The translations under genes were made by a program, and so were the position numbers. Positions 1 to 64,000 of a stretch of 64,000 bases of DNA are shown here, in pieces. The notes under the pieces were generated by a model that saw only the letters and a program-made list of their open reading frames with translations, did not search any database and was not told the origin of the DNA. Location of the stretch: positions 1,088,001-1,152,000 of the forward strand of contig CAWGXH010000004.1 of assembly GCA_963826525.1 (NCBI GenBank), read 5' to 3'. The stretch comes from an uncultured Methanomicrobiaceae archaeon. Lineage in GTDB: Archaea; Halobacteriota; Methanomicrobia; Methanomicrobiales; Methanoculleaceae. The number at the start of each line of letters is the position of its first letter. The stretch's first letter is position 1.

Positions 1-418
1 CGATCCGTTTCTCGGCGCCGAGCTGGAAATCCGTCGGGCAGACCATATTCCCTACGTTCTCGATGAAGAGGACGTCGATCTCGTCGAGGGGCAGATGGCT
101 GATGCCATGCTCGACCAGGTGTGCATCGAGGTGACACTCTTTCCCCGTGTTTGCGTTGACCGCCGGGACGCCGAGCGCGATGATCCTTTTGAAGTCGTCG
201 TCACCGTATACGTCGCCGGCAATCGCACCGGCACGAATGCCGCGCTCGCGCAAGAGCGGGACAAGCCGCTCGATCAGGGCGGTCTTCCCGGAGCCTATGG
301 CACCGAGAAGATCGAATGCCCGCACGCCGTGCTCCCGGAGGTTCCGGGCGTTGGCATCTGCAATGCGGTTGTTGACGTCGTAGACGTCCTTCTCGACGTG
401 GACGTCGATGTGATGCAT
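1..418 (-). CDS. hypB: Hydrogenase nickel incorporation GTPase HypB (runs off window start)
   Basis: Manual translation MHHIDVHVEKDVYDVNNRIA...LLGAIGSGKT...NTGKECHLDAH...FIENVGNMVCP, with P-loop, CHLDA and ENVGN motifs; not in the ORF track because it is truncated. Confidence 0.93.
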   Translation of the reverse strand, partial: MHHIDVHVEKDVYDVNNRIADANARNLREHGVRAFDLLGAIGSGKTALIERLVPLLRERGIRAGAIAGDVYGDDDFKRIIALGVPAVNANTGKECHLDAHLVEHGISHLPLDEIDVLFIENVGNMVCPTDFQLGAEKRI

Positions 419-470
419 ACAGATAGATTGATCATGATCTGTTTATAGATTAACGTCCAAAGGGTAGGTA

Positions 471-743
471 ATGAGCCCGGAACGTATCCTGTATCCCTGC
501 TACTTTGATGCCGCTCTGCTGCGCCGTGAGGGGCGAAGGGTTCCCCGTTCGATGGCCGTTAAGAATCCCACGCTCGCAGACCTCGAAGTGGCGCTCAGAC
601 AACTGAAGATCGCCTATCAGACGGGCGAGCAGCACCATCCCGGTCACTGGGTGGAGCGCGGGGGCAGAGTCGCCGCCGACTGGAGCGAGAGCAAGGAACT
701 CCTCATCAAGAGGGTGGCGCAGATCCTGCCGCGCCGGAAGTGA
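471..743 (+). CDS. srp19: Signal recognition particle 19 kDa protein
   Basis: LYPCYFDAALLRREGRRVPRSMAVKNP...HPGHW...GRV; SRP19 signature. Confidence 0.92.
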   Translation: MSPERILYPCYFDAALLRREGRRVPRSMAVKNPTLADLEVALRQLKIAYQTGEQHHPGHWVERGGRVAADWSESKELLIKRVAQILPRRK

Positions 744-753
744 GCCTGCCGGC

Positions 754-1401
754 ATGTACGATCTTCACACGCACACGATCTACAGCGACGGCGAGCTCCT
801 TCCTATCGAGCTGGTACGCCGCGCTGCGGTCCTCGGGTATCGCACCCTCGCGATCACCGACCACGCGGACAGCACGAACGTGACCCGGCTGATCGAGGAG
901 CTCGGGCCGGTGCGGGAGTCCGCTCGCGGGTACGGGGTCGATCTCCTCATCGGCGTGGAGCTGACCCACGTCCCCCCTGCGGAGATCCCGATTCTTGCGC
1001 GGAGAGCAAAGAAGGGGGGCGCCGATATCGTCGTGGTGCACGGCGAGACGACGGTGGAGCCGGTCGCACCGGGGACGAATCGTGCCGCCTGCACCTGCGA
1101 CGATGTCGATCTCCTTGCGCACCCCGGGCTTATCACGCTCGAGGATGCAAGGAATGCGGCGGAGCGCGGGATCGTACTTGAGATCACCGCGCGGGCAGGG
1201 CATAACAGGACGAACGGGCACGTGCTCCGGATTGCACAGAAGGCAGGATGTTCCGTTGCCGTGGATTCGGATGCCCACGCGCCCTCGGATCTGATGACGG
1301 AAGAAGCGAGAAAAATGATTGCGCTCGGGGCAGGGATGACGGAAGCGGAGTGTCTCGCGGCGCTCTCCCTGGACGTCGATCGGATTCTGCATCGGGTCTA
1401 A
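754..1401 (+). CDS. PHP-domain phosphoesterase (histidinol phosphatase-like)
   Basis: DLHTHT..SDG, AITDH, LLAHPG, DSDAH motifs. Confidence 0.9.
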   Translation: MYDLHTHTIYSDGELLPIELVRRAAVLGYRTLAITDHADSTNVTRLIEELGPVRESARGYGVDLLIGVELTHVPPAEIPILARRAKKGGADIVVVHGETTVEPVAPGTNRAACTCDDVDLLAHPGLITLEDARNAAERGIVLEITARAGHNRTNGHVLRIAQKAGCSVAVDSDAHAPSDLMTEEARKMIALGAGMTEAECLAALSLDVDRILHRV

Positions 1402-1500
1402 CTATTATTTATACCTTGCAGATAGGTTTTTATACTGTTCTGACATATATATATATGTTGCTCAATATTACCAAGAACAGAGTTATCTAGGGGTTGCAGT

Positions 1501-1725
1501 TTGAAGTTCGTCGGGCGTTCTACAAGTGTTTGTGGTAGTCGCATGTTAATCTTGCGATGTGATGCTGCACAACTCCCGCGTCTGCATGGTGAGGTCGTCG
1601 ATAGGCGATTGAAGCCCGTAGGAAAAGTCGTTGATGTCTTTGGGAATATATCCGCTCCCTACGCCGTAGTTCTTTGCTACAATGACTGTTCCACGCACGT
1701 TGGTGAGAAGATATTTGCAAAATAG
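1501..1725 (+). CDS. gar1: H/ACA RNP component Gar1/Naf1
   Basis: VVDRRLKPVGKVVDVFGNISAPYAVV; directly upstream of tfb. Confidence 0.85.
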   Translation: MKFVGRSTSVCGSRMLILRCDAAQLPRLHGEVVDRRLKPVGKVVDVFGNISAPYAVVLCYNDCSTHVGEKIFAK

Positions 1726-1737
1726 GAGAGATTATCC

Positions 1738-2751
1738 ATGACTGAAGTTGAGAAGCTGAAACAGCTGCAGTTGCAGCGTGAGGCCCTGAAGAAGAGGGGG
1801 GAACTGCAGGTAAAAGAGAAGGAGAAGAAGCGCACCGAAGAGACTGTCCAGACGACCTGTCCCGAGTGCGGTAGCCGCCAGCTGGTGCACGACTATGAGC
1901 GCGCGGAGCTCGTCTGCCAGAAGTGCGGCCTTGTCCTTGACGAAGAGTTCATCGACCGCGGCCCCGAGTGGCGTGCATTCGACCATGACCAGCGCATGAA
2001 GCGTTCCCGTGTCGGTGCGCCGATGACCTTCACGATCCACGACAAGGGTCTCTCCACGATGATCGACTGGAGAAACCGCGACTCATACGGTCGGGCCATC
2101 TCCAGCAAGAACCGTGCGCAGCTCTACCGTCTCCGGAAGTGGCAGCGGCGTATCCGGGTCTCGAACGCAACCGAGCGGAACCTCGCGTTCGCGCTCTCCG
2201 AGCTCGACCGGATGGCATCCGCGCTCGGTCTTCCCCGGAACGTCCGTGAGACCGCCGCGGTTGTCTACCGTGACGCCGTGGATAAGAACCTGATCCGCGG
2301 ACGGAGTATCGAGGGTGTCGCCGCGGCAGCGCTGTATGCGGCATGCCGGCAGTGCAGCGTTCCTCGGACGCTCGACGAGATCGCCGAGGTCTCCCGTGTC
2401 TCCCGAAAGGAGATCGGCAGGACGTACCGGTTCATCTCCCGTGAGCTCGGTCTGAAACTCCTCCCGACCTCGCCGATCGACTACGTCCCGCGCTTCTGCT
2501 CCGGGTTAAACCTCAAGGGTGAGGTGCAGAGCCGTGCGGTCGAGATCCTCCGGCAGGCAGGCGAGCGTGAGTTAACGAGCGGCAGAGGCCCAACCGGGGT
2601 TGCTGCGGCCGCGATTTATATCTCCTCCATCCTCGGCGGCGAGCGCCGTACCCAGCGCGAGGTGGCCGAGGTGGCAGGGGTGACTGAGGTCACCATCAGG
2701 AACAGATATAAGGAACTGGCAGAAAAATTAGATATCGAGATCATACTCTGA
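1738..2751 (+). CDS. tfb: Transcription initiation factor IIB
   Basis: Zn ribbon CPECGS...CQKCG, B-reader GPEWRAF, two cyclin repeats, [13 protein letters not shown]. Confidence 0.98.
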
Positions 2752-2762
2752 TCTCTTTTCTC

Positions 2763-2834
2763 GGGCTTGTAGATCAGGGGTAGATCGCTACGTTCGCAAC
2801 GTAGAGGCCGCGGGTTCAAATCCCGCCGAGTCCA
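2763..2834 (+). tRNA. tRNA-Ala (anticodon CGC)
   Basis: GGGCTTG acceptor with G3:U70 pair, D arm GATC...GATC, anticodon arm CTACG-TTCGCAA-CGTAG, T arm GCGGG-TTCAAAT-CCCGC, discriminator A. Confidence 0.95.
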
Positions 2835-3093
2835 TCGTCTTTCTCTTGAACCGTTCTTCGTGTGCACTTTGGCGACCGTAGGTCGCCGCGGGGTTTCGAA
2901 AGGGGCGGAGCCCCTTCGGTTCGCAAAAGAAGAGGCCGCGGGTTCAAATCCCGCCGAGTCCATCGTCTTTTTCTTGAACTCGTTCTTCGAATGTGCACTT
3001 TGGCGACCGCAGGTCGCCGTGGGGTTTCGAAAGGGGCGGAGCCCCTTCGGTTCGCAAAAGAAGAGGCCGCGGGTTCGAATCCCGCCGAGTCCA
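2835..3093 (+). repeat. Two tandem units (128 bp, 2835-2962; 131 bp, 2963-3093), each ending in the 3' half of tRNA-Ala
   Basis: Both end in AGAGGCCGCGGGTTC(A/G)AATCCCGCCGAGTCCA and contain hairpins GGCGACC-NNN-GGTCGCC and AAGGGGC-GGA-GCCCCTT. Confidence 0.93.
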
Positions 3094-3148
3094 TCTTATT
3101 TTCGTCTCCGCCGTTATCCGATGACGGGCTATTAAAAAAGAAGTTCGC

Positions 3149-4322
3149 TTATCGCTTCCTCAGCCCTTTTACCGCCCATACGCCGACGCATGCGGCCGCG
3201 CCGATGAACGCTGCCTCTCCTCCCGCCGTCGGGGTCGGGGTGGGGGTGCCTGCCGTCTCTTCAGGCGCCGGTGTCGGCGCCGCCGTCGTCGGAACCGGCC
3301 GCTCCGCCGTTGCAAAGATCAGCGTGCTGTTCCCTGCCGCTGCGGCGAGGGTATCTCCCGGTGCTGCTGAGCGCCACCTCCCTGACGGGTGCGCCTGCCG
3401 GGTACGTCCAGTTCGCCCGGGTCCCGGTGTCGATGAACGAGATCGTGCCGCTCCCCGTCCCTGCCGCAACGGCACCTCCGTTTCGGGAGATGGCAACGGT
3501 TCCGACATCGTCGTCCATTCGCTCCACAAAGATTAGATCCTCGCCGGCACGGAAGAACTGGAGATTGCCGCCCCGGTTTCCGACGACCACGTACCGGCCG
3601 TCACGGGAGAGCGCGATTGCGAGGATAGGCGTGCCGGTGACCTTCAGCCAGGGAAGCCCTCCCTGACGGCTGTAGACGTAGAGGTTGTCGTCGGCGCTCC
3701 CTGCTGCGATGACCGTCCCGTCCGCCGATATCCCTACTGCCGGGACGGTGCCCCGTGCAAGGTTCTCCCAGATGATATTGCCGCGCCGCCCGATGAGCGA
3801 GATCCTGCCGTTATCGGTTCCCACCGCGATATACTGGCCGTCCGACGAGATGGCGACGGAACGAACGGTATCACCCGTCGAGACGTTCCAGAGCGTATCG
3901 CCGAGGAAGGTGTAGAGATGTACCCGGGTGCTCCCGGCCGCTATATACCGGCCGCTCTCGGTGACGGCAACCGACGAGACCGGTGCTTCGGTGGTCTTCG
4001 TCCAGATCGGATCTCCGTTCTCGTCGAGGAGTGTCACGGTGCCGTTTCCCGTCCCGACAGCGGTATAGGCACCGGTATCGGCTACGGCGATCGCACTCAC
4101 GTTCTCTCCGCCTGGATACGTCCACCGGCTGCCCCCGCTCCCGTTCAGGGCGATGACCTCTCCCCCTGCGGTTCCGGCGACGACAGTGCTGCCGTCACCC
4201 GATACCGCCACCGCCGTGACGCTGCTGTTCGCCGCCGTCTCCCCTGCCGCTGCAGCCTGGATCAGGCAGGCGGCGAGCAGGAGACCTGCAAGCATCAGCG
4301 TTCGATTCCTCTTCATTCTCAT
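3149..4322 (-). CDS. Secreted WD40/PQQ-type beta-propeller protein with Thr/Pro linker and C-terminal membrane anchor (one frameshift near 3350)
   Basis: Signal peptide, repeated VAISxDGxY...W blades; C-terminal TPTPTPT plus hydrophobic segment and KGLRKR in ORF 3149..3529. Confidence 0.8.
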
Positions 4323-4496
4323 TCCCCCTTTCAGTCTGCCGGACCCTCCCGATGACGGGAGGGGCGAACACTCTGCTGATCCCTTCCTGTTCTATAAAAA
4401 ACATTGTACAAAATGCGATCGGGTGGGTTCCGCTGCTCCGAAGGGTGGAAAGGTATAACGCTCCGGTATGCCTACCGTCTCTCTGGGAAGAGAACC

Positions 4497-4931
4497 ATGA
4501 GCAGAGCAGATGATGCGGTCTCCCGGTTCCGGGAGGGTTCCAGTTGTGCACAGTCGGTAGCCTCGGTCTTCGCGCCCGATCTCGGGCTCTCCGAGGAGCA
4601 GGCACTCCGGGTCTCCTCGGGGTTCGGGGGCGGGATGGGCCAGACCGGCGGGGTGTGCGGGGTAATCTCGGGAGGAATCATGGCTATCGGCCTCCGCTAC
4701 GGGAGCGGGGTGCCGGGAGATAAAGAGGCCCGGGCGAAGACCTACGCAGTTACCGCGGAGTTCATCGGCCGGTTCCGGGAGCGGCACGGGTCGGTTGCCT
4801 GCCCCGATCTCCTCGGGTGCGATCTCTCCGTGCCGGAGGAGCGTGAACGGGCACGCCGACAGAACCTCACCAGGGACGTCTGCCCGGGGTACATCCGCGA
4901 TGCGGTAGAGATTCTCGAAGAACTTCTGTAA
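4497..4931 (+). CDS. C_GCAxxG_C_C family putative redox protein
   Basis: SCAQSV...GFGGGMG..GVCGVISG...CPDLLG...C motif. Confidence 0.9.
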   Translation: MSRADDAVSRFREGSSCAQSVASVFAPDLGLSEEQALRVSSGFGGGMGQTGGVCGVISGGIMAIGLRYGSGVPGDKEARAKTYAVTAEFIGRFRERHGSVACPDLLGCDLSVPEERERARRQNLTRDVCPGYIRDAVEILEELL

Positions 4932-4938
4932 CCCCTTT

Positions 4939-6120
4939 TTACCCGACGAGGCGGCGGACCGCCTTTCCGAGCCGGTCCATCCCCTCGACGATCATCGCTT
5001 CGCTTGCGTTCGAGAAGTTCAGGCGCATGGCGGTATCGCCGCCGCCGTCGACGTAGAACGCCCGGCCCGGCACGAACGCAACATTCTCGCGAAGCGCAAG
5101 CTCGAGGAGCGCCGTGGTCGAGCAGCCGTCCGGGAGCGTGACCCAGAGGAACATCCCGCCCTCGGGCTTCGTGACCGAGACGCCCTCCGGGAAGTTCTCT
5201 TCGACGCAGGAGAGCATCAGGTCGCGCCTGGTCGTATACTCCCGGATGATGCGCTCGATGTGGGCGTCGAGGTCGTTCACTTCAAGGTACCGGGCGATGA
5301 TCCGCTGGGCGAGGAAGTTCGAGTGGAGGTCGGATGCCTGTTTTGCAACGTTCACCTGCTCGATGATCTCCTGTGGCGCACAGATCCACCCCATCCGCAG
5401 TCCCGGCGTGACTATCTTCGAGAACGACCCGGTGATGATCGTGCTCTCCGGCAGGTATGTCCTGAAGGACGGAAGGCTTCTGCCGTCGAACCGCAGTTCT
5501 CCGTAGGCATCGTCCTCGACGAAGAGGGTATCCGTGCCGGAGAGGAGATTGGCGATCTCTCTCCGCTTCTCTTCCGAGTAGGTGACGCCCGAGGGGTTCT
5601 GGGCGTTCGGGACACCGTAGAAGAACCGGGGGCGGGTGCGCCTGAGCACGCTCTCGAGTTCCTCTGCGTCAGGCCCGTCGCTCTCGAGGGCGACGGTATG
5701 AAACTTTGGCTCGTAGAGGGAGAACGCCTGGATGGCGCCGAGGTAGCCCGGCCGCTCGATGAGAACCGGATCGCCCGGGTCGATGAGCACCTTCCCGATG
5801 AGGTCGAGGCACTGCTGCGACCCGTTCGTGATCAGGATCTCGTCAGGGTCGACGGATAGATTGAGCCTCTCTCTGTAGCGGTCGGCGATGAAGGTGCGGA
5901 GCGGCAGGTAGCCTTCGGTCGTGCTGTACTGGAGGGCGGACTCGCCTGCATGCGTCATGACGTGCTCTGCGGCCGCCCGGAGTTCCTCGACGGCGAAGAG
6001 GGAGGGGCTCGGAAGCCCTCCGGCGAACGAGATGACCTCCGGCCGTTCGGTCGTCTTCAGGATATCGCGGATGAACGATCGCGGGGTCTTCTGCATGCGG
6101 GAAGCAAAGTGGTACGTCAT
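4939..6120 (-). CDS. PLP-dependent class I/II aminotransferase (2-aminoadipate/aromatic type)
   Basis: ISFAGGLP, NPSG, EDDAY, SFSKIVTPGLRMGW, MRLNFS. Confidence 0.93.
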   Translation of the reverse strand: MTYHFASRMQKTPRSFIRDILKTTERPEVISFAGGLPSPSLFAVEELRAAAEHVMTHAGESALQYSTTEGYLPLRTFIADRYRERLNLSVDPDEILITNGSQQCLDLIGKVLIDPGDPVLIERPGYLGAIQAFSLYEPKFHTVALESDGPDAEELESVLRRTRPRFFYGVPNAQNPSGVTYSEEKRREIANLLSGTDTLFVEDDAYGELRFDGRSLPSFRTYLPESTIITGSFSKIVTPGLRMGWICAPQEIIEQVNVAKQASDLHSNFLAQRIIARYLEVNDLDAHIERIIREYTTRRDLMLSCVEENFPEGVSVTKPEGGMFLWVTLPDGCSTTALLELALRENVAFVPGRAFYVDGGGDTAMRLNFSNASEAMIVEGMDRLGKAVRRLVG

Positions 6121-6124
6121 GGTC

Positions 6125-7231
6125 TCATTCCTCCTCCAGGGGCACGGGGAGACTTTGTTCTCCGGCCGGTGCGTGATACAGAGTTTTCGCTCTCATCCGG
6201 GATAAGGGATTCCGGAGCCGGTATCCCCGGACGAGGTCTCCCGGCCGCGTATTCTTCAGTGCCAGCGCTCTGCTCTCGAGGAGGTTCCACGAGAGGACCG
6301 CGAGCGGGAGGGTCAGGAGGAAGGTCAGGACGGCGAGTGCGGCGACCGAGAGGCGATCCCCTGCATACCAGACGAGCGACTGTTGGATGGGGTATGAGTA
6401 GACATACAGGCCGTAGGAGAAGTCCCCGTGCCGCCCGAAGGCGTGCAGCCCGCCCACAGGGAGGTATGCCGCATACAGGACGAGGTAGGGGACGCAGATG
6501 ATGGAGACGATGTCGTGGTAGGGTGTCAGGGCGGAGAGGACGAGGGCGAGGAGGAGCGGTGCGGCGATCCGGATGTCGTAGACGAGCCGCTCGCGGTTCT
6601 GGTAGAAGTATGCGCCGATGAGGAAGTAGAGGGTGAACCTGACCTTGGCGAGGCTCGGGTCGTCGTACCATGCCATCCAGAGGGCGACGTCGAGGGCTAT
6701 CAGCAGGAGGACGACTCCCTTCCTCCGGAGCAGCCCTGCGATGCCGAGAAGCGCGACCACGCCGTACATCCCGACCTCGACGGGGATCGTCCAGAGCGAG
6801 GCATTTACGTAGGTGACGGGGTTACCGGTGAAGATCCCGATGGCCGAACCGTTCTCAAAGAAGGGGAGCGACGCGAGGGTCTGCCAGGAGAAGACGGTGG
6901 CGATGTACTCCGGCAGCGGAAGGGCCGTCACGAGCGGCCCGACGATGAAGAGCGTGAAGAGGACGGCGGCCACGAGCGCGGGAAAGACCCGGAGAGATCG
7001 CTTCCAGAAGAATCGCGCCGGCGACGCCGTCGTCTCCCAGCTGGCGGAGATGAGGTAGCCGCTGACGACGAAGAGCGCCGCAAGTGCCAGATACCCGAGC
7101 AGAAGGAGCAGGTCGTCCGACCGGATACGGGCGTAGCCGAGCGAGAGCGAGTATGCGTGTGCGATGATCACAACCGTCGCTGCAGCAAACCGCAGAACGT
7201 CGAAGTTGTTCTCATGCCTGCCCGGGCTCAT
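6125..7231 (-). CDS. Acyltransferase-3 family membrane O-acyltransferase
   Basis: NNFDVLR..A..VI..H, FFWKRSLRVFP, NASLWTIPVE, GDFSYGLYVY..P. Confidence 0.9.
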   Translation of the reverse strand: MSPGRHENNFDVLRFAAATVVIIAHAYSLSLGYARIRSDDLLLLLGYLALAALFVVSGYLISASWETTASPARFFWKRSLRVFPALVAAVLFTLFIVGPLVTALPLPEYIATVFSWQTLASLPFFENGSAIGIFTGNPVTYVNASLWTIPVEVGMYGVVALLGIAGLLRRKGVVLLLIALDVALWMAWYDDPSLAKVRFTLYFLIGAYFYQNRERLVYDIRIAAPLLLALVLSALTPYHDIVSIICVPYLVLYAAYLPVGGLHAFGRHGDFSYGLYVYSYPIQQSLVWYAGDRLSVAALAVLTFLLTLPLAVLSWNLLESRALALKNTRPGDLVRGYRLRNPLSRMRAKTLYHAPAGEQSLPVPLEEE

Positions 7232-7315
7232 ATACTCACTGGTTTTCCTTCAGTGAATATACATCTCTCTCCTCGCGCCGGGGTGCGGCAGCGGCAACCT
7301 GAAAAATGGTGTGGT

Positions 7316-7744
7316 TCAGTCGGTTGCCGGGAACGACTCCCCTTCTTCCTGCTCCGCGCACGGCAGCGAGAAGTGGGTGAGTGCGCAGAGCCAGCGTTCG
7401 CCCTCGCGCCTGAAGACGGCGGTCATCCTTCCTTCAAGCGCCTCGCTCTTCCCCTCGATCGTCGGGGTGATGGTGCACCGGGCGGCGACCCAGGCGACAT
7501 CCCCCAATCCCGCGACCCGGATATCGTCGAACTCCATCGAGAGCGCCTCGCACTGGATGAAATCCCGCTCGAGCCCGAGCCGGTACTCCTCGAGGTCGGT
7601 GCAGACCTCGTCCGATCCCGACCCGAAGGCGATGAACTCCGGAGCGGTCAGCGCGAGCACTGCGTCAGGGTCGCGGCGGCTGTATGCGGCGCCATATTCT
7701 CTCAGTGCCTCTGTAACTTTCTCGATCGCTTTTTCGTCAAGCAT
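7316..7744 (-). CDS. SnoaL/NTF2-like protein
   Basis: GDVAWV...GRMTAVFRREGERWLCALTHFSLP. Confidence 0.85.
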   Translation of the reverse strand: MLDEKAIEKVTEALREYGAAYSRRDPDAVLALTAPEFIAFGSGSDEVCTDLEEYRLGLERDFIQCEALSMEFDDIRVAGLGDVAWVAARCTITPTIEGKSEALEGRMTAVFRREGERWLCALTHFSLPCAEQEEGESFPATD

Positions 7745-7865
7745 ACGGGCATTCCTCTCCCGGAGAGATGGATCTTTCCGTGCTTAACTGTTTCCAATTG
7801 TTGAGTTTGCCGGGATGACCTCGCCGTGCATAGTTCAAATACGAGGAGGGACAGTAACCAACCGT

Positions 7866-8657
7866 ATGGACCCGCTTGTCGTTGCCACGTTTGCGATTGT
7901 CATCCTCCTTGAGTTTGCCGTCCCCCTGGGGCTCGGGTGGTGGATAGCCCGCAGGTTCGGGGTGTCCTGGACGATCTTCGGGTACGGTGCCCTCTTCTTC
8001 ATCGTCGTGCAGATATTCCACACGCCCCTCGTCCTCGTCACGCAGGGGCCGCTCACCCTCTTCCTGCTCGAGACCCTGCAGGACATGACGCTCGTCGTTG
8101 CCGTCCTTGCCCTCTACCTCGGCCTGCTTGCGGGGCTCTTCGAGGAGATCGGCCGCTACCTCGTCTTCCGGTACTTCTTTCCGCGCCGGGTGATTCCGCT
8201 TGTCCGGGAGAACGGGCTGATGTTCGGTACCGGGTGGGGCGGTATCGAGAGCATGATCGTCGGCGGTCTTGTCTTCACGACGCTGCTCTCCTATATCGCC
8301 CTCACCTCGGGGGACACGACGCTCCTCACTGCCGACCCTGCCGTCCAGCAGCAGGCGGCCGCCCTCCTCGCCCTGACGCCTCTCGATATCCTGCCCGGCC
8401 TCTTCGAGCGTATCATGACCATCATCCTCCATATCGCCTGGACGCTGATGGTGCTGGCGTCGATCGTCCTCGCACGCCCCGCCCTGCTGGTGCTGGCCAT
8501 CCTCTGGCATGCCGCCGTCGATGCTGCCGTGGTCTACCTCGCGCAGACATCGGGAATCCTCATCGCAGAGGCGTCGCTCTTCGTCTTCGCGGTAATTGGG
8601 GTCGCTTACATCTTCTGGGAGTGGAAGCGCCTCGGCAGGCATCAGGCGGCGGCCTGA
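7866..8657 (+). CDS. YhfC/PrsW-like intramembrane glutamic protease
   Basis: AGLFEEIGRY, GWGGIES, ERIMTIILH, WHAAVD; polytopic membrane protein. Confidence 0.85.
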   Translation: MDPLVVATFAIVILLEFAVPLGLGWWIARRFGVSWTIFGYGALFFIVVQIFHTPLVLVTQGPLTLFLLETLQDMTLVVAVLALYLGLLAGLFEEIGRYLVFRYFFPRRVIPLVRENGLMFGTGWGGIESMIVGGLVFTTLLSYIALTSGDTTLLTADPAVQQQAAALLALTPLDILPGLFERIMTIILHIAWTLMVLASIVLARPALLVLAILWHAAVDAAVVYLAQTSGILIAEASLFVFAVIGVAYIFWEWKRLGRHQAAA

Positions 8658-8658
8658 T

Positions 8659-9518
8659 TCACCACCGGTGCTGGTAGCCCCGGCGGTCGAGCGCCCGCCC
8701 GTCGACGAGCACCGACGGCTCTTTGGTGACCCTGCCGATGACCGTGCCCTCCACCCCCGGAACGGGGAGGAGTCCTTCCGGGCAGGTGAAGAGGAGCTCG
8801 AAGTCCCCGCCGCCGTGGAGTGCGAGCTCGCGTGCCTCCCCCTCCGGCACCCCGGCCGGGAGCGGCAGGCGGCGGCTCTCGACGGCGAACCCGCAGCCGT
8901 TCGCCGCCACCATATCGTAGAGCGAGAGGGCGAGGCCGTCGGAGATATCCATCATCGCGGTCACCCCCGCCCTGCCGAGCGCTATCCCTTCGCGGACTCG
9001 CGGCTGCGGTTCGAGGAGCGCCCGCCGGTGCCGCCCGTAGCCTTCGAGCGCCGCCTGCGCCTCGCCGAGGGGCCGGTCACCACGACGACGTCGCCCGGCC
9101 GTGCCCCCTTCCGGCGGACGAGGTGCTCCGGCGCGACGTGCCCGAGACCCGTGCTGACGATCGTGAGTTCCCGGTGGGCGTCGAGGTCGCCGCCGGCGAG
9201 CTCCGCTCCGAAGGTGGTGCAGCAGTCGTGGGCGCCCTCCATGATCGAAATGAGCCGTTCCGGGTCGTCGAGGCCGACGGCGAGGAGGACGGCGGTCGGA
9301 GCCGCACCCATGGCGGCGATATCCGAGAGGGTGACCGCGACCGACATCCAGCCGATCTGCCACCCCGTCATCCCGGCAGGAAAGTCGGTGGTCTCGTGGA
9401 GCATATCCGTGGTCGCGACGAGAAACTCCCCGCCGTGCGGAAGGACGGCGCAGTCGTCGAGCGTCTGTTTGCGGCCGATGATCGCCTGCACCCGGGTCAG
9501 CAGGTCCCGGTCATCCAC
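8659..9518 (-). CDS. thiL: Thiamine-monophosphate kinase (frameshift near 9070)
   Basis: DDCAV..TTDM..TDFP, LSDIAAMGA, GGD in ORF 8982..9647; MMDISDGL, GGGDFELLF, GYQH in ORF 8659..9363. Confidence 0.92.
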
Positions 9519-11466
9519 CGCGGCGCACCTCCTTTTCGCGCTCGCTCCGGTACTCTTTGAAGAGGTATTCGAGCCGTTCCGTCTCCTGTTCCCGGCGGAA
9601 CTGCCTCTGTTCCTCCTCCCAGTCCCGGATGGCCTCCTCGAGCGCATCCGTCTTTACCGCCCCGGTCTTCCCCCGGATATCGGCCCCTACCTTCCGGTCC
9701 GGAACGAGCGGCAGATCCGCCTCGCGGAACGCCGCGACGAGCTGGGGGTCGGGCTCCCCGGCAGTCTCCTTCCCGGCGATCACCGCCTGCACCCCGGCCG
9801 CGGCGAGGTCTTTGACGACCGCCCGTCCCCATCCGGCCGTCCGGCGGGCGTAGAGAATGTCCCCCTCGCCGATACCGATCTCCTCCGCAAGAGCCCTGAT
9901 CGCATCCCGGGTGAGGGCGTCGAGCACCTTGACCGGCGTTCCGTCCTCGGCATGCGCCACTTCCGCGATCGTCCGGAGCCTATCAAGCCTCTTCTTCAGC
10001 CTCCTGCCGTGCCGTTTCTCGTTCCGGAGCTGCTGCTTGAGACTCTCGATGATAGCATCCTTCGTCGCGAGTTCGGCGTCTTTCCGGAGTTTCTTCTCGG
10101 TGGCCGAACGCTCCCGGCGGATGCCCTTTCTGAGACGGTCGATCTCCGCATCCCGGTTTTTGAGGTCTTCCTGAAGATCGGCCACATAGCCGCGGAGCCT
10201 TTTGACCATCCCGTCGAGGGTGATCACCCGCTCGTCTTCGACCTTCCGCTCGACGACCGCCGCCGGTGCCGCTTCTTCGGCCGGCGCCGGGACTCCCTGC
10301 AGGTCGGCGAGCACCTGGTCGAGCGCCTGGCCCCGGAGGACGCGGGCGCGCACCTCGTCGAGATCGACGCCCGGCGGCACCCGTTTTGCGAGGTTCTGGA
10401 ACTTGTTCTTGTTGCTCCGGTAGGCGTCGAGCGCCGCCGAGAGGGCGTCGCGTTCGTGGTCGTTCGTATAGGAGAACGGCGCCGTCAGGTCGTACTTGGT
10501 CTCGACGGCGAGCGACTGCCGCGGCGTATAGGGGATGGCGTTGAAGGCGCGGCGGATCTTCTCGACCGAGTAGGGCATCTGCTGGACGTCCGAGGCGACG
10601 ATCAGCGGTTTACCTGCCCTATAGAGCTCCTCGACGATATCGGACATCGTCATCTGGCGGGAGCTCGTGAGGTGGATCAGGTTCCCGTCGAGGTCGACGG
10701 CGGCGATCCCGGTCGTGGTGCCGGGGTCGAGGCCGACGATAAGGTAACGGGGGCGGCCGCTGCGCTGTTCGTAGCGTATCCGGTCGAGCCGTCGCCCCGC
10801 CACCCTGACCTGCACGTCGGCGCCGCGGTAGGTATGCACCGGCACCATGTCGCGGGGAGCGTGGACGGCGAAAGCGACCCGGGAGAACCCGCCGAAGGCT
10901 TTCGTCTCCTTCTTCTCGTAGCGGAGGCCGGCGCCTTTGAGCTGCTGCTCGAATCTCGCGGGATTCTGCATGACTCCGCCGTGGATCTTCCGGGCGTAGC
11001 GGTTCTGGCTCCAGCCTCCCCTGCCCGGCGAACGGTGGCGGCTCACCACGATATCGGTGGTGTTCTCAAAGGCAATCACCTCGACACCGGCGCCGAGTCC
11101 CGCGACCTGGGCGATGGTGCGGGCTTCGGCGTACGGGTCGAGTTTATTGAAACTGATATTGTATCGGGATGCGACTTTCGGGAGGGACTCTTTCTTCTCG
11201 CCCCCGGTCACCTGCACGAGGCGGGTCCTCGGCGGGAGCGACTGGAGAAACTCGAAGAGTTCGTGCTGATCGGTTGCGATCTCCTGGATGCTGTCGACGG
11301 CAAGAATATCGGGCTCCTCCGCGGCGAGCAGGCGGCGCAGGCGAAAGAGCGTCACCTCCGTTACATCGGTGATCTCGCCGTCTTCCATCCGGTAGAGGGC
11401 GTACAGCGGCCGCTGCGACCGCGAGCGCACCGATCCTTTGATAACGTCGATCCCGAAGATCCTCAA
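9511..11466 (-). CDS. DUF460 protein (RNase H-like domain plus coiled coil)
   Basis: RIFGIDVIKGS start (TTG overlapping the rio2 stop), GRGGWSQNRYARKIH, IVGLDPGTTTGIA, NDHERDALSAA. Confidence 0.85.
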   Translation of the reverse strand: MRIFGIDVIKGSVRSRSQRPLYALYRMEDGEITDVTEVTLFRLRRLLAAEEPDILAVDSIQEIATDQHELFEFLQSLPPRTRLVQVTGGEKKESLPKVASRYNISFNKLDPYAEARTIAQVAGLGAGVEVIAFENTTDIVVSRHRSPGRGGWSQNRYARKIHGGVMQNPARFEQQLKGAGLRYEKKETKAFGGFSRVAFAVHAPRDMVPVHTYRGADVQVRVAGRRLDRIRYEQRSGRPRYLIVGLDPGTTTGIAAVDLDGNLIHLTSSRQMTMSDIVEELYRAGKPLIVASDVQQMPYSVEKIRRAFNAIPYTPRQSLAVETKYDLTAPFSYTNDHERDALSAALDAYRSNKNKFQNLAKRVPPGVDLDEVRARVLRGQALDQVLADLQGVPAPAEEAAPAAVVERKVEDERVITLDGMVKRLRGYVADLQEDLKNRDAEIDRLRKGIRRERSATEKKLRKDAELATKDAIIESLKQQLRNEKRHGRRLKKRLDRLRTIAEVAHAEDGTPVKVLDALTRDAIRALAEEIGIGEGDILYARRTAGWGRAVVKDLAAAGVQAVIAGKETAGEPDPQLVAAFREADLPLVPDRKVGADIRGKTGAVKTDALEEAIRDWEEEQRQFRREQETERLEYLFKEYRSEREKEVRRGG

Positions 11467-12320
11467 CCGATCACCGTCTCCACCGCATCGTCGAGGGAGT
11501 AGTCGATCCTGTATTTCCGCGTGAAGTGCTGAAGGATGTTTCCGAGGTCTCTTCGGAGAATCTCGTGTGCGTTCGGGTGCGACGCCTCCATCCACTGCGG
11601 CCAGTCGATCAGCCAGCACTGCTCCTCCGCGACCATGACGTTGTACTCGGAGAGGTCGGCGTGGACGATGCCGAGGCGGTACGCCTCCCTGACATTCTGC
11701 AGGATCTCATCGAGCACTTCATGCGGCTCCTCGAGGACCGCCTGGGAGAGGTTCACCCCGGGGACGAAGGACATCGCCACGACGTGCCGGTTCCGGTCGA
11801 TCGGGAGCGGCACCGAGACGGCGGGGTGGAGGGTCGTGAGCGCTTCGTACTCCATCCTCGCCGAGAGGTTCGAGGCGAATATCCAGGGGCAGTGCCCGGC
11901 CTCGGGCATGTAGCCGCGCTTGAGCCGGGCCGACTGGAACGAGCGCTGCCCGACGCGGTGGAACTTGAGCACGAGGACGCCGAGCCCCATCGCCTCGTAG
12001 ACCTCCGACTCTTTCCCGACCCCTATCAGGCAGCCGAGTGCCTGGACGGTTCCTTTGCGGGTCAGGCTGGAGAGGGCGAGGGTATCGTAGCCGTTAAAGA
12101 CCAGGGCGTATCCCTCGTAGGGCACCTTCTCATACCGCACCATACCCATGTTCATCAGCCTCCCGATGCGGTAGGCGAGCTCGGCCTCGGAGAGTTTCGT
12201 GGCCGATTTCAGGATATCGAGCGGAACCCACTCGTGCCATCTCATCAGGCGTTCGAGGGCGCGCAGTATGGTCTGTTCATAGGGGTGCAACGATCGTACG
12301 TATTCTGCAGGAACGGGCAT
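11463..12320 (-). CDS. rio2: RIO2-type Ser/Thr kinase
   Basis: N-terminal winged helix, IGVGKESEVY, VHADLSEYNV, LIDWPQ. Confidence 0.92.
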   Translation of the reverse strand: MPVPAEYVRSLHPYEQTILRALERLMRWHEWVPLDILKSATKLSEAELAYRIGRLMNMGMVRYEKVPYEGYALVFNGYDTLALSSLTRKGTVQALGCLIGVGKESEVYEAMGLGVLVLKFHRVGQRSFQSARLKRGYMPEAGHCPWIFASNLSARMEYEALTTLHPAVSVPLPIDRNRHVVAMSFVPGVNLSQAVLEEPHEVLDEILQNVREAYRLGIVHADLSEYNVMVAEEQCWLIDWPQWMEASHPNAHEILRRDLGNILQHFTRKYRIDYSLDDAVETVIG

Positions 12321-12373
12321 GGTCACCACCATTTATGTGTCCCGGTGATAAAAGTGTGATTGGAACGACCAAG

Positions 12374-13261
12374 ATGCAGTGCACCAAGTGCCGCCGGGAC
12401 GCGGTTATCTATCAGCGATACTCGGGGTTGCACCTCTGCGAGCATCATTTCATCCTCGACTTCGAGGCGAAGGCCAAACGGGCGATCAGGAAGCACCGCT
12501 GGATCGAGCCCGGGGATACGGTGGCGGTCGCCCTCTCGGGAGACCGGGAGAGCAGCGCCGCTCTCTTCTTCCTGCACCGCCTGTTCCACAAACGGCGGGA
12601 CATTCGCCTGATGGCGATCACCGTCGACGAGGGGATAGCCGGTTACCGCGATGCGGCGCAGGCGGCGGCGATCGCCCGGAACCTCGGCGTACCCTCTCTG
12701 ACCACCTCCTTTGCAGCGGAGTACGGCATCACCCTTGACGAGATCGCCCGCCGGAAGGGCCCCGCCCTCGCCTGCTCCTCCTGCCGGGTGCTCCGGGGAG
12801 CCCTGCTGAACCGGTCTGCCCGGGAGAACGGGATCACCAAGCTGGCCTTCGGGTTCACCCTGGACGACGAGGCGGCGTCGGTGCTGACGAACGTCTTCCG
12901 GGGCGATGCGGAGTGGTTCTGCGCCCCGGCCAGGCCGGTTCCGTGGATCAAGCCGTTTATGGATATCCCGGAGCGGGAGGTGGCCCTCTACGCCACCCTC
13001 CACGTCGAAGGATTCGCCTTCGCCGGATGCCCGCATGCCGGGAGTGCTCTTTCGGAAGACGTCCAGAGCCTGCTCGACGAGTACGCCTCCCGCCACCCGG
13101 CCACGAAGAACGCCCTCGTGAACCTCGGCGAGGAGCTCCGCGGGGCGCTCGCGGCAAAACCCGGGTCGATCCGCATCTGCGAGCGGTGCGGCGAGCCGTC
13201 GGAGGAGATCTGCCGGTGCTGCCGGATCCTGGACGAAGTGAGAGGACATGGATCTTCGTAA
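12374..13261 (+). CDS. TtcA/Ctu1/NcsA-family tRNA thiolase paralogue with degenerate PP-loop
   Basis: CxxC...CxxH N-terminal Zn finger, ITVDEGIAGYR, CSSC, CPHA, C-terminal CERCGEP...CRCC; PP-loop reads SGDRESS. Confidence 0.8.
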   Translation: MQCTKCRRDAVIYQRYSGLHLCEHHFILDFEAKAKRAIRKHRWIEPGDTVAVALSGDRESSAALFFLHRLFHKRRDIRLMAITVDEGIAGYRDAAQAAAIARNLGVPSLTTSFAAEYGITLDEIARRKGPALACSSCRVLRGALLNRSARENGITKLAFGFTLDDEAASVLTNVFRGDAEWFCAPARPVPWIKPFMDIPEREVALYATLHVEGFAFAGCPHAGSALSEDVQSLLDEYASRHPATKNALVNLGEELRGALAAKPGSIRICERCGEPSEEICRCCRILDEVRGHGSS

Positions 13262-14949
13262 CCTTCTCTGGCGGCTGGCAAACGCCCCGTCGTCTCTCCG
13301 GATACGCCTCTACCTCGTCCTCTTCGCGGCGCAGATCATCGTCTATACCGTCCTGTACCATACGTTCTATCCCCAGTGGGAAGGGAGACCCCTCACCTGG
13401 TCCGGCGCCCTGCTCTTCGTCCTCGAGACCGTCACGACGACCGGGTACGGCGAGCCGCTCCCTTTCACGAGTGAAGCGACGGTCGTCTTTGCCATCATCA
13501 TGATGCTGACCGGCGTGGTCACGATCTTCATGGTCATTCCCCTGCTGCTGGCACCCTACATCACCACGATCATCCGGTCCACGCCACCCCGCCGAACACC
13601 CTATCCGCTCGACGGGCACGTCGTCATCGTCGGCTACTCCGAGCTCGTCCGGTCGCTCATCGACAGCCTGATGATAGCGGATCTCGATATCGTCGTCGTC
13701 GTCGAGGACGAGTCGGTCGCCCGGGACCTCGATCTCCGGTACCGTCCCGAGGTGTACGTCGTCTGGGGAACCTACGCGGAGCCGTCGACGTGGCGGCAGG
13801 TCTCCATCAAGAACGCCTCGACCGTCATCGTCACCGAGCGGGAGCGCACCACCGCATCGGTGATCCTCGGCATCAGGGATATGACCCCCGCCCGCATCAT
13901 CGCCATCGTCGACGATCTCGCCTTCGAGCGCTATCTCCGCTATGCCGGTGCCGAGTACGTCCTCTCGCCCAAGAACTCGACCGGGACGATCCTCGCCCGG
14001 CACGCCGTGCTGCGGCCGGTCGTCGACACCATCTACGAGTCGATCCGTATGAACGGGACGGATATCTACGGGACGGGGGTCGACCGGTCGCTCCGGCTGG
14101 TGAAGGTTCCCATCATGAGCGGCTCGCCCGCTGCGGGCAAAAGCCTCCGGGAGCTGGCGCTCGTCGAGGTCTACGGGGTGGAGGTGCTCTTCTTCTGGAA
14201 GGGCGGGCGTTTTGTCCCCCTCCCGAAGGCCGACGATATCATCGATACGTCCACCATGCTCTTCGTCCTCGGGTCGGCCCCCGCTATCTCGGAGATGATC
14301 GACCGTGAGTTCGCCCACGAGACGGACGGCGACTCGCTCGCCGTGGTCGCGGGGTTCGGCGACGTCGGCAGAGCGGCGTACAGAAGAGCTCTCCTCCTCC
14401 GGTATAGCGAGCGTCGTGGTGGATCAGAAACCCTACGACGTGACCGAGGTGATCGGGAACGTCGAGGACGAAGGGGTGCTCCGGGAGGCCCGGATCGAGG
14501 GCGCCCGGTTCTGCGTGGTGGCGGTCAACGACGATGACATCAATATCTTCACGACGCTCATGGCACGGAACCTGAATCCGTCATTGCGGATTCTTGCACG
14601 GGCGAACGAGTCGTCCTCGGTCGATAAACTCTACCGTGCGGGTGCGGATTACGTCGCCCTGCTGCCGGCGATCGGCGGCCAGGTGATCGCCGGGATCATC
14701 CTCTCGAATATCGCCGGCATCCTCCTCGATCTCCCGGACGGGCAGAAGGTGGTGATGAAGCACCGGATCCGGGATGCGTCGACGACGGTCGGGGCGGTGG
14801 AGGTGCGCAGCGGGGTTCGGATCGTCGGGATCGAGGGCAACGGGCGGTCGACGATCCAGCCGCAGTCGGAGGATCTCATCGTGCAGGGCGACTCGGTGAT
14901 CGCCGTCGGCGATAACGAGATGCTGAAACGCTTTATCCGCCTGATGTAG
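13248..14949 (+). CDS. Potassium channel with TrkA/RCK domains (frameshift near 14380)
   Basis: Pore motif TVTTTGYG, two NAD-binding RCK domains (VIVGYS, VAGFGDVG), ILARANE. Confidence 0.88.
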
Positions 14950-15023
14950 CGAAAGGCTCCGTCTCCGATTTTTATATGCACCATTAAATACTTTGATCGC
15001 CCCCGGACAGCCGGCGAGTACCG

Positions 15024-15692
15024 ATGAGGCTAAGCGTATGTTTCCTCCTCTGTCTCTTCCTTGCGGCTGCGCTCACTCTCCCGGCGGCGGGAGCCGTCGG
15101 CGGCGGCAGGGTCATCCGGAGCGGTGATACCATCTACGTCGGCGAAGAGAACCTCAACCTCACGCCCCTCTTTGCAGGGGCGCCGCCGTCCCCTCCCGGC
15201 GTGGACCGGCTGGTGCACTCCGGAGATCCCGGGAATAGCATCGACGTGCCGAACCGGAGCAGTTTCGATCTCACCAGTGTCGACGTCGGCGGCGTCACCG
15301 GGGGTTACGCCGTCCTGCCGCAGGGCGGTGAGGCGGGGCAGCAGGTGAACGTGACCGAACCGCTCCGTCTTCGCGTTCTCCTGAACGGGTCTTCGTCGGA
15401 GTCCGTCAACGGTATGATCCTGCCGCAGAACCGGACGATCGACCTCGTTCTGATGCACGACCTCGCGGGAGCATCCGCCCGGATCGATCTGGTCGGGCCC
15501 GACGGCAGCCTGCTTTCCTCCCTCGGCGGGGTGAACCTGACGGAGGTCGCGGTGACGGCGAGCCCGACGGTCATCGGCGGAATCGACCTCGCGGGTGTCC
15601 CGCCCGGGTTCTATGCCGCACGGGCGAGGGTGACGTCCCCGAACGCGACCTATCTCTCGAACTCCGTCGTCGTCGGGGTGGCGCCCTCCTGA
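15024..15692 (+). CDS. Secreted DUF3821-like surface protein
   Basis: Signal peptide; RVIRSGDTIYVGEENLNLT motif typical of Methanomicrobiales surface proteins. Confidence 0.6.
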   Translation: MRLSVCFLLCLFLAAALTLPAAGAVGGGRVIRSGDTIYVGEENLNLTPLFAGAPPSPPGVDRLVHSGDPGNSIDVPNRSSFDLTSVDVGGVTGGYAVLPQGGEAGQQVNVTEPLRLRVLLNGSSSESVNGMILPQNRTIDLVLMHDLAGASARIDLVGPDGSLLSSLGGVNLTEVAVTASPTVIGGIDLAGVPPGFYAARARVTSPNATYLSNSVVVGVAPS

Positions 15693-15696
15693 CAGA

Positions 15697-16257
15697 CTAC
15701 TGGAGTTTGAGGTTTGCCATCGCTGCTATCTCCTGTGCCATCCCGATCGTCGCGGGGCCGTCGGCGGAGAGGTAGTCGACGATGACGACGACCGTTCCCT
15801 TCCGGAAACCGACCTCTGCCGCTTCCTGGTGCTGCCACCCGTAGCCCTCGTCGGGGATGGCGAGGTCGAACGTCCGGTAGCCTGACTGCTCCCGGGCAGC
15901 GGTGTATGCGGCACAGGCACTCTCCTCGCCGCCGTAGAGCGTCGTCACGATAGTGACCGCATCCCCGTCTCCGTTGACGAACTCTGCCGTGCAGGTTTTA
16001 TTCTCGTAGAGAAGGGCGTCCGCATCCCACGTCGCCGCCATGTCCCGTGCGGTGACGATGAGCCCTTCGATTGACTCGACGGCTGCGGGATCGAGGGCGG
16101 TCGGAAGCGTCACGTCTGTCGGAACCGTGATCTGCGGTAGTGGCCGATCGCCCCCGGGGACGGTTGCCGTGCAGCCCGATGCGCCGAGCGTGCAGGCGAG
16201 AAGAATAAGGAGGAGAGATGTCGTGACGGCTCTGTTCTTCATAGAGAGCGTGTGCAC
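15697..16257 (-). CDS. Hypothetical lipoprotein
   Basis: Hydrophobic leader ending in ASGC lipobox. Confidence 0.65.
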   Translation of the reverse strand: MHTLSMKNRAVTTSLLLILLACTLGASGCTATVPGGDRPLPQITVPTDVTLPTALDPAAVESIEGLIVTARDMAATWDADALLYENKTCTAEFVNGDGDAVTIVTTLYGGEESACAAYTAAREQSGYRTFDLAIPDEGYGWQHQEAAEVGFRKGTVVVIVDYLSADGPATIGMAQEIAAMANLKLQ

Positions 16258-16305
16258 GGCTCCATGATAAATGGAAACGAATCAGCGTCGCCGGAAAAAA
16301 GGGTA

Positions 16306-17025
16306 TTACCGGGGCATCGGGTAGTTGGTCAGCCCGGCGAAGATCTCCCTGAACTGCTCCGGGTGGTTTAAGAATGCGACCGACCGTGCCCGTCCGACGA
16401 GGTCGTAGAGGGGTGTCATCCGGTCGATGGCGAGCTCCCGTATCTCGACGGGTTTCAGGTGCCTGACCGGTGCTGCGTGGGGATAGGTCGGGTTCCTGAC
16501 GAGCGCCCCGCCCTCCATCTCGTAGTAGGCCGCTCCGTTCCGGTCGACGTAGGGCTGGTAGTTGCTCGTAAATTCGGTCGAGACCAGGTTCGCCATGACC
16601 AGCACTTCGGGCGAGGGGTTGATGGTCACGTGGCCGTATCCGGGCGGGATCAACACTTTCTCGCCCGCGGATGCCTCGATCATGATCACGTCGCCTGCGT
16701 CGCGGGTCTGGAGGAGGTAGTGGCCTCTCCCCTGGAGCACTTCGTAGATCTCGGGGTAGCCGAGTCCTGCCGGCGTGTCGGGGTGGAGGTGGCCTTTGGT
16801 CTTGACGTACTCACCGCAGAGGGTGACGGGAGGGATGACGGTAATATCGTAACTGATGTGCTGCTCTTTAAGCCACCGCCGGTCGTCATCGGACTTTGCC
16901 AGATGGCGATACATATAATAGAGGGGGTGATGGGCGGTGCAGGTCTGATCTGCGAGCACCTGCCGCATATCATCTATCGTCCGCACCTGCGCATCCGGAA
17001 GCGGACCATCCCAGTACCTGTTCAT
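16306..17025 (-). CDS. pgi: Cupin-type glucose-6-phosphate isomerase
   Basis: YDITVIPP...EYVKTKGHLH...YPEIYEV..G, IPPGYGHVTIN. Confidence 0.9.
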   Translation of the reverse strand: MNRYWDGPLPDAQVRTIDDMRQVLADQTCTAHHPLYYMYRHLAKSDDDRRWLKEQHISYDITVIPPVTLCGEYVKTKGHLHPDTPAGLGYPEIYEVLQGRGHYLLQTRDAGDVIMIEASAGEKVLIPPGYGHVTINPSPEVLVMANLVSTEFTSNYQPYVDRNGAAYYEMEGGALVRNPTYPHAAPVRHLKPVEIRELAIDRMTPLYDLVGRARSVAFLNHPEQFREIFAGLTNYPMPR

Positions 17026-18305
17026 CTCCCTTTCTTACGGTAGACCAGTATATAATACCCTCCACCGAGGAGAACCGCGGCGATGAGGGCGAGAACGATG
17101 GGGTTCGTGACGAGGGAGCCCGACTTCTGGACGAGGTCGACCTGCACCTTCATGGTATCGGATATCTGGCTGCTGCCGAGTGCGTCGCGGTAGCGGATCT
17201 CGGAGTCGAGGCCGTAGGCCTTGAGGGTTGCGTCGGCGTCGACGTTCATCTCGAACCGTGCGGTTCCCTCTGCTCCGGGTGCGAGGTCGCCGAGGTAGGC
17301 GGTGTCGTCGTTGCTGGTGAAGGGGTCGATGGCGCTGATCCGTGCCTGGGCGTTGTAGACGGTGGCGGCACCGATGTTTTTGTAGACGACCTCGAGGACG
17401 CTCTTCTCACCGGGGATGAGGGTGGCGGCCGAGGAGACGACGGCGAAGTCGGTCTTCCCGCCGACCGGGAGGCCGAGGGTGACGGTCTTTGAGGTCGCGG
17501 CGTCGCCGTCACGGTCGGTGTAGGTGACGAGGACGTCGAGCGGGTAGGTCTGCGCCTCGGCGTCGGTGGCGACGGCCGCCTTGAAGGTCACGTCGACGGT
17601 CTCGCCGGGGGCGAACGTGCCGAGGTAGGCGGATGCGTCGGTCGGGACAATCGGGCTCGTGCCGCTCCGGGCGATCCGGGCGACGGCGCCCTTTGCGGTC
17701 TCGTAGCCGGCGTTCTTCAGGGTGAGGTGGACGTAGCCCTCGGTGCCGACGTTCAGGTCTTCGGTCGTGACGTCGAGCACCTCAAGCCGGAGGTCCGGGG
17801 TGATCGTGACCGCGAGCGGGAGCACCTCGGTCTTCTCCTCGTAGAAGTACTGGATGCTGTCGCTGCCGTACTGCTCGGCCGAACTTAAGTAGGTGTAGGT
17901 CACCGTGAGGGGGAGGTTGTAGGTGCCGGGGGCGGCGTTCTCGGCGACCTTGACGGTGAAGGTCGCGGTGACGCTCTTGCCGCCGGCGATGTCGCCGAGG
18001 AACTGCGGGTCGGTCTTGACGGTGACCGGCGCGGCATCGGTGCCGAGCGCGGCGGTGACGAGTTTGGCCGTGTTCGGCAGGTCGTCGCGGGCGACGGCGG
18101 TCGGGTCGACGAACTTGAAGGTGTTCAGCCCGCTGTTCTTCAGGTTCACCGCGAGGGCCATCTCCTGGCCGGGCGAGAACTCGTTGGTACCGGCGATCGA
18201 CGCCGAGAGGGTCGGGCTCCCGTAGAGGTATTTATCGGCGGCCATGGCCGGACCGGTCAGGGCAGCGAGCAGGAGGGCTGCTACCAGAAAGTACTGTATT
18301 CTCAT
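17022..18305 (-). CDS. COG1361 S-layer-domain protein with C-terminal TM anchor
   Basis: Signal peptide, repeated LGD(I/L)xPG Ig-like units, C-terminal TM plus YRKKGR. Confidence 0.85.
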   Translation of the reverse strand: MRIQYFLVAALLLAALTGPAMAADKYLYGSPTLSASIAGTNEFSPGQEMALAVNLKNSGLNTFKFVDPTAVARDDLPNTAKLVTAALGTDAAPVTVKTDPQFLGDIAGGKSVTATFTVKVAENAAPGTYNLPLTVTYTYLSSAEQYGSDSIQYFYEEKTEVLPLAVTITPDLRLEVLDVTTEDLNVGTEGYVHLTLKNAGYETAKGAVARIARSGTSPIVPTDASAYLGTFAPGETVDVTFKAAVATDAEAQTYPLDVLVTYTDRDGDAATSKTVTLGLPVGGKTDFAVVSSAATLIPGEKSVLEVVYKNIGAATVYNAQARISAIDPFTSNDDTAYLGDLAPGAEGTARFEMNVDADATLKAYGLDSEIRYRDALGSSQISDTMKVQVDLVQKSGSLVTNPIVLALIAAVLLGGGYYILVYRKKGR

Positions 18306-18369
18306 CAGATCACCAGTGTTGTTTCTTGCGGAACAACATTTATTTTCCGTCATTATATATACATATGGG

Positions 18370-19161
18370 ATGAGCGAGTCTAGGGACATTCCTGCGGATA
18401 TTATCGAATCTCTGAAGTCACTGGGGCTTACCAAGTACGAGGCTCTCGTCTATATCGGGCTCCTCAAGGTTGCCGGGGCTACGGCGACCGAGATTCACGA
18501 GATCTCGGGCGTACCCCGCGCATCGGTCTATCCCGTCCTCGACCGGCTGATGCAGAAGAGTCTCGTCAGTGTCTCGCATGCCACGCCCCGGCGTTTTAAT
18601 GCCACCCCGCCTGAGGAGGGGGTAACGATGCTCATGCACCGGATCGAGGAGGATGCGAAGGCCGCCCGCGAGGCGCTCGTCGCGATCTACGCATCGAAGC
18701 ACGAGGAGGAGCGGGGCGATCAGGAGCTGATCTGGAGTATTTACGGGCAGGAGAATATTCTCGGCCGGCTCGGCGAAGCCTTCCGGAACGCAGAACGGAG
18801 CGTGTATATGGTCGTCAACGGAAGCCTCCTGTCGGGCTCGATCCTCCCGCTCCTCAAGCCTGTTTTGGGCTCTGTTGCCGTCGAGGTCGTCACCGAGTGC
18901 TGGGAGGGCGAGATGCCGGAGGGGATGACGGTGCACGTCCACCATCACTGTATGAAGTCAGAGAACTGCGGGCATGCGGAGAAGAGGCTGCCGATGGAGA
19001 ACGCGGGGGTCTTTATCGTCGACGGCGAGAAGGTGCTCGTCTGGATGAGTTCGGTCGGCGAAGCGCCCTCCGCCCTCTACTCGGAATCCGCCGGGTTCGT
19101 GCAGTTCTTCAACCGGTACTGGACCAATATCCGGGACTGGGTGGATAGCACCAGTCAGTAG
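18370..19161 (+). CDS. TrmB family transcriptional regulator
   Basis: LKSLGLTKYEALVYIGLL...ISGVPRASVYPVLDRL; C-terminal IVDGEKV. Confidence 0.9.
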   Translation: MSESRDIPADIIESLKSLGLTKYEALVYIGLLKVAGATATEIHEISGVPRASVYPVLDRLMQKSLVSVSHATPRRFNATPPEEGVTMLMHRIEEDAKAAREALVAIYASKHEEERGDQELIWSIYGQENILGRLGEAFRNAERSVYMVVNGSLLSGSILPLLKPVLGSVAVEVVTECWEGEMPEGMTVHVHHHCMKSENCGHAEKRLPMENAGVFIVDGEKVLVWMSSVGEAPSALYSESAGFVQFFNRYWTNIRDWVDSTSQ

Positions 19162-19907
19162 TCGGCGAGATACCCCATCTCTTCGATACCGATCAGCCCT
19201 TTGAGCGCACGGGTGACGACCCAGCGCCCCGTCTCTTTTATCGCCGCCATGGCGTTGGTGCCGCCCACCATCGTGATGCCCAGGTACTCCGGACTGACCG
19301 GGACGCCGAGAAGCGGGACGTTCGGAGCGCCGACGTCGAGGATGCCGGAGAACCCGGTGGCGGTGAGTTCGTCGAGGACGGTCCCGACGAGGGGTTCGGC
19401 CTCCATGTGGCACTCCCGCATGTTCGCGAGGATGTTCCCGCTGCCGTGCTCCATGACGCCCAGGATGGAGGTGATGTCCTGGGAGATGAGCACCTCGAGC
19501 GGGTCGAGGGTCGTGTCCTTGTAGAGGAGCATGCTGATGAACCGGCGCGCCTCGTGCCGGTCGACCTCGACGACGCCGCCGCCGATGGGGTTGAGCGGCA
19601 CGCCGCGCTGGAGGAGCAGGGCGTCGAGGGTGATGCTGCACATGGTGCAGACGGCGTGGGCGTGATCGGGAATGGTGTAGTCCCCAATCTCTTCGCCGGG
19701 CTCTGCGATCCTGATCCGGTCGCTGACCATGAGGCCGGTCCTGTGGGCGTCTTTGAGCATCGCGAGCGCAAAGGAGAGGTCTTCCTCTTTGATGAGCGAG
19801 AGGTTGTAGATGATCTTCCCGGTGTTCTCTTCGGGGTTGTACGTCACCTGCAGGGCGTACTCCTCGATGCGGTGGTTGGTGAATTTCAGCGGTTCTTTCA
19901 TCGGCAC
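19155..19907 (-). CDS. NrpR-domain (DUF128) regulator lacking the HTH, NrpRII-like
   Basis: TMCSITLDALL..GVP..P.GGG, TTLDPLEVL, VGGTNAMAA. Confidence 0.85.
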   Translation of the reverse strand: MPMKEPLKFTNHRIEEYALQVTYNPEENTGKIIYNLSLIKEEDLSFALAMLKDAHRTGLMVSDRIRIAEPGEEIGDYTIPDHAHAVCTMCSITLDALLLQRGVPLNPIGGGVVEVDRHEARRFISMLLYKDTTLDPLEVLISQDITSILGVMEHGSGNILANMRECHMEAEPLVGTVLDELTATGFSGILDVGAPNVPLLGVPVSPEYLGITMVGGTNAMAAIKETGRWVVTRALKGLIGIEEMGYLADY

Positions 19908-19983
19908 GGCTCCTTCATCGCGCGGGGGCGGGGTTGAATTTCAGCGGTTCTTTCATCGGCACGGCTCCTTCATCGCGCGGGGG
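19880..19983. repeat. Direct repeat of 49 bp, period 55 bp, covering the start of the NrpR-like gene
   Basis: TGAATTTCAGCGGTTCTTTCATCGGCACGGCTCCTTCATCGCGCGGGGG at 19880-19928 and 19935-19983. Confidence 0.92.
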
Positions 19984-20372
19984 GAGGGGTCTTCCGGCGG
20001 GGAGGGTTGATACTTTACTTGTCGTTTCGGAGGGAAAAAGGGTCATTGTTCGGAGGTGGGTGGTGTTCGGGTGCGGGGATGGTTGGGGTGGTAAGGTGGC
20101 CTGCAGGGGTTTTGTTTCCTGTGTGCTGGCGATGCCCCCAGTTGGGTGAGGGGGAACCGCTCCTTTCCATCCTTAAATGAGGCAAATCTGTGAGTATTTT
20201 CCGGTTTTACTGCTGGCTTTAGAAAGTGAATTTCGGCGGTAAGGGGAAAGGGTTTGCGAAATGGAATTCTTGCATCACTGTATTAAAGCAAGGAAAAGCA
20301 TCCTCTAATTCCAAAAAGCAAAACCGATTGTTTAAGTTAAATCAGATAGGTACAACCTGATTGGCGACATCG

Positions 20373-22901
20373 ATGGATAATGATAATGAGACCTTTTTTG
20401 AGGTTGATTCAAAGCTTCTCTTTGAATTAGGGGAGTATCTTATACCCAATCGGGCAATTGCTCTGGCGGAGACTGTTAAGAATGCATACGATGCTGATGC
20501 TAGTAAGGTCACCATCACATTACAGAGCATAAAGAAACCTGGGGGAGTAATCGAAATACAGGATAATGGTGTTGGCATTAGTGAGTCGCTTTTTAAGTCA
20601 TCTTGGATGCGCATTGCATCTCTCCATTCTGAACGGAATCCGCTATCTGAAATGTATCTGAGAAGAAAGGCAGGGAAGAAGGGCATTGGCAGATTTGCAT
20701 GCCGAAAGATTGCAAAAAGGCTATACTTGGGACTCAGTTGCTGAAATTGAACCTGGATATAAAGAAAAACTCTCGGCAATTTTTGATTGGTCAAATTTCA
20801 TTCCAGGTTCGAGTGTCAGTCAGGTACCAGTCAGATATCGTATCACTACGGAGGACAGTAAGACGCCTACGGAACGAAACTGAGATTGGAAGAGACTACT
20901 GAATCTTGGAACAGCAAAAACATTTTACGATTGCGAAACGAACTGAATGAACTCTATACTCCAATTATATACAAAACCGAAGAATCCCGGAATGATTCCG
21001 CAAATCGAAGCGATCCTGGATTTAATTATGTGATTTGTAGTGACGAATTTTCGATTGAACCCGATACAATAAATAATTCCTTTTTTAAACTTGCATGGGC
21101 GAAATTAACAGGATCTGTCGATAAGAATGGCTATGCAACCTATAAACTCGCCGTTCAAAATAAAATCGTAAATTCCTTTGAAAAGTCTTTCAGTCGAGAG
21201 GTGGCCTTTGAAGATCTAATCTGTGCAGAACTAGAGATATACATTTTTTCTTATCGTGCAGATTTATTTTATAATTCTGACTGGAAGTATGCCTCAGATA
21301 ATGGAGATTGCGAAAGATCGGGGAGGTATTCGAGTATATGCTGATAATTTTAGAGTCTTTGGTTATGGGGAAGCAGGAAATGACTGGCTATGCCTGAATC
21401 ATGATAGAGCGAGATCAAAGGCGGATGTTGCCCAAGAACTATTTGTATATAAAGCAGAGGCAACTAGGCCTGGTTTGGCTCTTTTTACCAATGGCAGCTC
21501 TGTTTGGATACGTTACATATTTGCAAGATGAAAATCCCCTTTTGGAAATATTGATTAATCGCGATCGGTTTGATCCTCGTTCTCAGTCATTTAAAAATCT
21601 TTAGAAAATTTGTGAGATTAGGTATAGACTTTGCAACGATCTTATACGCAAATGAAATTGAAATTGAAAAAGAGAAAAAGAGGGCGCTGAACGAGGAAAA
21701 GATTAAAAAAGAAAATGAATCTAGGAGAAAGGCCGAAGATGAGGCACGGGTTGCTGAAGAAGGGGCACGGATTGCCGAAGAGGAGCTGAAAGAAGCAGAA
21801 AAAGCAGAAAGAGAAGCAACCGCTGCTCGAATCAATCCTGAGAAGAAGCGACGCCAACTCGAAGCAGAAAGGCGACTAATTGAGATTTTTAGGAGGAAAG
21901 CAGATGCTGAAAATCATCTGCGGGGGCAAAGCAAAACTTTGCGTAAGGTTGAGGAGGAACAGAAAAAAGAAGAAGAACTGATTAGAGCAGAAAATGAGGC
22001 AAGACAGACTGGAAGAGCGGAAGTGGGCAGAAGAGTTAACGGTCAAAAAATTATCTGAAGAAAAAAGAACGCAAGCAATTAATAAATTATTCTCTTCACT
22101 TCAAGAGATTAAGAGCAATGAAGAACAGATAATAAGTTTAAAGCAAGCAGAACTGGATAGGCAGGCAGAGCAATACCGTGAAGAATTCTCCAGATTAAGA
22201 GTGTTAGCCTCAACAGGCACAATGATAAATGTATTCATTCATGAAATTCAGGCATTAATTGGCGATATGCAAATGATGCAGAGCCACTTCACTGCTCTCT
22301 CTGGATACGCTCCCGCCGATGAAAGAGAATTTTACGAAAAAGATTTAGTGATTTTCGATGATCGAATTGACATGATCAACCAGTTCGGACTGTTTAGGCC
22401 TTACATTAGGTCAAGAAAGCAAGCGCCTGAAATGAAAATGTGGGTCATAAAGCCTGTTGTCGAGCAGGTAGTTTCACCATTTAAATGGCAATTAAGGGAT
22501 AGGGGCATTGAGTGGACAAACTCGATTCCTGAGACATTAAGGACGCCACATATGTTCCATTCAGAACTGGTGTCCATTTTCCAAAACCTACTATCTAATT
22601 CGATAAAAGCAGTTTCAGGGACTCCTGATCGGCGGATTGCAATAGTCGGGGCAGATACAGGAGATAACCTCGTGATCAAATTCCTGGATTCTGGAAAGGG
22701 TATAGATAAAGAGCGATGGAAGGAAGTGTTTAAGCCATTTGTGGAGTCGACTCAGAGCCAGATGCTTTTCAGGGTTCGGGAACTGGTTTGGGCTTGAAAT
22801 TAGTCCGGGATTTTGTTCAGGCGTATGAGGGGAGGGTGCGAGTTATTGATCCTCCGGAGAATTGGAAAACTTGTATTGAGATCTCCTTACCTCTGGTGTA
22901 A
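20373..22901 (+). CDS. MORC/MutL-type GHKL ATPase - coiled coil - histidine kinase fusion (several frameshifts)
   Basis: ALAETVKNAYDADA, DNGVG, GKKGIGRFA; GGIRVYADNFRVFGYG..NDWL; E/K/R/A-rich coil; LASTG...FIHEIQ H-box; QNLLSNSIKA, FLDSGKGI, VFKPF, GTGLGL; ends CIEISLPLV*. Confidence 0.82.
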
Positions 22902-22903
22902 AC

Positions 22904-24028
22904 ATGCATTTGAAAGTTTTGTACCATTGACGATGATAAACGTGATCTGGAGCGATGTTCACGAATTATTGAAATGAGGGGATCAAAAGATTGTCAGTTT
23001 GAGTTTGACCTCCGCGTATCCTCTTCTCTTGCCGGACAATGGGATTGTTTTGCGGATGAGACGTATGATCTGATAATTGCAGATTTTGACTTCTCAAAAG
23101 TTGATGAAGATAACAAAGTATTAGGCATGAACGGTATTGCCTTGTCAAATCTGTTAAGGCAACACTTATTCTGAATGTCCGATTGTTCTTATGACCCGGC
23201 CAGATGTCTTTGATTTCGACACCTACCGGAACTCGGGTATTCAGGATGCAGAACTGCATCCTTAGATGAACCATCTATAAAAATGATTTATTACCATCTG
23301 CCGGTAAGACTGTAAGTCTGCTGGTCGAGCTTAGTTCAAGGGTATGAAACGCTACGGTCGTGTGAACCTAGGAACTGGGATGCTTTGTATGATGTTTTGG
23401 GTGCTCCCGATAGTTCTCACGATGATTTGAAATTATCCTATCCCACAGACCAGTTAATGAAAGGGGCTACATGGGCCGTCTTCACCACTGCAAAATGGAT
23501 TAGGAACGTTCTGATGAAGTATCCTGGCATCCTCTATGATGAAATTCATGCGGCCACGTTCCTTGGGATTCAGTTGATTCATTCCAGGGGGGTCATGTTC
23601 AGGAATTCTTGAGGCCAGCAAGATATTCAGGAGTCTTTTCACAGGAAAAGATGCTTTGGTGGAAATCTAGACTTACTGACCTGGCAACAGCTGATATGAT
23701 TGAAGATGAGGCGTTTTTGTCTTTGCGAAAAGGCTTCCCCATGTATTGGAACAGAACGAGAAACGCGAGCTTAAGCCCTGCCCTCTGTAATTCAAGTAGT
23801 AATACTCCCGCGGACTATGTTTGCTGCATTTGTAACGAGCCCGTGATGATTAAATACTCAATGCGGTATTATCCCGACAATCGACCTTCTGTAATGGATG
23901 AGGCACGAGTCTCATTTAAAGCCATACAAACATCAAATGATGTTAGATTTTCGCTCTTCGATTCATTGGGGCTGGAAATAATCAAGGAGAAATGTCTGAA
24001 TAGAAGGTTGTTTGAAAGGGAGCAATGA
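22904..24028 (+). CDS. Response-regulator receiver protein with uncharacterised Cys-containing C-terminal domain (several frameshifts)
   Basis: MHLKVLY-IDDDKRD, YDLIIADFDF, NGIALSNLLR, CPIVLMT; later YPGILYDEIHAATFLG, LWWKSRL, ALC...YVCCICNEP. Confidence 0.75.
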
Positions 24029-24036
24029 CCACACTA

Positions 24037-24777
24037 TGACTCAAATCGCGGATTACAATGATGGGTTACAGTATTTGTTCGCTTACGAAGAGAGCCGAAA
24101 ATATATAGATGACGAGTCATTAATTAACCTGCCTTGGTGCTGTGCAAATAAGGATCGGAATACAGGCACAATGACCTGGAAAATGAAAATTTCTGAAGAA
24201 AATCCATTTAAAGTTAAAATTAAGGGGCATCAGGCCATTACAGAAATCGAGATCTCCCTTTACATCGAGGCAGAAGAGGCCGAATATCTGAAAATACGTC
24301 GGTTCAATGTTCAACTTAAACTCTGGTCGGACAAGGTTGATCATTGGTATCGCCCAGAGTTTGATTCTACACAGATTCCTCAGAAAGTGACAGACCGCGG
24401 ACTGCAAAAAAGAGTGATGTTAAGATTTCATTATGATATCAGAAAGAAGAAAGTGTTCTCACCAGAACCATATTTTCATTTCCATGTGGGTGGAAGGCAA
24501 TCTCTAGATGAAAACTGTTGGATTCCTAGGGCTATAAAAGAGCCTAGAATTCCATCCCCTCCTCTGGACATTGTTTTACTACTGGAGTATATCTTTGTCA
24601 ATTACTATAGCAAAGAGACCGAACAACTACGAAGTACACCTAAGTAGGTTAGGATGCGTACGCCGGAGCCAAGACTTGTTCCAGAAACGGTACTTCCTGA
24701 AGTGTATGCAGTTCCTTGAAGATACTGAAAATACGCTGCTCGAGAACTCACTACATTATAAGTTAAAGCGCAATTAG
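24037..24777 (+). CDS. Hypothetical protein, DUF2290-like C-terminal motifs (frameshift near 24640)
   Basis: LRFHYD...PEPYFHFHVGG...EPRIPSPPLDIVLLLEYIFVNYY; closely follows the REC gene. Confidence 0.55.
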
Positions 24778-26343
24778 TCACGAGTTACGAGTAATTAGAG
24801 TTCTGTATAAATATTTACCAAAGAGACTAATTTTTTGATCAAGCACATCGCCATACCACGTACCATTTTGTATTGCAAAATCTCCAATCTGCTCGATCAA
24901 ATCAAGATTTGGCAGTGGCAACTTTCTAATGTCCGTGACATTCACCTGCGTATTCCCACTTATCATTCGATAATATCTGTCAATTACTGATGAGTTAAGC
25001 AATGCAGTAATTCCGAGGATTATATTAGTCTCAATGTCACCCTCGATTCCATAAATATAGTTCAGGTGGTTTTCAAACCCAAGGTGAGTGTATTCTGAAA
25101 AGTTTTCTTTAAATAAGGGTGATGCAGTGATCCTTTTACTCTGACACTTTGATGAAAACCTTTTGATGAGTATATAGTCGTTGTTTGGGACTAAAAGTGA
25201 TTCAGTCCTAATAATTTTAAGAATTGCCTGTCGTTTTCTATAGTTTTCGATAGGCCAGCTCACTCCGGTCAGACCGCAGTGTTTCATCCATAATAACGGC
25301 ACCCATTCTTTTGATGATGAGTTATCGACTAAATACTCTGCCACTCTAAAATCCACTACTTTTCCTGTAGAAACACCCATTCCAAAATCTTTTAGATCGT
25401 TTTCCCACGAATCTACAACTTCAAGAATATTGAGATCATCTGGTGAATTTGGGATTCTTATGTAGGAATGTGCGTTTTGCGTCACTATAACGTCTTTAGG
25501 TTGCGCGTACAATGTCTTGATATCAGAGAATCGGCTATCTAACGAGCTGGTCACTAGAATCTTGCCTTGGCTATTATTTTTAGTTCCATTAAAAATTATT
25601 ACTTCTTGTTCTACCTTATCGTCACTAAACACCTTTGTGCGTGACTTAAAGATATGGATTGCTTTTAGGGATGAGTTATGAATGAACCACTCCCTGACTT
25701 TTTTATAATACAAACCTGAGCAAAAACTTCTGGGAGTGATAAAAACAAATTCTCCGCCGTTCTTTAGCATGCTCGCTGATAATACCATGAATAGTGAGTA
25801 AATGTTAGGCTGTCCCTCAACGAAGGTCTCCAATAGACGAGAATACCTAGATGTTGCTTTAAGTTTGTAATAGGGTGGATTTGCTATTACTATGCTATAA
25901 CGGTCATGTTCTTCAAGAGGCCATAATGCATCCGACTGTACGTAATGTGAATTGTTGAGAATAAAGTCCATGTTTCTAACAGTGATAGTAGCATCATGCC
26001 CTAATTGTATAAGTTTTGTCTCAAAATCGTGAGTGGTACTTTTCAAGTATGGGGTAAGTTTTTCATCAATTTCCCAGGCGTCGATGGTGATGCTGATCGG
26101 GTCTTGAATTTCATTGGCAATTCTATTGCAGAGAGCGGCAAGTAATACTCCTGTGCCCGCTCCAGGGTCTAATATCTTTAATTGCTCTTTATTGATGTCG
26201 ACCAAACTGGCCATGTGCGTTGCAATGCTAACAGGTGTGAAAAACTGGCCACAACGTTTGCGGTTGACGTTACTGTTTGTATTTGTATATTCACTTGCAT
26301 AGTGGTAGGAGTTATCAAGGATCTTCTGCGCTGTTTGCTCCAT
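24778..26343 (-). CDS. Type II N6-adenine DNA methyltransferase, Eco57I-domain, BsuBI/PstI-like
   Basis: GQFFTP, ILDPGAGTG, IANPPYYK, PNIYSLF, ITPRSFCSGLYY, STGKVVDFR, FENHLNY, SGNTQVN. Confidence 0.92.
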   Translation of the reverse strand: MEQTAQKILDNSYHYASEYTNTNSNVNRKRCGQFFTPVSIATHMASLVDINKEQLKILDPGAGTGVLLAALCNRIANEIQDPISITIDAWEIDEKLTPYLKSTTHDFETKLIQLGHDATITVRNMDFILNNSHYVQSDALWPLEEHDRYSIVIANPPYYKLKATSRYSRLLETFVEGQPNIYSLFMVLSASMLKNGGEFVFITPRSFCSGLYYKKVREWFIHNSSLKAIHIFKSRTKVFSDDKVEQEVIIFNGTKNNSQGKILVTSSLDSRFSDIKTLYAQPKDVIVTQNAHSYIRIPNSPDDLNILEVVDSWENDLKDFGMGVSTGKVVDFRVAEYLVDNSSSKEWVPLLWMKHCGLTGVSWPIENYRKRQAILKIIRTESLLVPNNDYILIKRFSSKCQSKRITASPLFKENFSEYTHLGFENHLNYIYGIEGDIETNIILGITALLNSSVIDRYYRMISGNTQVNVTDIRKLPLPNLDLIEQIGDFAIQNGTWYGDVLDQKISLFGKYLYRTLITRNS

Positions 26344-26648
26344 AAAATACCACTATCTCTTCCTAGTGTCGCTCAAAATTCAGTATAACTTATTAATCTG
26401 CCATTTCCGCAGATTTGATCATCTTAAATATGGGCAACGGTATCACTTAAAGATTTGCTTCTGATTTTTGGAAAATCTTCTCTTATTTGACAGCTCCTTG
26501 AACTTTAGTGTGATCGGTTTCTCTGAATACTAAACTCCTATGACCCACGATTGAAGCATTGGATAGTCACCTGCAGGTACCCATCTGTCCCAATGGAGGA
26601 TTGCGGCGGGGAGGAGAAATGGGTTTGATGCTCCACAAGGGATGATAT

Positions 26649-27237
26649 CTACTTTTTTGAAGATTTTCCTGATATTTCCTTCAACGTGCCCTTAATTTCA
26701 GAAAGTTCTTCAAATATCTCATTAAACTCCTTCTGTGAATCACTTATATGGAGTGAGGCGTAAAACATCGCCGTGCTCAGGCCGATTGATACGAAATACG
26801 CATCCAATTGTGAAAACTGGTGAGTCGACGTAACTGCGGAGGCCTATTTGGTCTATAGCTAGCATCTCTAATATTTTTGATGATAACGGTTTTACTAAAA
26901 GGCATCCGCCAATAATTGCTAGAATTGTACTAATGACGCAGAATACTAAAATTAGCCTTTGAGCCTTCTTTTGACTTTTAAGTCTTTTCGTAGTTTTCAG
27001 TGTATCTGGACTACCTTTTGAGGACTCAACCAATTTCGGTGTAATTTTGCTGTAAATTATTATAAGAAAGAGGCCTGTTGCAATCATGAGCAAGACGCTA
27101 AAAATCAACTGAAAGCCGAGAATGTTGTCTTTGGTCATTTCAAAAGCAATTATTTCAGATAGCGCAACAGCGAGGAAATAAACCACTGCAAGAATTGCGA
27201 TTTCCCCAATCTCCGAGGCGCCCTCGTCCCGTCCCAT
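26649..27237 (-). CDS. Hypothetical membrane protein (probably frameshifted; C-terminus ...KEFNEIFEELSEIKGTLKEISGKSSKK*)
   Basis: Three to four hydrophobic segments in ORF 26740..27237; plausible continuation in another frame to the stop at 26649. Confidence 0.5.
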
Positions 27238-27313
27238 TGAATAGAGTTCTTCTTCAAATGCTGAAAACCCTTTCCAAGCGTTTTTTGAAACCTGGAATAG
27301 ATTTACCTAAATA

Positions 27314-27461
27314 ATGCCTCCCCCTCCTACAGCAGCCTCCCCTACCTCTTCGCCGGCTGTGCCCTGGTCGGGCTGCTCGTCATCTCCTCGGCGCATACGT
27401 GCTCAGCCCCGGGGAGGCGAACCCGCCCCTCTCCTTCGCCCCTCCGGCGAGATACGTCGGG
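27314..27461 (+). repeat. Left copy of ~150-bp diverged direct repeat (signal-peptide gene fragment)
   Basis: Aligns with 30051-30197; shared core CCCTGGTCGGGCTGCTCGTCATCTC. Confidence 0.85.
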
Positions 27462-27523
27462 AACGTTTTCCCTCTCATCGTGGAAAACTGACTGTAAAAT
27501 GCATATCGCCCTGATACCCGCCC

Positions 27524-28634
27524 TCACCCCCGTTCCCTCCGTGCTTCCAGCGCCTCGATCTCTTCGAGCGTCCTCGCCTCACCCACCCGGTCGCCGACCT
27601 CCCGTGCGACCGCGAGGCTTTCATGGTAGCAGTCCAGCGCCTCGCCGTACCGGTCCGTCTCCGCATACACCTTCCCGATGCTGCGGAGGAGAGCCGCTTC
27701 GGCAGGTCGATCTCCCAGATCCCGGTAGATCCGGCGGCTTCGCGTGTACGACGCCAGCGCGGCATCGTAGTCTTCCAGGCGGAGAGTACGCGTCCCCCAG
27801 GGAACAGAGTGCGCCCGCTTCCCCCTGCCGGTCGCCGGCCTGCGAATACTTCTCAAGACTCTGTGCTATCAGCTCGAGCGCCCTGGCGTACCGGAAGGTC
27901 GATAAGTAATATTTTCCTTTTTCGAGCAGCATCTTGGCTTCGCCGCTCGTATCCTTGATCTTTTCGGCGAGCTCGACCTGATCTCGTATCTGCGATGTGA
28001 AAGAATCGATGACTTTCACGATGAGGTCATAATGTGTCCCCTTCAGACGATGGGATACCGCAGATTGAGTTTTGCCGATCTTTTCTGCGATCTCCTTTTG
28101 CGTGAGCCCTTCCAACGTCAGCATCACGGTTTCTGCTTGTCTCTTTGTATATCCATTGATAGTGTTATCCACGGCAGCGCAAAAAATCGGCAAAAAAGCA
28201 TTCGACTTCTTCCCAGGGCGTTTTTACAGTCAGGTTTTGCCCGGCCTTTTTCATCTGATCCAGTTCGAGACCCGAAAGGCTGAAACGCCTCTCCGTCGCC
28301 CTCGCCGGCCGAACCGTCTTTCGGCAGGTAATTGACGGTTCCGATCCCAACCGCAATTCTTGCATCCAGCCGGGTTTTGGTATTATCGGGATCAAGCCCG
28401 GAGATGAGCTTGAGGCGTAAGAGGATGGCATCCTTCAATGCAGTCTTCAGGCTTTGAAGAAACTCCCTGAAAACTGTCCCCACGGAATATCGAAAACGGC
28501 ACGGCGTACTCTTTTCCGATCTCTGCCAACGTATTCTTCAAGTGGCGGATACATTCTTCACCGCATGCTTTTTTGATCTCTCTGGATTGGATTACATCGC
28601 CGGTGAGAACAGCATACATTTTTCTTCCCGTCAT
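27524..28634 (-). CDS. SatD-family palm domain - HTH - TPR fusion (about four frameshifts)
   Basis: YAVLTGDVIQSRE, FRGDSFQG, DARIAVGIG, GDGEAF..SG..LD; LTQKEIAEKIGKTQSAVSHRL; TPRs GDRQGEAGALCSLGDAY, GDRPAEAALLRSIGKVY, GDRVGEARTL. Confidence 0.78.
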
Positions 28635-28676
28635 GACATCATTGCCTTCTTCAAAGGTTCCTTTCTTGCGATAAGA

Positions 28677-28839
28677 TATGAATGTATTTATTCATGTTTT
28701 GAGAATATTAATATTATAGTTCATAGTATGGAAGTATGAGTAATTTTAATCATAAGAATGGGATATGAATAAATTTGTTCATATCTGTAATATATGTGTG
28801 TCTTAGTTCATATTTTTAGATTATGAGGGAATATTCATA
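28677..28839. promoter_or_regulatory. Array of six palindromes TATGA-N10-TCATA with exact 29-bp period
   Basis: Copies start at 28677, 28706, 28735, 28764, 28793, 28822; best copy GATATGAATAAATTTGTTCATATC; array begins 43 bp upstream of the SatD-HTH start. Confidence 0.85.
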
Positions 28840-28975
28840 CCTTTCAGATGAGGTTCTGTAGCGGCTCGTTCTTGCGGTAAAGATGGATACGGTTTCGTAT
28901 TATTTAGAGGCTGCGGATAGCATGCTCAAATTCAGCGATCTTCCGGTTAACAGATCGAAATCTGGATAGACCCCT

Positions 28976-29941
28976 CTAGAGCATTTGAAAGAATTCTGAT
29001 AGATATTGTATTATTTTCTCAATCCCCCCCAGATTGATTAGGTAATTGGATGTCGCTCCTATAAAAACGGCAATCGCGAAGCTTAACAGTGTTCCTAAAA
29101 TGATATATTCCGATCTCTTCGAATCGTTAATTCTGAAAAGTCCTTTTGCTGCTACAAGGAATCCAATTGCTGTGTAGTCGTTTACGAGGATAAAAATCAA
29201 TATCAGAATACGCTCTACATATCCGATCAAGCGGCCGGCGTTGTCTAAGCTGCCTTCTTGCGTAGTGTCCACATCTTTTCGCCAGAGCTGAGTGATTCTA
29301 TTGACGAGTATCCCGCTAGGCCAGAGAATCAGAAGGAATGCAATAATCGCAATCCATATTTTGATTATCTCAACTGGACTTCCAAAGGGATATGGGATTG
29401 GGATGTGTGGATAGAGCAGTACCAAAACGATGAGTAGAACAAACCCGTGGGCGATCTGGTCGATGAAAAATATATGGATGGGTTCATCTTCAATTTCTAC
29501 TTCATGCTCTCCCTGCTCTTCCTTATCCTCCTGATCTTTCTCATCGTCGTGATCGCCCTTACAATTTACTTTCTTTCGGAGGTTTGCCATCCAGTGGGAC
29601 TTCAACCCGTCTATGACGAAGTGCGATGCCGTGACGAGGATAAATGCGTATAGGAAGGTAATCCATAATTGCGGAAGGAACTCCGGAAGAGATGATGGAT
29701 GTTTTAAGATCAGTATGAAGTTCCAAAGGTTGGCAAAAAGAAACGTCAATACCCCGGCTACAATGGCATGACATATCAGGCACTTGGAGTGCCAACCATT
29801 ATTGAACCGGTTTTTAACCCAGGCATCTGGCTGGAAAACAAAATCGGTCAAGATATGGGCGAGAATTAGGCGAAGGAACAACTCGATGCCATAAGGTATT
29901 AACGTTTCAGTCAAGCAATTGTTATTCTGAACTCCCACCAC
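28976..29941 (-). CDS. DUF3307 family membrane protein (SatE-like)
   Basis: LAHILTDFVFQP, SHFVID, IDQIAH, NAGRLIGYVER, GFLVAAK...RSEYIILGTLLSF. Confidence 0.88.
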   Translation of the reverse strand: MVGVQNNNCLTETLIPYGIELFLRLILAHILTDFVFQPDAWVKNRFNNGWHSKCLICHAIVAGVLTFLFANLWNFILILKHPSSLPEFLPQLWITFLYAFILVTASHFVIDGLKSHWMANLRKKVNCKGDHDDEKDQEDKEEQGEHEVEIEDEPIHIFFIDQIAHGFVLLIVLVLLYPHIPIPYPFGSPVEIIKIWIAIIAFLLILWPSGILVNRITQLWRKDVDTTQEGSLDNAGRLIGYVERILILIFILVNDYTAIGFLVAAKGLFRINDSKRSEYIILGTLLSFAIAVFIGATSNYLINLGGIEKIIQYLSEFFQML

Positions 29942-30050
29942 ATTATTTATTCTATTCTTTCTAGGGAGGCTCCGCCCCGTTTGAGCGATAACCTCAATGG
30001 CAATCTGCTTTGAGAGAATCTATCAGTTCTGAGGAAAAAACCGTATTGTC

Positions 30051-30227
30051 ATGTCCCCCCTCTCCCGTAGCAGTCTCCCGCACCTGATCGCCGGCTGCAC
30101 CCTGGTCGGGCTGCTCGTCATCTCTTCGGTGTATGCCAGGAGCCCCGGAGAGGTGAGCCTGAACGTATCCTTCGACCCGCCCGGGGGATACATCGGGGAG
30201 GGCAGCCCGAAAATCCCGAACAAATAA
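30051..30227 (+). repeat. Right copy of direct repeat; reads as a 58-aa ORF with signal peptide (MSPLSRSSLPHLIAGCTLVGLLVISSVYA...)
   Basis: Manual translation; homologous to 27314-27461. Confidence 0.75.
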
Positions 30228-30645
30228 TGCGCGTCTCCCGCAAGCAATCCCCGACTCCCTCCCTCCCCGGGCAATCCCGCACGTCACCATCAAGTAACGT
30301 TCATATAGCCGCTCTTTTCACTTCTCCTCCGCTCCCCGAACCTTTTTAACCCCCATCTCCCCACGCTGAAACAAGCGATGCACGACAACGGCTCGCTCCT
30401 TCGGAGGGCGCCGGTGCACCGCGAACTACAGCAGCGAGGTAACGCATGAAACCGAAACCAGAATCCATACCCCGGGACACGATCAAAGCCCCCGGAAAGC
30501 ACCGGGGCACCCGCGTCCCGGCCGAATCGAAAAGAGAACAGAACAGAATCCGTGGCGGCAGCCAGGCACAACCACATGTTTCCAGCACCAGGATGCACCG
30601 GACCGCCACCGAGAGAAGCATCGCCACCCGGGGAGCGTGCCCGCG

Positions 30646-30819
30646 ATGAGTCACGGCGGGCAGACACCGCGGAAGGTGCCGCTCTACCTCATCGCCCAGG
30701 TGGTCGCGGCCGAGGTCGCCCGGCACAAACGGGCGCTCCGCGAGATCCACGTCACCTGCACGGCCGGGCACTACTACGCGGTCACCGTCCTTACCGCCGG
30801 AGGGGATACCCATGCCTGA
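30646..30819 (+). CDS. Small hypothetical protein of replication module
   Basis: MSHGGQTPRKVPLYLIAQVV...; overlaps the next ATG; host-like codon usage. Confidence 0.55.
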   Translation: MSHGGQTPRKVPLYLIAQVVAAEVARHKRALREIHVTCTAGHYYAVTVLTAGGDTHA

Positions 30820-31150
30820 GCCGGGAACGCTCGCCTACGGCAGCGGCGGCACCCTCCACATCGCGGTGGATGCCGAGCACTACCGGATCGAGCCTGAGGA
30901 TGTCAAACACCTGCTCTTCTCGGGCAGGGTGGTGCCGGTCGTGCAGGACCGCGTCATCCCGGACGGCGGCACGCCGATGGGCAGGACGACGATCGAGGGG
31001 CACGCGACGGTAAACTGCACCGGCAAAGCCGTGGCGCTCCACACCCGTGCGGGGTCGTTCATCATCCCGCTCGTCAGCGTCCAGCGGGTGGCACGGGGGG
31101 AGGCGGTCAGCGTTCCGCTCTTCCCCCTCGTCCCGGGGGTGACAGAGTGA
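30812..31150 (+). CDS. Hypothetical protein of replication module
   Basis: 112 aa, translationally coupled to the primase-like gene (GTGA overlap). Confidence 0.7.
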   Translation: MPEPGTLAYGSGGTLHIAVDAEHYRIEPEDVKHLLFSGRVVPVVQDRVIPDGGTPMGRTTIEGHATVNCTGKAVALHTRAGSFIIPLVSVQRVARGEAVSVPLFPLVPGVTE

Positions 31151-33934
31151 GCGACGCGATTATCGAGGCGGTGCAGGTCATCGCCCCGGAGGGCGTGGTG
31201 GAGGTGCGGGCGCTCGCCGAGAGTGCCGTTCACTCCGGCTACTTCGACGACCGCAGCGAACTCGCCGCACGGGCGGAGGTGCTCGACGCCGACCCGGAGG
31301 TCGGGGGGATCTACGTCACCCTCAACCCCGTGAACCCGGCGCTTCTCGCCCGGCGGGCGAACCGGATCAAGCTGCGCCTCGGTAAGAAAGACGCGACGAC
31401 GAGCCGATGCCGATATTACGAGAAGGCGGTGGCTGCCGGTCGACATCGACCCGGTGCGGCCAAGCGGCGTCTCGTCGACCGATGCGGAGCACGATCTCGC
31501 GCTCGCGACGGCGGATCGGATCGTCGCCTGGCTCAGCGAGCAGGGGTTCCCGGCGCCGGTGCGGGCCGACTCGGGGAACGGCGCCCACCTCCTCTACCGG
31601 GTCGACCTCCCGAACGACGAGGTAGCGACCGGGCTCGTGAAGGGCTGCCTCGCGACCCTCGACGTTCTCTTCTCGAACGAGAAAGTCACCGTCGATACCG
31701 CGAACCACAACGCCGCCCGGATCTGGAAACTCTACGGCACCGTCTCGAGGAAGGGCGACAACACGGCGGAGCGGCCGCACCGCCGGTCAAGGCTCCTCAC
31801 GGTTCCTGACGAGATTGGCCTTGTTCCCGTGGAGCGACTCGCCCATCTCGCCGGGCTGCTCCCGGCGGATGAGCCGCCAGCGCCGAAGAAGGGCGGGGGG
31901 ATCGACCTCGCCGCCTGGCTCCCCGATCACGGGATCGCCGTCCGGTCGGCGAAACCCTACCGGGGCGGCACGCTCTACACCCTCGAGGACTGCCCGTTCT
32001 CCTCTGCCCACAAGGACGGCGCGTTCGCCATCCAGTTTGCGAGCGGCGCGATCTTCGCCGGCTGCCACCACCAGAGCTGTGGCAGCGGCACGCAGCGCTG
32101 GCCGGAGCTTCGGGCACGCTACGAGCAGCGGGAGCCGAAGCGAAAGGAGGAGATATCCAATCCCCCTTCTCCCCCGGCCGAGTACCGCCAGCGGGCGATG
32201 GAGATTCTGGAGAATGGCGACCCGCTGGCATTCCTGCTCGACACCTTCACCAGAACCCACGTTGGCGATCGAATCGTCGCCGAATGCCTGATCATGTCGC
32301 TCGCCTCCCAGAGCATCGAGAACACGAGCGGGCTGCACGTCGCCATCTCCGGCAACTCCGGCAAGGGCAAAACGCATGCCTGCAACGCGATGCTCAACCT
32401 CGTCCCCGAAGAGTACCGGTTGAAGGGCACGGTCTCAAACAAAGCCCTGTTTTATCACGACTCGCTGAGATCGGGCACGGTGCTCCTCTTCGACGATGTC
32501 TCGCTCTCGGACGATCTGCAGGAACTTTTAAAGTCGGCGACCGCCAATTTCAGGGAGCCCATCGAACACCGGACGCTCACCGCCGACCGGCGGCTTCGGG
32601 TCTGCACCATTCCCGAGCGGTGCGTCTGGTGGCTCGCGAAGGTCGAGAGCGTCGGCGACGACCAGGTGATGAACCGGATGCTCACGGTCTGGATCGACGA
32701 CTCGAAGGAGCAGGACATCGCGGTCCTGGAGCATGTGAAAAAGGTCGAGGCGCGGTCACCGGATACATGCGGAGAAGACGTTGACGTGCTGGTCTGCCGG
32801 GCGCTGTGGGAGATTCTCAAGGGGCAGCAGTTCCATATCCACATCCCGTTTTCACCTCGCATCCACTTCTCGAACGCCGCAAACCGCAGGAACCCCGCGA
32901 TGCTCTTTGACCTTATCAAGTGTCACGCCCTGCTGCACTTCCGCCGGCGGGAGCGGGACGACCACGGGAGTCTTATCGCCACCCGGCAGGATTTTGCGTA
33001 TGCCCGGCAGCTCTTCATCGCCATCAACGGGGAAGTCGGCGGGCAGGAGACGAAGCAGACCCGCAACGAGGCTGCTGCCCTTGCGACCGTTGCGAAGATG
33101 GGCATTGCGGTCTTCACCATCAGGCAGCTGCAGGATACCCTCGGCCTCTCGTATCACCAGACCTACCGGCTCCTGCACGGCTACACCAACAGCAAGGCGA
33201 CCTATACCGGCATTCTGGACAAGTGCCCGGCGGTGAGTCTCATCGACGCGACGGTGGTGGAGGAACTGTACGGCCTTGAACTCAAGCGGCGGGAACAGTA
33301 CTTCTCATTCGATTACGAGATATACCGCCAGTGGTCGGCGAGGGCGGAGGTCTGGATTGCGGAAGAGGACGGTGCAACCGGGAACCGGGACGATCCCGGC
33401 TCTGACGTTTGCACCTTTGCACCCCGTTTGCACCCGAAAATTGGAAAAAGTGCAAATCAGAAAAACGTCGTTTCCAGGGTTTATTCTTGCAATGAAGTAC
33501 AGTACAAAGAAACATGTACAGGTACTCCTGTAATTGTGCACCCATCCGGGGAACCACAGAACCTACCCGACGATGCGGGTAGTGGGTGCAGCGATGGCTG
33601 TGAATCCCGGATGAGTGCAAACGTCGATGATATTCGGGCGCCACAACCGTCTTTTCCGTATAAAACGCCTGAGCGCCGAGTGTCCGATTGCACGCCCGGG
33701 TGCAAAGGTGTGCAAACGGGTGCAAACGTGCAATCGAAGACCGGGAAAGTCCTGCCCCTGCCCGGTCTGCTCGACCATCGCACGTTCGAGCGGGCACGCG
33801 TGGATCTCGGCCGGTGCACGATCTGCGACACCGCAAAAGCGGTCTATCACTCACGCGAGGCGCGGGCGAGTATCTGCCAGGGGTGCTATGCACGGCTTGT
33901 GCGGGAGTGGAACCGGGAGGAGGGGGTGCGGTGA
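31147..33934 (+). CDS. Primase-like / P-loop ATPase replication protein with C-terminal Zn finger (frameshift near 31405)
   Basis: IYVTLNP, WLPVDIDP (DxD), DSGNGAHLLY, CPFS..H...CHHQSC, Walker A ISGNSGKGKT, LLFDD, C-terminal CTIC...CQGC. Confidence 0.75.
33407..33734. repeat. Inverted clusters of TTTGCACC / GTGCAAA iteron-like repeats inside the rep gene
   Basis: TTTGCACC at 33408, 33416, 33427; GTGCAAA at 33700, 33710, 33720 plus GTGCAAT at 33728; extra GTGCAAA at 33450 and 33615; AT-rich tract between. Confidence 0.75.
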
Positions 33935-33999
33935 TCCCCTTCGCCCCTTCTGCAGGATCCGGTCTGTTAAGTACCTGCGCCGCACCATATCTGGTACTT

Positions 34000-34251
34000 A
34001 TGAATGCACAACTGGTATTCATCGTACTACCTCTTGTCATTCTGGCGATAATCGCACTGCTTGTCGTATTTGTCAGCAAGCGTGGAAAGGGGAAAAACCT
34101 TTCAAAATTGGCCATTCTGGCATTTGTGCTCATTATTTCCGGAATCGTCTTTGGCGATGACAGGTTAATCGGCTATGGTTTGATCGGTGCCGGTATTCTT
34201 CTTGCGGTCATCGATATCATCGTAAAACTCAGAGAGCAAGAGGAGCAATAA
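34000..34251 (+). CDS. Small three-TM membrane protein
   Basis: MNAQLVFIVLPLVILAII...LSKLAILAFVLIISGIVFGDDRLIGYGLIGAGILLAVIDII. Confidence 0.75.
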   Translation: MNAQLVFIVLPLVILAIIALLVVFVSKRGKGKNLSKLAILAFVLIISGIVFGDDRLIGYGLIGAGILLAVIDIIVKLREQEEQ

Positions 34252-34450
34252 CCAGCAGGTACGGACGGGATCTTCTGTCTGGAAGGAAAAGGTCACGAAC
34301 ACCGGTGCTGCGAGTCGATACGGGAAAATATCTGAAGAGCGGTATGAACCGCTATCCATGCGGGATGTGAGCCTACCCTAACCCCGGCACCGCCACGATC
34401 CCGCCGGCAAGCCCGCTGCTCACGTTCCCCGGTCTGCTCCTTCATCTCCG

Positions 34451-34559
34451 GATGACCTCTCGCTCACCGACGCGATGGGCCTCGCCCGGCACGTCCTCGG
34501 CATGCCGGGCTATGAGGTTCTGCACGGAGCACCCAATCCCTTTTTCCCATCCACACGAA
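34451..34559 (+). pseudogene. Remnant of the 3' end and terminator region of a dockerin-tailed surface-protein gene
   Basis: Encodes LSLTDAMGLARHVLGMPGYEVLH, matching FSMQDAAYLARHLLGLPGYEILH* at the end of 35699..37730; both followed by CAATCC(C)TTTTTCCCATCCRCACGAA. Confidence 0.75.
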
Positions 34560-34693
34560 TGCCGGTGGGTGCCCATACTGTCCATGTCCTGCGAGGAATC
34601 GAGCTGATTTTGAACCTTCGCCTGTTTTCCCGGCGAAAGGATAAGCAGATATTTTAATACCTGCCCGGTCCGATTCTGGATAGGCTGATCACC

Positions 34694-35578
34694 ATGGATA
34701 CGAAGTATTTCACCGTACACGACGGCAGAACTCTTGCATACAGCGAATTCGGAGATCCTGACGGGGTACCTGTTTTTCACGCGCATGGCGGCCCGGGTTC
34801 GAGACTTGAAGGTAAAATTTTTGATAAAACTGCGGAAGAACGGGGATACCGGTTTATTGTAACCGACAGACCCGGCATGGGGGAGTCTACGTATCTGGAG
34901 GGACGAAGGCTCCTTGACTATCCGAACGACATCTCAGAACTTGCCGATGCCCTGAATATCGATACGTTCGGCGTTACCGGCTGGTCGGGGGGAGGTGCGC
35001 ATACAACGGTCTGTGCCTATGCGATCCCGGAGAGACTGCTCTTCAATATGAGCTTCGCAGGCTACACCAACTTTGCAGAGATGCCCGGTGCGGAGAAGTA
35101 CCTTAAGTCCAGGATGGACCAGACATCCGTCGCCCTTTCCAAAACCCATCCGCGCATGTTCAGGTTCTTCTTTGATCTGATGCAGGTGAGTGAGCGGCTG
35201 ATGCCGGACGCCTACTATAAGGCACTCATAAAGGAGCTCTGCGACGCCGATAAGGAGATTGCCGCTGATCCACACTTCAAAGAGGTATTCATGGAGGAGG
35301 AAGGCGAGGCATTCCGGCAGGGAAGCCGGGGGGTGACGACCGATGCCGCGGTTCACTACGTGGACTGGGGGTTCAGCCTCGCGGAGATATCCTGCAAGAT
35401 CCACGTATTCCACGGCACTGAAGACTTCATGGTCCCGATCGAGTATGCACGCAATATCGCCGAACACGTGCCGCGGTGCGAGCTTCACGTGCTGGAGGGG
35501 GAAGGACACCTGTTCCCCTTTAAGTACCAGGATCTCATCTTCGATACGGCCGACAGGGAGATCGGACGGGTTTCCTGA
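34694..35578 (+). CDS. Alpha/beta hydrolase
   Basis: HGGPGSR, DRPGMGES, GWSGGG nucleophile elbow, HGTED, GEGH. Confidence 0.92.
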   Translation: MDTKYFTVHDGRTLAYSEFGDPDGVPVFHAHGGPGSRLEGKIFDKTAEERGYRFIVTDRPGMGESTYLEGRRLLDYPNDISELADALNIDTFGVTGWSGGGAHTTVCAYAIPERLLFNMSFAGYTNFAEMPGAEKYLKSRMDQTSVALSKTHPRMFRFFFDLMQVSERLMPDAYYKALIKELCDADKEIAADPHFKEVFMEEEGEAFRQGSRGVTTDAAVHYVDWGFSLAEISCKIHVFHGTEDFMVPIEYARNIAEHVPRCELHVLEGEGHLFPFKYQDLIFDTADREIGRVS

Positions 35579-35698
35579 GCGTAAACCCGCCTGAACCGGA
35601 ATTCGGGTGACACTATGCGGCAGTTCCTTCAAAAGCCTTCGGGGATCGAATGGAATGCCGCAGTACGCTTTTAAAGAAGAGCACCGATATCCTTACCT

Positions 35699-37730
35699 AT
35701 GACCATTTGCCGACGCCGCACTCTCCGCACGCTGACCCTCTGCCTGCTCCTGCTCGTCATCGTCGAAGGGGGAGCGGCGCTGACCATCGAGTCGAGCAAG
35801 GGGAGCGTCGTCCACGGCAACAATTTCGTCGTGACCATTGCCGGCGGGCCGGACACGACCTACTCCCTCTACGTCAACGACGCCGGTCTCGCGAGCGGGG
35901 AACAGTATCCCCTGATCGCGCCCGGTCAGTCCGGTGTCGTCACCGGCACCGGCGTCCCGGCCGACGAGGCTCTCGACTTCCCGTATACGCGGGCGAACCT
36001 GACCACCACCGCTGCCGGAACCCGCACGGTGCAGTTCAACACCTCCCATGCCACCGAGCCACGGAGCTTCACGATCACGGTCGTCGACCTGGCCGATACC
36101 GCCGTATTCGACACGGTCACGGTAGCGGTGACGCGGGGAGCGGTCACTCTGACCGCATCCGGCACCGGCGTCTACTACGTCGGCGAGGAGATCACGATCG
36201 GCGGCGCCAACACCGACAACACGACCACCTTCCTCTTCCTCACCGGCCGTGACCTCCCGGCCAACGGCGCCGGGCTCAACGACATCACCACGCCCGTCGT
36301 CGACGGCGAGGGCGGCACCTTCGTCAAAGTCGATGTCGAGAGCGACCAGACCTGGGAGTACGTCTGGGATACCGCAAGCGTGAGTAAAGCCCTGAAGTCC
36401 GGCACCTATACCATCTACGGCCTCTCCGCCCCGCGGGACAAGGCTCACATCTCCTCTGCAGCGTACGCCACCTCCTCCATCGTCCTCAAGGCTCCCATCG
36501 TCACGGCAACCCCGGGCTCGAACGCCGTTGCCAGGGGCGACAATCTGACGATCTCCGGATATGCGGAGTTCCAGCAGAAAAACGTCTATGTCTGGATCTT
36601 CAGCGACGGCTGCTGGGTCCTCGGCGATCCGGTCGGTGTGACGTGGATGGATGGTTATGCATACGTGCTCGCAGGTGCGGAGACGCTGAAGTTCTCCTCC
36701 GAAGAGTGCTACATCATAGTCCAGAACCCCGGCGGGGACGGGCTGCAGGACGTCTCCGGGATCAACGCTACCTGGATCCGCGACGCCGGGGGCAACGAGG
36801 TCGATCTCGGCATCCGGACGCTCCCGGACGCCGCAAACACCCTCGTGAACGCGCTTAACGCGCCCGAGGCCGACGACACCTATACTCGGCTGACCCTGCC
36901 CGTTGAGGAGCCCTGGATTGCGATCGACGCCGTCGGCGACCGGGGCGTCGGCAGCACCTTCACGCTCTCCGGCACCACGAACCTCGTCGCCGGTGACGTA
37001 CTGTCGGTGAACGTGACGGATGCGTCTTCCGCGCCGGTCTTCCGCGGGCAGGCCGTTGTGAAATACGAGGTACGCAAAGCCGAACAATTCCTGGTCGGCC
37101 AGACTCGATACCACCGGTCTTGCGGAGGGCGAATATACCGTCACGGTCGACTATCCGGCTACGGGAACCGGTCAGACGACCACGTTCTCCCTCGTCCCGC
37201 CCGGCCTCGTCGTGAACGCTCCGGCAGCGAACCCTGCGGTTATTGTTCAGAACACCGACGGGACCCACATGTGGGGTGAGACCGCCGTGCTCTCGGTGAC
37301 GGCGACCGGGGCGGGCATCGCGTCGGTGACGGTGAATCTCTCAAGCATCGGCGGCTCCGCGGCGACGCCGATGACCGACGCCGGGGACGATACCTGGACG
37401 GCGACCGTCTCGAGCGCTGTCCCCTCGCCGTTCGAGGACGGCGCCTACCGGCCGGTGCTCCTCGCTGTGAACGTGACCGGTGTAGACGGCGTCAGCGACA
37501 CCTCGGTCTCCATCCCGCTCACGGTCGTGAAGAACGGGGATGCGAACCTGGATAACCGGGTCACGCTCTACGACGCCGTCTACATCGCCCGGCACTCCCT
37601 CTATATCGGGGGCTACCCGATGACGGAGAGCGTCGGAATGGTCTGCGGAAATTACTACTTTTCGATGCAGGATGCGGCCTACCTCGCCCGGCATCTCCTC
37701 GGACTTCCCGGCTACGAAATCCTGCACTGA
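35699..37730 (+). CDS. Secreted S-layer-like Ig-repeat protein with C-terminal dockerin-like domain (frameshift near 37070)
   Basis: Signal peptide; YYVGEEITIGG.NT, TFLFLTG..LP.NG, GTYTIY, SGTTNL; NGDANLDNRVTLYDAVYIARH. Confidence 0.78.
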
Positions 37731-37847
37731 ACCACAATCCTTTTTCCCATCCGCACGAACCCCGCCGCATCTCCCTGCCGTGAGATCGCTCACCCGCCGG
37801 AGACGCATGGAAAAATAGTTCTACCATATAACGACAATGTACGGTAG

Positions 37848-38811
37848 ATGGAAAACGGGATGCGGGATAAGGCGCGGAGCGTTCTGAAACAGATCCTCAC
37901 GGCGGCGGCATACGACGTGGAGGATGTGAGCGATCCGCTGGACCTCTCGGCCATCGGAGACGAGGACGTTTTAATCGTGCTCTGCTCCGACGACCCGGAT
38001 CAGATAGACGAGTTCGACCGGACGACCTACAACCTCGGCGTCGATGGGGAGAACCTCGTCTGCAGAAAACTTCTCTTCACGCTCGACGAGACCGTGCAGG
38101 CGGGGAACTGTATCCGCTGGGGCTCCGACGAGTTTGCGAAGTACGCCGGAGAAGCGGCACGGGCGCACCTCCTCGGTCGAAGGCTCGCGCTCGACCTTGC
38201 GGCACCCGAACCGGCACAACCGAAGCGGGCGGAAACGGCGAAGGCCGCCCCGGAAGACGACGGACTCACGGGACCCGACCTGCTGCACCTTCCGATGCAG
38301 GTCAACGAGAAACGGGCGATCGGGATCGCCGGCGTGCAGGGCACGGTCAAATGCAAATTCATACCCCACTGGTACTACCGGTATGCGAGCACCGGCGAGC
38401 GGACGGTTAAGGATAGGCTGGTCTCGTTCGAGTCCGAGGGTGCGGGCGTCATCAACGGGATCAACGGCATACGGTCGGAGACGGATATGCGCGAGGCGGC
38501 CGTCTCGCCTGTACCCTTCGGTTCCGAGGTGCTCCAGCCCCGGATCCAGAAGAGTGACGCCGAAGAGCAGCTCGAAGCGGGAGATCGTCGAAAACCTGAC
38601 CCAGCGGGTGCGGTTCCGGCAGGAGAAGGGCGACGCCATCTTCTACGAGGAGAAGACCCTGAAGCCCGACAAAAGCAACGTAACCGTCGATATGCTGCTC
38701 GTGTACGTCCCGGTCTGGCAGGTCCGGGGCGGGAGCAGGATCGTTGAGGTCAACGCCTTCAACGGGGAGATCCTCGCTATGCCCATGGACGAGGGCGTCG
38801 AGTTACTCTGA
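37848..38811 (+). CDS. Hypothetical protein (frameshift near 38572)
   Basis: ORFs 37848..38747 and 38044..38811 join; LVYVPVWQV...VEVNAFNGE. Confidence 0.7.
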
Positions 38812-38815
38812 GACC

Positions 38816-40156
38816 ATGATCGTCGTTATCGGTGGCGGGCCTGCCGGGCGCATTGCGGCGATGCGGCTTGCGGAGGCGGGCCGTGAGGTCAGGCTCGTCG
38901 AGAAGCGGGCGATCGGAGGGCAGTGCCTCCACGACCGGTGCATGGTCGTCTGCGCCCTCGCGGATGCCGCAAGGCTCGTCGAGCGCTCGCGAAAGATGCA
39001 CGACCTCGGCATCTTCGACGCAGCGCCGCGGATCTCGTTCCCGGCGATGATGACCCGGATGCGCGAGATCCAGACGAAGATCGGCTCCGTCCTCGACGAG
39101 GAGACACGGCGCGCCGGTGTCGAGATCCTCTACGGTGCGGAAGGTCGCCTCGAGGGAGCGACGGTCTACATCGACGACGAACCCGCACCTGCGGAGGCCG
39201 TCATCGCGGCGACCGGCTCGCGAGCGGCACTCCCCGATATTCCCGGCGTCGACCTTCCCGGCGTCTACACCTACGAGACGCTCCGGGAGATCCCGATCTC
39301 CCCGCCCGGATGGCGATCGTCGGGGGAGGCACCGTCGCTGCGGAGTTCGCCCGGATCTTCCACGCGTTCGGCTCGGAGGTGCACCTGATCGCCAAGGACC
39401 TCGCTCTTAAAAGACCTGGACGAGCGGCTCCGCACCGCCGCACGCCGCGACCTCGCCGGGGTCGCCATCCACGAAGACGCCCGGGTGCTCTCGATCGAGG
39501 GCGGCGGGCGCGTCCGGTCGGTGGAGATGCGGACGGCGGACGGCGATACCGGACTCGAGGTCGACGCCGTCTTCCTCGCGACCGGCCTTACCCCCCGCTC
39601 CGAGCTCCTGCAGGGGCTCCGGAAAGACCCGCTCGGGAACGTGATCGTGGACGACCACATGCAGACGAGCGTGCCGGGCGTCTACGCCGCCGGCGACGTC
39701 ATCGGCCCGCCCTACTTAACGCCGGTAGCCCGGCGGGAGGGGGCCGTCGCCGCCGACAACATCCTCGGGCGAAACGTCGCCATGGACTACGCCGCCGTCC
39801 CGCAGGCGCTCGAGCTCGGCTACGAGTTCGCCTCCGTATCGGTGCCGGGGGAGGAAGGGGTCACCCTCTCCTCGCCGGCTCCCGCAGGCCCGGGCTCGTT
39901 CTGGGACGTCGCGTCGGGCTGGACCGGGATGGCGCAGATCCGGGTCGACCCAGCCACCGGCCGGATCGTCGGCGCTGCAGCGGCGGCACCGGGAGCCTCG
40001 CTCCTGATCTCCTACCTCGGCTTTCTGATGCGGCGGGGCATCACCGTCGACGACTTCGACGCCTTCGCCGAGATTCACCCGTCGACCGACGGGATCTACT
40101 GGCTCAGCCGCTACGCCGCGGAGCTGCTGCGAAAAGAGCGAGAAAAAGACCCCTGA
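38816..40156 (+). CDS. Pyridine nucleotide-disulfide oxidoreductase, dihydrolipoamide dehydrogenase-like (two frameshifts)
   Basis: IGGGPAG, GGQCLHDRC, ATGS, IVGGG, TSVPGVYAAGD, EIHPSTD. Confidence 0.88.
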
Positions 40157-40166
40157 TACCCGGGGC

Positions 40167-41787
40167 TCAGAGGTTCCTGAACATCTGCCCGAACTGGGGC
40201 AGGAAATCTTTTTTCCGGGACATAACGCCCTCGAGGCGCACCGGCTGGTCGCGAAGGGCGAGTTTCGTGAGGCAGGCGTCCTCGCCGGCGGCGAAGAGAT
40301 CGCTCGCGTTCGCAAAGACGTTCGTAAAGAGCACGAGGAAACAGTCGGTGCCGGTAGCGCTCCGGAGCCGCTCCAGGCTCTGCCGGATCAGGTCCCCGTT
40401 CTGCTCCGGGTACTCGAAGGTCGAGACCATCACCTGCGCGATCATCACGCTCTTCCCGAAGAGGTTGTAGCGTTTCATATCCCGGGTGAGGAGCTCCTCC
40501 GGCGACATCGACCCGAGCTCCATCCCCTTCCCGACCAGCTCGGTGCCGAACGCGACCGGATCGATCCCGGTAAGGTCGGCGAGGTACCGGGCCGCCCGCG
40601 TATCTGCGGGAGTGGTCGTGGAGAGCTTCATCACCATCGTATCGGAGAGAATACCGGAGAGGAGCAGACCTGCCGCGGCAGGGGACGGCTCGCACCCCGC
40701 CTCGATGAACTTGTTGGTGATGATCGTCGAGGTCGACCCGACGGGGTCGTTGAGGAACTTCACCGGCTTTAGGGTCGATATGGCGCCGAGACGGTGGTGG
40801 TCGACGATCTCGAGGATATCCGCGGTCTCGATCCCGTCGACGGCCTGGGAGGTACTCGTTGTGGTCGAGCAGGATCACGGACTTCTGGACGGACTGCATC
40901 AGGGTCGTCCGCGAGACGAGCCCGATATGCTTCTCCCCTTCGCCGACGGCGCAGGCCGTCCTGAACTTCGAGTTGGAGACGACCTGCTTTGCGTACTCGA
41001 GCGAGTCCTCCATCCTGACGATGGGGAGATCGGTCTTCTCCATGATCATCTCCGCCGGGAGCGAGAGGCTGATCATCTTCCCGACCGAGAACGCGTCGAG
41101 CGTGGTCGCGAGCATCGAGACGCAGCGTGCCTGTGCCGCCTTGATCACCCGCTCGCCGACGGGCGCTCCTTCGGCGATGATCATCGCGGCGATCCCCGCC
41201 GATATCAGGGCGAGCTGGGCGGGTTCGTTATCCCCGACGATCGCGATGTCGTCCGGCGTCATACGGGAGAGGGTGACGTGCAATGCGTCGATGACGGTGT
41301 AGACCCGCCCTTCGCCGAGCGTCGGGCGCTCCGCGGTGATGATCCGGGCGTCGAGGATACGGGCGAGGGTCTCGAGTTTCATGGGGATGAGCGAGAGCTG
41401 CTCGCGGGGGTTCTTCCTGACGTACGACCGTGCGAGACCGTATTCGCTGACGAGACCGAGGAGCGTGCCCGCTTCATCGGTGATCGGCATATTCCGCATA
41501 TCATAGGTGTCCATCATGGCGGCGACGTCGATCGTCGGCACGTCCGCTTGAGCGCTCCGGGTATCGAGCGGGATATCCGATACCGTCGGCTCGATGTTCG
41601 CGATATAGAACGGGGCCTTCGCGTCGAACGTCGAGAGTGCGAAGCGGGTCTCGGCGTTCACCTCGCCGCACCGGGCAGCGACGTATGTATCGGACTCCGT
41701 CTGGTTCAGGAGCTCCGCATAGCCGATGACACTGCAGATACTATCGGTATCCGGCTGCTTGTGTCCGATGATATAGATCGTGGTCAG
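40167..41787 (-). CDS. ppaC: Mn-dependent family II inorganic pyrophosphatase with CBS and DRTGG domains (frameshift near 40850)
   Basis: GHKQPDTDSICS, CBS pair, LLDHNE, IVDHH, PVGSTST, ILSDT, GVMSRKK. Confidence 0.92.
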
Positions 41788-41904
41788 TCGTATTCCTCCT
41801 CGCAAAATCTCCTTCGTATCGCCGGCCCCGGTGGGCGGCGGCAGCATCGTGGTATGTAGCTGGTAGGTTCTGCTCGCTCAAAAGATATTGCCCACCGTAG
41901 CCCC

Positions 41905-42589
41905 TCAGTATCCGGCGAGAAGGATTGCCATGATCCTTGATTCCGCACGCCGCAGGTGTTCGATAGCCGTGGCCTTGCTGACCCCGACCTCGTCTGCGAG
42001 CCCGGTGCCGCTGGTCTTCCGCGGATACTCGTAGTATCCGCAGCGTTTCGCGGCAAGGAGCACCCGGCGCTGCCGGTCGGTCAGCATCCCGAGGATATCG
42101 CGGCCGTCGTAGGTCACCGGCTGGAAGCTGACGTTCAGAACCTCCCCGTACGACTCCATCAGGCGGAGGAACTTCTGCAGGTTCTCCTCATCGCCGATGC
42201 AGCTGTAGACGACACGGTCCGGCGATTTTTTGATCGGCGTCGTCCAGATCAGGTCGAGGTCGAACGCCTGCATCTTCTGCCGGAAGAACTCGTCATGGAC
42301 CTGGCCCCGGATAAGGCAGGTATGGATCGCTCCCTGCACCTTGACGACGTGCAGGATCTCCATGACCCCCGGGATGACAATATCCTCGATGGAGTACCCG
42401 TCGGCGACGGTGATCTCGCAGAGAACAAGTTTCAGCCCTTTCTCGAAGTCCACCTTCAGGATCTCGAGGAGCGAGACCGACTCGATCCGCTCGAAAGACG
42501 CGAGTCCACTCCTGCATCTGCTCCTGCAGTTCCGCCGGGGCGTCGGGGATGGTCAGTTGCGGGCGGAGTTCGACGATCAGCTTGCGCAT
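41905..42589 (-). CDS. Bacterio-opsin-activator-type C-terminal HTH regulator (frameshift near 42480)
   Basis: LTDRQRRVL..A...GYYEYPRK....LA...GVSKAT..EHLRRAE. Confidence 0.85.
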
Positions 42590-42766
42590 GATCAGATGAG
42601 GGCGGCGGCGGTATATATTACCCGTACATGTACGGGGCAACGCTCATCTAGCCCGGCACCGAACTACTCCGTATGCGAAAGGATGAGGCCGCCCGCCCTC
42701 TCCGGTTTGCAAAAGGCTATCAGGCGATATGACATGGTGAAGGTTAGGAATACAGAGTGTGATCCG

Positions 42767-43936
42767 ATGAACGACCTGACGGGAATAATGACTATCCGGG
42801 ACGGCAGGCGAGCCCGGATGGCGGTTTTATGTATTGTCTGCGCCGCTCTTCTGCTGGCCGTCCCCGCGTGTGCGGGACCTGCGGACGTGACGGTGACATC
42901 CTTTACCCTTGACCCGCCGGTGCTGATGCGGGGGGATGAGGGTATTCTCACCGTAACCGTGCAGAATACCGGGCCTGATGCCGTGGCCATCAGCCACGCC
43001 CGCCTCTACGCCGACAAGGTTGTGGTGCTGAGCGACCCCTACCCCTCGGTCGGGGATATCGGTGCCGGGAACGCCAAACAGTTCGCCTTCACCGTCCGGG
43101 CGGACGCCCCCGACGGCACCTACTACCCGAAGTTCGTCCTCGAGTTCAGGGACGACGGCAGCCTCCGCTACCCGATACCGGTTCGGGTGGAGAGCACCGG
43201 GGTGCAGGCGGCGGTGGCTGCAGAGCCCGATACCTTCTCTGAAGGACGGGAGGCCGATGTAGCGGTGCAGGTAGGCAACCCCCGTTCGACCGCGGTGACC
43301 GGCGTCCGGATCGTTCCCGAAGGAACCGGCTTTACGGCGGTTCCCTCGAGCGCGTTTATCGGCACGCTCGAGCCCGACGGGGCTGCACGGGTGCTCTTCA
43401 ACATCACCCCGCAGGAGCCGACGAACCTCACGTTCCGCGTGTTCTACCGGAACGGGCAGAACGCTCACGAGACCGTGCTGACGCTTCCGGTCGCCTTCGG
43501 GAGCGATAAGCGGCGTGCCGACCCTGTCCTGACGAATATCGAGGTGCTACAGGAGGGAAGCATCTACCGCGTCACCGGGGACGTGACCAATGCCGGCCTC
43601 GAGTCGGCACGGTCGGTGATCATCACGAGCGCCGACCCGGCCGTACCGACCGATCCGTACCGGGTCTACGTCGTCGGGACGCTCGATCCCGATGACTTCT
43701 CGAGTTTCGAGGTAACCTTCGGCACGATTGGCAACGTCTCGGAGGTGCCGCTGGTCGTCGAGTACCGTGACGAAGACGGCAACCTCTACACCGCGAGAAG
43801 CACGATCGCGCTCGAAAACAGCACGGCGACGGCGGGGGAGGGAGGCTCGCCGGTCGTTCCGATAGCGATCGTCGCGGTGGTGCTGATCGTGGCCGCCGGC
43901 GCGGGGTACTACCTCCTCCGGCGGAGACGCGGATGA
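42767..43936 (+). CDS. COG1361 S-layer-domain protein with TM anchor
   Basis: VGDIGAG, FIGTLEPD, YVVGTLDPDDFSSFEV, C-terminal TM plus RRRRG. Confidence 0.85.
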   Translation: MNDLTGIMTIRDGRRARMAVLCIVCAALLLAVPACAGPADVTVTSFTLDPPVLMRGDEGILTVTVQNTGPDAVAISHARLYADKVVVLSDPYPSVGDIGAGNAKQFAFTVRADAPDGTYYPKFVLEFRDDGSLRYPIPVRVESTGVQAAVAAEPDTFSEGREADVAVQVGNPRSTAVTGVRIVPEGTGFTAVPSSAFIGTLEPDGAARVLFNITPQEPTNLTFRVFYRNGQNAHETVLTLPVAFGSDKRRADPVLTNIEVLQEGSIYRVTGDVTNAGLESARSVIITSADPAVPTDPYRVYVVGTLDPDDFSSFEVTFGTIGNVSEVPLVVEYRDEDGNLYTARSTIALENSTATAGEGGSPVVPIAIVAVVLIVAAGAGYYLLRRRRG

Positions 43937-44607
43937 ACGGCGAACCCGTCATCAGGTTCGACGACGTCTCGAAGATATACCCGCTTCCCGGCGGCGACGT
44001 CGTCGCACTCGACCACGTCTCCCTCACCGTGGAGCCCGGCGAGTTCATTGCCATCATGGGGCCGTCCGGGTCGGGGAAGTCGACGCTCCTCAACCTGATG
44101 GGCTGCCTCGATGTCCCCACTCACGGCAGGATCTACATCAACGGCGAGGAGATCAGCCGCATGAGCGACGACGAGCTCACCCGGCTCCGGCGAAACCACA
44201 TCGGGTTCATCTTCCAGCAGTTCAATCTCATTCCGCTCCTCTCCGCCTTCGAGAACGTCGAGTTCCCGATCATCCTTACCGAGAACCGGAGCGAGAGCCG
44301 GGAGCGGGCGCTCCAGGTACTCCGGTCGATGGACCTTGAAGAGGGGCTTTTTGCCCATAAACCGAGCGAGCTCTCGGGCGGCCAGCAGCAGCGAGTGGCG
44401 ATAGCCCGGGCGCTCGTCAACGACCCCGAACTCCTGCTCTGCGACGAGCCGACCGGCAACCTCGATTCGAAGACCGGGACCGCCATCATGGATCTCCTCC
44501 GCAGTATGAACGCCGAAGGCAAGACCATCGTCATGGTCACCCACGACCCGAAGGTCGCCGGGTACGCTCACCGCCATATTCAGATCGTGGACGGCAGACT
44601 GGTATGA
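43933..44607 (+). CDS. ABC transporter ATP-binding protein, LolD/MacB type
   Basis: GPSGSGKST, LSGGQQQRVAIARAL, DEPTGNLD, VTHD. Confidence 0.95.
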   Translation: MNGEPVIRFDDVSKIYPLPGGDVVALDHVSLTVEPGEFIAIMGPSGSGKSTLLNLMGCLDVPTHGRIYINGEEISRMSDDELTRLRRNHIGFIFQQFNLIPLLSAFENVEFPIILTENRSESRERALQVLRSMDLEEGLFAHKPSELSGGQQQRVAIARALVNDPELLLCDEPTGNLDSKTGTAIMDLLRSMNAEGKTIVMVTHDPKVAGYAHRHIQIVDGRLV

Positions 44608-45806
44608 TATTCTTCAATTTCGCGGCCAGGAACCTCCGAAGGCACTGGGTACGCTCCTCCCTCTCGATCATCGGGATCGTCATCGGTGTGATTGCGATAG
44701 CCTCCCTCGGGATCATGGGCAACAGCATCAACCTCCTCGTGGCAAACCTCATCACCGACGTCGGGGATACCGTCGTGATCACGCCGCACACCGCCGTCGG
44801 CGACACCTTTGCCGGCGACCCTCGAACGGCGGTCGACGTCTCCATCCCCGCCCGCCAGGTGGACGAGATCAGGCGGGTGACAAGCCCGCAACGGGTGATC
44901 CCGGTGTTGCAGGGCGCGGACGAGGTGGCGTTCGGCGGCGGCGAGAGCGGGTATGCCCAGATTCTCGGGCTTGACGCTGGGGACATCCCGGTCCTGCTCG
45001 ATATCGAAGACGGGCAGTACCCGCGGCAGAACCAGCCGGGAGCGCTCGTCGGGACGTACCTTGCGGATGAATATGACATCGCGCCCGGCGCCCGGATCAC
45101 GATCGGCGGCGAGGAGATCCGGGTGGCGGGGCTGCTCGCCGAGCGGGGATTTGCCGCCGACATCAACCCCGACTACGCGATCGTCGTGCCGTCCGACTGG
45201 TACCAGGGCCACTTCGGCACTGGGGACGAGTACTCGATGGTGATCATCCGGGTCGGCGACGTCGCCGAGATCGATACCGTGAAGAATGCCGTGGACGACC
45301 AGCTCAACCGGCACGAGAAGACGGTCGACATCTTCGACTCCCGGGAGTCTCTAAAACAGTACGAGGATATCTACCAGCAGATAACGACGTTCCTCGTCGG
45401 CATCGGGGGGATCTCCCTCCTCGTCGCCGCCGTGAACATCTTGAACGTCATGTACATATCGGTGACCGAACGCATCCATGAGATCGGCATCATGCGGAGC
45501 ATCGGCGTCCTGCGGCGCGAAGTGCTCGTGATGTTCCTGTACGAGGCTGCAATCCTCGGCGTTATCGGGAGCGTCATCGGCGGCACCTTCAGCACCGTCG
45601 GCGGCTACTTCATCAGCGTCGCCGCGATCGAGGTTTTCACCGCCGGAACCACCTTCGGGGAGAACTTCACGGTCTTTAACCTGACCGCCGTGGGGTTCAT
45701 CGTCGGCGGAATGCTCTTCGGGATCGCAACGAGTATCGTGGCCGGGTTCTACCCCGCCTGGAAGGCTGCACAGCAGCTGCCGATAGAGGCGATGCGCCAT
45801 GACTGA
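44604..45806 (+). CDS. ABC permease, MacB/FtsX (SalY) family
   Basis: NLRRHWVRS.LSIIGIVIGV, SVTERIHEIGIMRSIG, YPAWKAA. Confidence 0.92.
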   Translation: MIFFNFAARNLRRHWVRSSLSIIGIVIGVIAIASLGIMGNSINLLVANLITDVGDTVVITPHTAVGDTFAGDPRTAVDVSIPARQVDEIRRVTSPQRVIPVLQGADEVAFGGGESGYAQILGLDAGDIPVLLDIEDGQYPRQNQPGALVGTYLADEYDIAPGARITIGGEEIRVAGLLAERGFAADINPDYAIVVPSDWYQGHFGTGDEYSMVIIRVGDVAEIDTVKNAVDDQLNRHEKTVDIFDSRESLKQYEDIYQQITTFLVGIGGISLLVAAVNILNVMYISVTERIHEIGIMRSIGVLRREVLVMFLYEAAILGVIGSVIGGTFSTVGGYFISVAAIEVFTAGTTFGENFTVFNLTAVGFIVGGMLFGIATSIVAGFYPAWKAAQQLPIEAMRHD

Positions 45807-47011
45807 CGGCCATCGGGCGATCCTCTATAGCCTCGCGGTGCGGAACCTCGAGCGGCATAAAGTCCGCTCGGGCCTCGCCACGATCGGGATCATCATCGGC
45901 GTGATTGCGGTCGCCTCCCTCGGGATCATGGGCACCAGCCTCTCGGCGCTCGTCGGCGGGCTGGTCTCGGACGTGAGCGATACCGTGCTCGTCACCCCCC
46001 ACCTCGCGGCATCCAGCGGCGACCCGTTCGACCCCAGGAACACGCTCGCCTCACGGATCTCGGACCGGGACGTGGCGCTGATAGAGCAGGCCGCCGGGCA
46101 GAACCGCGTCATTCCCATGATCCGGACCGCGGAACGGATAACGGTTGGCGATGAGGGCGGGTATACCCCGGTGTACGTGCTGCAGGCGGACGATATTCCC
46201 TTCCTGCTCGAGAAAGAGTCCGGGCTCTACCCGCAGACGACATCGTCGGGCGTGATGGTGGGCTCGCTCCTTGCCGATGAGTTCGACCTGCATTCGGGAA
46301 GCCGGATCGAGGTCGGCAATGAGAGCGTCCGCGTCGTCGGCATTGCCGCCGAGCGGGGGATGGGGATCGATATCAATCCCGATTACGCCGTCATCGTCAC
46401 CGATGCGTGGTATGCCGAGCGGCACGGCGAGCAGGAGTACAGTCAGGTCGTGGTGAAGGTTGCCGACCTTGACGAGGTCGAGGGGGTGAAGGCCGCCATC
46501 GAACGGCAGCTCAACCGCAGGGAAGAGACGGTGGACGTCCTTGACTCGCGCGAGATTCTGGAGATCTACTACCAGACCTTCGACGCCATCAACGTCTTTC
46601 TCCTCGGCATCGGTGCGGTATCCCTCTTCGTCGCCAGCGTCTCCATCCTCAACGTGATGATCATCTCCGTCACCGAGCGGACGCGGGAGATCGGGCTGAT
46701 GCGGAGCATCGGCGCCGAGAGGCGGGAGGTGATGGCCATGTTCCTCTATGAAGCGCTGGTCACTCGGTATCGCGGGAAGTATCATCGGCGGGCTCGTCAG
46801 CGCCGTCGTCGGGTTCTACGTCAGCGCATCGGTCGCTGAGTTCCTGACCGGGTACGTCGCGACGGACGGGGTGGCCGCCTTAAGCCCCGCCGCATTCGGG
46901 TACATCGTCTTCGGCATCCTCTTCGGCATCGCGGCAAGCGTCATTGCCGGCCTGTACCCCGCCTGGAAAGCGGCACAGCTCAATCCGATAGACGCACTCC
47001 GCTACGAGTGA
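45799..47011 (+). CDS. ABC permease, MacB/FtsX family (frameshift near 46762)
   Basis: SVTERTREIGLMRSIG; YPAWKAAQLNPIDALRYE. Confidence 0.9.
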
Positions 47012-47065
47012 TCGGCGGCGGAAAGGGTTATCTCTCCGCCCGTCCCCTCACCTTCCGGAGGCTCC

Positions 47066-48247
47066 ATGATCTTCTTCGATTTCGCCCGGCGAAATATCAG
47101 GCTCCACTGGTTCCGCTCGGTTCTTGCGGTCATCGGGATCGTCATAGGTGTGATCGCGATCGCGTCGCTCGGGATCTTGAGTAACAGCCTCGTCCTCTCG
47201 ATCACGGAGACGATCTCCGACGTCGGGGATACCGTCATCGTCACCCCGCACGCCGGCACAGCCGCCCAAGGCGGGCCGGGAGCTCCCGGCGGCGGCATCA
47301 CGAGCAATACCCTCTCCGACCAGCAGGTCGAGCAGATACGGCGGGCGGTGGGGCAGAACACGGTGATCCCCCTCTCGCAGGGGGGCGACCGGATCGTCGT
47401 CGGCGGCGAGACCGGGGCGGCGGTGATCTATGCCATGCCGGTCGAGGATATGCCGGTTCTCCTCGACCTCACGGACGGGATCTATCCGCGGAGCAGCTCC
47501 GGTGCGCTTGCCGGGAGCGTCCTTGCGGAGGAATTCGGTCTCGAACCGGGGAGCCGCGTCCAGGTCGGGAGCAACGCCTCGAATAACATCCGCGTCGTCG
47601 GGATCATCGCCGAAAGGGGTGTCGGGTTCGATATCAACCCCGATTCTGCCCTGATCGTCCCTGAGACCTGGTACAGCGAAACCTACGGTGAGGAGGGCTA
47701 CGACCAGGTTATCGTCAAAGTCCGCGACGTGAACGATATCGACGAGGTGAAATCGGCGATCGAGGCGGCGCTCAACCGGCGGGAGACGGTGGTCGACGTG
47801 ATGGATACGAGGATGATCCTCGAAAGCCTCTTTCAGGCCTTCGATCAGATCACGGTCTTTACCCTTGCCATCGGGAGCATCTCGCTCGTCGTCGCCGGCG
47901 TCTCCATCTTAAACGTCATGATGATGTCGGTATCGGAACGGACGCGGGAGATCGGGGTGATGCGGAGCATCGGCACCCGGCAGCGGGACGTGCTCAAGAT
48001 GTTCCTCTACGAAGCGCTGATCCTTGGTATCATCGGCAGCATCGTCGGCGGGGTGATGAGCGTCGGGACGGGGTATCTGGTGAACGCCATCGTCCTCCAG
48101 CGCCCGGAGTTCCTCTTCGTCCCGTCGAGCCTCGTCTATATCCTCTACGGCATGCTCTTCGGTGTCGTGACGAGCGTCCTTGCCGGCATCTACCCGGCGT
48201 GGAGGGCGTCGCGGTTGAACCCGATCGAGGCGCTCAGGTTCGAGTGA
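47066..48247 (+). CDS. ABC permease, MacB/FtsX family
   Basis: SVSERTREIGVMRSIG; YPAWRASRLNPIEALRFE. Confidence 0.92.
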   Translation: MIFFDFARRNIRLHWFRSVLAVIGIVIGVIAIASLGILSNSLVLSITETISDVGDTVIVTPHAGTAAQGGPGAPGGGITSNTLSDQQVEQIRRAVGQNTVIPLSQGGDRIVVGGETGAAVIYAMPVEDMPVLLDLTDGIYPRSSSGALAGSVLAEEFGLEPGSRVQVGSNASNNIRVVGIIAERGVGFDINPDSALIVPETWYSETYGEEGYDQVIVKVRDVNDIDEVKSAIEAALNRRETVVDVMDTRMILESLFQAFDQITVFTLAIGSISLVVAGVSILNVMMMSVSERTREIGVMRSIGTRQRDVLKMFLYEALILGIIGSIVGGVMSVGTGYLVNAIVLQRPEFLFVPSSLVYILYGMLFGVVTSVLAGIYPAWRASRLNPIEALRFE

Positions 48248-48660
48248 CCCGGCGGATACCGGAGGGAATGATTCTTCGTCACGGAGCACCTACTCCTGTT
48301 GCAGAGTTGCCCGCATGAGCGATGAAATCTGTTCGGTATGTGGAAAGAGGGCAATCGGGTGCCAGATACTCGGCTGCTGCGGTGCAAACGTCTGCGAGGA
48401 GCACGCTGACCCGATGCTCCGCGATCTTTCCCCCGGAGAGAGGCGGCACTCCGGTGCCTGCTACTTCGTCAGGTTTTCCGGGTGATGCCCGGGCTTACGG
48501 TCGTTCGGTTCCCCGGTATGGGGAGTCCCGCCCGCCCGATGCGCACGAACCTTTTTATCCGAGATGGGATGATATTTCCTTTCGTCCAGACCAACCATAT
48601 ACAACCATATATAATCTCAATTGGGTTGGATACAATCAAGGGAACGTGTGTGTTGCGAAA

Positions 48661-49821
48661 ATGTTGCAGATGATTACCTGGCTCAATGAGGCCTTCGGCA
48701 CCGTTAAACCGACGCGTGCGACGATAATGCGGGCGCTCCGCCATCTCCGCCCCGCGGATCGGCAGAAGCTCTTCTCCGAGGATATTCCCCAGATGCGAAC
48801 CGCCGAAGGGCGGTGGTTCGAGGCGATCGTCTACGAGATGATCCTCGACCTCTCAATGCAGTCGAACCTTATCCGGTCGGTGGTGAAGCGTGGAGCCGAT
48901 GCACCGGGAAAATCGAAACGTGCCCAGCTCGGTCAGAACGGTATTTTTTACTCGAACATCGGCGACATCAAGATCCGGGGGAACGGGCAGGACCTCGCCG
49001 AGGTCGACCTGGTGCTCGTCGACCATACCGGGGCGTTCGCGTTCGGGGAGATTATAACCTCCCCGGCAGACTTGAAGGAACTCGAGGAGGAGATCCATTA
49101 TAAGAAACGTCTCTTCGGCTACCTCTACGGCCAGGCCAACGTGCCGTTCCTGCTGATCTCCTCCGTCGATATCTCCCGCACCGCCGTGGTGCGGCGGCTC
49201 ATGAAGGAGCCTGATAACGTCCTTCTGACCACCCCGACCTGCGAGGATCTCAAGGCACTTATCAAACCGCGTGATCTCCGGAAGGTTCCGTCAAAGCAGC
49301 AGGTTAAAAACCCGAAGATGATCTCGATCAGCGAGATCGAACCGCGCCGACCGTTCGACTACAAGGAGCTGCACGACGAACGGCTCCAGAGCATCGTCGA
49401 GGCCGTGACCGGGAACGGCGGTATCGAAGCGCTCAGAAGACGCGATGAGATCCCCCCTATCGTCAAGAAGATCCTCTTTGGGGGACTGTACCCCTCCGCC
49501 GTCAAGATGCTCGACCAGCACCATCCGATCCGCATCAAGGGAAAAGGCTACGATCCCGATGCGATCGCGAAACAGTTCTCAAAAGTCATCCTGGCGGTCA
49601 ATCTCCCGGAGTACAAGCCGATCATCTACCTGCGGGCGAAAGACAGACGGGAGTATCTCAAGATGGTGCCGGACAGGTCGGGCGGGTTCAAGTTCGAGAG
49701 CCGCCGCACGCCGCATATGGCCGGGTTCTTCCTCTGGCTCGAGTCCACCCGCCCGACGCTCGGGGCGGAGCTGACAAAGTCGCTCCTCGACACCTTCGCC
49801 GTCATGCAGAAGACGCCCTGA
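48661..49821 (+). CDS. Hypothetical protein, possible PD-(D/E)xK-fold domain
   Basis: EGRWFEAIVYE...AEVDLVLVD...AFGEII. Confidence 0.6.
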   Translation: MLQMITWLNEAFGTVKPTRATIMRALRHLRPADRQKLFSEDIPQMRTAEGRWFEAIVYEMILDLSMQSNLIRSVVKRGADAPGKSKRAQLGQNGIFYSNIGDIKIRGNGQDLAEVDLVLVDHTGAFAFGEIITSPADLKELEEEIHYKKRLFGYLYGQANVPFLLISSVDISRTAVVRRLMKEPDNVLLTTPTCEDLKALIKPRDLRKVPSKQQVKNPKMISISEIEPRRPFDYKELHDERLQSIVEAVTGNGGIEALRRRDEIPPIVKKILFGGLYPSAVKMLDQHHPIRIKGKGYDPDAIAKQFSKVILAVNLPEYKPIIYLRAKDRREYLKMVPDRSGGFKFESRRTPHMAGFFLWLESTRPTLGAELTKSLLDTFAVMQKTP

Positions 49822-49953
49822 TCCTCTTCTCCCTTCCCCCATTCGGTCTATCCGCCCGGTAAAACCGCATGATACTTATAACACCCCGTAGCAGTATCGA
49901 TACTATCGCGACCAGAGCGCCCCGGGGTGCTGCAGGTCCGGTGAGGAGAAGGT

Positions 49954-50592
49954 ATGGTAGCGATACCCGGAACGGAAGGACTGGTCGAGTTCGCCCTCGT
50001 GGCCATCGCTTCGGTTATTGCTGTCATGAACCCGGCATCGACGACGGCGGTATCGACGGCGCTCATGGAGGATATGCGCCAGCCCGAGCGCCGGATGGTG
50101 ATCCTCGAGTCGATAAAGATCTCGCTTATCGTGCTGCTCTTCTTCGCGTTCACGGGAGGGCTTCTCTTCTCCGTCTTCTCGATCACCGTCCCGGCGTTCC
50201 GGATTGCGGGCGGCATCCTGCTGCTGACGACGGCGATGGGGATGCTGAAACCGAGGCCGGAGACCTACTCTCACGAGGAGCTCGAGAACATCGCCGTCGT
50301 TCCGCTGGCGTTCCCGCTCACCTGCGGTGCCGGCACGATCACGACGGTCATCCTGCTCGCCTCCGAAGCGGTAGGCCCGCTTCAGCTCGCGGCGGTTATC
50401 GGAGCGATCCTCGTCGCCCTTGCCCTCTCCTACGTGGGGATGCTGTACGGGCCGCAGATATTCCGGGTCATCGGGCAGGAAGGTCTTGCCGTCATCCCGA
50501 AACTGATGGCGATCATCGTCCTCGCGCTTGCGGTGCAGTTCATCATCACCGGGATTGCCGAGGCGCTGCCGCAGATCGTGAGCAATCTGTGA
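49954..50592 (+). CDS. MarC family membrane protein
   Basis: VMNP, FRIAGGILL, IAVVPLAFPL..GAG.I. Confidence 0.92.
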   Translation: MVAIPGTEGLVEFALVAIASVIAVMNPASTTAVSTALMEDMRQPERRMVILESIKISLIVLLFFAFTGGLLFSVFSITVPAFRIAGGILLLTTAMGMLKPRPETYSHEELENIAVVPLAFPLTCGAGTITTVILLASEAVGPLQLAAVIGAILVALALSYVGMLYGPQIFRVIGQEGLAVIPKLMAIIVLALAVQFIITGIAEALPQIVSNL

Positions 50593-50616
50593 CCGGAAGG
50601 GGAAGAGAGGCTGTGC

Positions 50617-51603
50617 ATGGATCTGCAGATTACCGTCATCCTGATGCTCCAGAGCCTCTCTCCCTGGCTCGACGCACCCATGCGCCTCTTCTCGCTCCTC
50701 GGCCAGCCCGAGTTCTACCTGCTGATCATCCCCCTCTTCTACTGGTGCCGCGACCCCCGCCTCGGTTTCCGCCTCGGCATCCTCCTCGCGCTCAGCGTGG
50801 GATTGAACGATATCCTAAAGACGGTATTTCACATGCCCCGGCCGTACTGGGTCAGTCCCGAGGTTGCGGCGCTGAACACCTACCCCTCCTTCGGCCTTCC
50901 GTCGGGGCACGCTCAGGGAGCCGTCACGTTCTGGGGATATCTCGCCGTCAGTCTTCGGCGGCGGTGGTTCTCGCTCCTCGCCGCCGTCCTGATCATTCTC
51001 GTCGGGGTGTCGCGGGTCTACGAGGGAGTGCACTACCCGATGGATGTCGTGGCAGGATGGCTGGTCGGCCTCGTCGTCCTCGTCGTCTTCCTCCGCCTCG
51101 AAGGGCCGGTCGGCGCACGGCTCGCGGGGCTGACGGTTCGGAAGAAAGTGCTGCTGGCTTTTGCAGCATCCCTCACCCTGCTCGCCCTCTCGCAGCTTGC
51201 CCTTGCCAGCCTCGGCGACTGGCAGGTTCCCGCCTCGTGGACGGCCGGGGCACTCGAGCGCTCGGGAGAGGCCATCGATCCGCTCTCCCCCCGGGACGGC
51301 CTTCTCGCGGCAGGCCTGCTCTTCGGGTTTGCGGCAGGCGGCGCAGCCCAGATCCATGCCGGCAGTATGTGCGCCATAGAGCGCCGCCCCGCTCTTCTGC
51401 TCGCACGGTATGCCGTCGGCATGGGTATAGCCGGCGTGATATGGTACCTCTTCGGGCTCGCCATCCCGGGAAGCGAGAGTCTGGCGGCATACATCCTCAT
51501 CTACCTCCGGGCGGCAACGGCCGCCGCCTGGGTCTCGTTCGGCGCTCCCGAACTCTTTGCCCGCATGAACCTGGCCGGGAGCGTGCACGATGATATTCGA
51601 TAG
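50617..51603 (+). CDS. PAP2-family phosphatase
   Basis: K..FHMPRP, PSGHA, SRVYEGVHYPMDV. Confidence 0.92.
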   Translation: MDLQITVILMLQSLSPWLDAPMRLFSLLGQPEFYLLIIPLFYWCRDPRLGFRLGILLALSVGLNDILKTVFHMPRPYWVSPEVAALNTYPSFGLPSGHAQGAVTFWGYLAVSLRRRWFSLLAAVLIILVGVSRVYEGVHYPMDVVAGWLVGLVVLVVFLRLEGPVGARLAGLTVRKKVLLAFAASLTLLALSQLALASLGDWQVPASWTAGALERSGEAIDPLSPRDGLLAAGLLFGFAAGGAAQIHAGSMCAIERRPALLLARYAVGMGIAGVIWYLFGLAIPGSESLAAYILIYLRAATAAAWVSFGAPELFARMNLAGSVHDDIR

Positions 51604-52207
51604 AGACGAGCAGGGGCTTACCGTCCTCGAAGGGATCATCCTTCTGGCCGTCGCGGTGATCGTCACTCTGATGGCAGTACAGCACCTGACCGCACCTCCC
51701 GTCGTTCCCGACGGCATGGTCGTCTCCGCGCTCGCCGAGACGGGTGGGACACTGGTCGTCGTCGGTGACGCCTACGGCTACGCACTCGGAGACGGGAACG
51801 TCGGCGACGCCGTGCTCTCGTGCGACAGCCCTGATCCGGGCAGGATGGGCTCGGTATCCGTGACCGTCGCTCTCCTCGTCGGGGATATGGGGGCAGTCGA
51901 TATGGAGCAGGCGAAGGTGACATTCTCCACGAAGAACGACGTCGAGCTCCTGCGGATGACGAACGGGGTTCCGGTTCGCCCGCAGAACTGGACGATCCTC
52001 CAAAAACTCCACATGATCCCCGGCAAATCCGCGGATGCCGACGCCCTGCTCGAACCCGGCGAGCAGTTCGAGCTCCTGATATATCCATGCCGGTCGCTCG
52101 CACCCTACGACCGGTTTGCCGTCACCATCACCCCCGTAGAGAGCGTCCCGCTCTCGGTTTCCCGCACCGTGCCGCCGCGGATCACCCCGGTGATGGTTCT
52201 CGGGTGA
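51590..52207 (+). CDS. Archaellin/pilin-like protein
   Basis: Class III signal DEQG|LTVLEGIILL; DALLEPGEQFEL...LAPYDRF...RTVP. Confidence 0.75.
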   Translation: MIFDRDEQGLTVLEGIILLAVAVIVTLMAVQHLTAPPVVPDGMVVSALAETGGTLVVVGDAYGYALGDGNVGDAVLSCDSPDPGRMGSVSVTVALLVGDMGAVDMEQAKVTFSTKNDVELLRMTNGVPVRPQNWTILQKLHMIPGKSADADALLEPGEQFELLIYPCRSLAPYDRFAVTITPVESVPLSVSRTVPPRITPVMVLG

Positions 52208-52252
52208 GATTCACCCCACGACATTTTTATACGCGGGCACCTATTCTCGATC

Positions 52253-52714
52253 ATGCTTGTGGAAGGTATCGCGCTCGGCTGGATTCTGATCGTGCTGGGA
52301 GCGGTCTTGCTGCTCGTCGAAGTCGTCCAACCGGGCTTCTTCATCGCCGTCCCCGCAACGGTGCTGGTCATCCTCGGCATCCTCCTGCTGCTCGGCATCG
52401 ATATCTTAAGCTCGGTCCTGGGCCTCATCGTCGGCGTCGTTGCCGCCATTGCTACGGCACTCATCACGGTCTGGGCCTACGGCAGACTGACCCCGGATCG
52501 AATGCCGACGACGATCAGCCGGGACTCCCTGGCGGGAAAGGAAGGGCTGGTCGCGCGGACGGTGGATGAAGAGACGATCGCCGGCAAGGTGATGATCGGG
52601 AGCAGCGAGTGGAGTGCCCGGTCGGTGCACGGCACCATCCCGGTAGGGAAAAGAGTTATCGTCGTACGATCCGAGGGAGTGCATATCGTCGTTAAGGAGA
52701 AGGAGAACGTATGA
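52253..52714 (+). CDS. NfeD family protein
   Basis: TM segments, GKV.IGSSEWSARS, VRSEGVHIVV; upstream of the stomatin gene. Confidence 0.9.
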   Translation: MLVEGIALGWILIVLGAVLLLVEVVQPGFFIAVPATVLVILGILLLLGIDILSSVLGLIVGVVAAIATALITVWAYGRLTPDRMPTTISRDSLAGKEGLVARTVDEETIAGKVMIGSSEWSARSVHGTIPVGKRVIVVRSEGVHIVVKEKENV

Positions 52715-53787
52715 TTCCAACTGGAGGACTCTTCCCGATAACCGGGATAATCGCCATCTTCCTGATTATCGTCATCGTCATCATCTTCGCGCAGGGTGTG
52801 GTGATCGTCCAGCCGTACCAGCAGGGTCTCGAGATCCGGCTCGGCCAGTACATCGGCAGAATGAACCCGGGTTTCCGGTGGGTTATCCCGCTCGTCACCG
52901 TGGTCGAGAAGCTCGACCTGCGAACCGAGGTGATGGACGTCCCGTCGCAGGAGGTGATCACCAAGGACAACTCGCCGACGAACGTCGACGCGATCGTCTA
53001 CGTGCGGGTGATTGACCCCGAGAAGGCGTTCTTCGAGGTGATGAACTACCGGTCGGCGACGGTGGCGCTCGCCCAGACGAGCCTGCGCGGTATCATCGGG
53101 GATATGGAGCTCGACGAGGTGCTCTATAACCGTGACGTCATCAACGCACGCCTGCGGGATATCCTCGATCGCGAGACGGATGCCTGGGGCGTGAAGGTCG
53201 AGCGGGTGGAGATAAAAGAGGTCGACCCCGTCGGTGCCGTCAAGCAGGCGATGACCGAGCAGACCGCTGCCGAGCGTGAGCGTCGTGCGGCGATCCTCCG
53301 TGCCGACGGCGAGAAGCGCTCCGCCATCCTGCGGGCTGAAGGAAACCGTCAGAGCATCATCCTCGAGGCTGAGGGTGAGCGGCAGAGCAAGATCCTGCGT
53401 GCCGAGGGCGATCGGTTGAGCACGATCCTCCGGGCGCAGGGAGAGGCGCAGGGGCTGCGTATCATCTCGGTCGGTGCGAAGCCGCTCGACCGGCGGGCGA
53501 TCACCGTCCTCTCGCTCGATGCACTCAAAATGATGGCCGACGGGCAGGCGACGAAGATCATCTTCCCGTTCGAGATCTCGAGCCTGGTGAAGCAGATCTC
53601 GTCGTATCTCGGTGCCACGGAAGAACTGCCCGGGGTGACGGAAGGGACGGCGGTACTCGACGAGAGCATTCTCGGCGAACTTCCGAAGGAAGAGGAGATC
53701 GAGGGTGTCAAGGAGGCGGCGAAGGAGATCGGGGCGGATCTCACCGCGGATATCACGGCGACGCCGGGTGTTGTACCCGAAAAATGA
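52711..53787 (+). CDS. SPFH/stomatin (band 7) protein
   Basis: QEVITKDN, QTSLRGIIG, WGVKVERVEIK, AERERRA. Confidence 0.95.
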   Translation: MIPTGGLFPITGIIAIFLIIVIVIIFAQGVVIVQPYQQGLEIRLGQYIGRMNPGFRWVIPLVTVVEKLDLRTEVMDVPSQEVITKDNSPTNVDAIVYVRVIDPEKAFFEVMNYRSATVALAQTSLRGIIGDMELDEVLYNRDVINARLRDILDRETDAWGVKVERVEIKEVDPVGAVKQAMTEQTAAERERRAAILRADGEKRSAILRAEGNRQSIILEAEGERQSKILRAEGDRLSTILRAQGEAQGLRIISVGAKPLDRRAITVLSLDALKMMADGQATKIIFPFEISSLVKQISSYLGATEELPGVTEGTAVLDESILGELPKEEEIEGVKEAAKEIGADLTADITATPGVVPEK

Positions 53788-53803
53788 AAGAAGGGGAGTA
53801 ACT

Positions 53804-55103
53804 CTAGAAGAGGTGCAGGAGGTAGGGGAGCGCGATCAGCGAGATGAGCATCAGGAACATCACCCAGGCTGACGCTGCTCACCACCGGGTTCGTGAACCG
53901 GGAGAGGCCGCGCCATGCAAGGACGCGCTCGACCCCTTCCCGCATGATATAGCCGCCGTCGAGCGGGACCATCGGGATGGCGTTGAAGATGCCGACGTTG
54001 ATGTTGATCCAGCCCACCCAGAAGAAGAGCTGAACGACCTCCCAGAACGCCGGGAACGGCGTCTGGTAGTACGCCTGGTCGGGCGTATCGAAGGCGAGGA
54101 TCCGGAGCATCTGGCCGCCGTAGCTCGTATCGAAGGGGATGGTAATGATCTGGAGGAAACCGATCGGACTCGCAAGTCCTTGAACCGTCTGGATCACGGC
54201 GGGGGCATCGTAGTAGTAGACCCCCATGAACCCTGAGGTATGGTCGCCGAGGTCATCCGGCCATGCCGAGAGGACGAGCGTATACTGCTGCTCGGTTCCG
54301 CCCTCTGTTGCGGTCAGCGTGACCTGGTCGCCGGGCTGTGTGCCGGCGAGAATACGGGAGATATCTTCGCGGCTCGAGACGTCGATCCCGTTGACTTCGG
54401 TGACGACCGACCCCGGCGGAACGCCGGCGATCGCAGCGGGATAGTCCTGGTAGACCCCCTGGATCACCGGCGTCTCCGCAGGCACGGCAAGCCCGGCGAC
54501 GGCGATCATCAGGAGCAGAGAGATGACCCCGATGACGATGTTGTTCGTAATCCCGGCACCGAACATGCGCGCTTTCGGGAGCCCCCGGGCCTTCTCGACA
54601 TCCTCCTCGTCGGGCTCGACGAAGAACCCGATCGGAATGACGGCGATGAGCGCTCCGACGCTTCTGACCCTGATATCCTCGACGCGGCAGAGGACTCCGT
54701 GACCGAACTCGTGGATAGCGATCGTGAGAATGAAGGCTATCCAGACGGCGAATGTCGAGGGGACGAACTCGTTGATCCCCGGCAGCAGCAGGATATTCTG
54801 CGGCTCGTAGATCCCGGTCGGTTCGGGCTGCAGGATGAGGGTGATCTGGAGCGAGAGGAAGAGCATGAGCGAGATGAAGATCGAGACCAGCACGACCATG
54901 CCGACGCCGAATGTCCCGTATATCCGGAGCAGCGGGGTCGCCCGCCTGAAGATGTCGAAGAACCCGACGTTCGAGCTCTTGACGGCCATGATGGGGCCGT
55001 AAAAGGAGATACGGTCCGCAAACAACCCTTTCCGGCGCACATATCCGGCTATCAGGAGGTAGGCGGCAAGGAGAAGAATGAGTATCTGCAACCAGCTCAT
55101 CAT
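53804..55103 (-). CDS. Site-2 protease (M50) with PDZ domain (frameshift near C-terminus)
   Basis: IHEFGHG, AGITNN, FNAIPMVPLDGG. Confidence 0.92.
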
Positions 55104-55167
55104 ATACTCTAGGCATGGGTGCGCCTTAAGCCTTGCCGGAGGTCTCGGCGCTGCATCGCCATACTCT

Positions 55168-55794
55168 TCAGAACTCGACGATACTTCGCTGATAGAGGTT
55201 CGTTACCGTTTTCCAGGTCTTTCGGGCACAGGCGGGAGGCAGACCGTGTTCCTTCATGTAACCCTTGAGAAACCCTATGGTCTTCTGATCCGACGGGTAG
55301 CCGCTCCCGATATCGCCGTACTCCGGTGTGAGATCGCGTATCGCCCGGTCACGGGTAACCTTGGCGACGATGCTCGCCGCTCCGACGATCTTGTGCACGC
55401 TATCGGCATGGTGCTCGGCGACGATGCGGCAGGGGAAATCGAGGTGAGCGCCGACCGTCCGGCCGAAACGCTCTGCGTTCACGTCGCAGGCGTCGAGGTA
55501 TGCGCATTCGGGGCGAAGGCCGGCGAGCGCCGCGGCGTGGAGTTCGGCGACGCAGGCGTTCATGCTCATCCTGCTTCTGGTCTCGTCGATCTCTGCGGCG
55601 TCGATGGTGATGACGGCGACGGCAAAGTCCCGGACGATCACCTCGTAGAGGCGCTCCCGCTGCTTTGCCGAGAGGTCTTTCGAGTCCCTGACGGGAAGCG
55701 CCTCGAGGTCGTCGAGCGATCCGCACCCGACCGCCGCGACGACCATGGGGCCGAGCACCGAGCCCTTTCCCGCTTCGTCCACCCCGCAGATCAC
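55168..55794 (-). CDS. rnhB: Ribonuclease HII
   Basis: GVDEAGKGSVLGP, RDSK, AASIVAKVTRD, GSGYPSD. Confidence 0.97.
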   Translation of the reverse strand: MICGVDEAGKGSVLGPMVVAAVGCGSLDDLEALPVRDSKDLSAKQRERLYEVIVRDFAVAVITIDAAEIDETRSRMSMNACVAELHAAALAGLRPECAYLDACDVNAERFGRTVGAHLDFPCRIVAEHHADSVHKIVGAASIVAKVTRDRAIRDLTPEYGDIGSGYPSDQKTIGFLKGYMKEHGLPPACARKTWKTVTNLYQRSIVEF

Positions 55795-55852
55795 AGTATA
55801 CAGACGTTTCTTTCGGAAGGTATTTTAATGCTCATGATGGAATCGAGATGGA

Positions 55853-56530
55853 ATGTACACTATTATCGTTGGCCTCGGCGGCATCGGGCGGAACCTCACT
55901 GCGATTGCGGTTGAAGCCGGTGACAGCGTGGTCGTCATCGACCAGGACGAAGCCCGTGCCAGCGACATTCTCGAACACTACGATGTTCTTGCCATCACCG
56001 GGAACGCCACCGACAAGTCGGTTCTCGAGGATGCGGGGATCGAGCGGGCGGATGCGCTCGTCGCCACGACGAGCGACGATGCGGTGAACCTGATGACCTG
56101 CTGGCTTGCGAAACGCTACAATGTCATGAACGTCGTCTCGATCGTCAACCAGAAGGCGCACTCCGAGCTCTTCAAAGAGGTCGGGGTGAAGATCAGCGAG
56201 AACCCCGACGAGCTCGTGGCCACCCGGATGTACTACTGGGCGAGGAATCCGAACATGCAGCAGCTGGCATCCATTCCCGGCGGTACGATCTTCGAGATCG
56301 TCGCGGAAGAGGGAGCCCCGATCGTCGATCACGAGATCCGCGAACTTGACGTCCGTGATTTCGTCTTCATCGCCATCCGGCGTGCCGGGGGCGACCTGAT
56401 CATCCCGAGCGGCACGGTCAGGATCCGGCCCGGGGACAACATTACGGTGTTTACGAAAAAAGATGCCGAGAATGAGACGCTGAAACTGCTGAACAAGCAG
56501 GCTCAAGCGCTCAGGCGATTGAATTTTTGA
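55853..56530 (+). CDS. trkA: TrkA family potassium-uptake regulatory subunit
   Basis: [20 protein letters not shown], TrkA-C domain. Confidence 0.88.
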
Positions 56531-57707
56531 GTGCCCGGAGTTCGAGGAGCATCTTCGGGTTCCGCTTGATCAGTTCCATGATGATTGTCGAGACCTTGAA
56601 CTCCTCCATATTGATATTGGCAAGCGACCCGGCGAGGTCGTTGAGCTTCGCATCGTCGAGCGTGATGAAGTAGTCCTTGACCTTGTAGTTCCGCTCGAGC
56701 GTCTTGCCCATGTAGGATGCACGCCACGCCGTGTCGTACTTCATCAGGGCGTCCTTCGTGCAGGTATCCGCCGAAACGCACTCCGATCCGACCTGTCCTG
56801 CCATTCTGCCGGTGAACATCGCGTTGAAGATACCGCCGCCGGTGATCGGGTCGACGACCCGTGCCGCATCTCCGACAATCATGAGGCCGTCGGCCACCGT
56901 GCACGGGAGCGGTTTGCAGATCGAGACGCCGCCGACGATATGCTCGATGATCTTACCCCCGGGGAAACGCTCGGCGACGAACCGGTCGAGGTAGTCCCGT
57001 GCCCTCGTTCCGTCCCTGCTCTGCCGTCCCGAGATGCCGATACCGACGTTTGCCGTCCGGTCGCCCTTCGGGAAGACCCAGAGGTAGCCTTCGGGGGCGA
57101 TCTCCCTGCCGAGATAGAAGTCCGTGGATATGGGGTCGATCGGGATATCGGTCATGAGGTACTGGACGCAACTCATCATCTCAGCGAGCGGCACGGTGGT
57201 GTTCAGCCCCGCCCAGCGTGCGAACTTTGACTCCACGCCGTCGGCGGCGATGACGAGATCGGCCGAGACGTCCATGGCCCGACCGGCGGAGATGACCTTC
57301 GCACCCTTGACGGCCCCGTCTTTCATGATCGGAGCGACCGCCCGGGTCTTGACCTGCACGTCCGAGCCCGCTTCGGCGGCACGCCAGACGAGTTCGCGGT
57401 CGAAGACCTTCCGGTCGAGGATATACCCGACCTCGTTGCCGGCACGGCTCTGGTCGAGGCTGATGGTGGAACCGTTCGGCGCGATGATCCTGGCGCGCTG
57501 GAGATCCGCCGAGATCCAGCGTTCATCGGGCTCGATGAAGTCTTTGAGCAGTTCTTTGCCGATCCCCTCCGCACACCGGACGGGCGTGCCGATTGCCGGC
57601 CGCTTCTCGATGAGGCAGACCGAGTGCCCGGCCTCGGCGGCAGTCTTTGCCGCGAGTGCTCCGGCCGGCCCGCCGCCGACGACGAGGATATCGTAGTTAC
57701 TCTTCAT
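56511..57707 (-). CDS. Digeranylgeranylglycerophospholipid reductase
   Basis: [39 protein letters not shown]. Confidence 0.92.
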
Positions 57708-57873
57708 GGACAACCTCCAGAGCTCCGAGCGGGCATGCCCGTGCACAGATGCCGCAGGAGATACAGTCTCCTTCGAGGCTGAGGTAGGCGTCGATCAGCT
57801 CGAGCGCGCCCTCGGGGCAGACTGCAACGCAGCAACCGCAGTATCCACATATATCTCGGTTTATGGTGAGCAT
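57697..57873 (-). CDS. 2x[4Fe-4S] ferredoxin
   Basis: [12 protein letters not shown] and [12 protein letters not shown]. Confidence 0.92.
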
Positions 57874-58105
57874 CGGTATCATGTTGTTGTTGCACTTCCA
57901 AAAACTTTTACTTTGATTATCGGATGGACGTGGTTTTTGTACCGTCTCCGGGCTCATGCGCCGCCCCCTTCATACGGGAAAACCGGTGTGAAACGGGGTG
58001 ATATCGGTATCTCCGGCATATCAGTAGACATATTAGCTTCCACGTTCCATAATTCAAAGAATTAATCGTTAACTCAAGTTATATTTATCTTACGCAAGGG
58101 ATTCT

Positions 58106-58639
58106 ATGGGATTGAAGGGTGGACCTACGCAGGATGAAGTTATGGCCGTTTCCCTCCGGAAACTCGGCATCCGGTCCGGAGATCTGATTGCCGATATCGG
58201 CTGCGGAACGGGTAAGGTCTCCGTTGCCGCGGCGGAGCTGGCGGAACGGGTCTACGCAGTCGACCGGAGAGCGGAGGCTATCGCCTATGCGAGGCAGACG
58301 GCAGCAGAGGCCGGTGCAGTGAATATCGATTTCTTTGAGGGCGATGCGGTGGATTTCCTGTCGGGGATAGACCGGATCGACTGCGCATTCGTCGGGGGCT
58401 CCGGGCGTCTTCCGGAGGTGCTCGACCTCCTCTCCGGGAAGGTGCGCCGGACGATCGTGGTGAACGCCGTCATGGTCGAGACGCTTGCAGAAGCGATCCG
58501 CAGCATGAAACGGCTCGGGATCTTCCGTGAAGCCGTCCACCTGCAGGTATCCCGGTCGGCGGAGATCGCCGGCGGCGTGATGTTCAAACCGCAGAATCCC
58601 GTCTATATCATCGTGGGAGGCGGGGCACCGTGCTCGTAG
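58106..58639 (+). CDS. cbiT: Cobalt-precorrin-6B C15-methyltransferase (decarboxylating)
   Basis: GPTQDEV, DIGCGTG, AFVGGSG, QNPVYI. Confidence 0.9.
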   Translation: MGLKGGPTQDEVMAVSLRKLGIRSGDLIADIGCGTGKVSVAAAELAERVYAVDRRAEAIAYARQTAAEAGAVNIDFFEGDAVDFLSGIDRIDCAFVGGSGRLPEVLDLLSGKVRRTIVVNAVMVETLAEAIRSMKRLGIFREAVHLQVSRSAEIAGGVMFKPQNPVYIIVGGGAPCS

Positions 58640-59248
58640 GCGTCGGGCTCGGGCCGGGAGATCCGGAACTCCTCACCCTGCGCGCGGTGCGCCGGCTCCG
58701 GGAGGCGGATGCGGTCTATGTCCCGGGAAAGCTCGCGTACCGAGCTCGTCCGGCCGTACCGCGACGACGCGGAGATCCTGGACTTTCCGATGACCAGCGA
58801 CGAAGTGTATATCCGGGAATGTATGGGTAGGAATGCCGAGAGGATTGCCCCTGCGGCGGAGGAGGGGCTTGCGGTCTTCGGGATCATCGGCGATCCGAAC
58901 TTCTACTCGACCTTCTCCCGTCTCTGCGAGATCATCGCAGAAAAGCACCCCGGGATCGAGTTCTCCACCGATCCCGGGATCAGCTCCATAACCGCCTTTG
59001 CATCGGTGGCGGGCGTCCCGGTGGCGGGCGGGTTTATCGTCTCCGACGGCCCGGAGCCCGGTTCCCGGATCTTCATGAAAGTCCGGCGGCCCGCAGAGAT
59101 GGCGAGGGAGCTCCGGCGGGACGGGTATACCGAGTTCGTCCTCGTCGAGCGGATGTTCATGGACGGGCAGCGGGTCTACCGCTCGAACGACCTTCCCGAG
59201 ACGAGCGACTACTTCAGTATCATGTTCGCGAGGCGATCGCATGAATAA
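58630..59248 (+). CDS. cbiL: Cobalt-factor II C20-methyltransferase (frameshift near 58740)
   Basis: [34 protein letters not shown]. Confidence 0.9.
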
Positions 59249-59958
59249 AATATACATCGTCGGTGCCGGCCCGGGAGCCCCCGACCTGATAACGGTGCGC
59301 GGGATGCGCCTCCTCGAGGAGGCGGACGTCCTCATCTACGCGGGCTCGCTCGTGAACCCGAAGACTCGTGGAGCGGTCGGGTGCACCCGTAAAACTCGAC
59401 AGCTGGGGCATGACCCTCGACGAGCTCGTCGACGCCATGGCGGAGCACGCGACCGCGGGAAAACGAGTCGTCCGGCTGCACTCGGGAGATCCGGCGCTCT
59501 ACGGGGCGATCGTCGAGCAGATGGCGAGGCTCGCCGCCCGGGGCGTCGAAGCCGAGATCGTCCCCGGCGTCTCCTCGCTCTTCGCCGCGGCCGCCGCACT
59601 CAAGACGCAGTTCACCCTCCGCGACGTCTCGGAGAACCTGATCGTCGCCCGGCCGGCGGGCGCCACCCTTGAAACGGACCAGATCCGGGAGCTCTCCCGG
59701 CACGGCTCGACGATGGTGGTCTTCCTCGGCACCGAGAAGATGGAGGAGGTGCTCGCGAAGGTGGAGTATCCTCCCGAGACGCCTGCGGCGGTCGTCTACC
59801 ACGCGTCCTGGCCCGACCAGAAGATCGTCCGCGGAACGGTTGCGGATATTGCGGAGAAAGCCCGCAGTGCGGGTATCGAGCGGACCGCCCTCATCATCAT
59901 CGGCAAAGTCGTCGACCCCGAAACCTCGGGATTCGGGAGGTCGGTCCTCTACTCATGA
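59241..59958 (+). CDS. cbiF: Cobalt-precorrin-4 C11-methyltransferase (frameshift near 59362)
   Basis: [42 protein letters not shown]. Confidence 0.92.
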
Positions 59959-60827
59959 CCGATACGGTCGTCATCGCGCTGGACCGTTTCGAAGATGCCG
60001 CCCGCCGGATTGCAGCAGATCTTCCGGCAGATCTCATGCTGTACAGCCCCGATGCGTTCGGGACGGCGTTCGGCCGCTATAAGCGGATAGTTGCCCTGAT
60101 GTCCGCGGGCATCGCGGTGCGGCAGATCGCGCCGCTCCTCGCCGACAAATGGCGTGACCCGGCGGTCGTGGTCGTCAGCCCGGATCTCCGCTACGCCGTC
60201 CCGGTCATCGGCGGCCACCACGGCGGCAACGACCTTGCCCGTGCCCTCGCGCGGCTCGGTATCGAACCCGTGATCACCACCGCGACCGAGGTCTTCGGGC
60301 GGGAGTCGGTGGAGGGCATCGCAGAGCGAGCCTCCTGCGACGTCGTGAACCGGAGCTCGACGCGCATGGTCAATGCAGCGCTGCTCGACGCCGATGTCCC
60401 GCTCTATGCCGTTACCGGACCCGGGATCGTGGTCGCCGGGCCCGGTGTCTCCCTCCTCGTTCGGAAGGGGGAGTACGTGGTCGGCGTCGGGTGCCGGAAG
60501 GGCGCGAGCGCCGACGCGGTCACTGCAGCGGTGCAGGAAGCGTTTCGAACAGTCGGGATCACCTCCGAAGACGTCTTCGTCTACGCGACGACGGTCAAGA
60601 AGAGGAACGAGGCAGGCCTTCTGAAGGCCGTCGAAGACCTCGGCGGGAACCTGGTATTCGTCGACGATACGACGATCAACGCCGAGCAGGATATCGCCCC
60701 CTCGCGAGCGTCGCTCATCGGGCTTGTCGGGGTTGCCGAGCCGTGCGCCCTCGTCGTCTCGAAGCGAAGAGAACTGATACTGGAAAAACAGATATATGGA
60801 AGTGTTACCGTTGCAGTCGCACGATAG
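59955..60827 (+). CDS. cbiG: Cobalt-precorrin-5A hydrolase
   Basis: DKWRDPAVVV, GGHHGGN, VITTATE, GVGCRKG, GVAEPCAL. Confidence 0.93.
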   Translation: MTDTVVIALDRFEDAARRIAADLPADLMLYSPDAFGTAFGRYKRIVALMSAGIAVRQIAPLLADKWRDPAVVVVSPDLRYAVPVIGGHHGGNDLARALARLGIEPVITTATEVFGRESVEGIAERASCDVVNRSSTRMVNAALLDADVPLYAVTGPGIVVAGPGVSLLVRKGEYVVGVGCRKGASADAVTAAVQEAFRTVGITSEDVFVYATTVKKRNEAGLLKAVEDLGGNLVFVDDTTINAEQDIAPSRASLIGLVGVAEPCALVVSKRRELILEKQIYGSVTVAVAR

Positions 60828-60828
60828 A

Positions 60829-61595
60829 ATGGGAGGCCGGCTCTCCATCGTCAGGTACGGGGCCGGGGAACCTGCAGCAGATGACGCCCCGCGCTCTTCG
60901 GGCGATAGCGGAGTCCGATTACGTCATCGGGAATTCCTTCTACCTCGATCTCGTCGAGCCGCTGCTCTCCGGGAAAGAGGTCATCGAGAAGCTCGATGGG
61001 CAGGGAGGTCGAGCGGGCGAAGAAGGCGCTCGAGCTGGCGCAAGACCACGTCGTTGCCATGGTGAGCGGCGGCGATGCCGGCGTCTACGGCATGGCGAGC
61101 ATCGTCCTCGAGGTCGTCGAGCGTTCGGGTACGAACGTCGCCGTCGAGGTGATCCCCGGCGTGACCGCGGCGCTCTCCGCAGCCTCACGGCTCGGATCCC
61201 CGATCTCCGGGGACTACGTCACCATCAGCCTCTCCGACCTGCTCACCCCCTGGGAGGTCATCGAGAAAAGGCTCGACCTTGCCTTCCGGATGGGCGTGCC
61301 GGTCGCCGTCTACAACCCCAGGAGCAACGGGCGGCCCGAAAACCTCGCGAAGGCCGTGGCGATAGCCGGGCGGCACCTTGCCCCGGCGACCCCGGTGGGT
61401 GTGGTGAAGGACGCCTTCCGGAAGAGTGAAGAGTCCTTGGTGACCACGCTGGAACAGTTCCCGGACAGGTTTGATTTTGTGGATATGCATTCGATCGTCA
61501 TCATCGGCGGCGAAGAGAGCAGATTGTGGAGAATGGATCAGGATGTCAGAGGAATTATCACCCCGCGGGGTTACCACCGGAAATACGTATACTGA
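60829..61595 (+). CDS. cbiH: Cobalt-precorrin-3B C17-methyltransferase (two frameshifts)
   Basis: GTGPG...MTPRA, VSGGDAGVYGMAS, ISLSDLLTPW, YNPRS, TPRGY. Confidence 0.92.
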
Positions 61596-62223
61596 TCTCG
61601 GTGCAACCACTCGTGAGGCATACGAGATATCGGTAAAGAGCCGTACGCTCGCCCGAAGCACGGTCGGGAACGAGACGCCTGAAGACCGTATCCGGCAGCG
61701 TGTCTCGGTCGCGGTCGGAGACTTCGCGATGGCGGCTCTCATGCGGTTCGCGGGCGACCCCATCGGAGCGGGCGTGGACGCACTTTCAAAGAATGCGATC
61801 ATCATCACGGATATCCGGATGGTGCAGGTCGGCATCCTGAAGAAAGGTCATACAAGCCCGGTCATCTGTGCGCTCGATTATGGGGAGGATATCGCACGCG
61901 ACCGCGGGATCACCCGGACGTCCGCCGGGTTCCTCGCCCTGCGGGATCGCCTGCCGGGCGCGGTCGTCGTCATCGGCAACGCCCCGTCGGCGCTCCTTGC
62001 GATCTGCGATATGATCCGTGAGGGTATCCGTCCGGCACTCATCGTCGGCACGCCGGTCGGGTTCGTCAATGCGGCAGAGTCGAAAGAAGAACTGCGACGG
62101 CTCGCTATCCCCTCGGTCTCCAACGAGGGTACCCGGGGCGGGACGCCGGTGGCGGTTGCCGCGATGAACGAGATTATTACTATCCACGCCGAGCGTGACC
62201 GTGATGAAAGATCCGGTGACTGA
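61543..62223 (+). CDS. cbiC: Cobalt-precorrin-8 methylmutase
   Basis: TDIRMV, TRTSAG, IGNAPSAL, GTPVGFVNAAESK, RGGTPVAVA. Confidence 0.93.
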   Translation: MSEELSPRGVTTGNTYTDLGATTREAYEISVKSRTLARSTVGNETPEDRIRQRVSVAVGDFAMAALMRFAGDPIGAGVDALSKNAIIITDIRMVQVGILKKGHTSPVICALDYGEDIARDRGITRTSAGFLALRDRLPGAVVVIGNAPSALLAICDMIREGIRPALIVGTPVGFVNAAESKEELRRLAIPSVSNEGTRGGTPVAVAAMNEIITIHAERDRDERSGD

Positions 62224-63213
62224 TTTTTCATACCCCGATACATGGGTCGCGGCCTGCACGGAGCCCGATAAACTGCCCCTCGTCGAGCAGGGGCTCTGTA
62301 TCCTCACCTCGTCGGGGGCGGTGCTCCGCCGGGGCTACACGACCGGTACGACCGCGGCGGCGGCGTGCAAGGCGGCAGTCCTCTCTCTTTCGAGGCAAGA
62401 GGTCGCAGAGGTCGGCGTCACTCTTCCCTGCGATCTAACGGTGACCGTCCCCGTCGACGCCTACCGGGGCACGGCATCCTGTTTCAAAGATGCCGGTGAC
62501 TATCCCGGGGACGTGACGTCCGGACTTGAGTTCTCCGCCTATGCGGTCCGGGCATCGTCGGGGATTCAGTTCGTTCCCGGCGAAGGGATCGGCAGTTTCT
62601 CCCGGGAGACGCCCCGGCATGCCGTGGGCGAGCCTGCGATCAGCGGGACGGCGATGGCGTGCATAGAGCGCTCGATTCGTGAGGCGCTGGACGAGACCGA
62701 GTTGCCCGGGACGACTATCATCTTGAGCATTCCACGCGGAGCGGAGACGGCGCAGCTGACGCTCAATCCCCGGATCGGTATCCTCGGCGGTATCTCCGTC
62801 CTCGGGTCGACCGGTCTTGTCGAACCCTGGGACGATCACCTCGAAGAAGCGGTGCTCGATCGGGTCGCCCGGTCGGAACGGGTCGTGCTGACGACCGGCA
62901 GGCTCGGTCTCCGGGTACTCGAGGCTCCTCTTTCCGGAGTATGAGGCGGTGCTTGTGGGAAACCGGATCGGCGAGGCGCTTGGATGTGCGCGGGGCGAGG
63001 TCATCCTCTGCGGCCTCCCCGGCCTGATCATGAAGTTCATAAACCCTGAGATCCTCTCGGGAACCGGATACGCGACGGTCGAGGAGCTCTCGCTCTCGGA
63101 GGGGTGGCAGAAGGTTATGCAGCGTGAACTCGCCGGCTTTTCCGGGCGGCAACCCCACTCTCCGGGTGGTCATCGTCGACCGTGACGGCGCAATCCTCGG
63201 GGAGACTCAATGA
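62204..63213 (+). CDS. cbiD: Cobalt-precorrin-5B C1-methyltransferase (two frameshifts)
   Basis: [41 protein letters not shown]. Confidence 0.93.
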
Positions 63214-63782
63214 AGATCGTCGGGACGGGCTGCGGACCGGGGATGCTCACCGAGGCGGCTATCGCCGCTATCAGGGAAGCACGGCTCATCTACGGCTCCG
63301 ACCGTGCGATCGCCCTTGCCCGCCCCCATATCCCGGAAGGCTGCGAGGTGCGGACGATCGCCGACTACAAAAGGCTCCGGGAGCTTCCTGCCCATGCCGT
63401 CGTCCTCTCGACGGGCGACCCCATGCTTGCGGGGCTCGGCTACCTCCCGGGCGAGGTGGTGCCAGGCATCTCCTCGCTTCAGGTGGCCTTCGCCCGTCTC
63501 CGTCTTCCCCTTACCCGTGCGGCGGCCGTCGCCGCCCACGGCCGCGATCACGCCCACGCCATCGAGGCGGCGGGACGCGAGGTGAACCGCGGGAAGATCG
63601 TCTTCCTCATCGCCGACCCGGCGTTCTCCCTTCCGGAACTGATGCGGGCTCTCCCGCCCGCGACGAAGATCGCCGTCTGCGAGAACCTTGGCTATCCCGA
63701 CGAACGGATCGCCCTCGGCACGGCGGCAGAGCCCCCGGCCTGTACGGCGGAGCTCTACGTCGTGGTTGCCGGAGACTTTTAA
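63210..63782 (+). CDS. cbiE: Cobalt-precorrin-7 C5-methyltransferase
   Basis: VGTGCGPG, STGDPM, PGISSLQ, ENLGYPDERI. Confidence 0.92.
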   Translation: MKIVGTGCGPGMLTEAAIAAIREARLIYGSDRAIALARPHIPEGCEVRTIADYKRLRELPAHAVVLSTGDPMLAGLGYLPGEVVPGISSLQVAFARLRLPLTRAAAVAAHGRDHAHAIEAAGREVNRGKIVFLIADPAFSLPELMRALPPATKIAVCENLGYPDERIALGTAAEPPACTAELYVVVAGDF

Positions 63783-64000
63783 CCGGATTTTTTCCGTCCC
63801 AGCTCCTCGTCTATCGCCCGGAGGGTGAGCCAGTGGTAGAACTGCTGCTGCCAGTAGTTCGTGTCGACACTCCTCTTCTCGGCCCGCTGTTTCGTAAACC
63901 CCGCGAGCCCCTCCGGCGGGAGCCAGGCTGTCGCGAGCGGCACCATATCGTCGGCAGGCTGGCCGACGGCGTGGAGGAGTTCGTGCCAGACCCGGAGAGC
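63779..64000 (-). CDS. 3' end of hypothetical protein with HExxH motif (runs off window end)
   Basis: Manual translation ALRVWHELLHAVGQPADDM...FYHWLTLRAIDEELGRKKSG*. Confidence 0.6.
   Translation of the reverse strand, partial: ALRVWHELLHAVGQPADDMVPLATAWLPPEGLAGFTKQRAEKRSVDTNYWQQQFYHWLTLRAIDEELGRKKSG

Follow-up and report, generated by a model that had tools for sequence, protein, structure and literature searches.

What do four adjoining genes in an uncultured Methanomicrobiaceae archaeon do together, and is this copy of them still functional? The window, i.e. the whole 64,000-nt stretch of DNA that was analysed, contains at 20373-26343 a plus-strand trio, g1, g2, and g3 (20373-24777), facing a convergent N6-adenine DNA methyltransferase. 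The original prediction, made from the sequence, had described three tightly packed plus-strand genes converging on such a methyltransferase, all with low GC, and had quoted motifs for each of the three; all of these features are present, and every motif was found in its place. As a reference we used L001, an intact copy of the locus in a Methanoregula MAG. The features are as follows:

20373..22901, plus strand: g1, HATPase_c_3 ATPase, coiled coil, HisKA-type DHp, and HATPase_c core; seven single-base frame switches
22904..24028, plus strand: g2, receiver domain and mostly helical C-terminal domain of ~210 residues, traced by tblastn to L001 g2 and by its start codon; six frame switches
24036..24777, plus strand: g3, ~245 aa, a fold without a solved relative; one frame switch near 24640
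24778..26343, minus strand: N6-adenine DNA methyltransferase, 521 aa, intact single frame, convergent with g3 with zero gap
20000..30050 (ends approximate), no strand: low-GC island from the GC profile, holding the four genes and a second foreign gene set

The four genes lie in a foreign low-GC island

The GC content of g1 (0.409), g2 (0.427), g3 (0.404), and the methylase gene (0.386) is around 40%, while the flanks have 0.635 and 0.617 and the genome 63%. A 54-nt tandem duplication (19880-19988) marks the left border of the island, an 80-nt direct repeat is present in two copies (27317-27396 and 30055-30134), and the DNA of the locus was absent from all 24 same-family genomes searched. The island is foreign DNA that was acquired horizontally. 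Its other low-GC genes include a DUF3307 gene and SatD-like pieces.

g1 combines a GHKL ATPase with a histidine kinase core

In the first fragment of g1, which is a match to Pfam HATPase_c_3 (2.7e-17), the motifs ETVKNAYDADA, DNGVG, and GKKGIGRF are found; Pfam HATPase_c is matched further on, by positions 21982-22794 (1.3e-8), and the two ATPase parts are separated by a Lys/Glu-rich coiled coil of ~200 residues. The DHp is HisKA-type with the H-box FIHEIQ. In tblastn, g1 aligned to an 852-aa Methanoregula homologue as six colinear pieces with 45-66% identity; full-length intact relatives exist, and both GHKL Pfam domains are present in 18 of 19 g1 matches. Across 18 relatives there is no variation in the His-Glu pair of the H-box (H630/E631) or in the residues of the N, G1, and G2 boxes, and a profile built from the relatives aligns to the DHp and CA core of HK853 (3.9e-12) as well as to the MutL N-terminus (5.5e-4). 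The GHKL head is also similar to the N-terminal end of restriction enzymes in the BbrUII/HgiDII family (2.9e-16), yet far under the family cut-off, and NCBIfam/PADLOC models match the g1 N-terminus as well. The Pfam matches and invariant kinase boxes bear out the predicted combination of a GHKL ATPase, a long coiled coil, and a complete HisKA/HATPase kinase, and on sequence grounds we assign g1 as a MutL/paraMORC-type GHKL ATPase joined by a coiled coil to a complete HisKA-type kinase core.

g2 is a receiver protein predicted to bind g3

The g2 receiver had been described as intact-looking. It contains the acidic pocket IDDD, the acceptor Asp in IIADFD, and the Thr in IVLMTR, and its fold was confirmed; the AlphaFold model of the L001 orthologue has a pLDDT of 95.5. 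Conservation among 65 sequences is high for D9 (61/65), D10 (64/65), D60 (64/65), and T/S97 (59/65), so that 61-64 of them retain the acidic pocket and the acceptor Asp. PADLOC v2 contains no model for g2. Because the conserved residues of the C-terminal domain are chiefly aromatic or structural, with none that looks catalytic, and because it contains a conserved AATxLG helix (A214, T215, L217, and G218) that is reminiscent of, and could be, an HTH, g2 could be an ordinary transcription factor.

g3 contains HFHVGG...PRIPSPPLD, and the conserved pattern in its relatives is His-x-Asp...His-x-Gln-Gly-Gly...Pro-Arg. It is 43% identical to L001 g3 (tblastn), with a C-terminal piece in a different frame, i.e. 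the last ~40 residues after the switch near 24640. The family comprises 1252 cluster representatives at E<=1e-3 and the structural model is confident (pLDDT 94.2), and no relative was found in Pfam, NCBIfam, or among solved structures. The proposed likeness to DUF2290 fared unevenly: the L001 orthologue weakly matched the PADLOC DUF2290 model (E 0.0023), the sole result for g3 in PADLOC v2, and the neighbours of g3 in the ESM Atlas include a DUF2290 cluster (score 0.90, rank 11, 190/256 features), whereas Pfam PF10053 (DUF2290) matched 0 of 53 g3 sequences. These matches weakly suggest that g3 is distantly DUF2290-like. A nuclease or other known effector domain was not recognisable in any of the four genes.

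Two lines of evidence link g2 to g3. First, in three runs the modelled g2-g3 complex had ipSAE values of 0.65, 0.68, and 0.65, which express model confidence from unpaired alignments, while the best of three controls had 0.00; when the tool was calibrated, 58 of 80 solved complexes attained this mark, as did 2 of 110 mismatched pairs. At least 97% of the contacts were common to the three runs, the partner pLDDT was at least 81, and the modelled interface joins g2 residues 301-359 with g3 residues 6-18 and 194-205. Second, in a natural fusion of 608 aa (P0089) residues 1-361 align to g2 (hhalign E 3.4e-64) and residues 372-601 to g3 (1.1e-46); as a single case, this fusion could be a gene-calling artefact of a metagenomic contig.

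The four genes recur as a module in bacteria and archaea

A survey of 185,579 species genomes for g1 yielded 454 candidate stretches, 370 of which encode a g1 relative, and the best 80 of these 370 loci were retained for neighbourhood work; 17 of these best 80 are archaeal by record title. With the L001 proteins as tblastn queries, g2 adjoins g1 in 60/80 loci; by an ORF rule the pair is found in 65/80, followed by a g3-sized ORF in 52, which together with one locus added by hand gave 53 g1-g2-g3 loci. In 50 of the 53, a [ND]PP[YFW]-containing ORF no shorter than 350 aa lies within 5 kb, and in 42 within 700 nt; contig ends cut two of the three loci that miss it. The methylase-like ORF is downstream on the same strand in 20 loci, downstream on the opposite strand in 20, and upstream in 10, and among 40 adjacent ORFs of 518-695 aa (39 picked and L017 by hand), 38 contain NPP[YF]. 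No further conserved neighbour emerged from 133 of 163 flanking ORFs in 48 loci, where the commonest Pfam family, Phage_integrase, occurred four times.

The methylase in the window matches Eco57I (5.8e-18) and N6_Mtase (1.8e-16) in Pfam and, over its full length, PADLOC MTase_II PDLC03227 (1e-122); it contains DPGAGTG and NPPY and aligns in one frame with the L001 methylase (45% identity across its residues 10-492). It had been taken for an orphan; given its presence in 50 of 53 loci, it instead belongs to the module as a fourth gene that is nearly always present.

Copies intact in all four genes include one from a same-order genome that is complete in a single contig, where it lies within a 27% GC island. 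Relatives of g1 are encoded in 284 plasmid records. Copies are adjoined by a type I HsdR-like gene (L001), a Piwi-domain gene (a Hymenobacter plasmid), or MazF and YgjP-like genes (a Halomicrobium plasmid), in line with the expectation of R-M-like neighbourhoods, which holds on islands and plasmids. Because full-length intact g1 relatives exist and the gene order recurs, the pattern of the locus is not due to chance. The trio thus stands as a conserved unit with the kinase and receiver residues of a two-component system, and the comparison of these sequences indicates a four-gene module that is spread over bacteria and archaea.

Relation to known systems

The module is not entirely new: Bellieny-Rabelo, Pretorius and Moleleki (2021; PMC8011034) described in silico a kinase built as GHKL+DHp+HATPase_c whose gene adjoins that of a receiver protein (HEF_HK/Response_reg_2), a pair enriched near R-M genes. 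As far as the available text of that paper goes, both systems have a soluble kinase with N-terminal HATPase_c_3, a His-acidic dyad in the DHp (His-Glu in g1), and C-terminal HATPase_c, an adjacent receiver-fold protein of ~340-370 aa without a known output domain, and enrichment beside DNA methylases, and a paraMORC link is proposed there. Is the locus then a plain member of that system in which only the host is new? Sub-threshold HEF_HK matches at the DHp position in two distant g1 relatives fit this idea. So does a pair from a Campylobacter plasmid, with a dcm gene converging on it, which agrees with the published description yet misses both Pfam models, so that these models are narrower than the family. 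Conversely, PF19192 matched 0 of 65 g2 sequences and PF19191 did not match L001 g1; the methylase here is N6-adenine (NPPY) while theirs are mostly C5 with Vsr; g3 is a third conserved gene where the available text names none; and many hosts here are archaeal while those treated there are bacteria only. DUF2290 is absent from that text and 'archaea' occurs solely in a reference title, while the supplementary tables may list such loci. We regard plain membership as possible, on balance doubtful.

Detocs (DtcA/DtcB/DtcC; Rousset et al. 2023, 10.1101/2023.01.24.525353) is a precedent for a His-Asp relay that runs an anti-phage system. According to the accessible part of that report, it too is a three-gene operon, in which the anti-phage system itself consists of a histidine kinase and a partner that contains a receiver, and His and Asp mutants abolish defence. 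Unlike the present module, Detocs has TPRs in place of a GHKL ATPase in its sensor, carries its effector (a PNP ATP nucleosidase) on the same protein as the receiver, encodes a buffer receiver in its third gene, and lacks a methylase; PADLOC gave no sequence match of Detocs to the module.

MORC/paraMORC ATPases were linked to R-M by Iyer, Abhiman and Aravind (2008; PMC2292703). In the available portion of that work, they share three features with g1: a MutL-like GHKL head at the N-terminus, an association with DNA methylases, and a mobile, patchy occurrence in both domains. In g1, however, the head is followed by a histidine kinase core rather than a nuclease, TIR, or helicase, and the 2008 paper never uses the term 'receiver'. 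Examples of GHKL-nuclease fusions in this group are the BbrUII/HgiDII-family enzymes and VcSduA (PMC12137116).

A helicase together with DUF2290 is a tested anti-T7 system (Rousset et al. 2022, PMC9122126). The weak PADLOC match and the ESM Atlas neighbour connect g3 to it, whereas a helicase partner is lacking here (ResIII in 3/133 flanking ORFs), g3 is paired with a receiver protein, and Pfam DUF2290 is not matched. Finally, with its full-length MTase_II match, DPGxGxG, and NPPY, the methylase resembles stand-alone type II gamma-class N6-adenine methyltransferases (Eco57I / N6_Mtase), but its conserved partners are g1, g2, and g3, with no cognate restriction endonuclease recognisable.

Frameshifts in this copy

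In this copy, g1, g2, and g3 each run through more than one reading frame. Alignment with their intact counterparts from Methanoregula placed seven switches in g1 (near 20730, 20868, 21282, 21494, 21598, 21975, and 22745) and six in g2 (near 22925, 23168, 23255, 23275, 23325, and 23575), giving with that in g3 a total of 14 in 4396 nt (3.2 per kb); once frames are followed, g1-g3 contain no nonsense codons. Of 70 native orthologues with a length of 250 aa or more, 34 have at least one frame switch when compared with a same-genus genome, giving 52 switches in 90,060 nt (0.58 per kb). Because about half of the native genes in this assembly carry frameshifts, consensus errors probably account for many of the 14.

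Yet switches are about five times as dense here as genome-wide (P 5e-7) and denser than in the worst of eight native regions tested (1.26 per kb, P 0.002); given this excess, it is about equally likely that the restriction arm has truly been inactivated while the methylase was kept. This copy would then be a relic, with g1-g3 inactivated by real indels and the methylase kept under selection as a solitary enzyme, the usual fate for decaying R-M systems. The 1566-nt methylase gene has no switch (P(0) 0.007 at the local rate), and the low-GC stretches of the island that were compared (methylase, DUF3307 gene, and SatD-like pieces) have one in ~3.2 kb, by frames read by eye and uncounted; because these neighbouring low-GC genes are not similarly hit, low GC alone does not explain the excess. 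Arguing against a relic, indels occur throughout the assembly (completeness 87.6%); all 14 lesions are single-base, without a nonsense codon or large deletion, and all catalytic motifs are retained; the +1:-1 ratio, 9:5 here and 44:8 in native genes, is not significantly different (Fisher P 0.13); and reduced read depth across a variably present segment would look alike. We consider a relic nearly as probable as a functional copy, though just short of even.

A proposed phosphorelay-controlled restriction-like module

Our working model, which we hold with slightly better than even confidence, is that the locus is a copy of a mobile, self-contained four-gene R-M-like module in which the 'restriction' arm is wired as a His-Asp phosphorelay. 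The methyltransferase, N6-adenine type by its sequence, would mark the host genome as self. g1 would act as a soluble dimeric sensor whose GHKL head would engage DNA and may report unmodified or invading DNA; the signal would run via the long coiled coil to the DHp/CA core, where the H-box His would be autophosphorylated, and the conserved residues suggest that the g2 receiver would then accept the phosphate on its conserved Asp. The complex model and the natural fusion suggest that the C-terminal subdomain of g2 holds g3, and phosphorylation may release or activate g3, which would attack invader DNA or arrest the cell. Within the module, the conserved His/Asp/His/Gln/Arg cluster of g3 is the one place that qualifies as a candidate catalytic site.

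Alternatively, the module could be a regulatory two-component system, with g1 as sensor of a DNA or cell state, phosphorylated g2 as transcription factor, g3 as co-factor, and an epigenetic switch over the methylase or other genes as outcome. Most response regulators are transcription factors, the g2 output domain with its HTH-reminiscent helix agrees with such a role, and a recognisable nuclease is missing from the module. We nevertheless find it unlikely: methylase linkage is strict and holds on either strand (20, 20, and 10 placements), the distribution is sporadic, cross-domain, and on islands and plasmids, the GHKL head of g1 is of restriction-enzyme/paraMORC type, and g3 has a weak likeness to DUF2290, which forms part of an anti-T7 system that has been tested. 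We favour the phosphorelay-controlled module, which across bacteria and archaea looks like a restriction-like defence system, a candidate put forward from sequence.

A low-GC island of the window carries a four-gene module

In the GC profile of the window, GC content drops from about 0.6-0.7 to 0.38-0.44 in an island at ~20000-30000, which carries the following genes:

20373-22901, + strand: g1, GHKL ATPase/coiled coil/histidine kinase
22904-24028, + strand: g2, receiver protein
24036-24777, + strand: g3, small protein with a fold that has no solved relative
24778-26343, - strand: N6-adenine methyltransferase (methylase), 521 aa, convergent and ending where g3 ends

As stated in the original prediction, low GC is common to all four genes (g1, 0.409; g2, 0.427; g3, 0.404; methylase, 0.386), compared to 0.635 and 0.617 in the flanks, and every motif that had been quoted for the trio was found in the window sequence. 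In the window copy of g1, Pfam detected HATPase_c_3 at the start (2.7e-17) and HATPase_c near the end (1.3e-8). The first ~110 residues of g1 resemble the N-terminus of GHKL restriction enzymes of the BbrUII/HgiDII family (NCBIfam, 2.9e-16, far under the family cut-off) and match REase_II in PADLOC (2e-10), and MutL matches this segment too (NCBIfam/PADLOC). The window fragments of g2 and g3 had no match in Pfam, NCBIfam or PADLOC. In Pfam, Eco57I and N6_Mtase both match the methyltransferase, which also has a full-length match to the PADLOC family MTase_II PDLC03227 (1e-122) and contains the SAM-binding and catalytic motifs DPGAGTG and NPPY that a Type II R-M system requires. The DNA of the locus was absent from all 24 same-family genomes searched, and weak patches (65-74%) were detected in two genomes from another family of the same order. 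A promoter/terminator scan, whose coverage does not extend to archaeal promoters, yielded 19 elements where 16.0±3.7 were expected, i.e. chance level.

The island and its surroundings have several further features. A 54-nt tandem duplication (19880-19988; 96% identical, spacing 55) lies exactly at the left edge of the island, overlaps the start codon region of an NrpR-family gene (19155-19907, - strand) and may be the scar of an insertion or a duplicated target. A GC-rich direct repeat of 80 nt (81% identity) is present inside the island (27317-27396) and at its right border (30055-30134), and its copies bracket a SatD/DUF3307/HTH-TPR segment that is set apart from the cassette segment; the arrangement resembles a tandem insertion of two elements into one site. 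In the stretch 28124-29941 (- strand), a SatD-like gene (Pfam SatD, 4.8e-4 on an 80-aa piece) is frameshifted and continues in another frame at 28124-28483. It adjoins an intact 321-aa DUF3307 protein, and the SatD and DUF3307 families appear to travel together in the window. The HTH + TPR protein (27524-28193, - strand; GC 0.558, intermediate) is split over the overlapping frames 27621-28193 and 27524-27856. The only tRNA genes in the window are two for tRNA-Ala(CGC) at 2763-2834 and 3023-3093, 190 nt apart.

g1 joins a GHKL ATPase to a complete kinase and g2 is a receiver protein

The original prediction had described g1 as a GHKL ATPase followed by a complete HisKA/HATPase kinase, and three lines of evidence bear this out. 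First, HATPase_c_3 and HATPase_c were both found in the window fragments, in g1 of L001 (a Methanoregula MAG locus that supplied the reference proteins) and in 10/10 diverse relatives. Second, in 18 g1 sequences the GHKL residues E33, N37, D40, D64, G66, G68 and G101-G106, corresponding to motifs I-III of Bergerat-fold ATPases, are invariant, as are H630 and E631 of the H-box and N745, N749, D779/G781/G783 and G807/G809/G811/G813 of the N, G1 and G2 boxes; the window copy retains FIHEIQ, NLLSNS, LDSGKG and GSGTGLG. Third, residues 620-823 of the g1 profile align to the DHp+CA core of HK853 (24-229; 3.9e-12), and the N-terminus aligns to MutL. Between the two ends, at ~130-430, where an S5-fold transducer domain would follow the GHKL domain in MORC/paraMORC ATPases, conserved Arg, Gly and Asp residues occur in a region with no Pfam match. 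Full-length relatives of g1 have 818-876 aa, apart from one of 729 aa, and 18 of the 19 database matches contain both GHKL Pfam domains.

The receiver domain of g2, previously judged intact-looking, was verified as well. The AlphaFold model of L001 g2 has a pLDDT of 95.5 and structural comparison confirmed the receiver fold. Among 65 g2 sequences, the acidic pair (D9, 61/65; D10, 64/65), the acceptor Asp (D60, 64/65) and T/S97 (59/65) are kept, and the Lys column, with K in 26 and R in 7 of the 65, is blurred probably by alignment noise. PF00072 matches 10 of the 65 sequences (E<=0.01). Helices make up most of the C-terminal 210 residues, which include conserved aromatics and an AATxLG helix; residues 152-364 gave no usable ESM Atlas match, and the PDB sequence-profile and structural lists for g2 gave receivers. 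Neither g2 nor g3 has a model of its own in PADLOC v2 or NCBIfam 20.0.

The trio and the methylase occur together in other genomes and on plasmids

Among 454 candidate stretches from one-genome-per-species contigs, 370 encode a g1 relative, and the best 80 of those 370 were studied. Seventeen of these 80 loci are archaeal by record title, and the archaeal hosts include Methanoregulaceae, Methanoperedens, Methanotrichaceae, Methanolobus, Halorubrum, Haloferax, Halorientalis, Salinadaptatus, Bathyarchaeota, Hadesarchaea and Parvarchaeota. By tblastn, g2 lies beside g1 in 60 of the best 80 loci; an ORF rule gave a g1-g2 pair in 65, most of the others being contigs that end early. The 65 pairs include one that was replaced by hand (L017) and one that is false (L011, in which the 'g2' is a histone-deacetylase-family protein, kept in alignment A2). 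A g3-sized ORF comes next in 53 of the best 80 loci, and a methylase-like ORF lies within 5 kb, on either strand, in 50 of these 53 and within 700 nt in 42; two of the three loci that lack one end at a contig edge. NPP[YF] is present in 38/40 adjacent ORFs of 518-695 aa. This survey of neighborhoods, which the original prediction had proposed, documents that the trio co-occurs with a methylase elsewhere and refutes the description of the methyltransferase as 'orphan': it is a member of the module. In L001, the same four genes are intact and the methylase is likewise convergent, followed by a type I HsdR-like gene; the small membrane protein of the window has no significant likeness to that of L001 (E 0.078).

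Pfam scanning of 133 of the 163 flanking ORFs identified no conserved fifth gene. The commonest flanking family was Phage_integrase with four members; IstB, YgjP-like, ResIII and three AAA-type ATPase families had three each, and XhoI and TniQ were among the families with two.

An intact copy of the module is also present in a complete single-contig genome of the same order. This copy (L100; G032:C1:836001-850000, about 4000-10000) occupies an island with ~27% GC, compared to ~40% in the surrounding region, and the module looks foreign in that genome as well.

Relatives of g1 were found in 284 plasmid records, and RefSeq labels the plasmid copies 'sensor histidine kinase / response regulator / hypothetical protein / N-6 DNA methylase'. 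On the Hymenobacter plasmid NZ_CP014303.1 (L097), the four-gene module adjoins a Piwi-domain (Argonaute-like) gene and a large DNA methyltransferase, surroundings that are defence-island-like, and a copy on a Halomicrobium plasmid adjoins YgjP-like and MazF genes. A short form without g3, consisting of a GHKL-kinase, a receiver protein and a convergent dcm (C5), is carried by conjugative plasmids of Campylobacter, as in the C. jejuni plasmid CP132133.1 (L099, 6974-11439); g1 matches occur on 43 Campylobacter plasmid records.

g3 belongs to an unannotated family and is predicted to contact g2

In an alignment of 53 g3 sequences, a cluster of polar residues is conserved (H130, 49/53; D/E132, 51/53; H146, 53/53; Q/H148, 53/53; R169, 51/53). 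As to a cognate restriction endonuclease, which a Type II R-M system would include, Pfam, NCBIfam and PADLOC matched g1, g2 and g3 to none of the known nuclease families, and g3 has this conserved His/Asp/His cluster in a fold without a match. The earlier suggestion that g3 is DUF2290-like is weakly supported. In its favor are two weak leads, a PADLOC DUF2290 match to L001 g3 (E 0.0023) and a DUF2290 neighbor in the ESM Atlas (0.90; 190/256 features shared); against it, Pfam matched none of the 53 sequences at E<=0.01, DUF2290 (PF10053) included, and NCBIfam matched none either. PF10053 also had no match at E<=1 in the genome of the window, and the control genomes likewise gave none. In the available text of PMC9122126, DUF2290 pairs with a helicase in an anti-T7 system, whereas the module of g3 has no adjacent SF1/SF2 helicase (ResIII in 3/133 flanking ORFs scanned). 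Searched with the g3 profile, a database of 5.8 billion proteins yielded 26 proteins, of which none has a Pfam domain and none is informatively named. The g3 family comprises 1252 representatives at 50% identity (E<=1e-3), 975 of them at <=1e-10, and carries no annotation.

Complex prediction for g2 and g3, using both alignments, gave scores of 0.65, 0.68 and 0.65, whereas the best-scoring of three controls reached 0.00. In the calibration of the tool, such a score was reached by 58/80 solved complexes and by 2/110 mismatched pairs, counts that are only rough for g2-g3 because our own alignments were used. The runs have at least 97% of contacts in common, with a partner pLDDT of at least 81, and place the last subdomain of g2 (residues 270, 301, 312-318, 326 and 350-359) against the N-terminal helix and residues 194-205 of g3. 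Moreover, g2 and g3 are fused in one 608-aa protein, P0089, whose first part (residues 1-361) matches the g2 profile (hhalign E 3.4e-64) and whose later part (372-601) matches the g3 profile (1.1e-46); this fusion comes from one record and may reflect an error of gene calling. Overall, g2 and g3 probably bind each other.

The window copy may be decayed or misassembled

None of g1, g2 and g3 in the window is covered by a single frame. Relative to the intact Methanoregula homologues, we counted seven frame switches in g1, six in g2 (one of them seven codons past its ATG) and one in g3, i.e. 14 in 4396 nt; when the frames are followed, there are zero in-frame stops in g1-g3 and all catalytic motifs are retained. 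As a native control, we took eight 20-kb stretches (L088-L095) of a 99%-complete genome of the same genus and searched 79 of their ORFs (>=250 aa) against the genome of the window, which is rated 87.6% complete in 16 contigs. Among the native orthologues (>=60% identity), 34/70 contain one or more frame switches, with 52 switches in 90,060 nt (0.58 per kb; 0.15-1.26 per kb across the eight regions), 44 of them of the +1 kind. In an assembly so rich in indels, a frameshift does not show that a gene is dead: about half of the longer native genes carry consensus frameshifts, and broken genes of this genome should not be called pseudogenes without reads.

At 3.2 switches per kb, the locus is nevertheless hit more densely than the genome at large (P 5e-7) and than the most affected of the eight native regions (1.26 per kb; P 0.002). 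The methylase contains no switches, for which P is 0.007 given the local rate. Nonsense codons, which would also be expected from purely neutral decay, are absent; +1 and -1 switches, 9:5 at the locus versus 44:8 in native genes, do not differ significantly in their ratio (P 0.13). A segment carried by part of the population, and hence covered by fewer reads, would give the same picture of frameshifts. The integrity of the window copy is uncertain, and we consider a dead locus and an assembly error about equally probable.

Relation to described systems and implications

The closest described system is that of Bellieny-Rabelo et al. 2021 (PMC8011034), the available text of which treats bacterial genomes only and describes soluble kinases with HATPase_c_3 + HEF_HK + HATPase_c that lie beside Response_reg_2 proteins (91.6% linkage in 644 regions), with the kinase-receiver pairs overrepresented in the vicinity of R-M genes, mainly those for C5 methylases and Vsr. 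As far as that text goes, the HEF_HK/Response_reg_2 system and the present clade have the kinase plan, the adjacent receiver gene and the R-M linkage in common, but differ in the linked methylase, which is N6A in the present clade and prevalently C5 in the described system, and in the third conserved gene, g3, found in the present clade. At the level of Pfam models, PF19191 (HEF_HK) had no match in L001 g1 at E<=1 and matched 2/10 diverse g1 relatives at sub-threshold scores (18.1 and 16.1 bits; gathering score, 24.1), and PF19192 (Response_reg_2) matched 0/65 g2 sequences at E<=0.01. A DHp with the invariant His-Glu is present in g1 despite the failure of PF19191, and both models also miss the Campylobacter kinase-receiver pair, which otherwise fits the description in PMC8011034, so this Pfam test is narrow. 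The two groups likely share a common origin. Beyond PMC8011034, whose supplementary tables may bear on membership, our literature search found no description of the four-gene arrangement.

Two other lines of work are relevant. Iyer et al. 2008 (PMC2292703) placed MORC and paraMORC ATPases in R-M systems, with receivers unmentioned in the available text. In Detocs (10.1101/2023.01.24.525353), a kinase-receiver relay was shown by experiment to be an immune system, as the accessible part of that report describes. The PADLOC check suggested in the original prediction gave, besides the weak DUF2290 match, no Detocs family among the matches of L001 g1-g3 at E<=1, a result limited to such Detocs models as this library may include. 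Overall, the original interpretation stands as to a two-component, defence-like module and falls as to an orphan methylase and full novelty, because the pairing of kinase and receiver with R-M genes is already in print in the text of PMC8011034.

The mechanism is our inference wherever it goes further than the domain assignments and the predicted contact of g2 with g3. Tentatively, and as a possibility that we rate as clearly less likely than not, the module may provide R-M-like immunity in bacteria and archaea in which the self/non-self call of a MORC-like DNA clamp is sent by His-Asp phosphotransfer to a receiver carrying a bound effector, with a fold unseen in solved structures. If true, methylation-dependent defence would gain a class with a new mechanism. 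Should the module restrict foreign DNA, it would unite self marking by methylation with two-component signaling as an immune core, as in Detocs, themes so far separate, and prokaryotic MORC-like ATPases would gain a defined signaling output. For the unannotated g3 family, with its 1252 cluster representatives, the module offers a possible function.

Follow-up and report, generated by a model that had tools for sequence, protein, structure and literature searches.

In hipBA operons, neighboring operators build higher-order complexes. The E. coli hipBA locus carries four TATCC-N8-GGATA operators that are bound cooperatively by the Xre-type HTH protein HipB (PMC3376134). The likeness to the locus considered here extends to several phased palindromes lying on a promoter (a probable one in our case) directly before the binder's own operon, to a possibly Xre-like HTH and to a half-site that starts with TAT, while the O1-O2 period of hipBA is 28 bp (our own count from a printed oligonucleotide) versus 29 bp here. 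Unlike in hipBA, SatD joins its HTH to a cyclase-fold domain (and here to TPRs), the partner is a DUF3307 membrane protein rather than a HipA kinase, and the repeated unit is 20 bp with a 10-nt center, is associated with an archaeal promoter and is known here from sequence alone. The HipA family was absent from the 18 frames scanned around the array, and membership in HipBA was rejected since no HipA kinase lies beside SatD.

SatD takes its name from the sat operon of Streptococcus mutans. The pairing of SatD (PF16264) with DUF3307 (PF11750) is one of the nearest relatives of our locus, which holds the same two families and the same phased array as most close homologues. In the window (the whole 64,000-nt stretch of DNA that was analyzed), the order is DUF3307, array, satD, as in Methanoculleus loci, rather than the usual satD followed by DUF3307; satD has a TPR tail; and there are five to six units where most arrays have three. 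Relative to the Methanoculleus copies, the partner here keeps the His/Asp motifs that are lost there. A literature search that covered subscription journals thinly, with the original S. mutans sat papers outside its scope, found no publication on a SatD operator or SatD activity, and the retrieved portions of two papers only repeat the acid-tolerance label (PMC10326533, PMC5786311). As an operator array it would be a known kind of element, in an unstudied two-gene family. New here are the archaeal upstream-partner variant with its TPR tail, the comparison of gene arrangements, the negative outcome for co-variation, the analysis of the frameshifts and the link to essentiality; the family can now be approached through a named candidate binding site, a likely promoter and loci that differ naturally in gene order or in how far the partner has decayed.

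OptE, the effector of the Panoptes system, is a 2TM-beta-barrel protein. As in Panoptes, where OptS, with its tetramer, restrains OptE (PMC12657218), a small palm-fold protein with two aspartates in catalytic positions is encoded beside a membrane protein, and the genomic asymmetry of the two genes resembles that of an antitoxin and its toxin. Unlike OptS, SatD carries an HTH and is preceded by a proposed operator array, and the architecture of the partner differs. No OptS structure appeared among the listed fold hits of SatD, and membership in Panoptes was rejected, the DUF3307 model being all-helical rather than a 2TM-beta-barrel effector. Class III adenylyl/guanylyl cyclases, GGDEF proteins and PycC share the SatD fold, with many families tied within 1–2 Z units; since substrate-specifying and transition-state residues were checked at profile position 104 only, catalysis is putative.

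The palindrome array before satD

The array lies within a 341-bp gap, with the DUF3307 gene (upstream) and satD (downstream) on either side, both on the minus strand, so that DUF3307 adjoins satD and the cassette is present here. All six palindromes occur exactly where the original prediction placed them. The features of the locus are:

28677..28696, no strand: palindrome 1, 20 bp, nearest the start codon, ending 42 bp before the satD ATG
28706..28725, no strand: palindrome 2, 20 bp, one mismatch
28735..28754, no strand: palindrome 3, 20 bp, perfect arms
28764..28783, no strand: palindrome 4, 20 bp, perfect arms, self-complementary at 18 of 20 positions
28793..28812, no strand: palindrome 5, 20 bp, one mismatch
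28822..28839, no strand: palindrome 6, most distal, 18 bp, perfect arms, 8-nt center
28645..28652, minus strand: probable satD ribosome-binding site, purine-rich and alike across the clade, of putative function
28976..29941, minus strand: DUF3307 gene, intact, encoding a multi-helix membrane protein (PF11750, 68.9 bits)
27524..28634, minus strand: satD, with a cyclase-fold domain, HTH and TPR tail, and four +1 offsets in the assembly
28041..28115, minus strand: SatD HTH, the proposed binder, with recognition helix TQSAVSHRL (PF01381 HTH_3, 25.6 bits, cut-off 23)

Units 1–5 follow TATGA-N10-TCATA with zero or one mismatch each and a period of exactly 29 bp, so the exact phasing predicted for all six holds for five; in unit 6 the left half is in phase but the right arm, beyond the 8-nt center, is 2 nt off. 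Unit 5 is self-complementary at just 8 of its 20 positions. Among the five full units, pairwise identity is 88% in the arms, 54% in the centers and 34% in the linkers. This gradient argues that the array is no recent tandem duplication, in agreement with the prediction that half-sites and period are kept while centers and linkers have diverged, and the array is absent from the Tandem Repeats Finder list. CRISPR arrays have near-identical repeats and unique spacers of about 25–45 nt; the centers here are only 54% alike and the linkers are 9 nt, too short for such spacers, as had been noted.

A motif-free score that allowed all periods, gaps and half-sites gave the array 47 out of 50, while the best shuffled sequences reached 39 (300 dinucleotide shuffles of the 190-bp core) and 38 (100 shuffles of the 341-bp intergenic region). 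DNA of the same composition therefore does not often produce such phasing, the outcome that would have counted against the original prediction, and the array is confirmed to be beyond chance. The 3.06-Mb genome holds 36 sites with at most one mismatch, of which five are in the array, including both perfect ones; since the array is unique in the genome, the motif does not mark a host regulon. A sigma-70 promoter scan stayed at chance level, this model being unsuited to an archaeon.

The downstream gene was correctly described as encoding a SatD domain and an HTH, but it also encodes the TPR tail and is split by four frameshifts, each a single-base +1 offset (near 28442, 28279, 28203 and 27770) relative to an intact homologue of 428 aa, P0003. 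Against P0003 there is no stop in 368 matched codons, and the N-terminal part is identical at 174 of 200 residues. P0003 scores 29.7 bits with PF16264 (cut-off 29) and the first fragment in the window alone 20.3 bits, and by this homology the window gene can be assigned to the SatD family. The assembly (G000) is rich in indels: 24 of 114 conserved genes change frame relative to genome G110, with 17 of 27 switches being +1, and apparent frameshifts, mostly +1, occur about once in every 4.5 kb of conserved coding DNA, so split genes of this genome need careful reading. Four breaks in 1.1 kb nonetheless compare with about 0.25 expected from the genome-wide rate (Poisson about 1e-4; our own arithmetic). 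In run X1, which reaches one of the four breaks and no part of the array, one depth-2 contig matches 28281–28417 with two differences, and 13 loose letters of it fit only without the extra base near 28280 (one record, weak). Errors of assembly are, in our judgment, the better explanation of the four frameshifts, with a recent pseudogene holding a smaller but substantial share of the probability; it is therefore possible that this satD copy is a pseudogene and that its array is a remnant.

Homologous loci and the proposed operator

The array was compared across 82 distinct satD loci, two of which were dropped for short upstream DNA, by scanning 280 bp upstream for three-unit arrays. The best upstream period was 29 in 41 of the 80 loci and 28 in seven more, tallies that overstate independence since many of the loci are close relatives, with about 13 from the Methanoculleus clade and about 20 from one other methanogen genus. 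Among the 48 loci with matches of at least 150 bits, 34 had a best period of 29. In the controls, 29 was the best period in 4 of 73 upstream regions from contig C3 of the window's genome and in 5 of 73 other upstream regions from the same loci. Significant arrays with a period of 28 or 29 preceded 33 of 80 satD genes versus 1/73 and 0/73 in these controls; 41 of the 80 upstream regions were without a significant three-unit array, some with two units and others with none visible. By this comparison, the phased array is best regarded as a layout of the satD family and not as a local oddity. Three units are present in 28 of 46 arrays and five in three, including the window. As a separate matter, the upstream arrays of two loci (L003 and L004) were amplified by recent tandem duplication (of 18-bp repeats in L003 and longer ones in L004), with the 29-bp phase partly broken.

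The array sits directly 5' of satD in all four gene arrangements: significant arrays were found in 30 of 57 loci with the partner downstream, in 9/9 with it upstream, in 3/3 divergent loci and in 6 of 14 with the partner undetected (one with a spurious motif). In six Methanoculleus loci, searched from −2500 to +1500 of satD, all sites fell 62–149 bp before the satD start, and neither these loci nor the window had an array-type site before DUF3307. Across 13 clade members the units align without gaps, and center identity is 0.70 in unit 1 versus 0.54 and 0.53 in units 2 and 3. Archaeal TATA boxes have a characteristic spacing. Together with this spacing and the purine-rich leader, the better-kept center of unit 1 suggests that the promoter lies under that unit. 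The recurring period, the position 5' of satD in every arrangement and the conserved center of unit 1 favor the operator function offered in the original prediction.

In an unrooted quick tree, the divergent loci come first in the nesting, followed by P0003 and then by the Methanoculleus group (supports 99, 95 and 95), which would fit a history in which the partner was first divergent, then upstream, and then decayed and was lost. We infer that the window genome belongs to the family that holds the Methanoculleus-like satD carriers. When metagenomes were scanned with P0003, most matches were to the TPRs, 3 of 25 had a SatD match, and P0003's own contig was absent; viral scans gave one locus each, and phage records had no match.

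While the period of 28 or 29 bp recurs in methanogens, haloarchaea and bacteria (28 in some bacterial loci), the half-site differs by lineage. TATGAGT or TATGAAT pairs with the helix QSAVS[YH]R, TATAAGT with QS[TS][IV]SQS, TACAACC with QQAVS (haloarchaea), GTTCGCC with KSTVSES and ATTAATT with IPAVNVH. That the spacing stays exact between groups as distant as methanogens and Gammaproteobacteria, even though the half-site drifts, implies that the protein–protein geometry along the DNA is conserved. It also suggests that the binder travels with the cassette, and since the only HTH detected in the cassette is that of SatD, SatD is the proposed binder. The check suggested for satD homologues, phased upstream arrays that co-vary with the recognition helix, was borne out for the arrays but not for co-variation beyond ancestry, although a pattern can be seen by eye: the partial correlation was 0.16, below the 0.22 of the median 8-residue window, and the three trait pairs yielded 2, 1 and 0 independent helix–site pairs (quick cyclase-domain tree, 68 of 116 rows, i.e., those with significant arrays, including a few spurious or out-of-phase motifs in L068, L027, L105 and L010). 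The case for SatD binding therefore comes from position and linkage rather than co-evolution.

We consider it likely that the array is an autoregulatory operator, on whose phased palindromes SatD dimers assemble cooperatively and so shut down the promoter of their own gene. A SatD dimer, probably joined through its cyclase-fold domain, would set two HTHs on one 20-bp palindrome, and the 29-bp period (2.76 helical turns) would allow adjacent dimers to touch and so to load cooperatively. With the proximal site over the probable promoter, SatD would repress its own transcription and keep its own level steady. In loci with the order satD-DUF3307 or with divergent genes, SatD would repress the partner too; here, DUF3307 lies upstream without a site before its own start, so the array would control satD alone.

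SatD, DUF3307 and a possible guard role

Clustered at 50% identity, the SatD family falls into about 2,900 groups (profile matches at E 0.001; HTH-only matches possibly included). The model of a close SatD homologue (P0005, pLDDT 93) matches the palms of GGDEF proteins, class III cyclases, PycC and Cas10/Cmr2, with many ties (Z 9–11.7, rmsd 2.5–4.4 over 108–165 residues). Profile searches matched 3mr7 (E 3.5e-5) and Ma1120 (E 0.004) with the two aspartates aligned, and these metal-binding aspartates are invariant in 68 SatD sequences. SatD is therefore predicted to adopt a nucleotide-cyclase fold in which both metal-binding aspartates are retained; catalysis and product are putative. The HTH scores above the PF01381 cut-off in the window fragment and below it in P0003 and P0005; HipB chains match the SatD profile only at E 0.3–0.5, and there is a weak HTH_ParB match below the cut-off.

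DUF3307 has an N-terminal part with the His/Asp motifs and a C-terminal GxxIGxxER part, and many archaeal loci have the C-terminal part alone. The window protein retains all His/Asp motifs; in nine of nine Methanoculleus-type upstream partners (L065, L067, L069-L072, L077, L080 and L086), they are lost while GxxIGxxER is kept. The DUF3307 model is all-helical, with no Foldseek match at E 0.001, a best Z of 8.8 among helical bundles and only DUF3307 clusters in the Atlas. A complex prediction of two SatD chains (P0003 as stand-in) with the window DUF3307 scored 0.00 in a run whose controls did not fold either, and it carries no weight here.

The operator could be part of something larger, a possibility that we regard as real but rather doubtful. 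An antitoxin-like SatD, acting as synthase or sensor, might keep DUF3307 harmless, with the loading of the array setting both its level and its oligomeric and catalytic state, and loss of SatD or of its product might unleash the partner, as in Panoptes. The cyclase/GGDEF palm fold with its invariant aspartates is consistent with this guard reading, as is the asymmetry of the two genes: satD adjoins DUF3307 in 58 of 61 partner-first loci (the three exceptions being two weak partial matches and one contig edge; 30 of 37 haloarchaeal matches were fetched), and 15 of 82 satD loci are without a detected partner (two of the 15 at contig edges). Plasmid records with DUF3307 had a satD-like gene in 18 of 18 cases, one at just 32 bits. 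The cassette is also the only cargo of a 3.77-kb plasmid, lies beside Pycsar and TIR genes in another plasmid and, in the window, beside a methylase and a restriction-type ATPase. The small plasmid is pEC34A (L121; 3,770 bp), which apart from the satD-like and DUF3307 genes carries just rop, mobA and one small frame; five Klebsiella records contain a plasmid of equal length with the same match.

A further argument for a guard comes from S. pyogenes Tn-seq: of all accessory genes, only one, annotated satD and found in 178 of 249 genomes, ranks in the top quarter of essentiality. The label derives from eggNOG annotation and had no match in the study's supplements searched (PMC11323703, from the retrieved part of the article). 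That part contains no discussion by its authors of satD as a toxin-antitoxin gene. To us, being both accessory and essential is what one would expect of an antitoxin, or of a repressor that silences a harmful gene, and simple derepression of a membrane protein would explain the essentiality equally well. Moreover, PADLOC has no model for SatD-only proteins or DUF3307, DUF3307 is all-helical, unlike the OptE effector, and several satD neighborhoods have no defense gene. In the nine Methanoculleus loci the upstream partner has decayed while satD and its array are intact, so the array persists even where the partner is not intact; and if the frameshifts in the window are real, the cell tolerates an intact partner in the absence of SatD.

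In its fullest form, which we hold to be improbable, SatD/DUF3307 would be an undescribed addiction or anti-phage guard of bacteria and archaea: a cyclase-fold antitoxin would polymerize on the 28/29-bp array, the array would set expression and a dimer-of-dimers catalytic state, and the nucleotide product would shut the His/Asp membrane protein, such that displacement of SatD or drain of its product would fire the partner. Were this so, it would account for a published oddity, the accessory yet essential satD of S. pyogenes, and would add a nucleotide-guard system with DNA-templated control.

Other readings of the array and the genomic setting

Instead of SatD, a host regulator might bind the sites. 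SatD as the binder rests on inference, and co-variation specific to its helix did not emerge beyond ancestry; yet the motif is not genome-wide, and the same period recurs in methanogens, haloarchaea and bacteria despite differing half-sites, which makes a host regulator very unlikely. A structured RNA, i.e., a leader or small RNA of repeated hairpins, is more improbable still: the plus strand folds with a z-score of −3.7 and the sense strand with one of −2.1, but every palindrome array folds, the arms hold one sequence rather than pairing alone, the mismatches break pairs (as in the poorly self-complementary unit 5), and a period that holds exactly in different domains of life fits DNA geometry. 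Least credible is a centromere- or iteron-like site that would serve a mobile element in partition or replication, close to the scaffold floated in the original prediction: the regular phasing, the sub-cut-off HTH_ParB match and a position in a variable region beside a multi-copy module with a large unannotated frame speak for it, but ParA, ParB and Rep are absent among the 18 frames of 20361–38744 (several without a family match, so a remote member is possible), the array accompanies satD into unrelated chromosomal sites, and most arrays have three units, so the scaffold finds no support and, with no such gene adjacent, a parS or iteron array was rejected.

The operator model thus stands as the preferred reading of an array whose cassette occupies a variable region at positions 19,933–37,791, where the flanks are 89% identical to genome G110 and the interior is largely unmatched; the cassette DNA had no match in two other genomes of the genus. 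Here, the region contains a type II methylase and a fragmented HATPase gene whose N-terminus is restriction-enzyme-like; in G110, the same slot is taken by a Dam-type methylase, along with a below-cut-off match to a QatA-like NTPase. The cassette therefore sits in a slot with defense-type cargo, surroundings that Methanoculleus satD loci do not obviously share.

Several smaller features accompany this region. An 80-nt direct repeat (27317–27396 and 30055–30134, 81% alike and 2,738 bp apart) flanks the DUF3307-array-satD cassette and may mark its boundary; related copies occur once more in the window's genome and in G110. At 30290–33270 lies a module with one large frame, intact at 1,130 aa in G110 and split here, that recurs in at least five places in the window's genome and in several in G110 and G166 at 73–89% identity. 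It had no Pfam or NCBIfam match and one weak PHROG match of unknown function, and it looks like a multi-copy mobile element beside variable cargo. The HATPase/restriction-enzyme-like gene is a single gene spread over about five frames (20361–22797), adjoined by two frames without a family match (23609–24647) and the type II methylase (24778–26343, minus strand). The left edge of the variable region coincides exactly with a 55-bp tandem duplication (19880–19988). Elsewhere in the window, 2763–3110 holds two tRNA-Ala(CGC) calls and a 131-bp tandem repeat with three copies of the tRNA 3' half.
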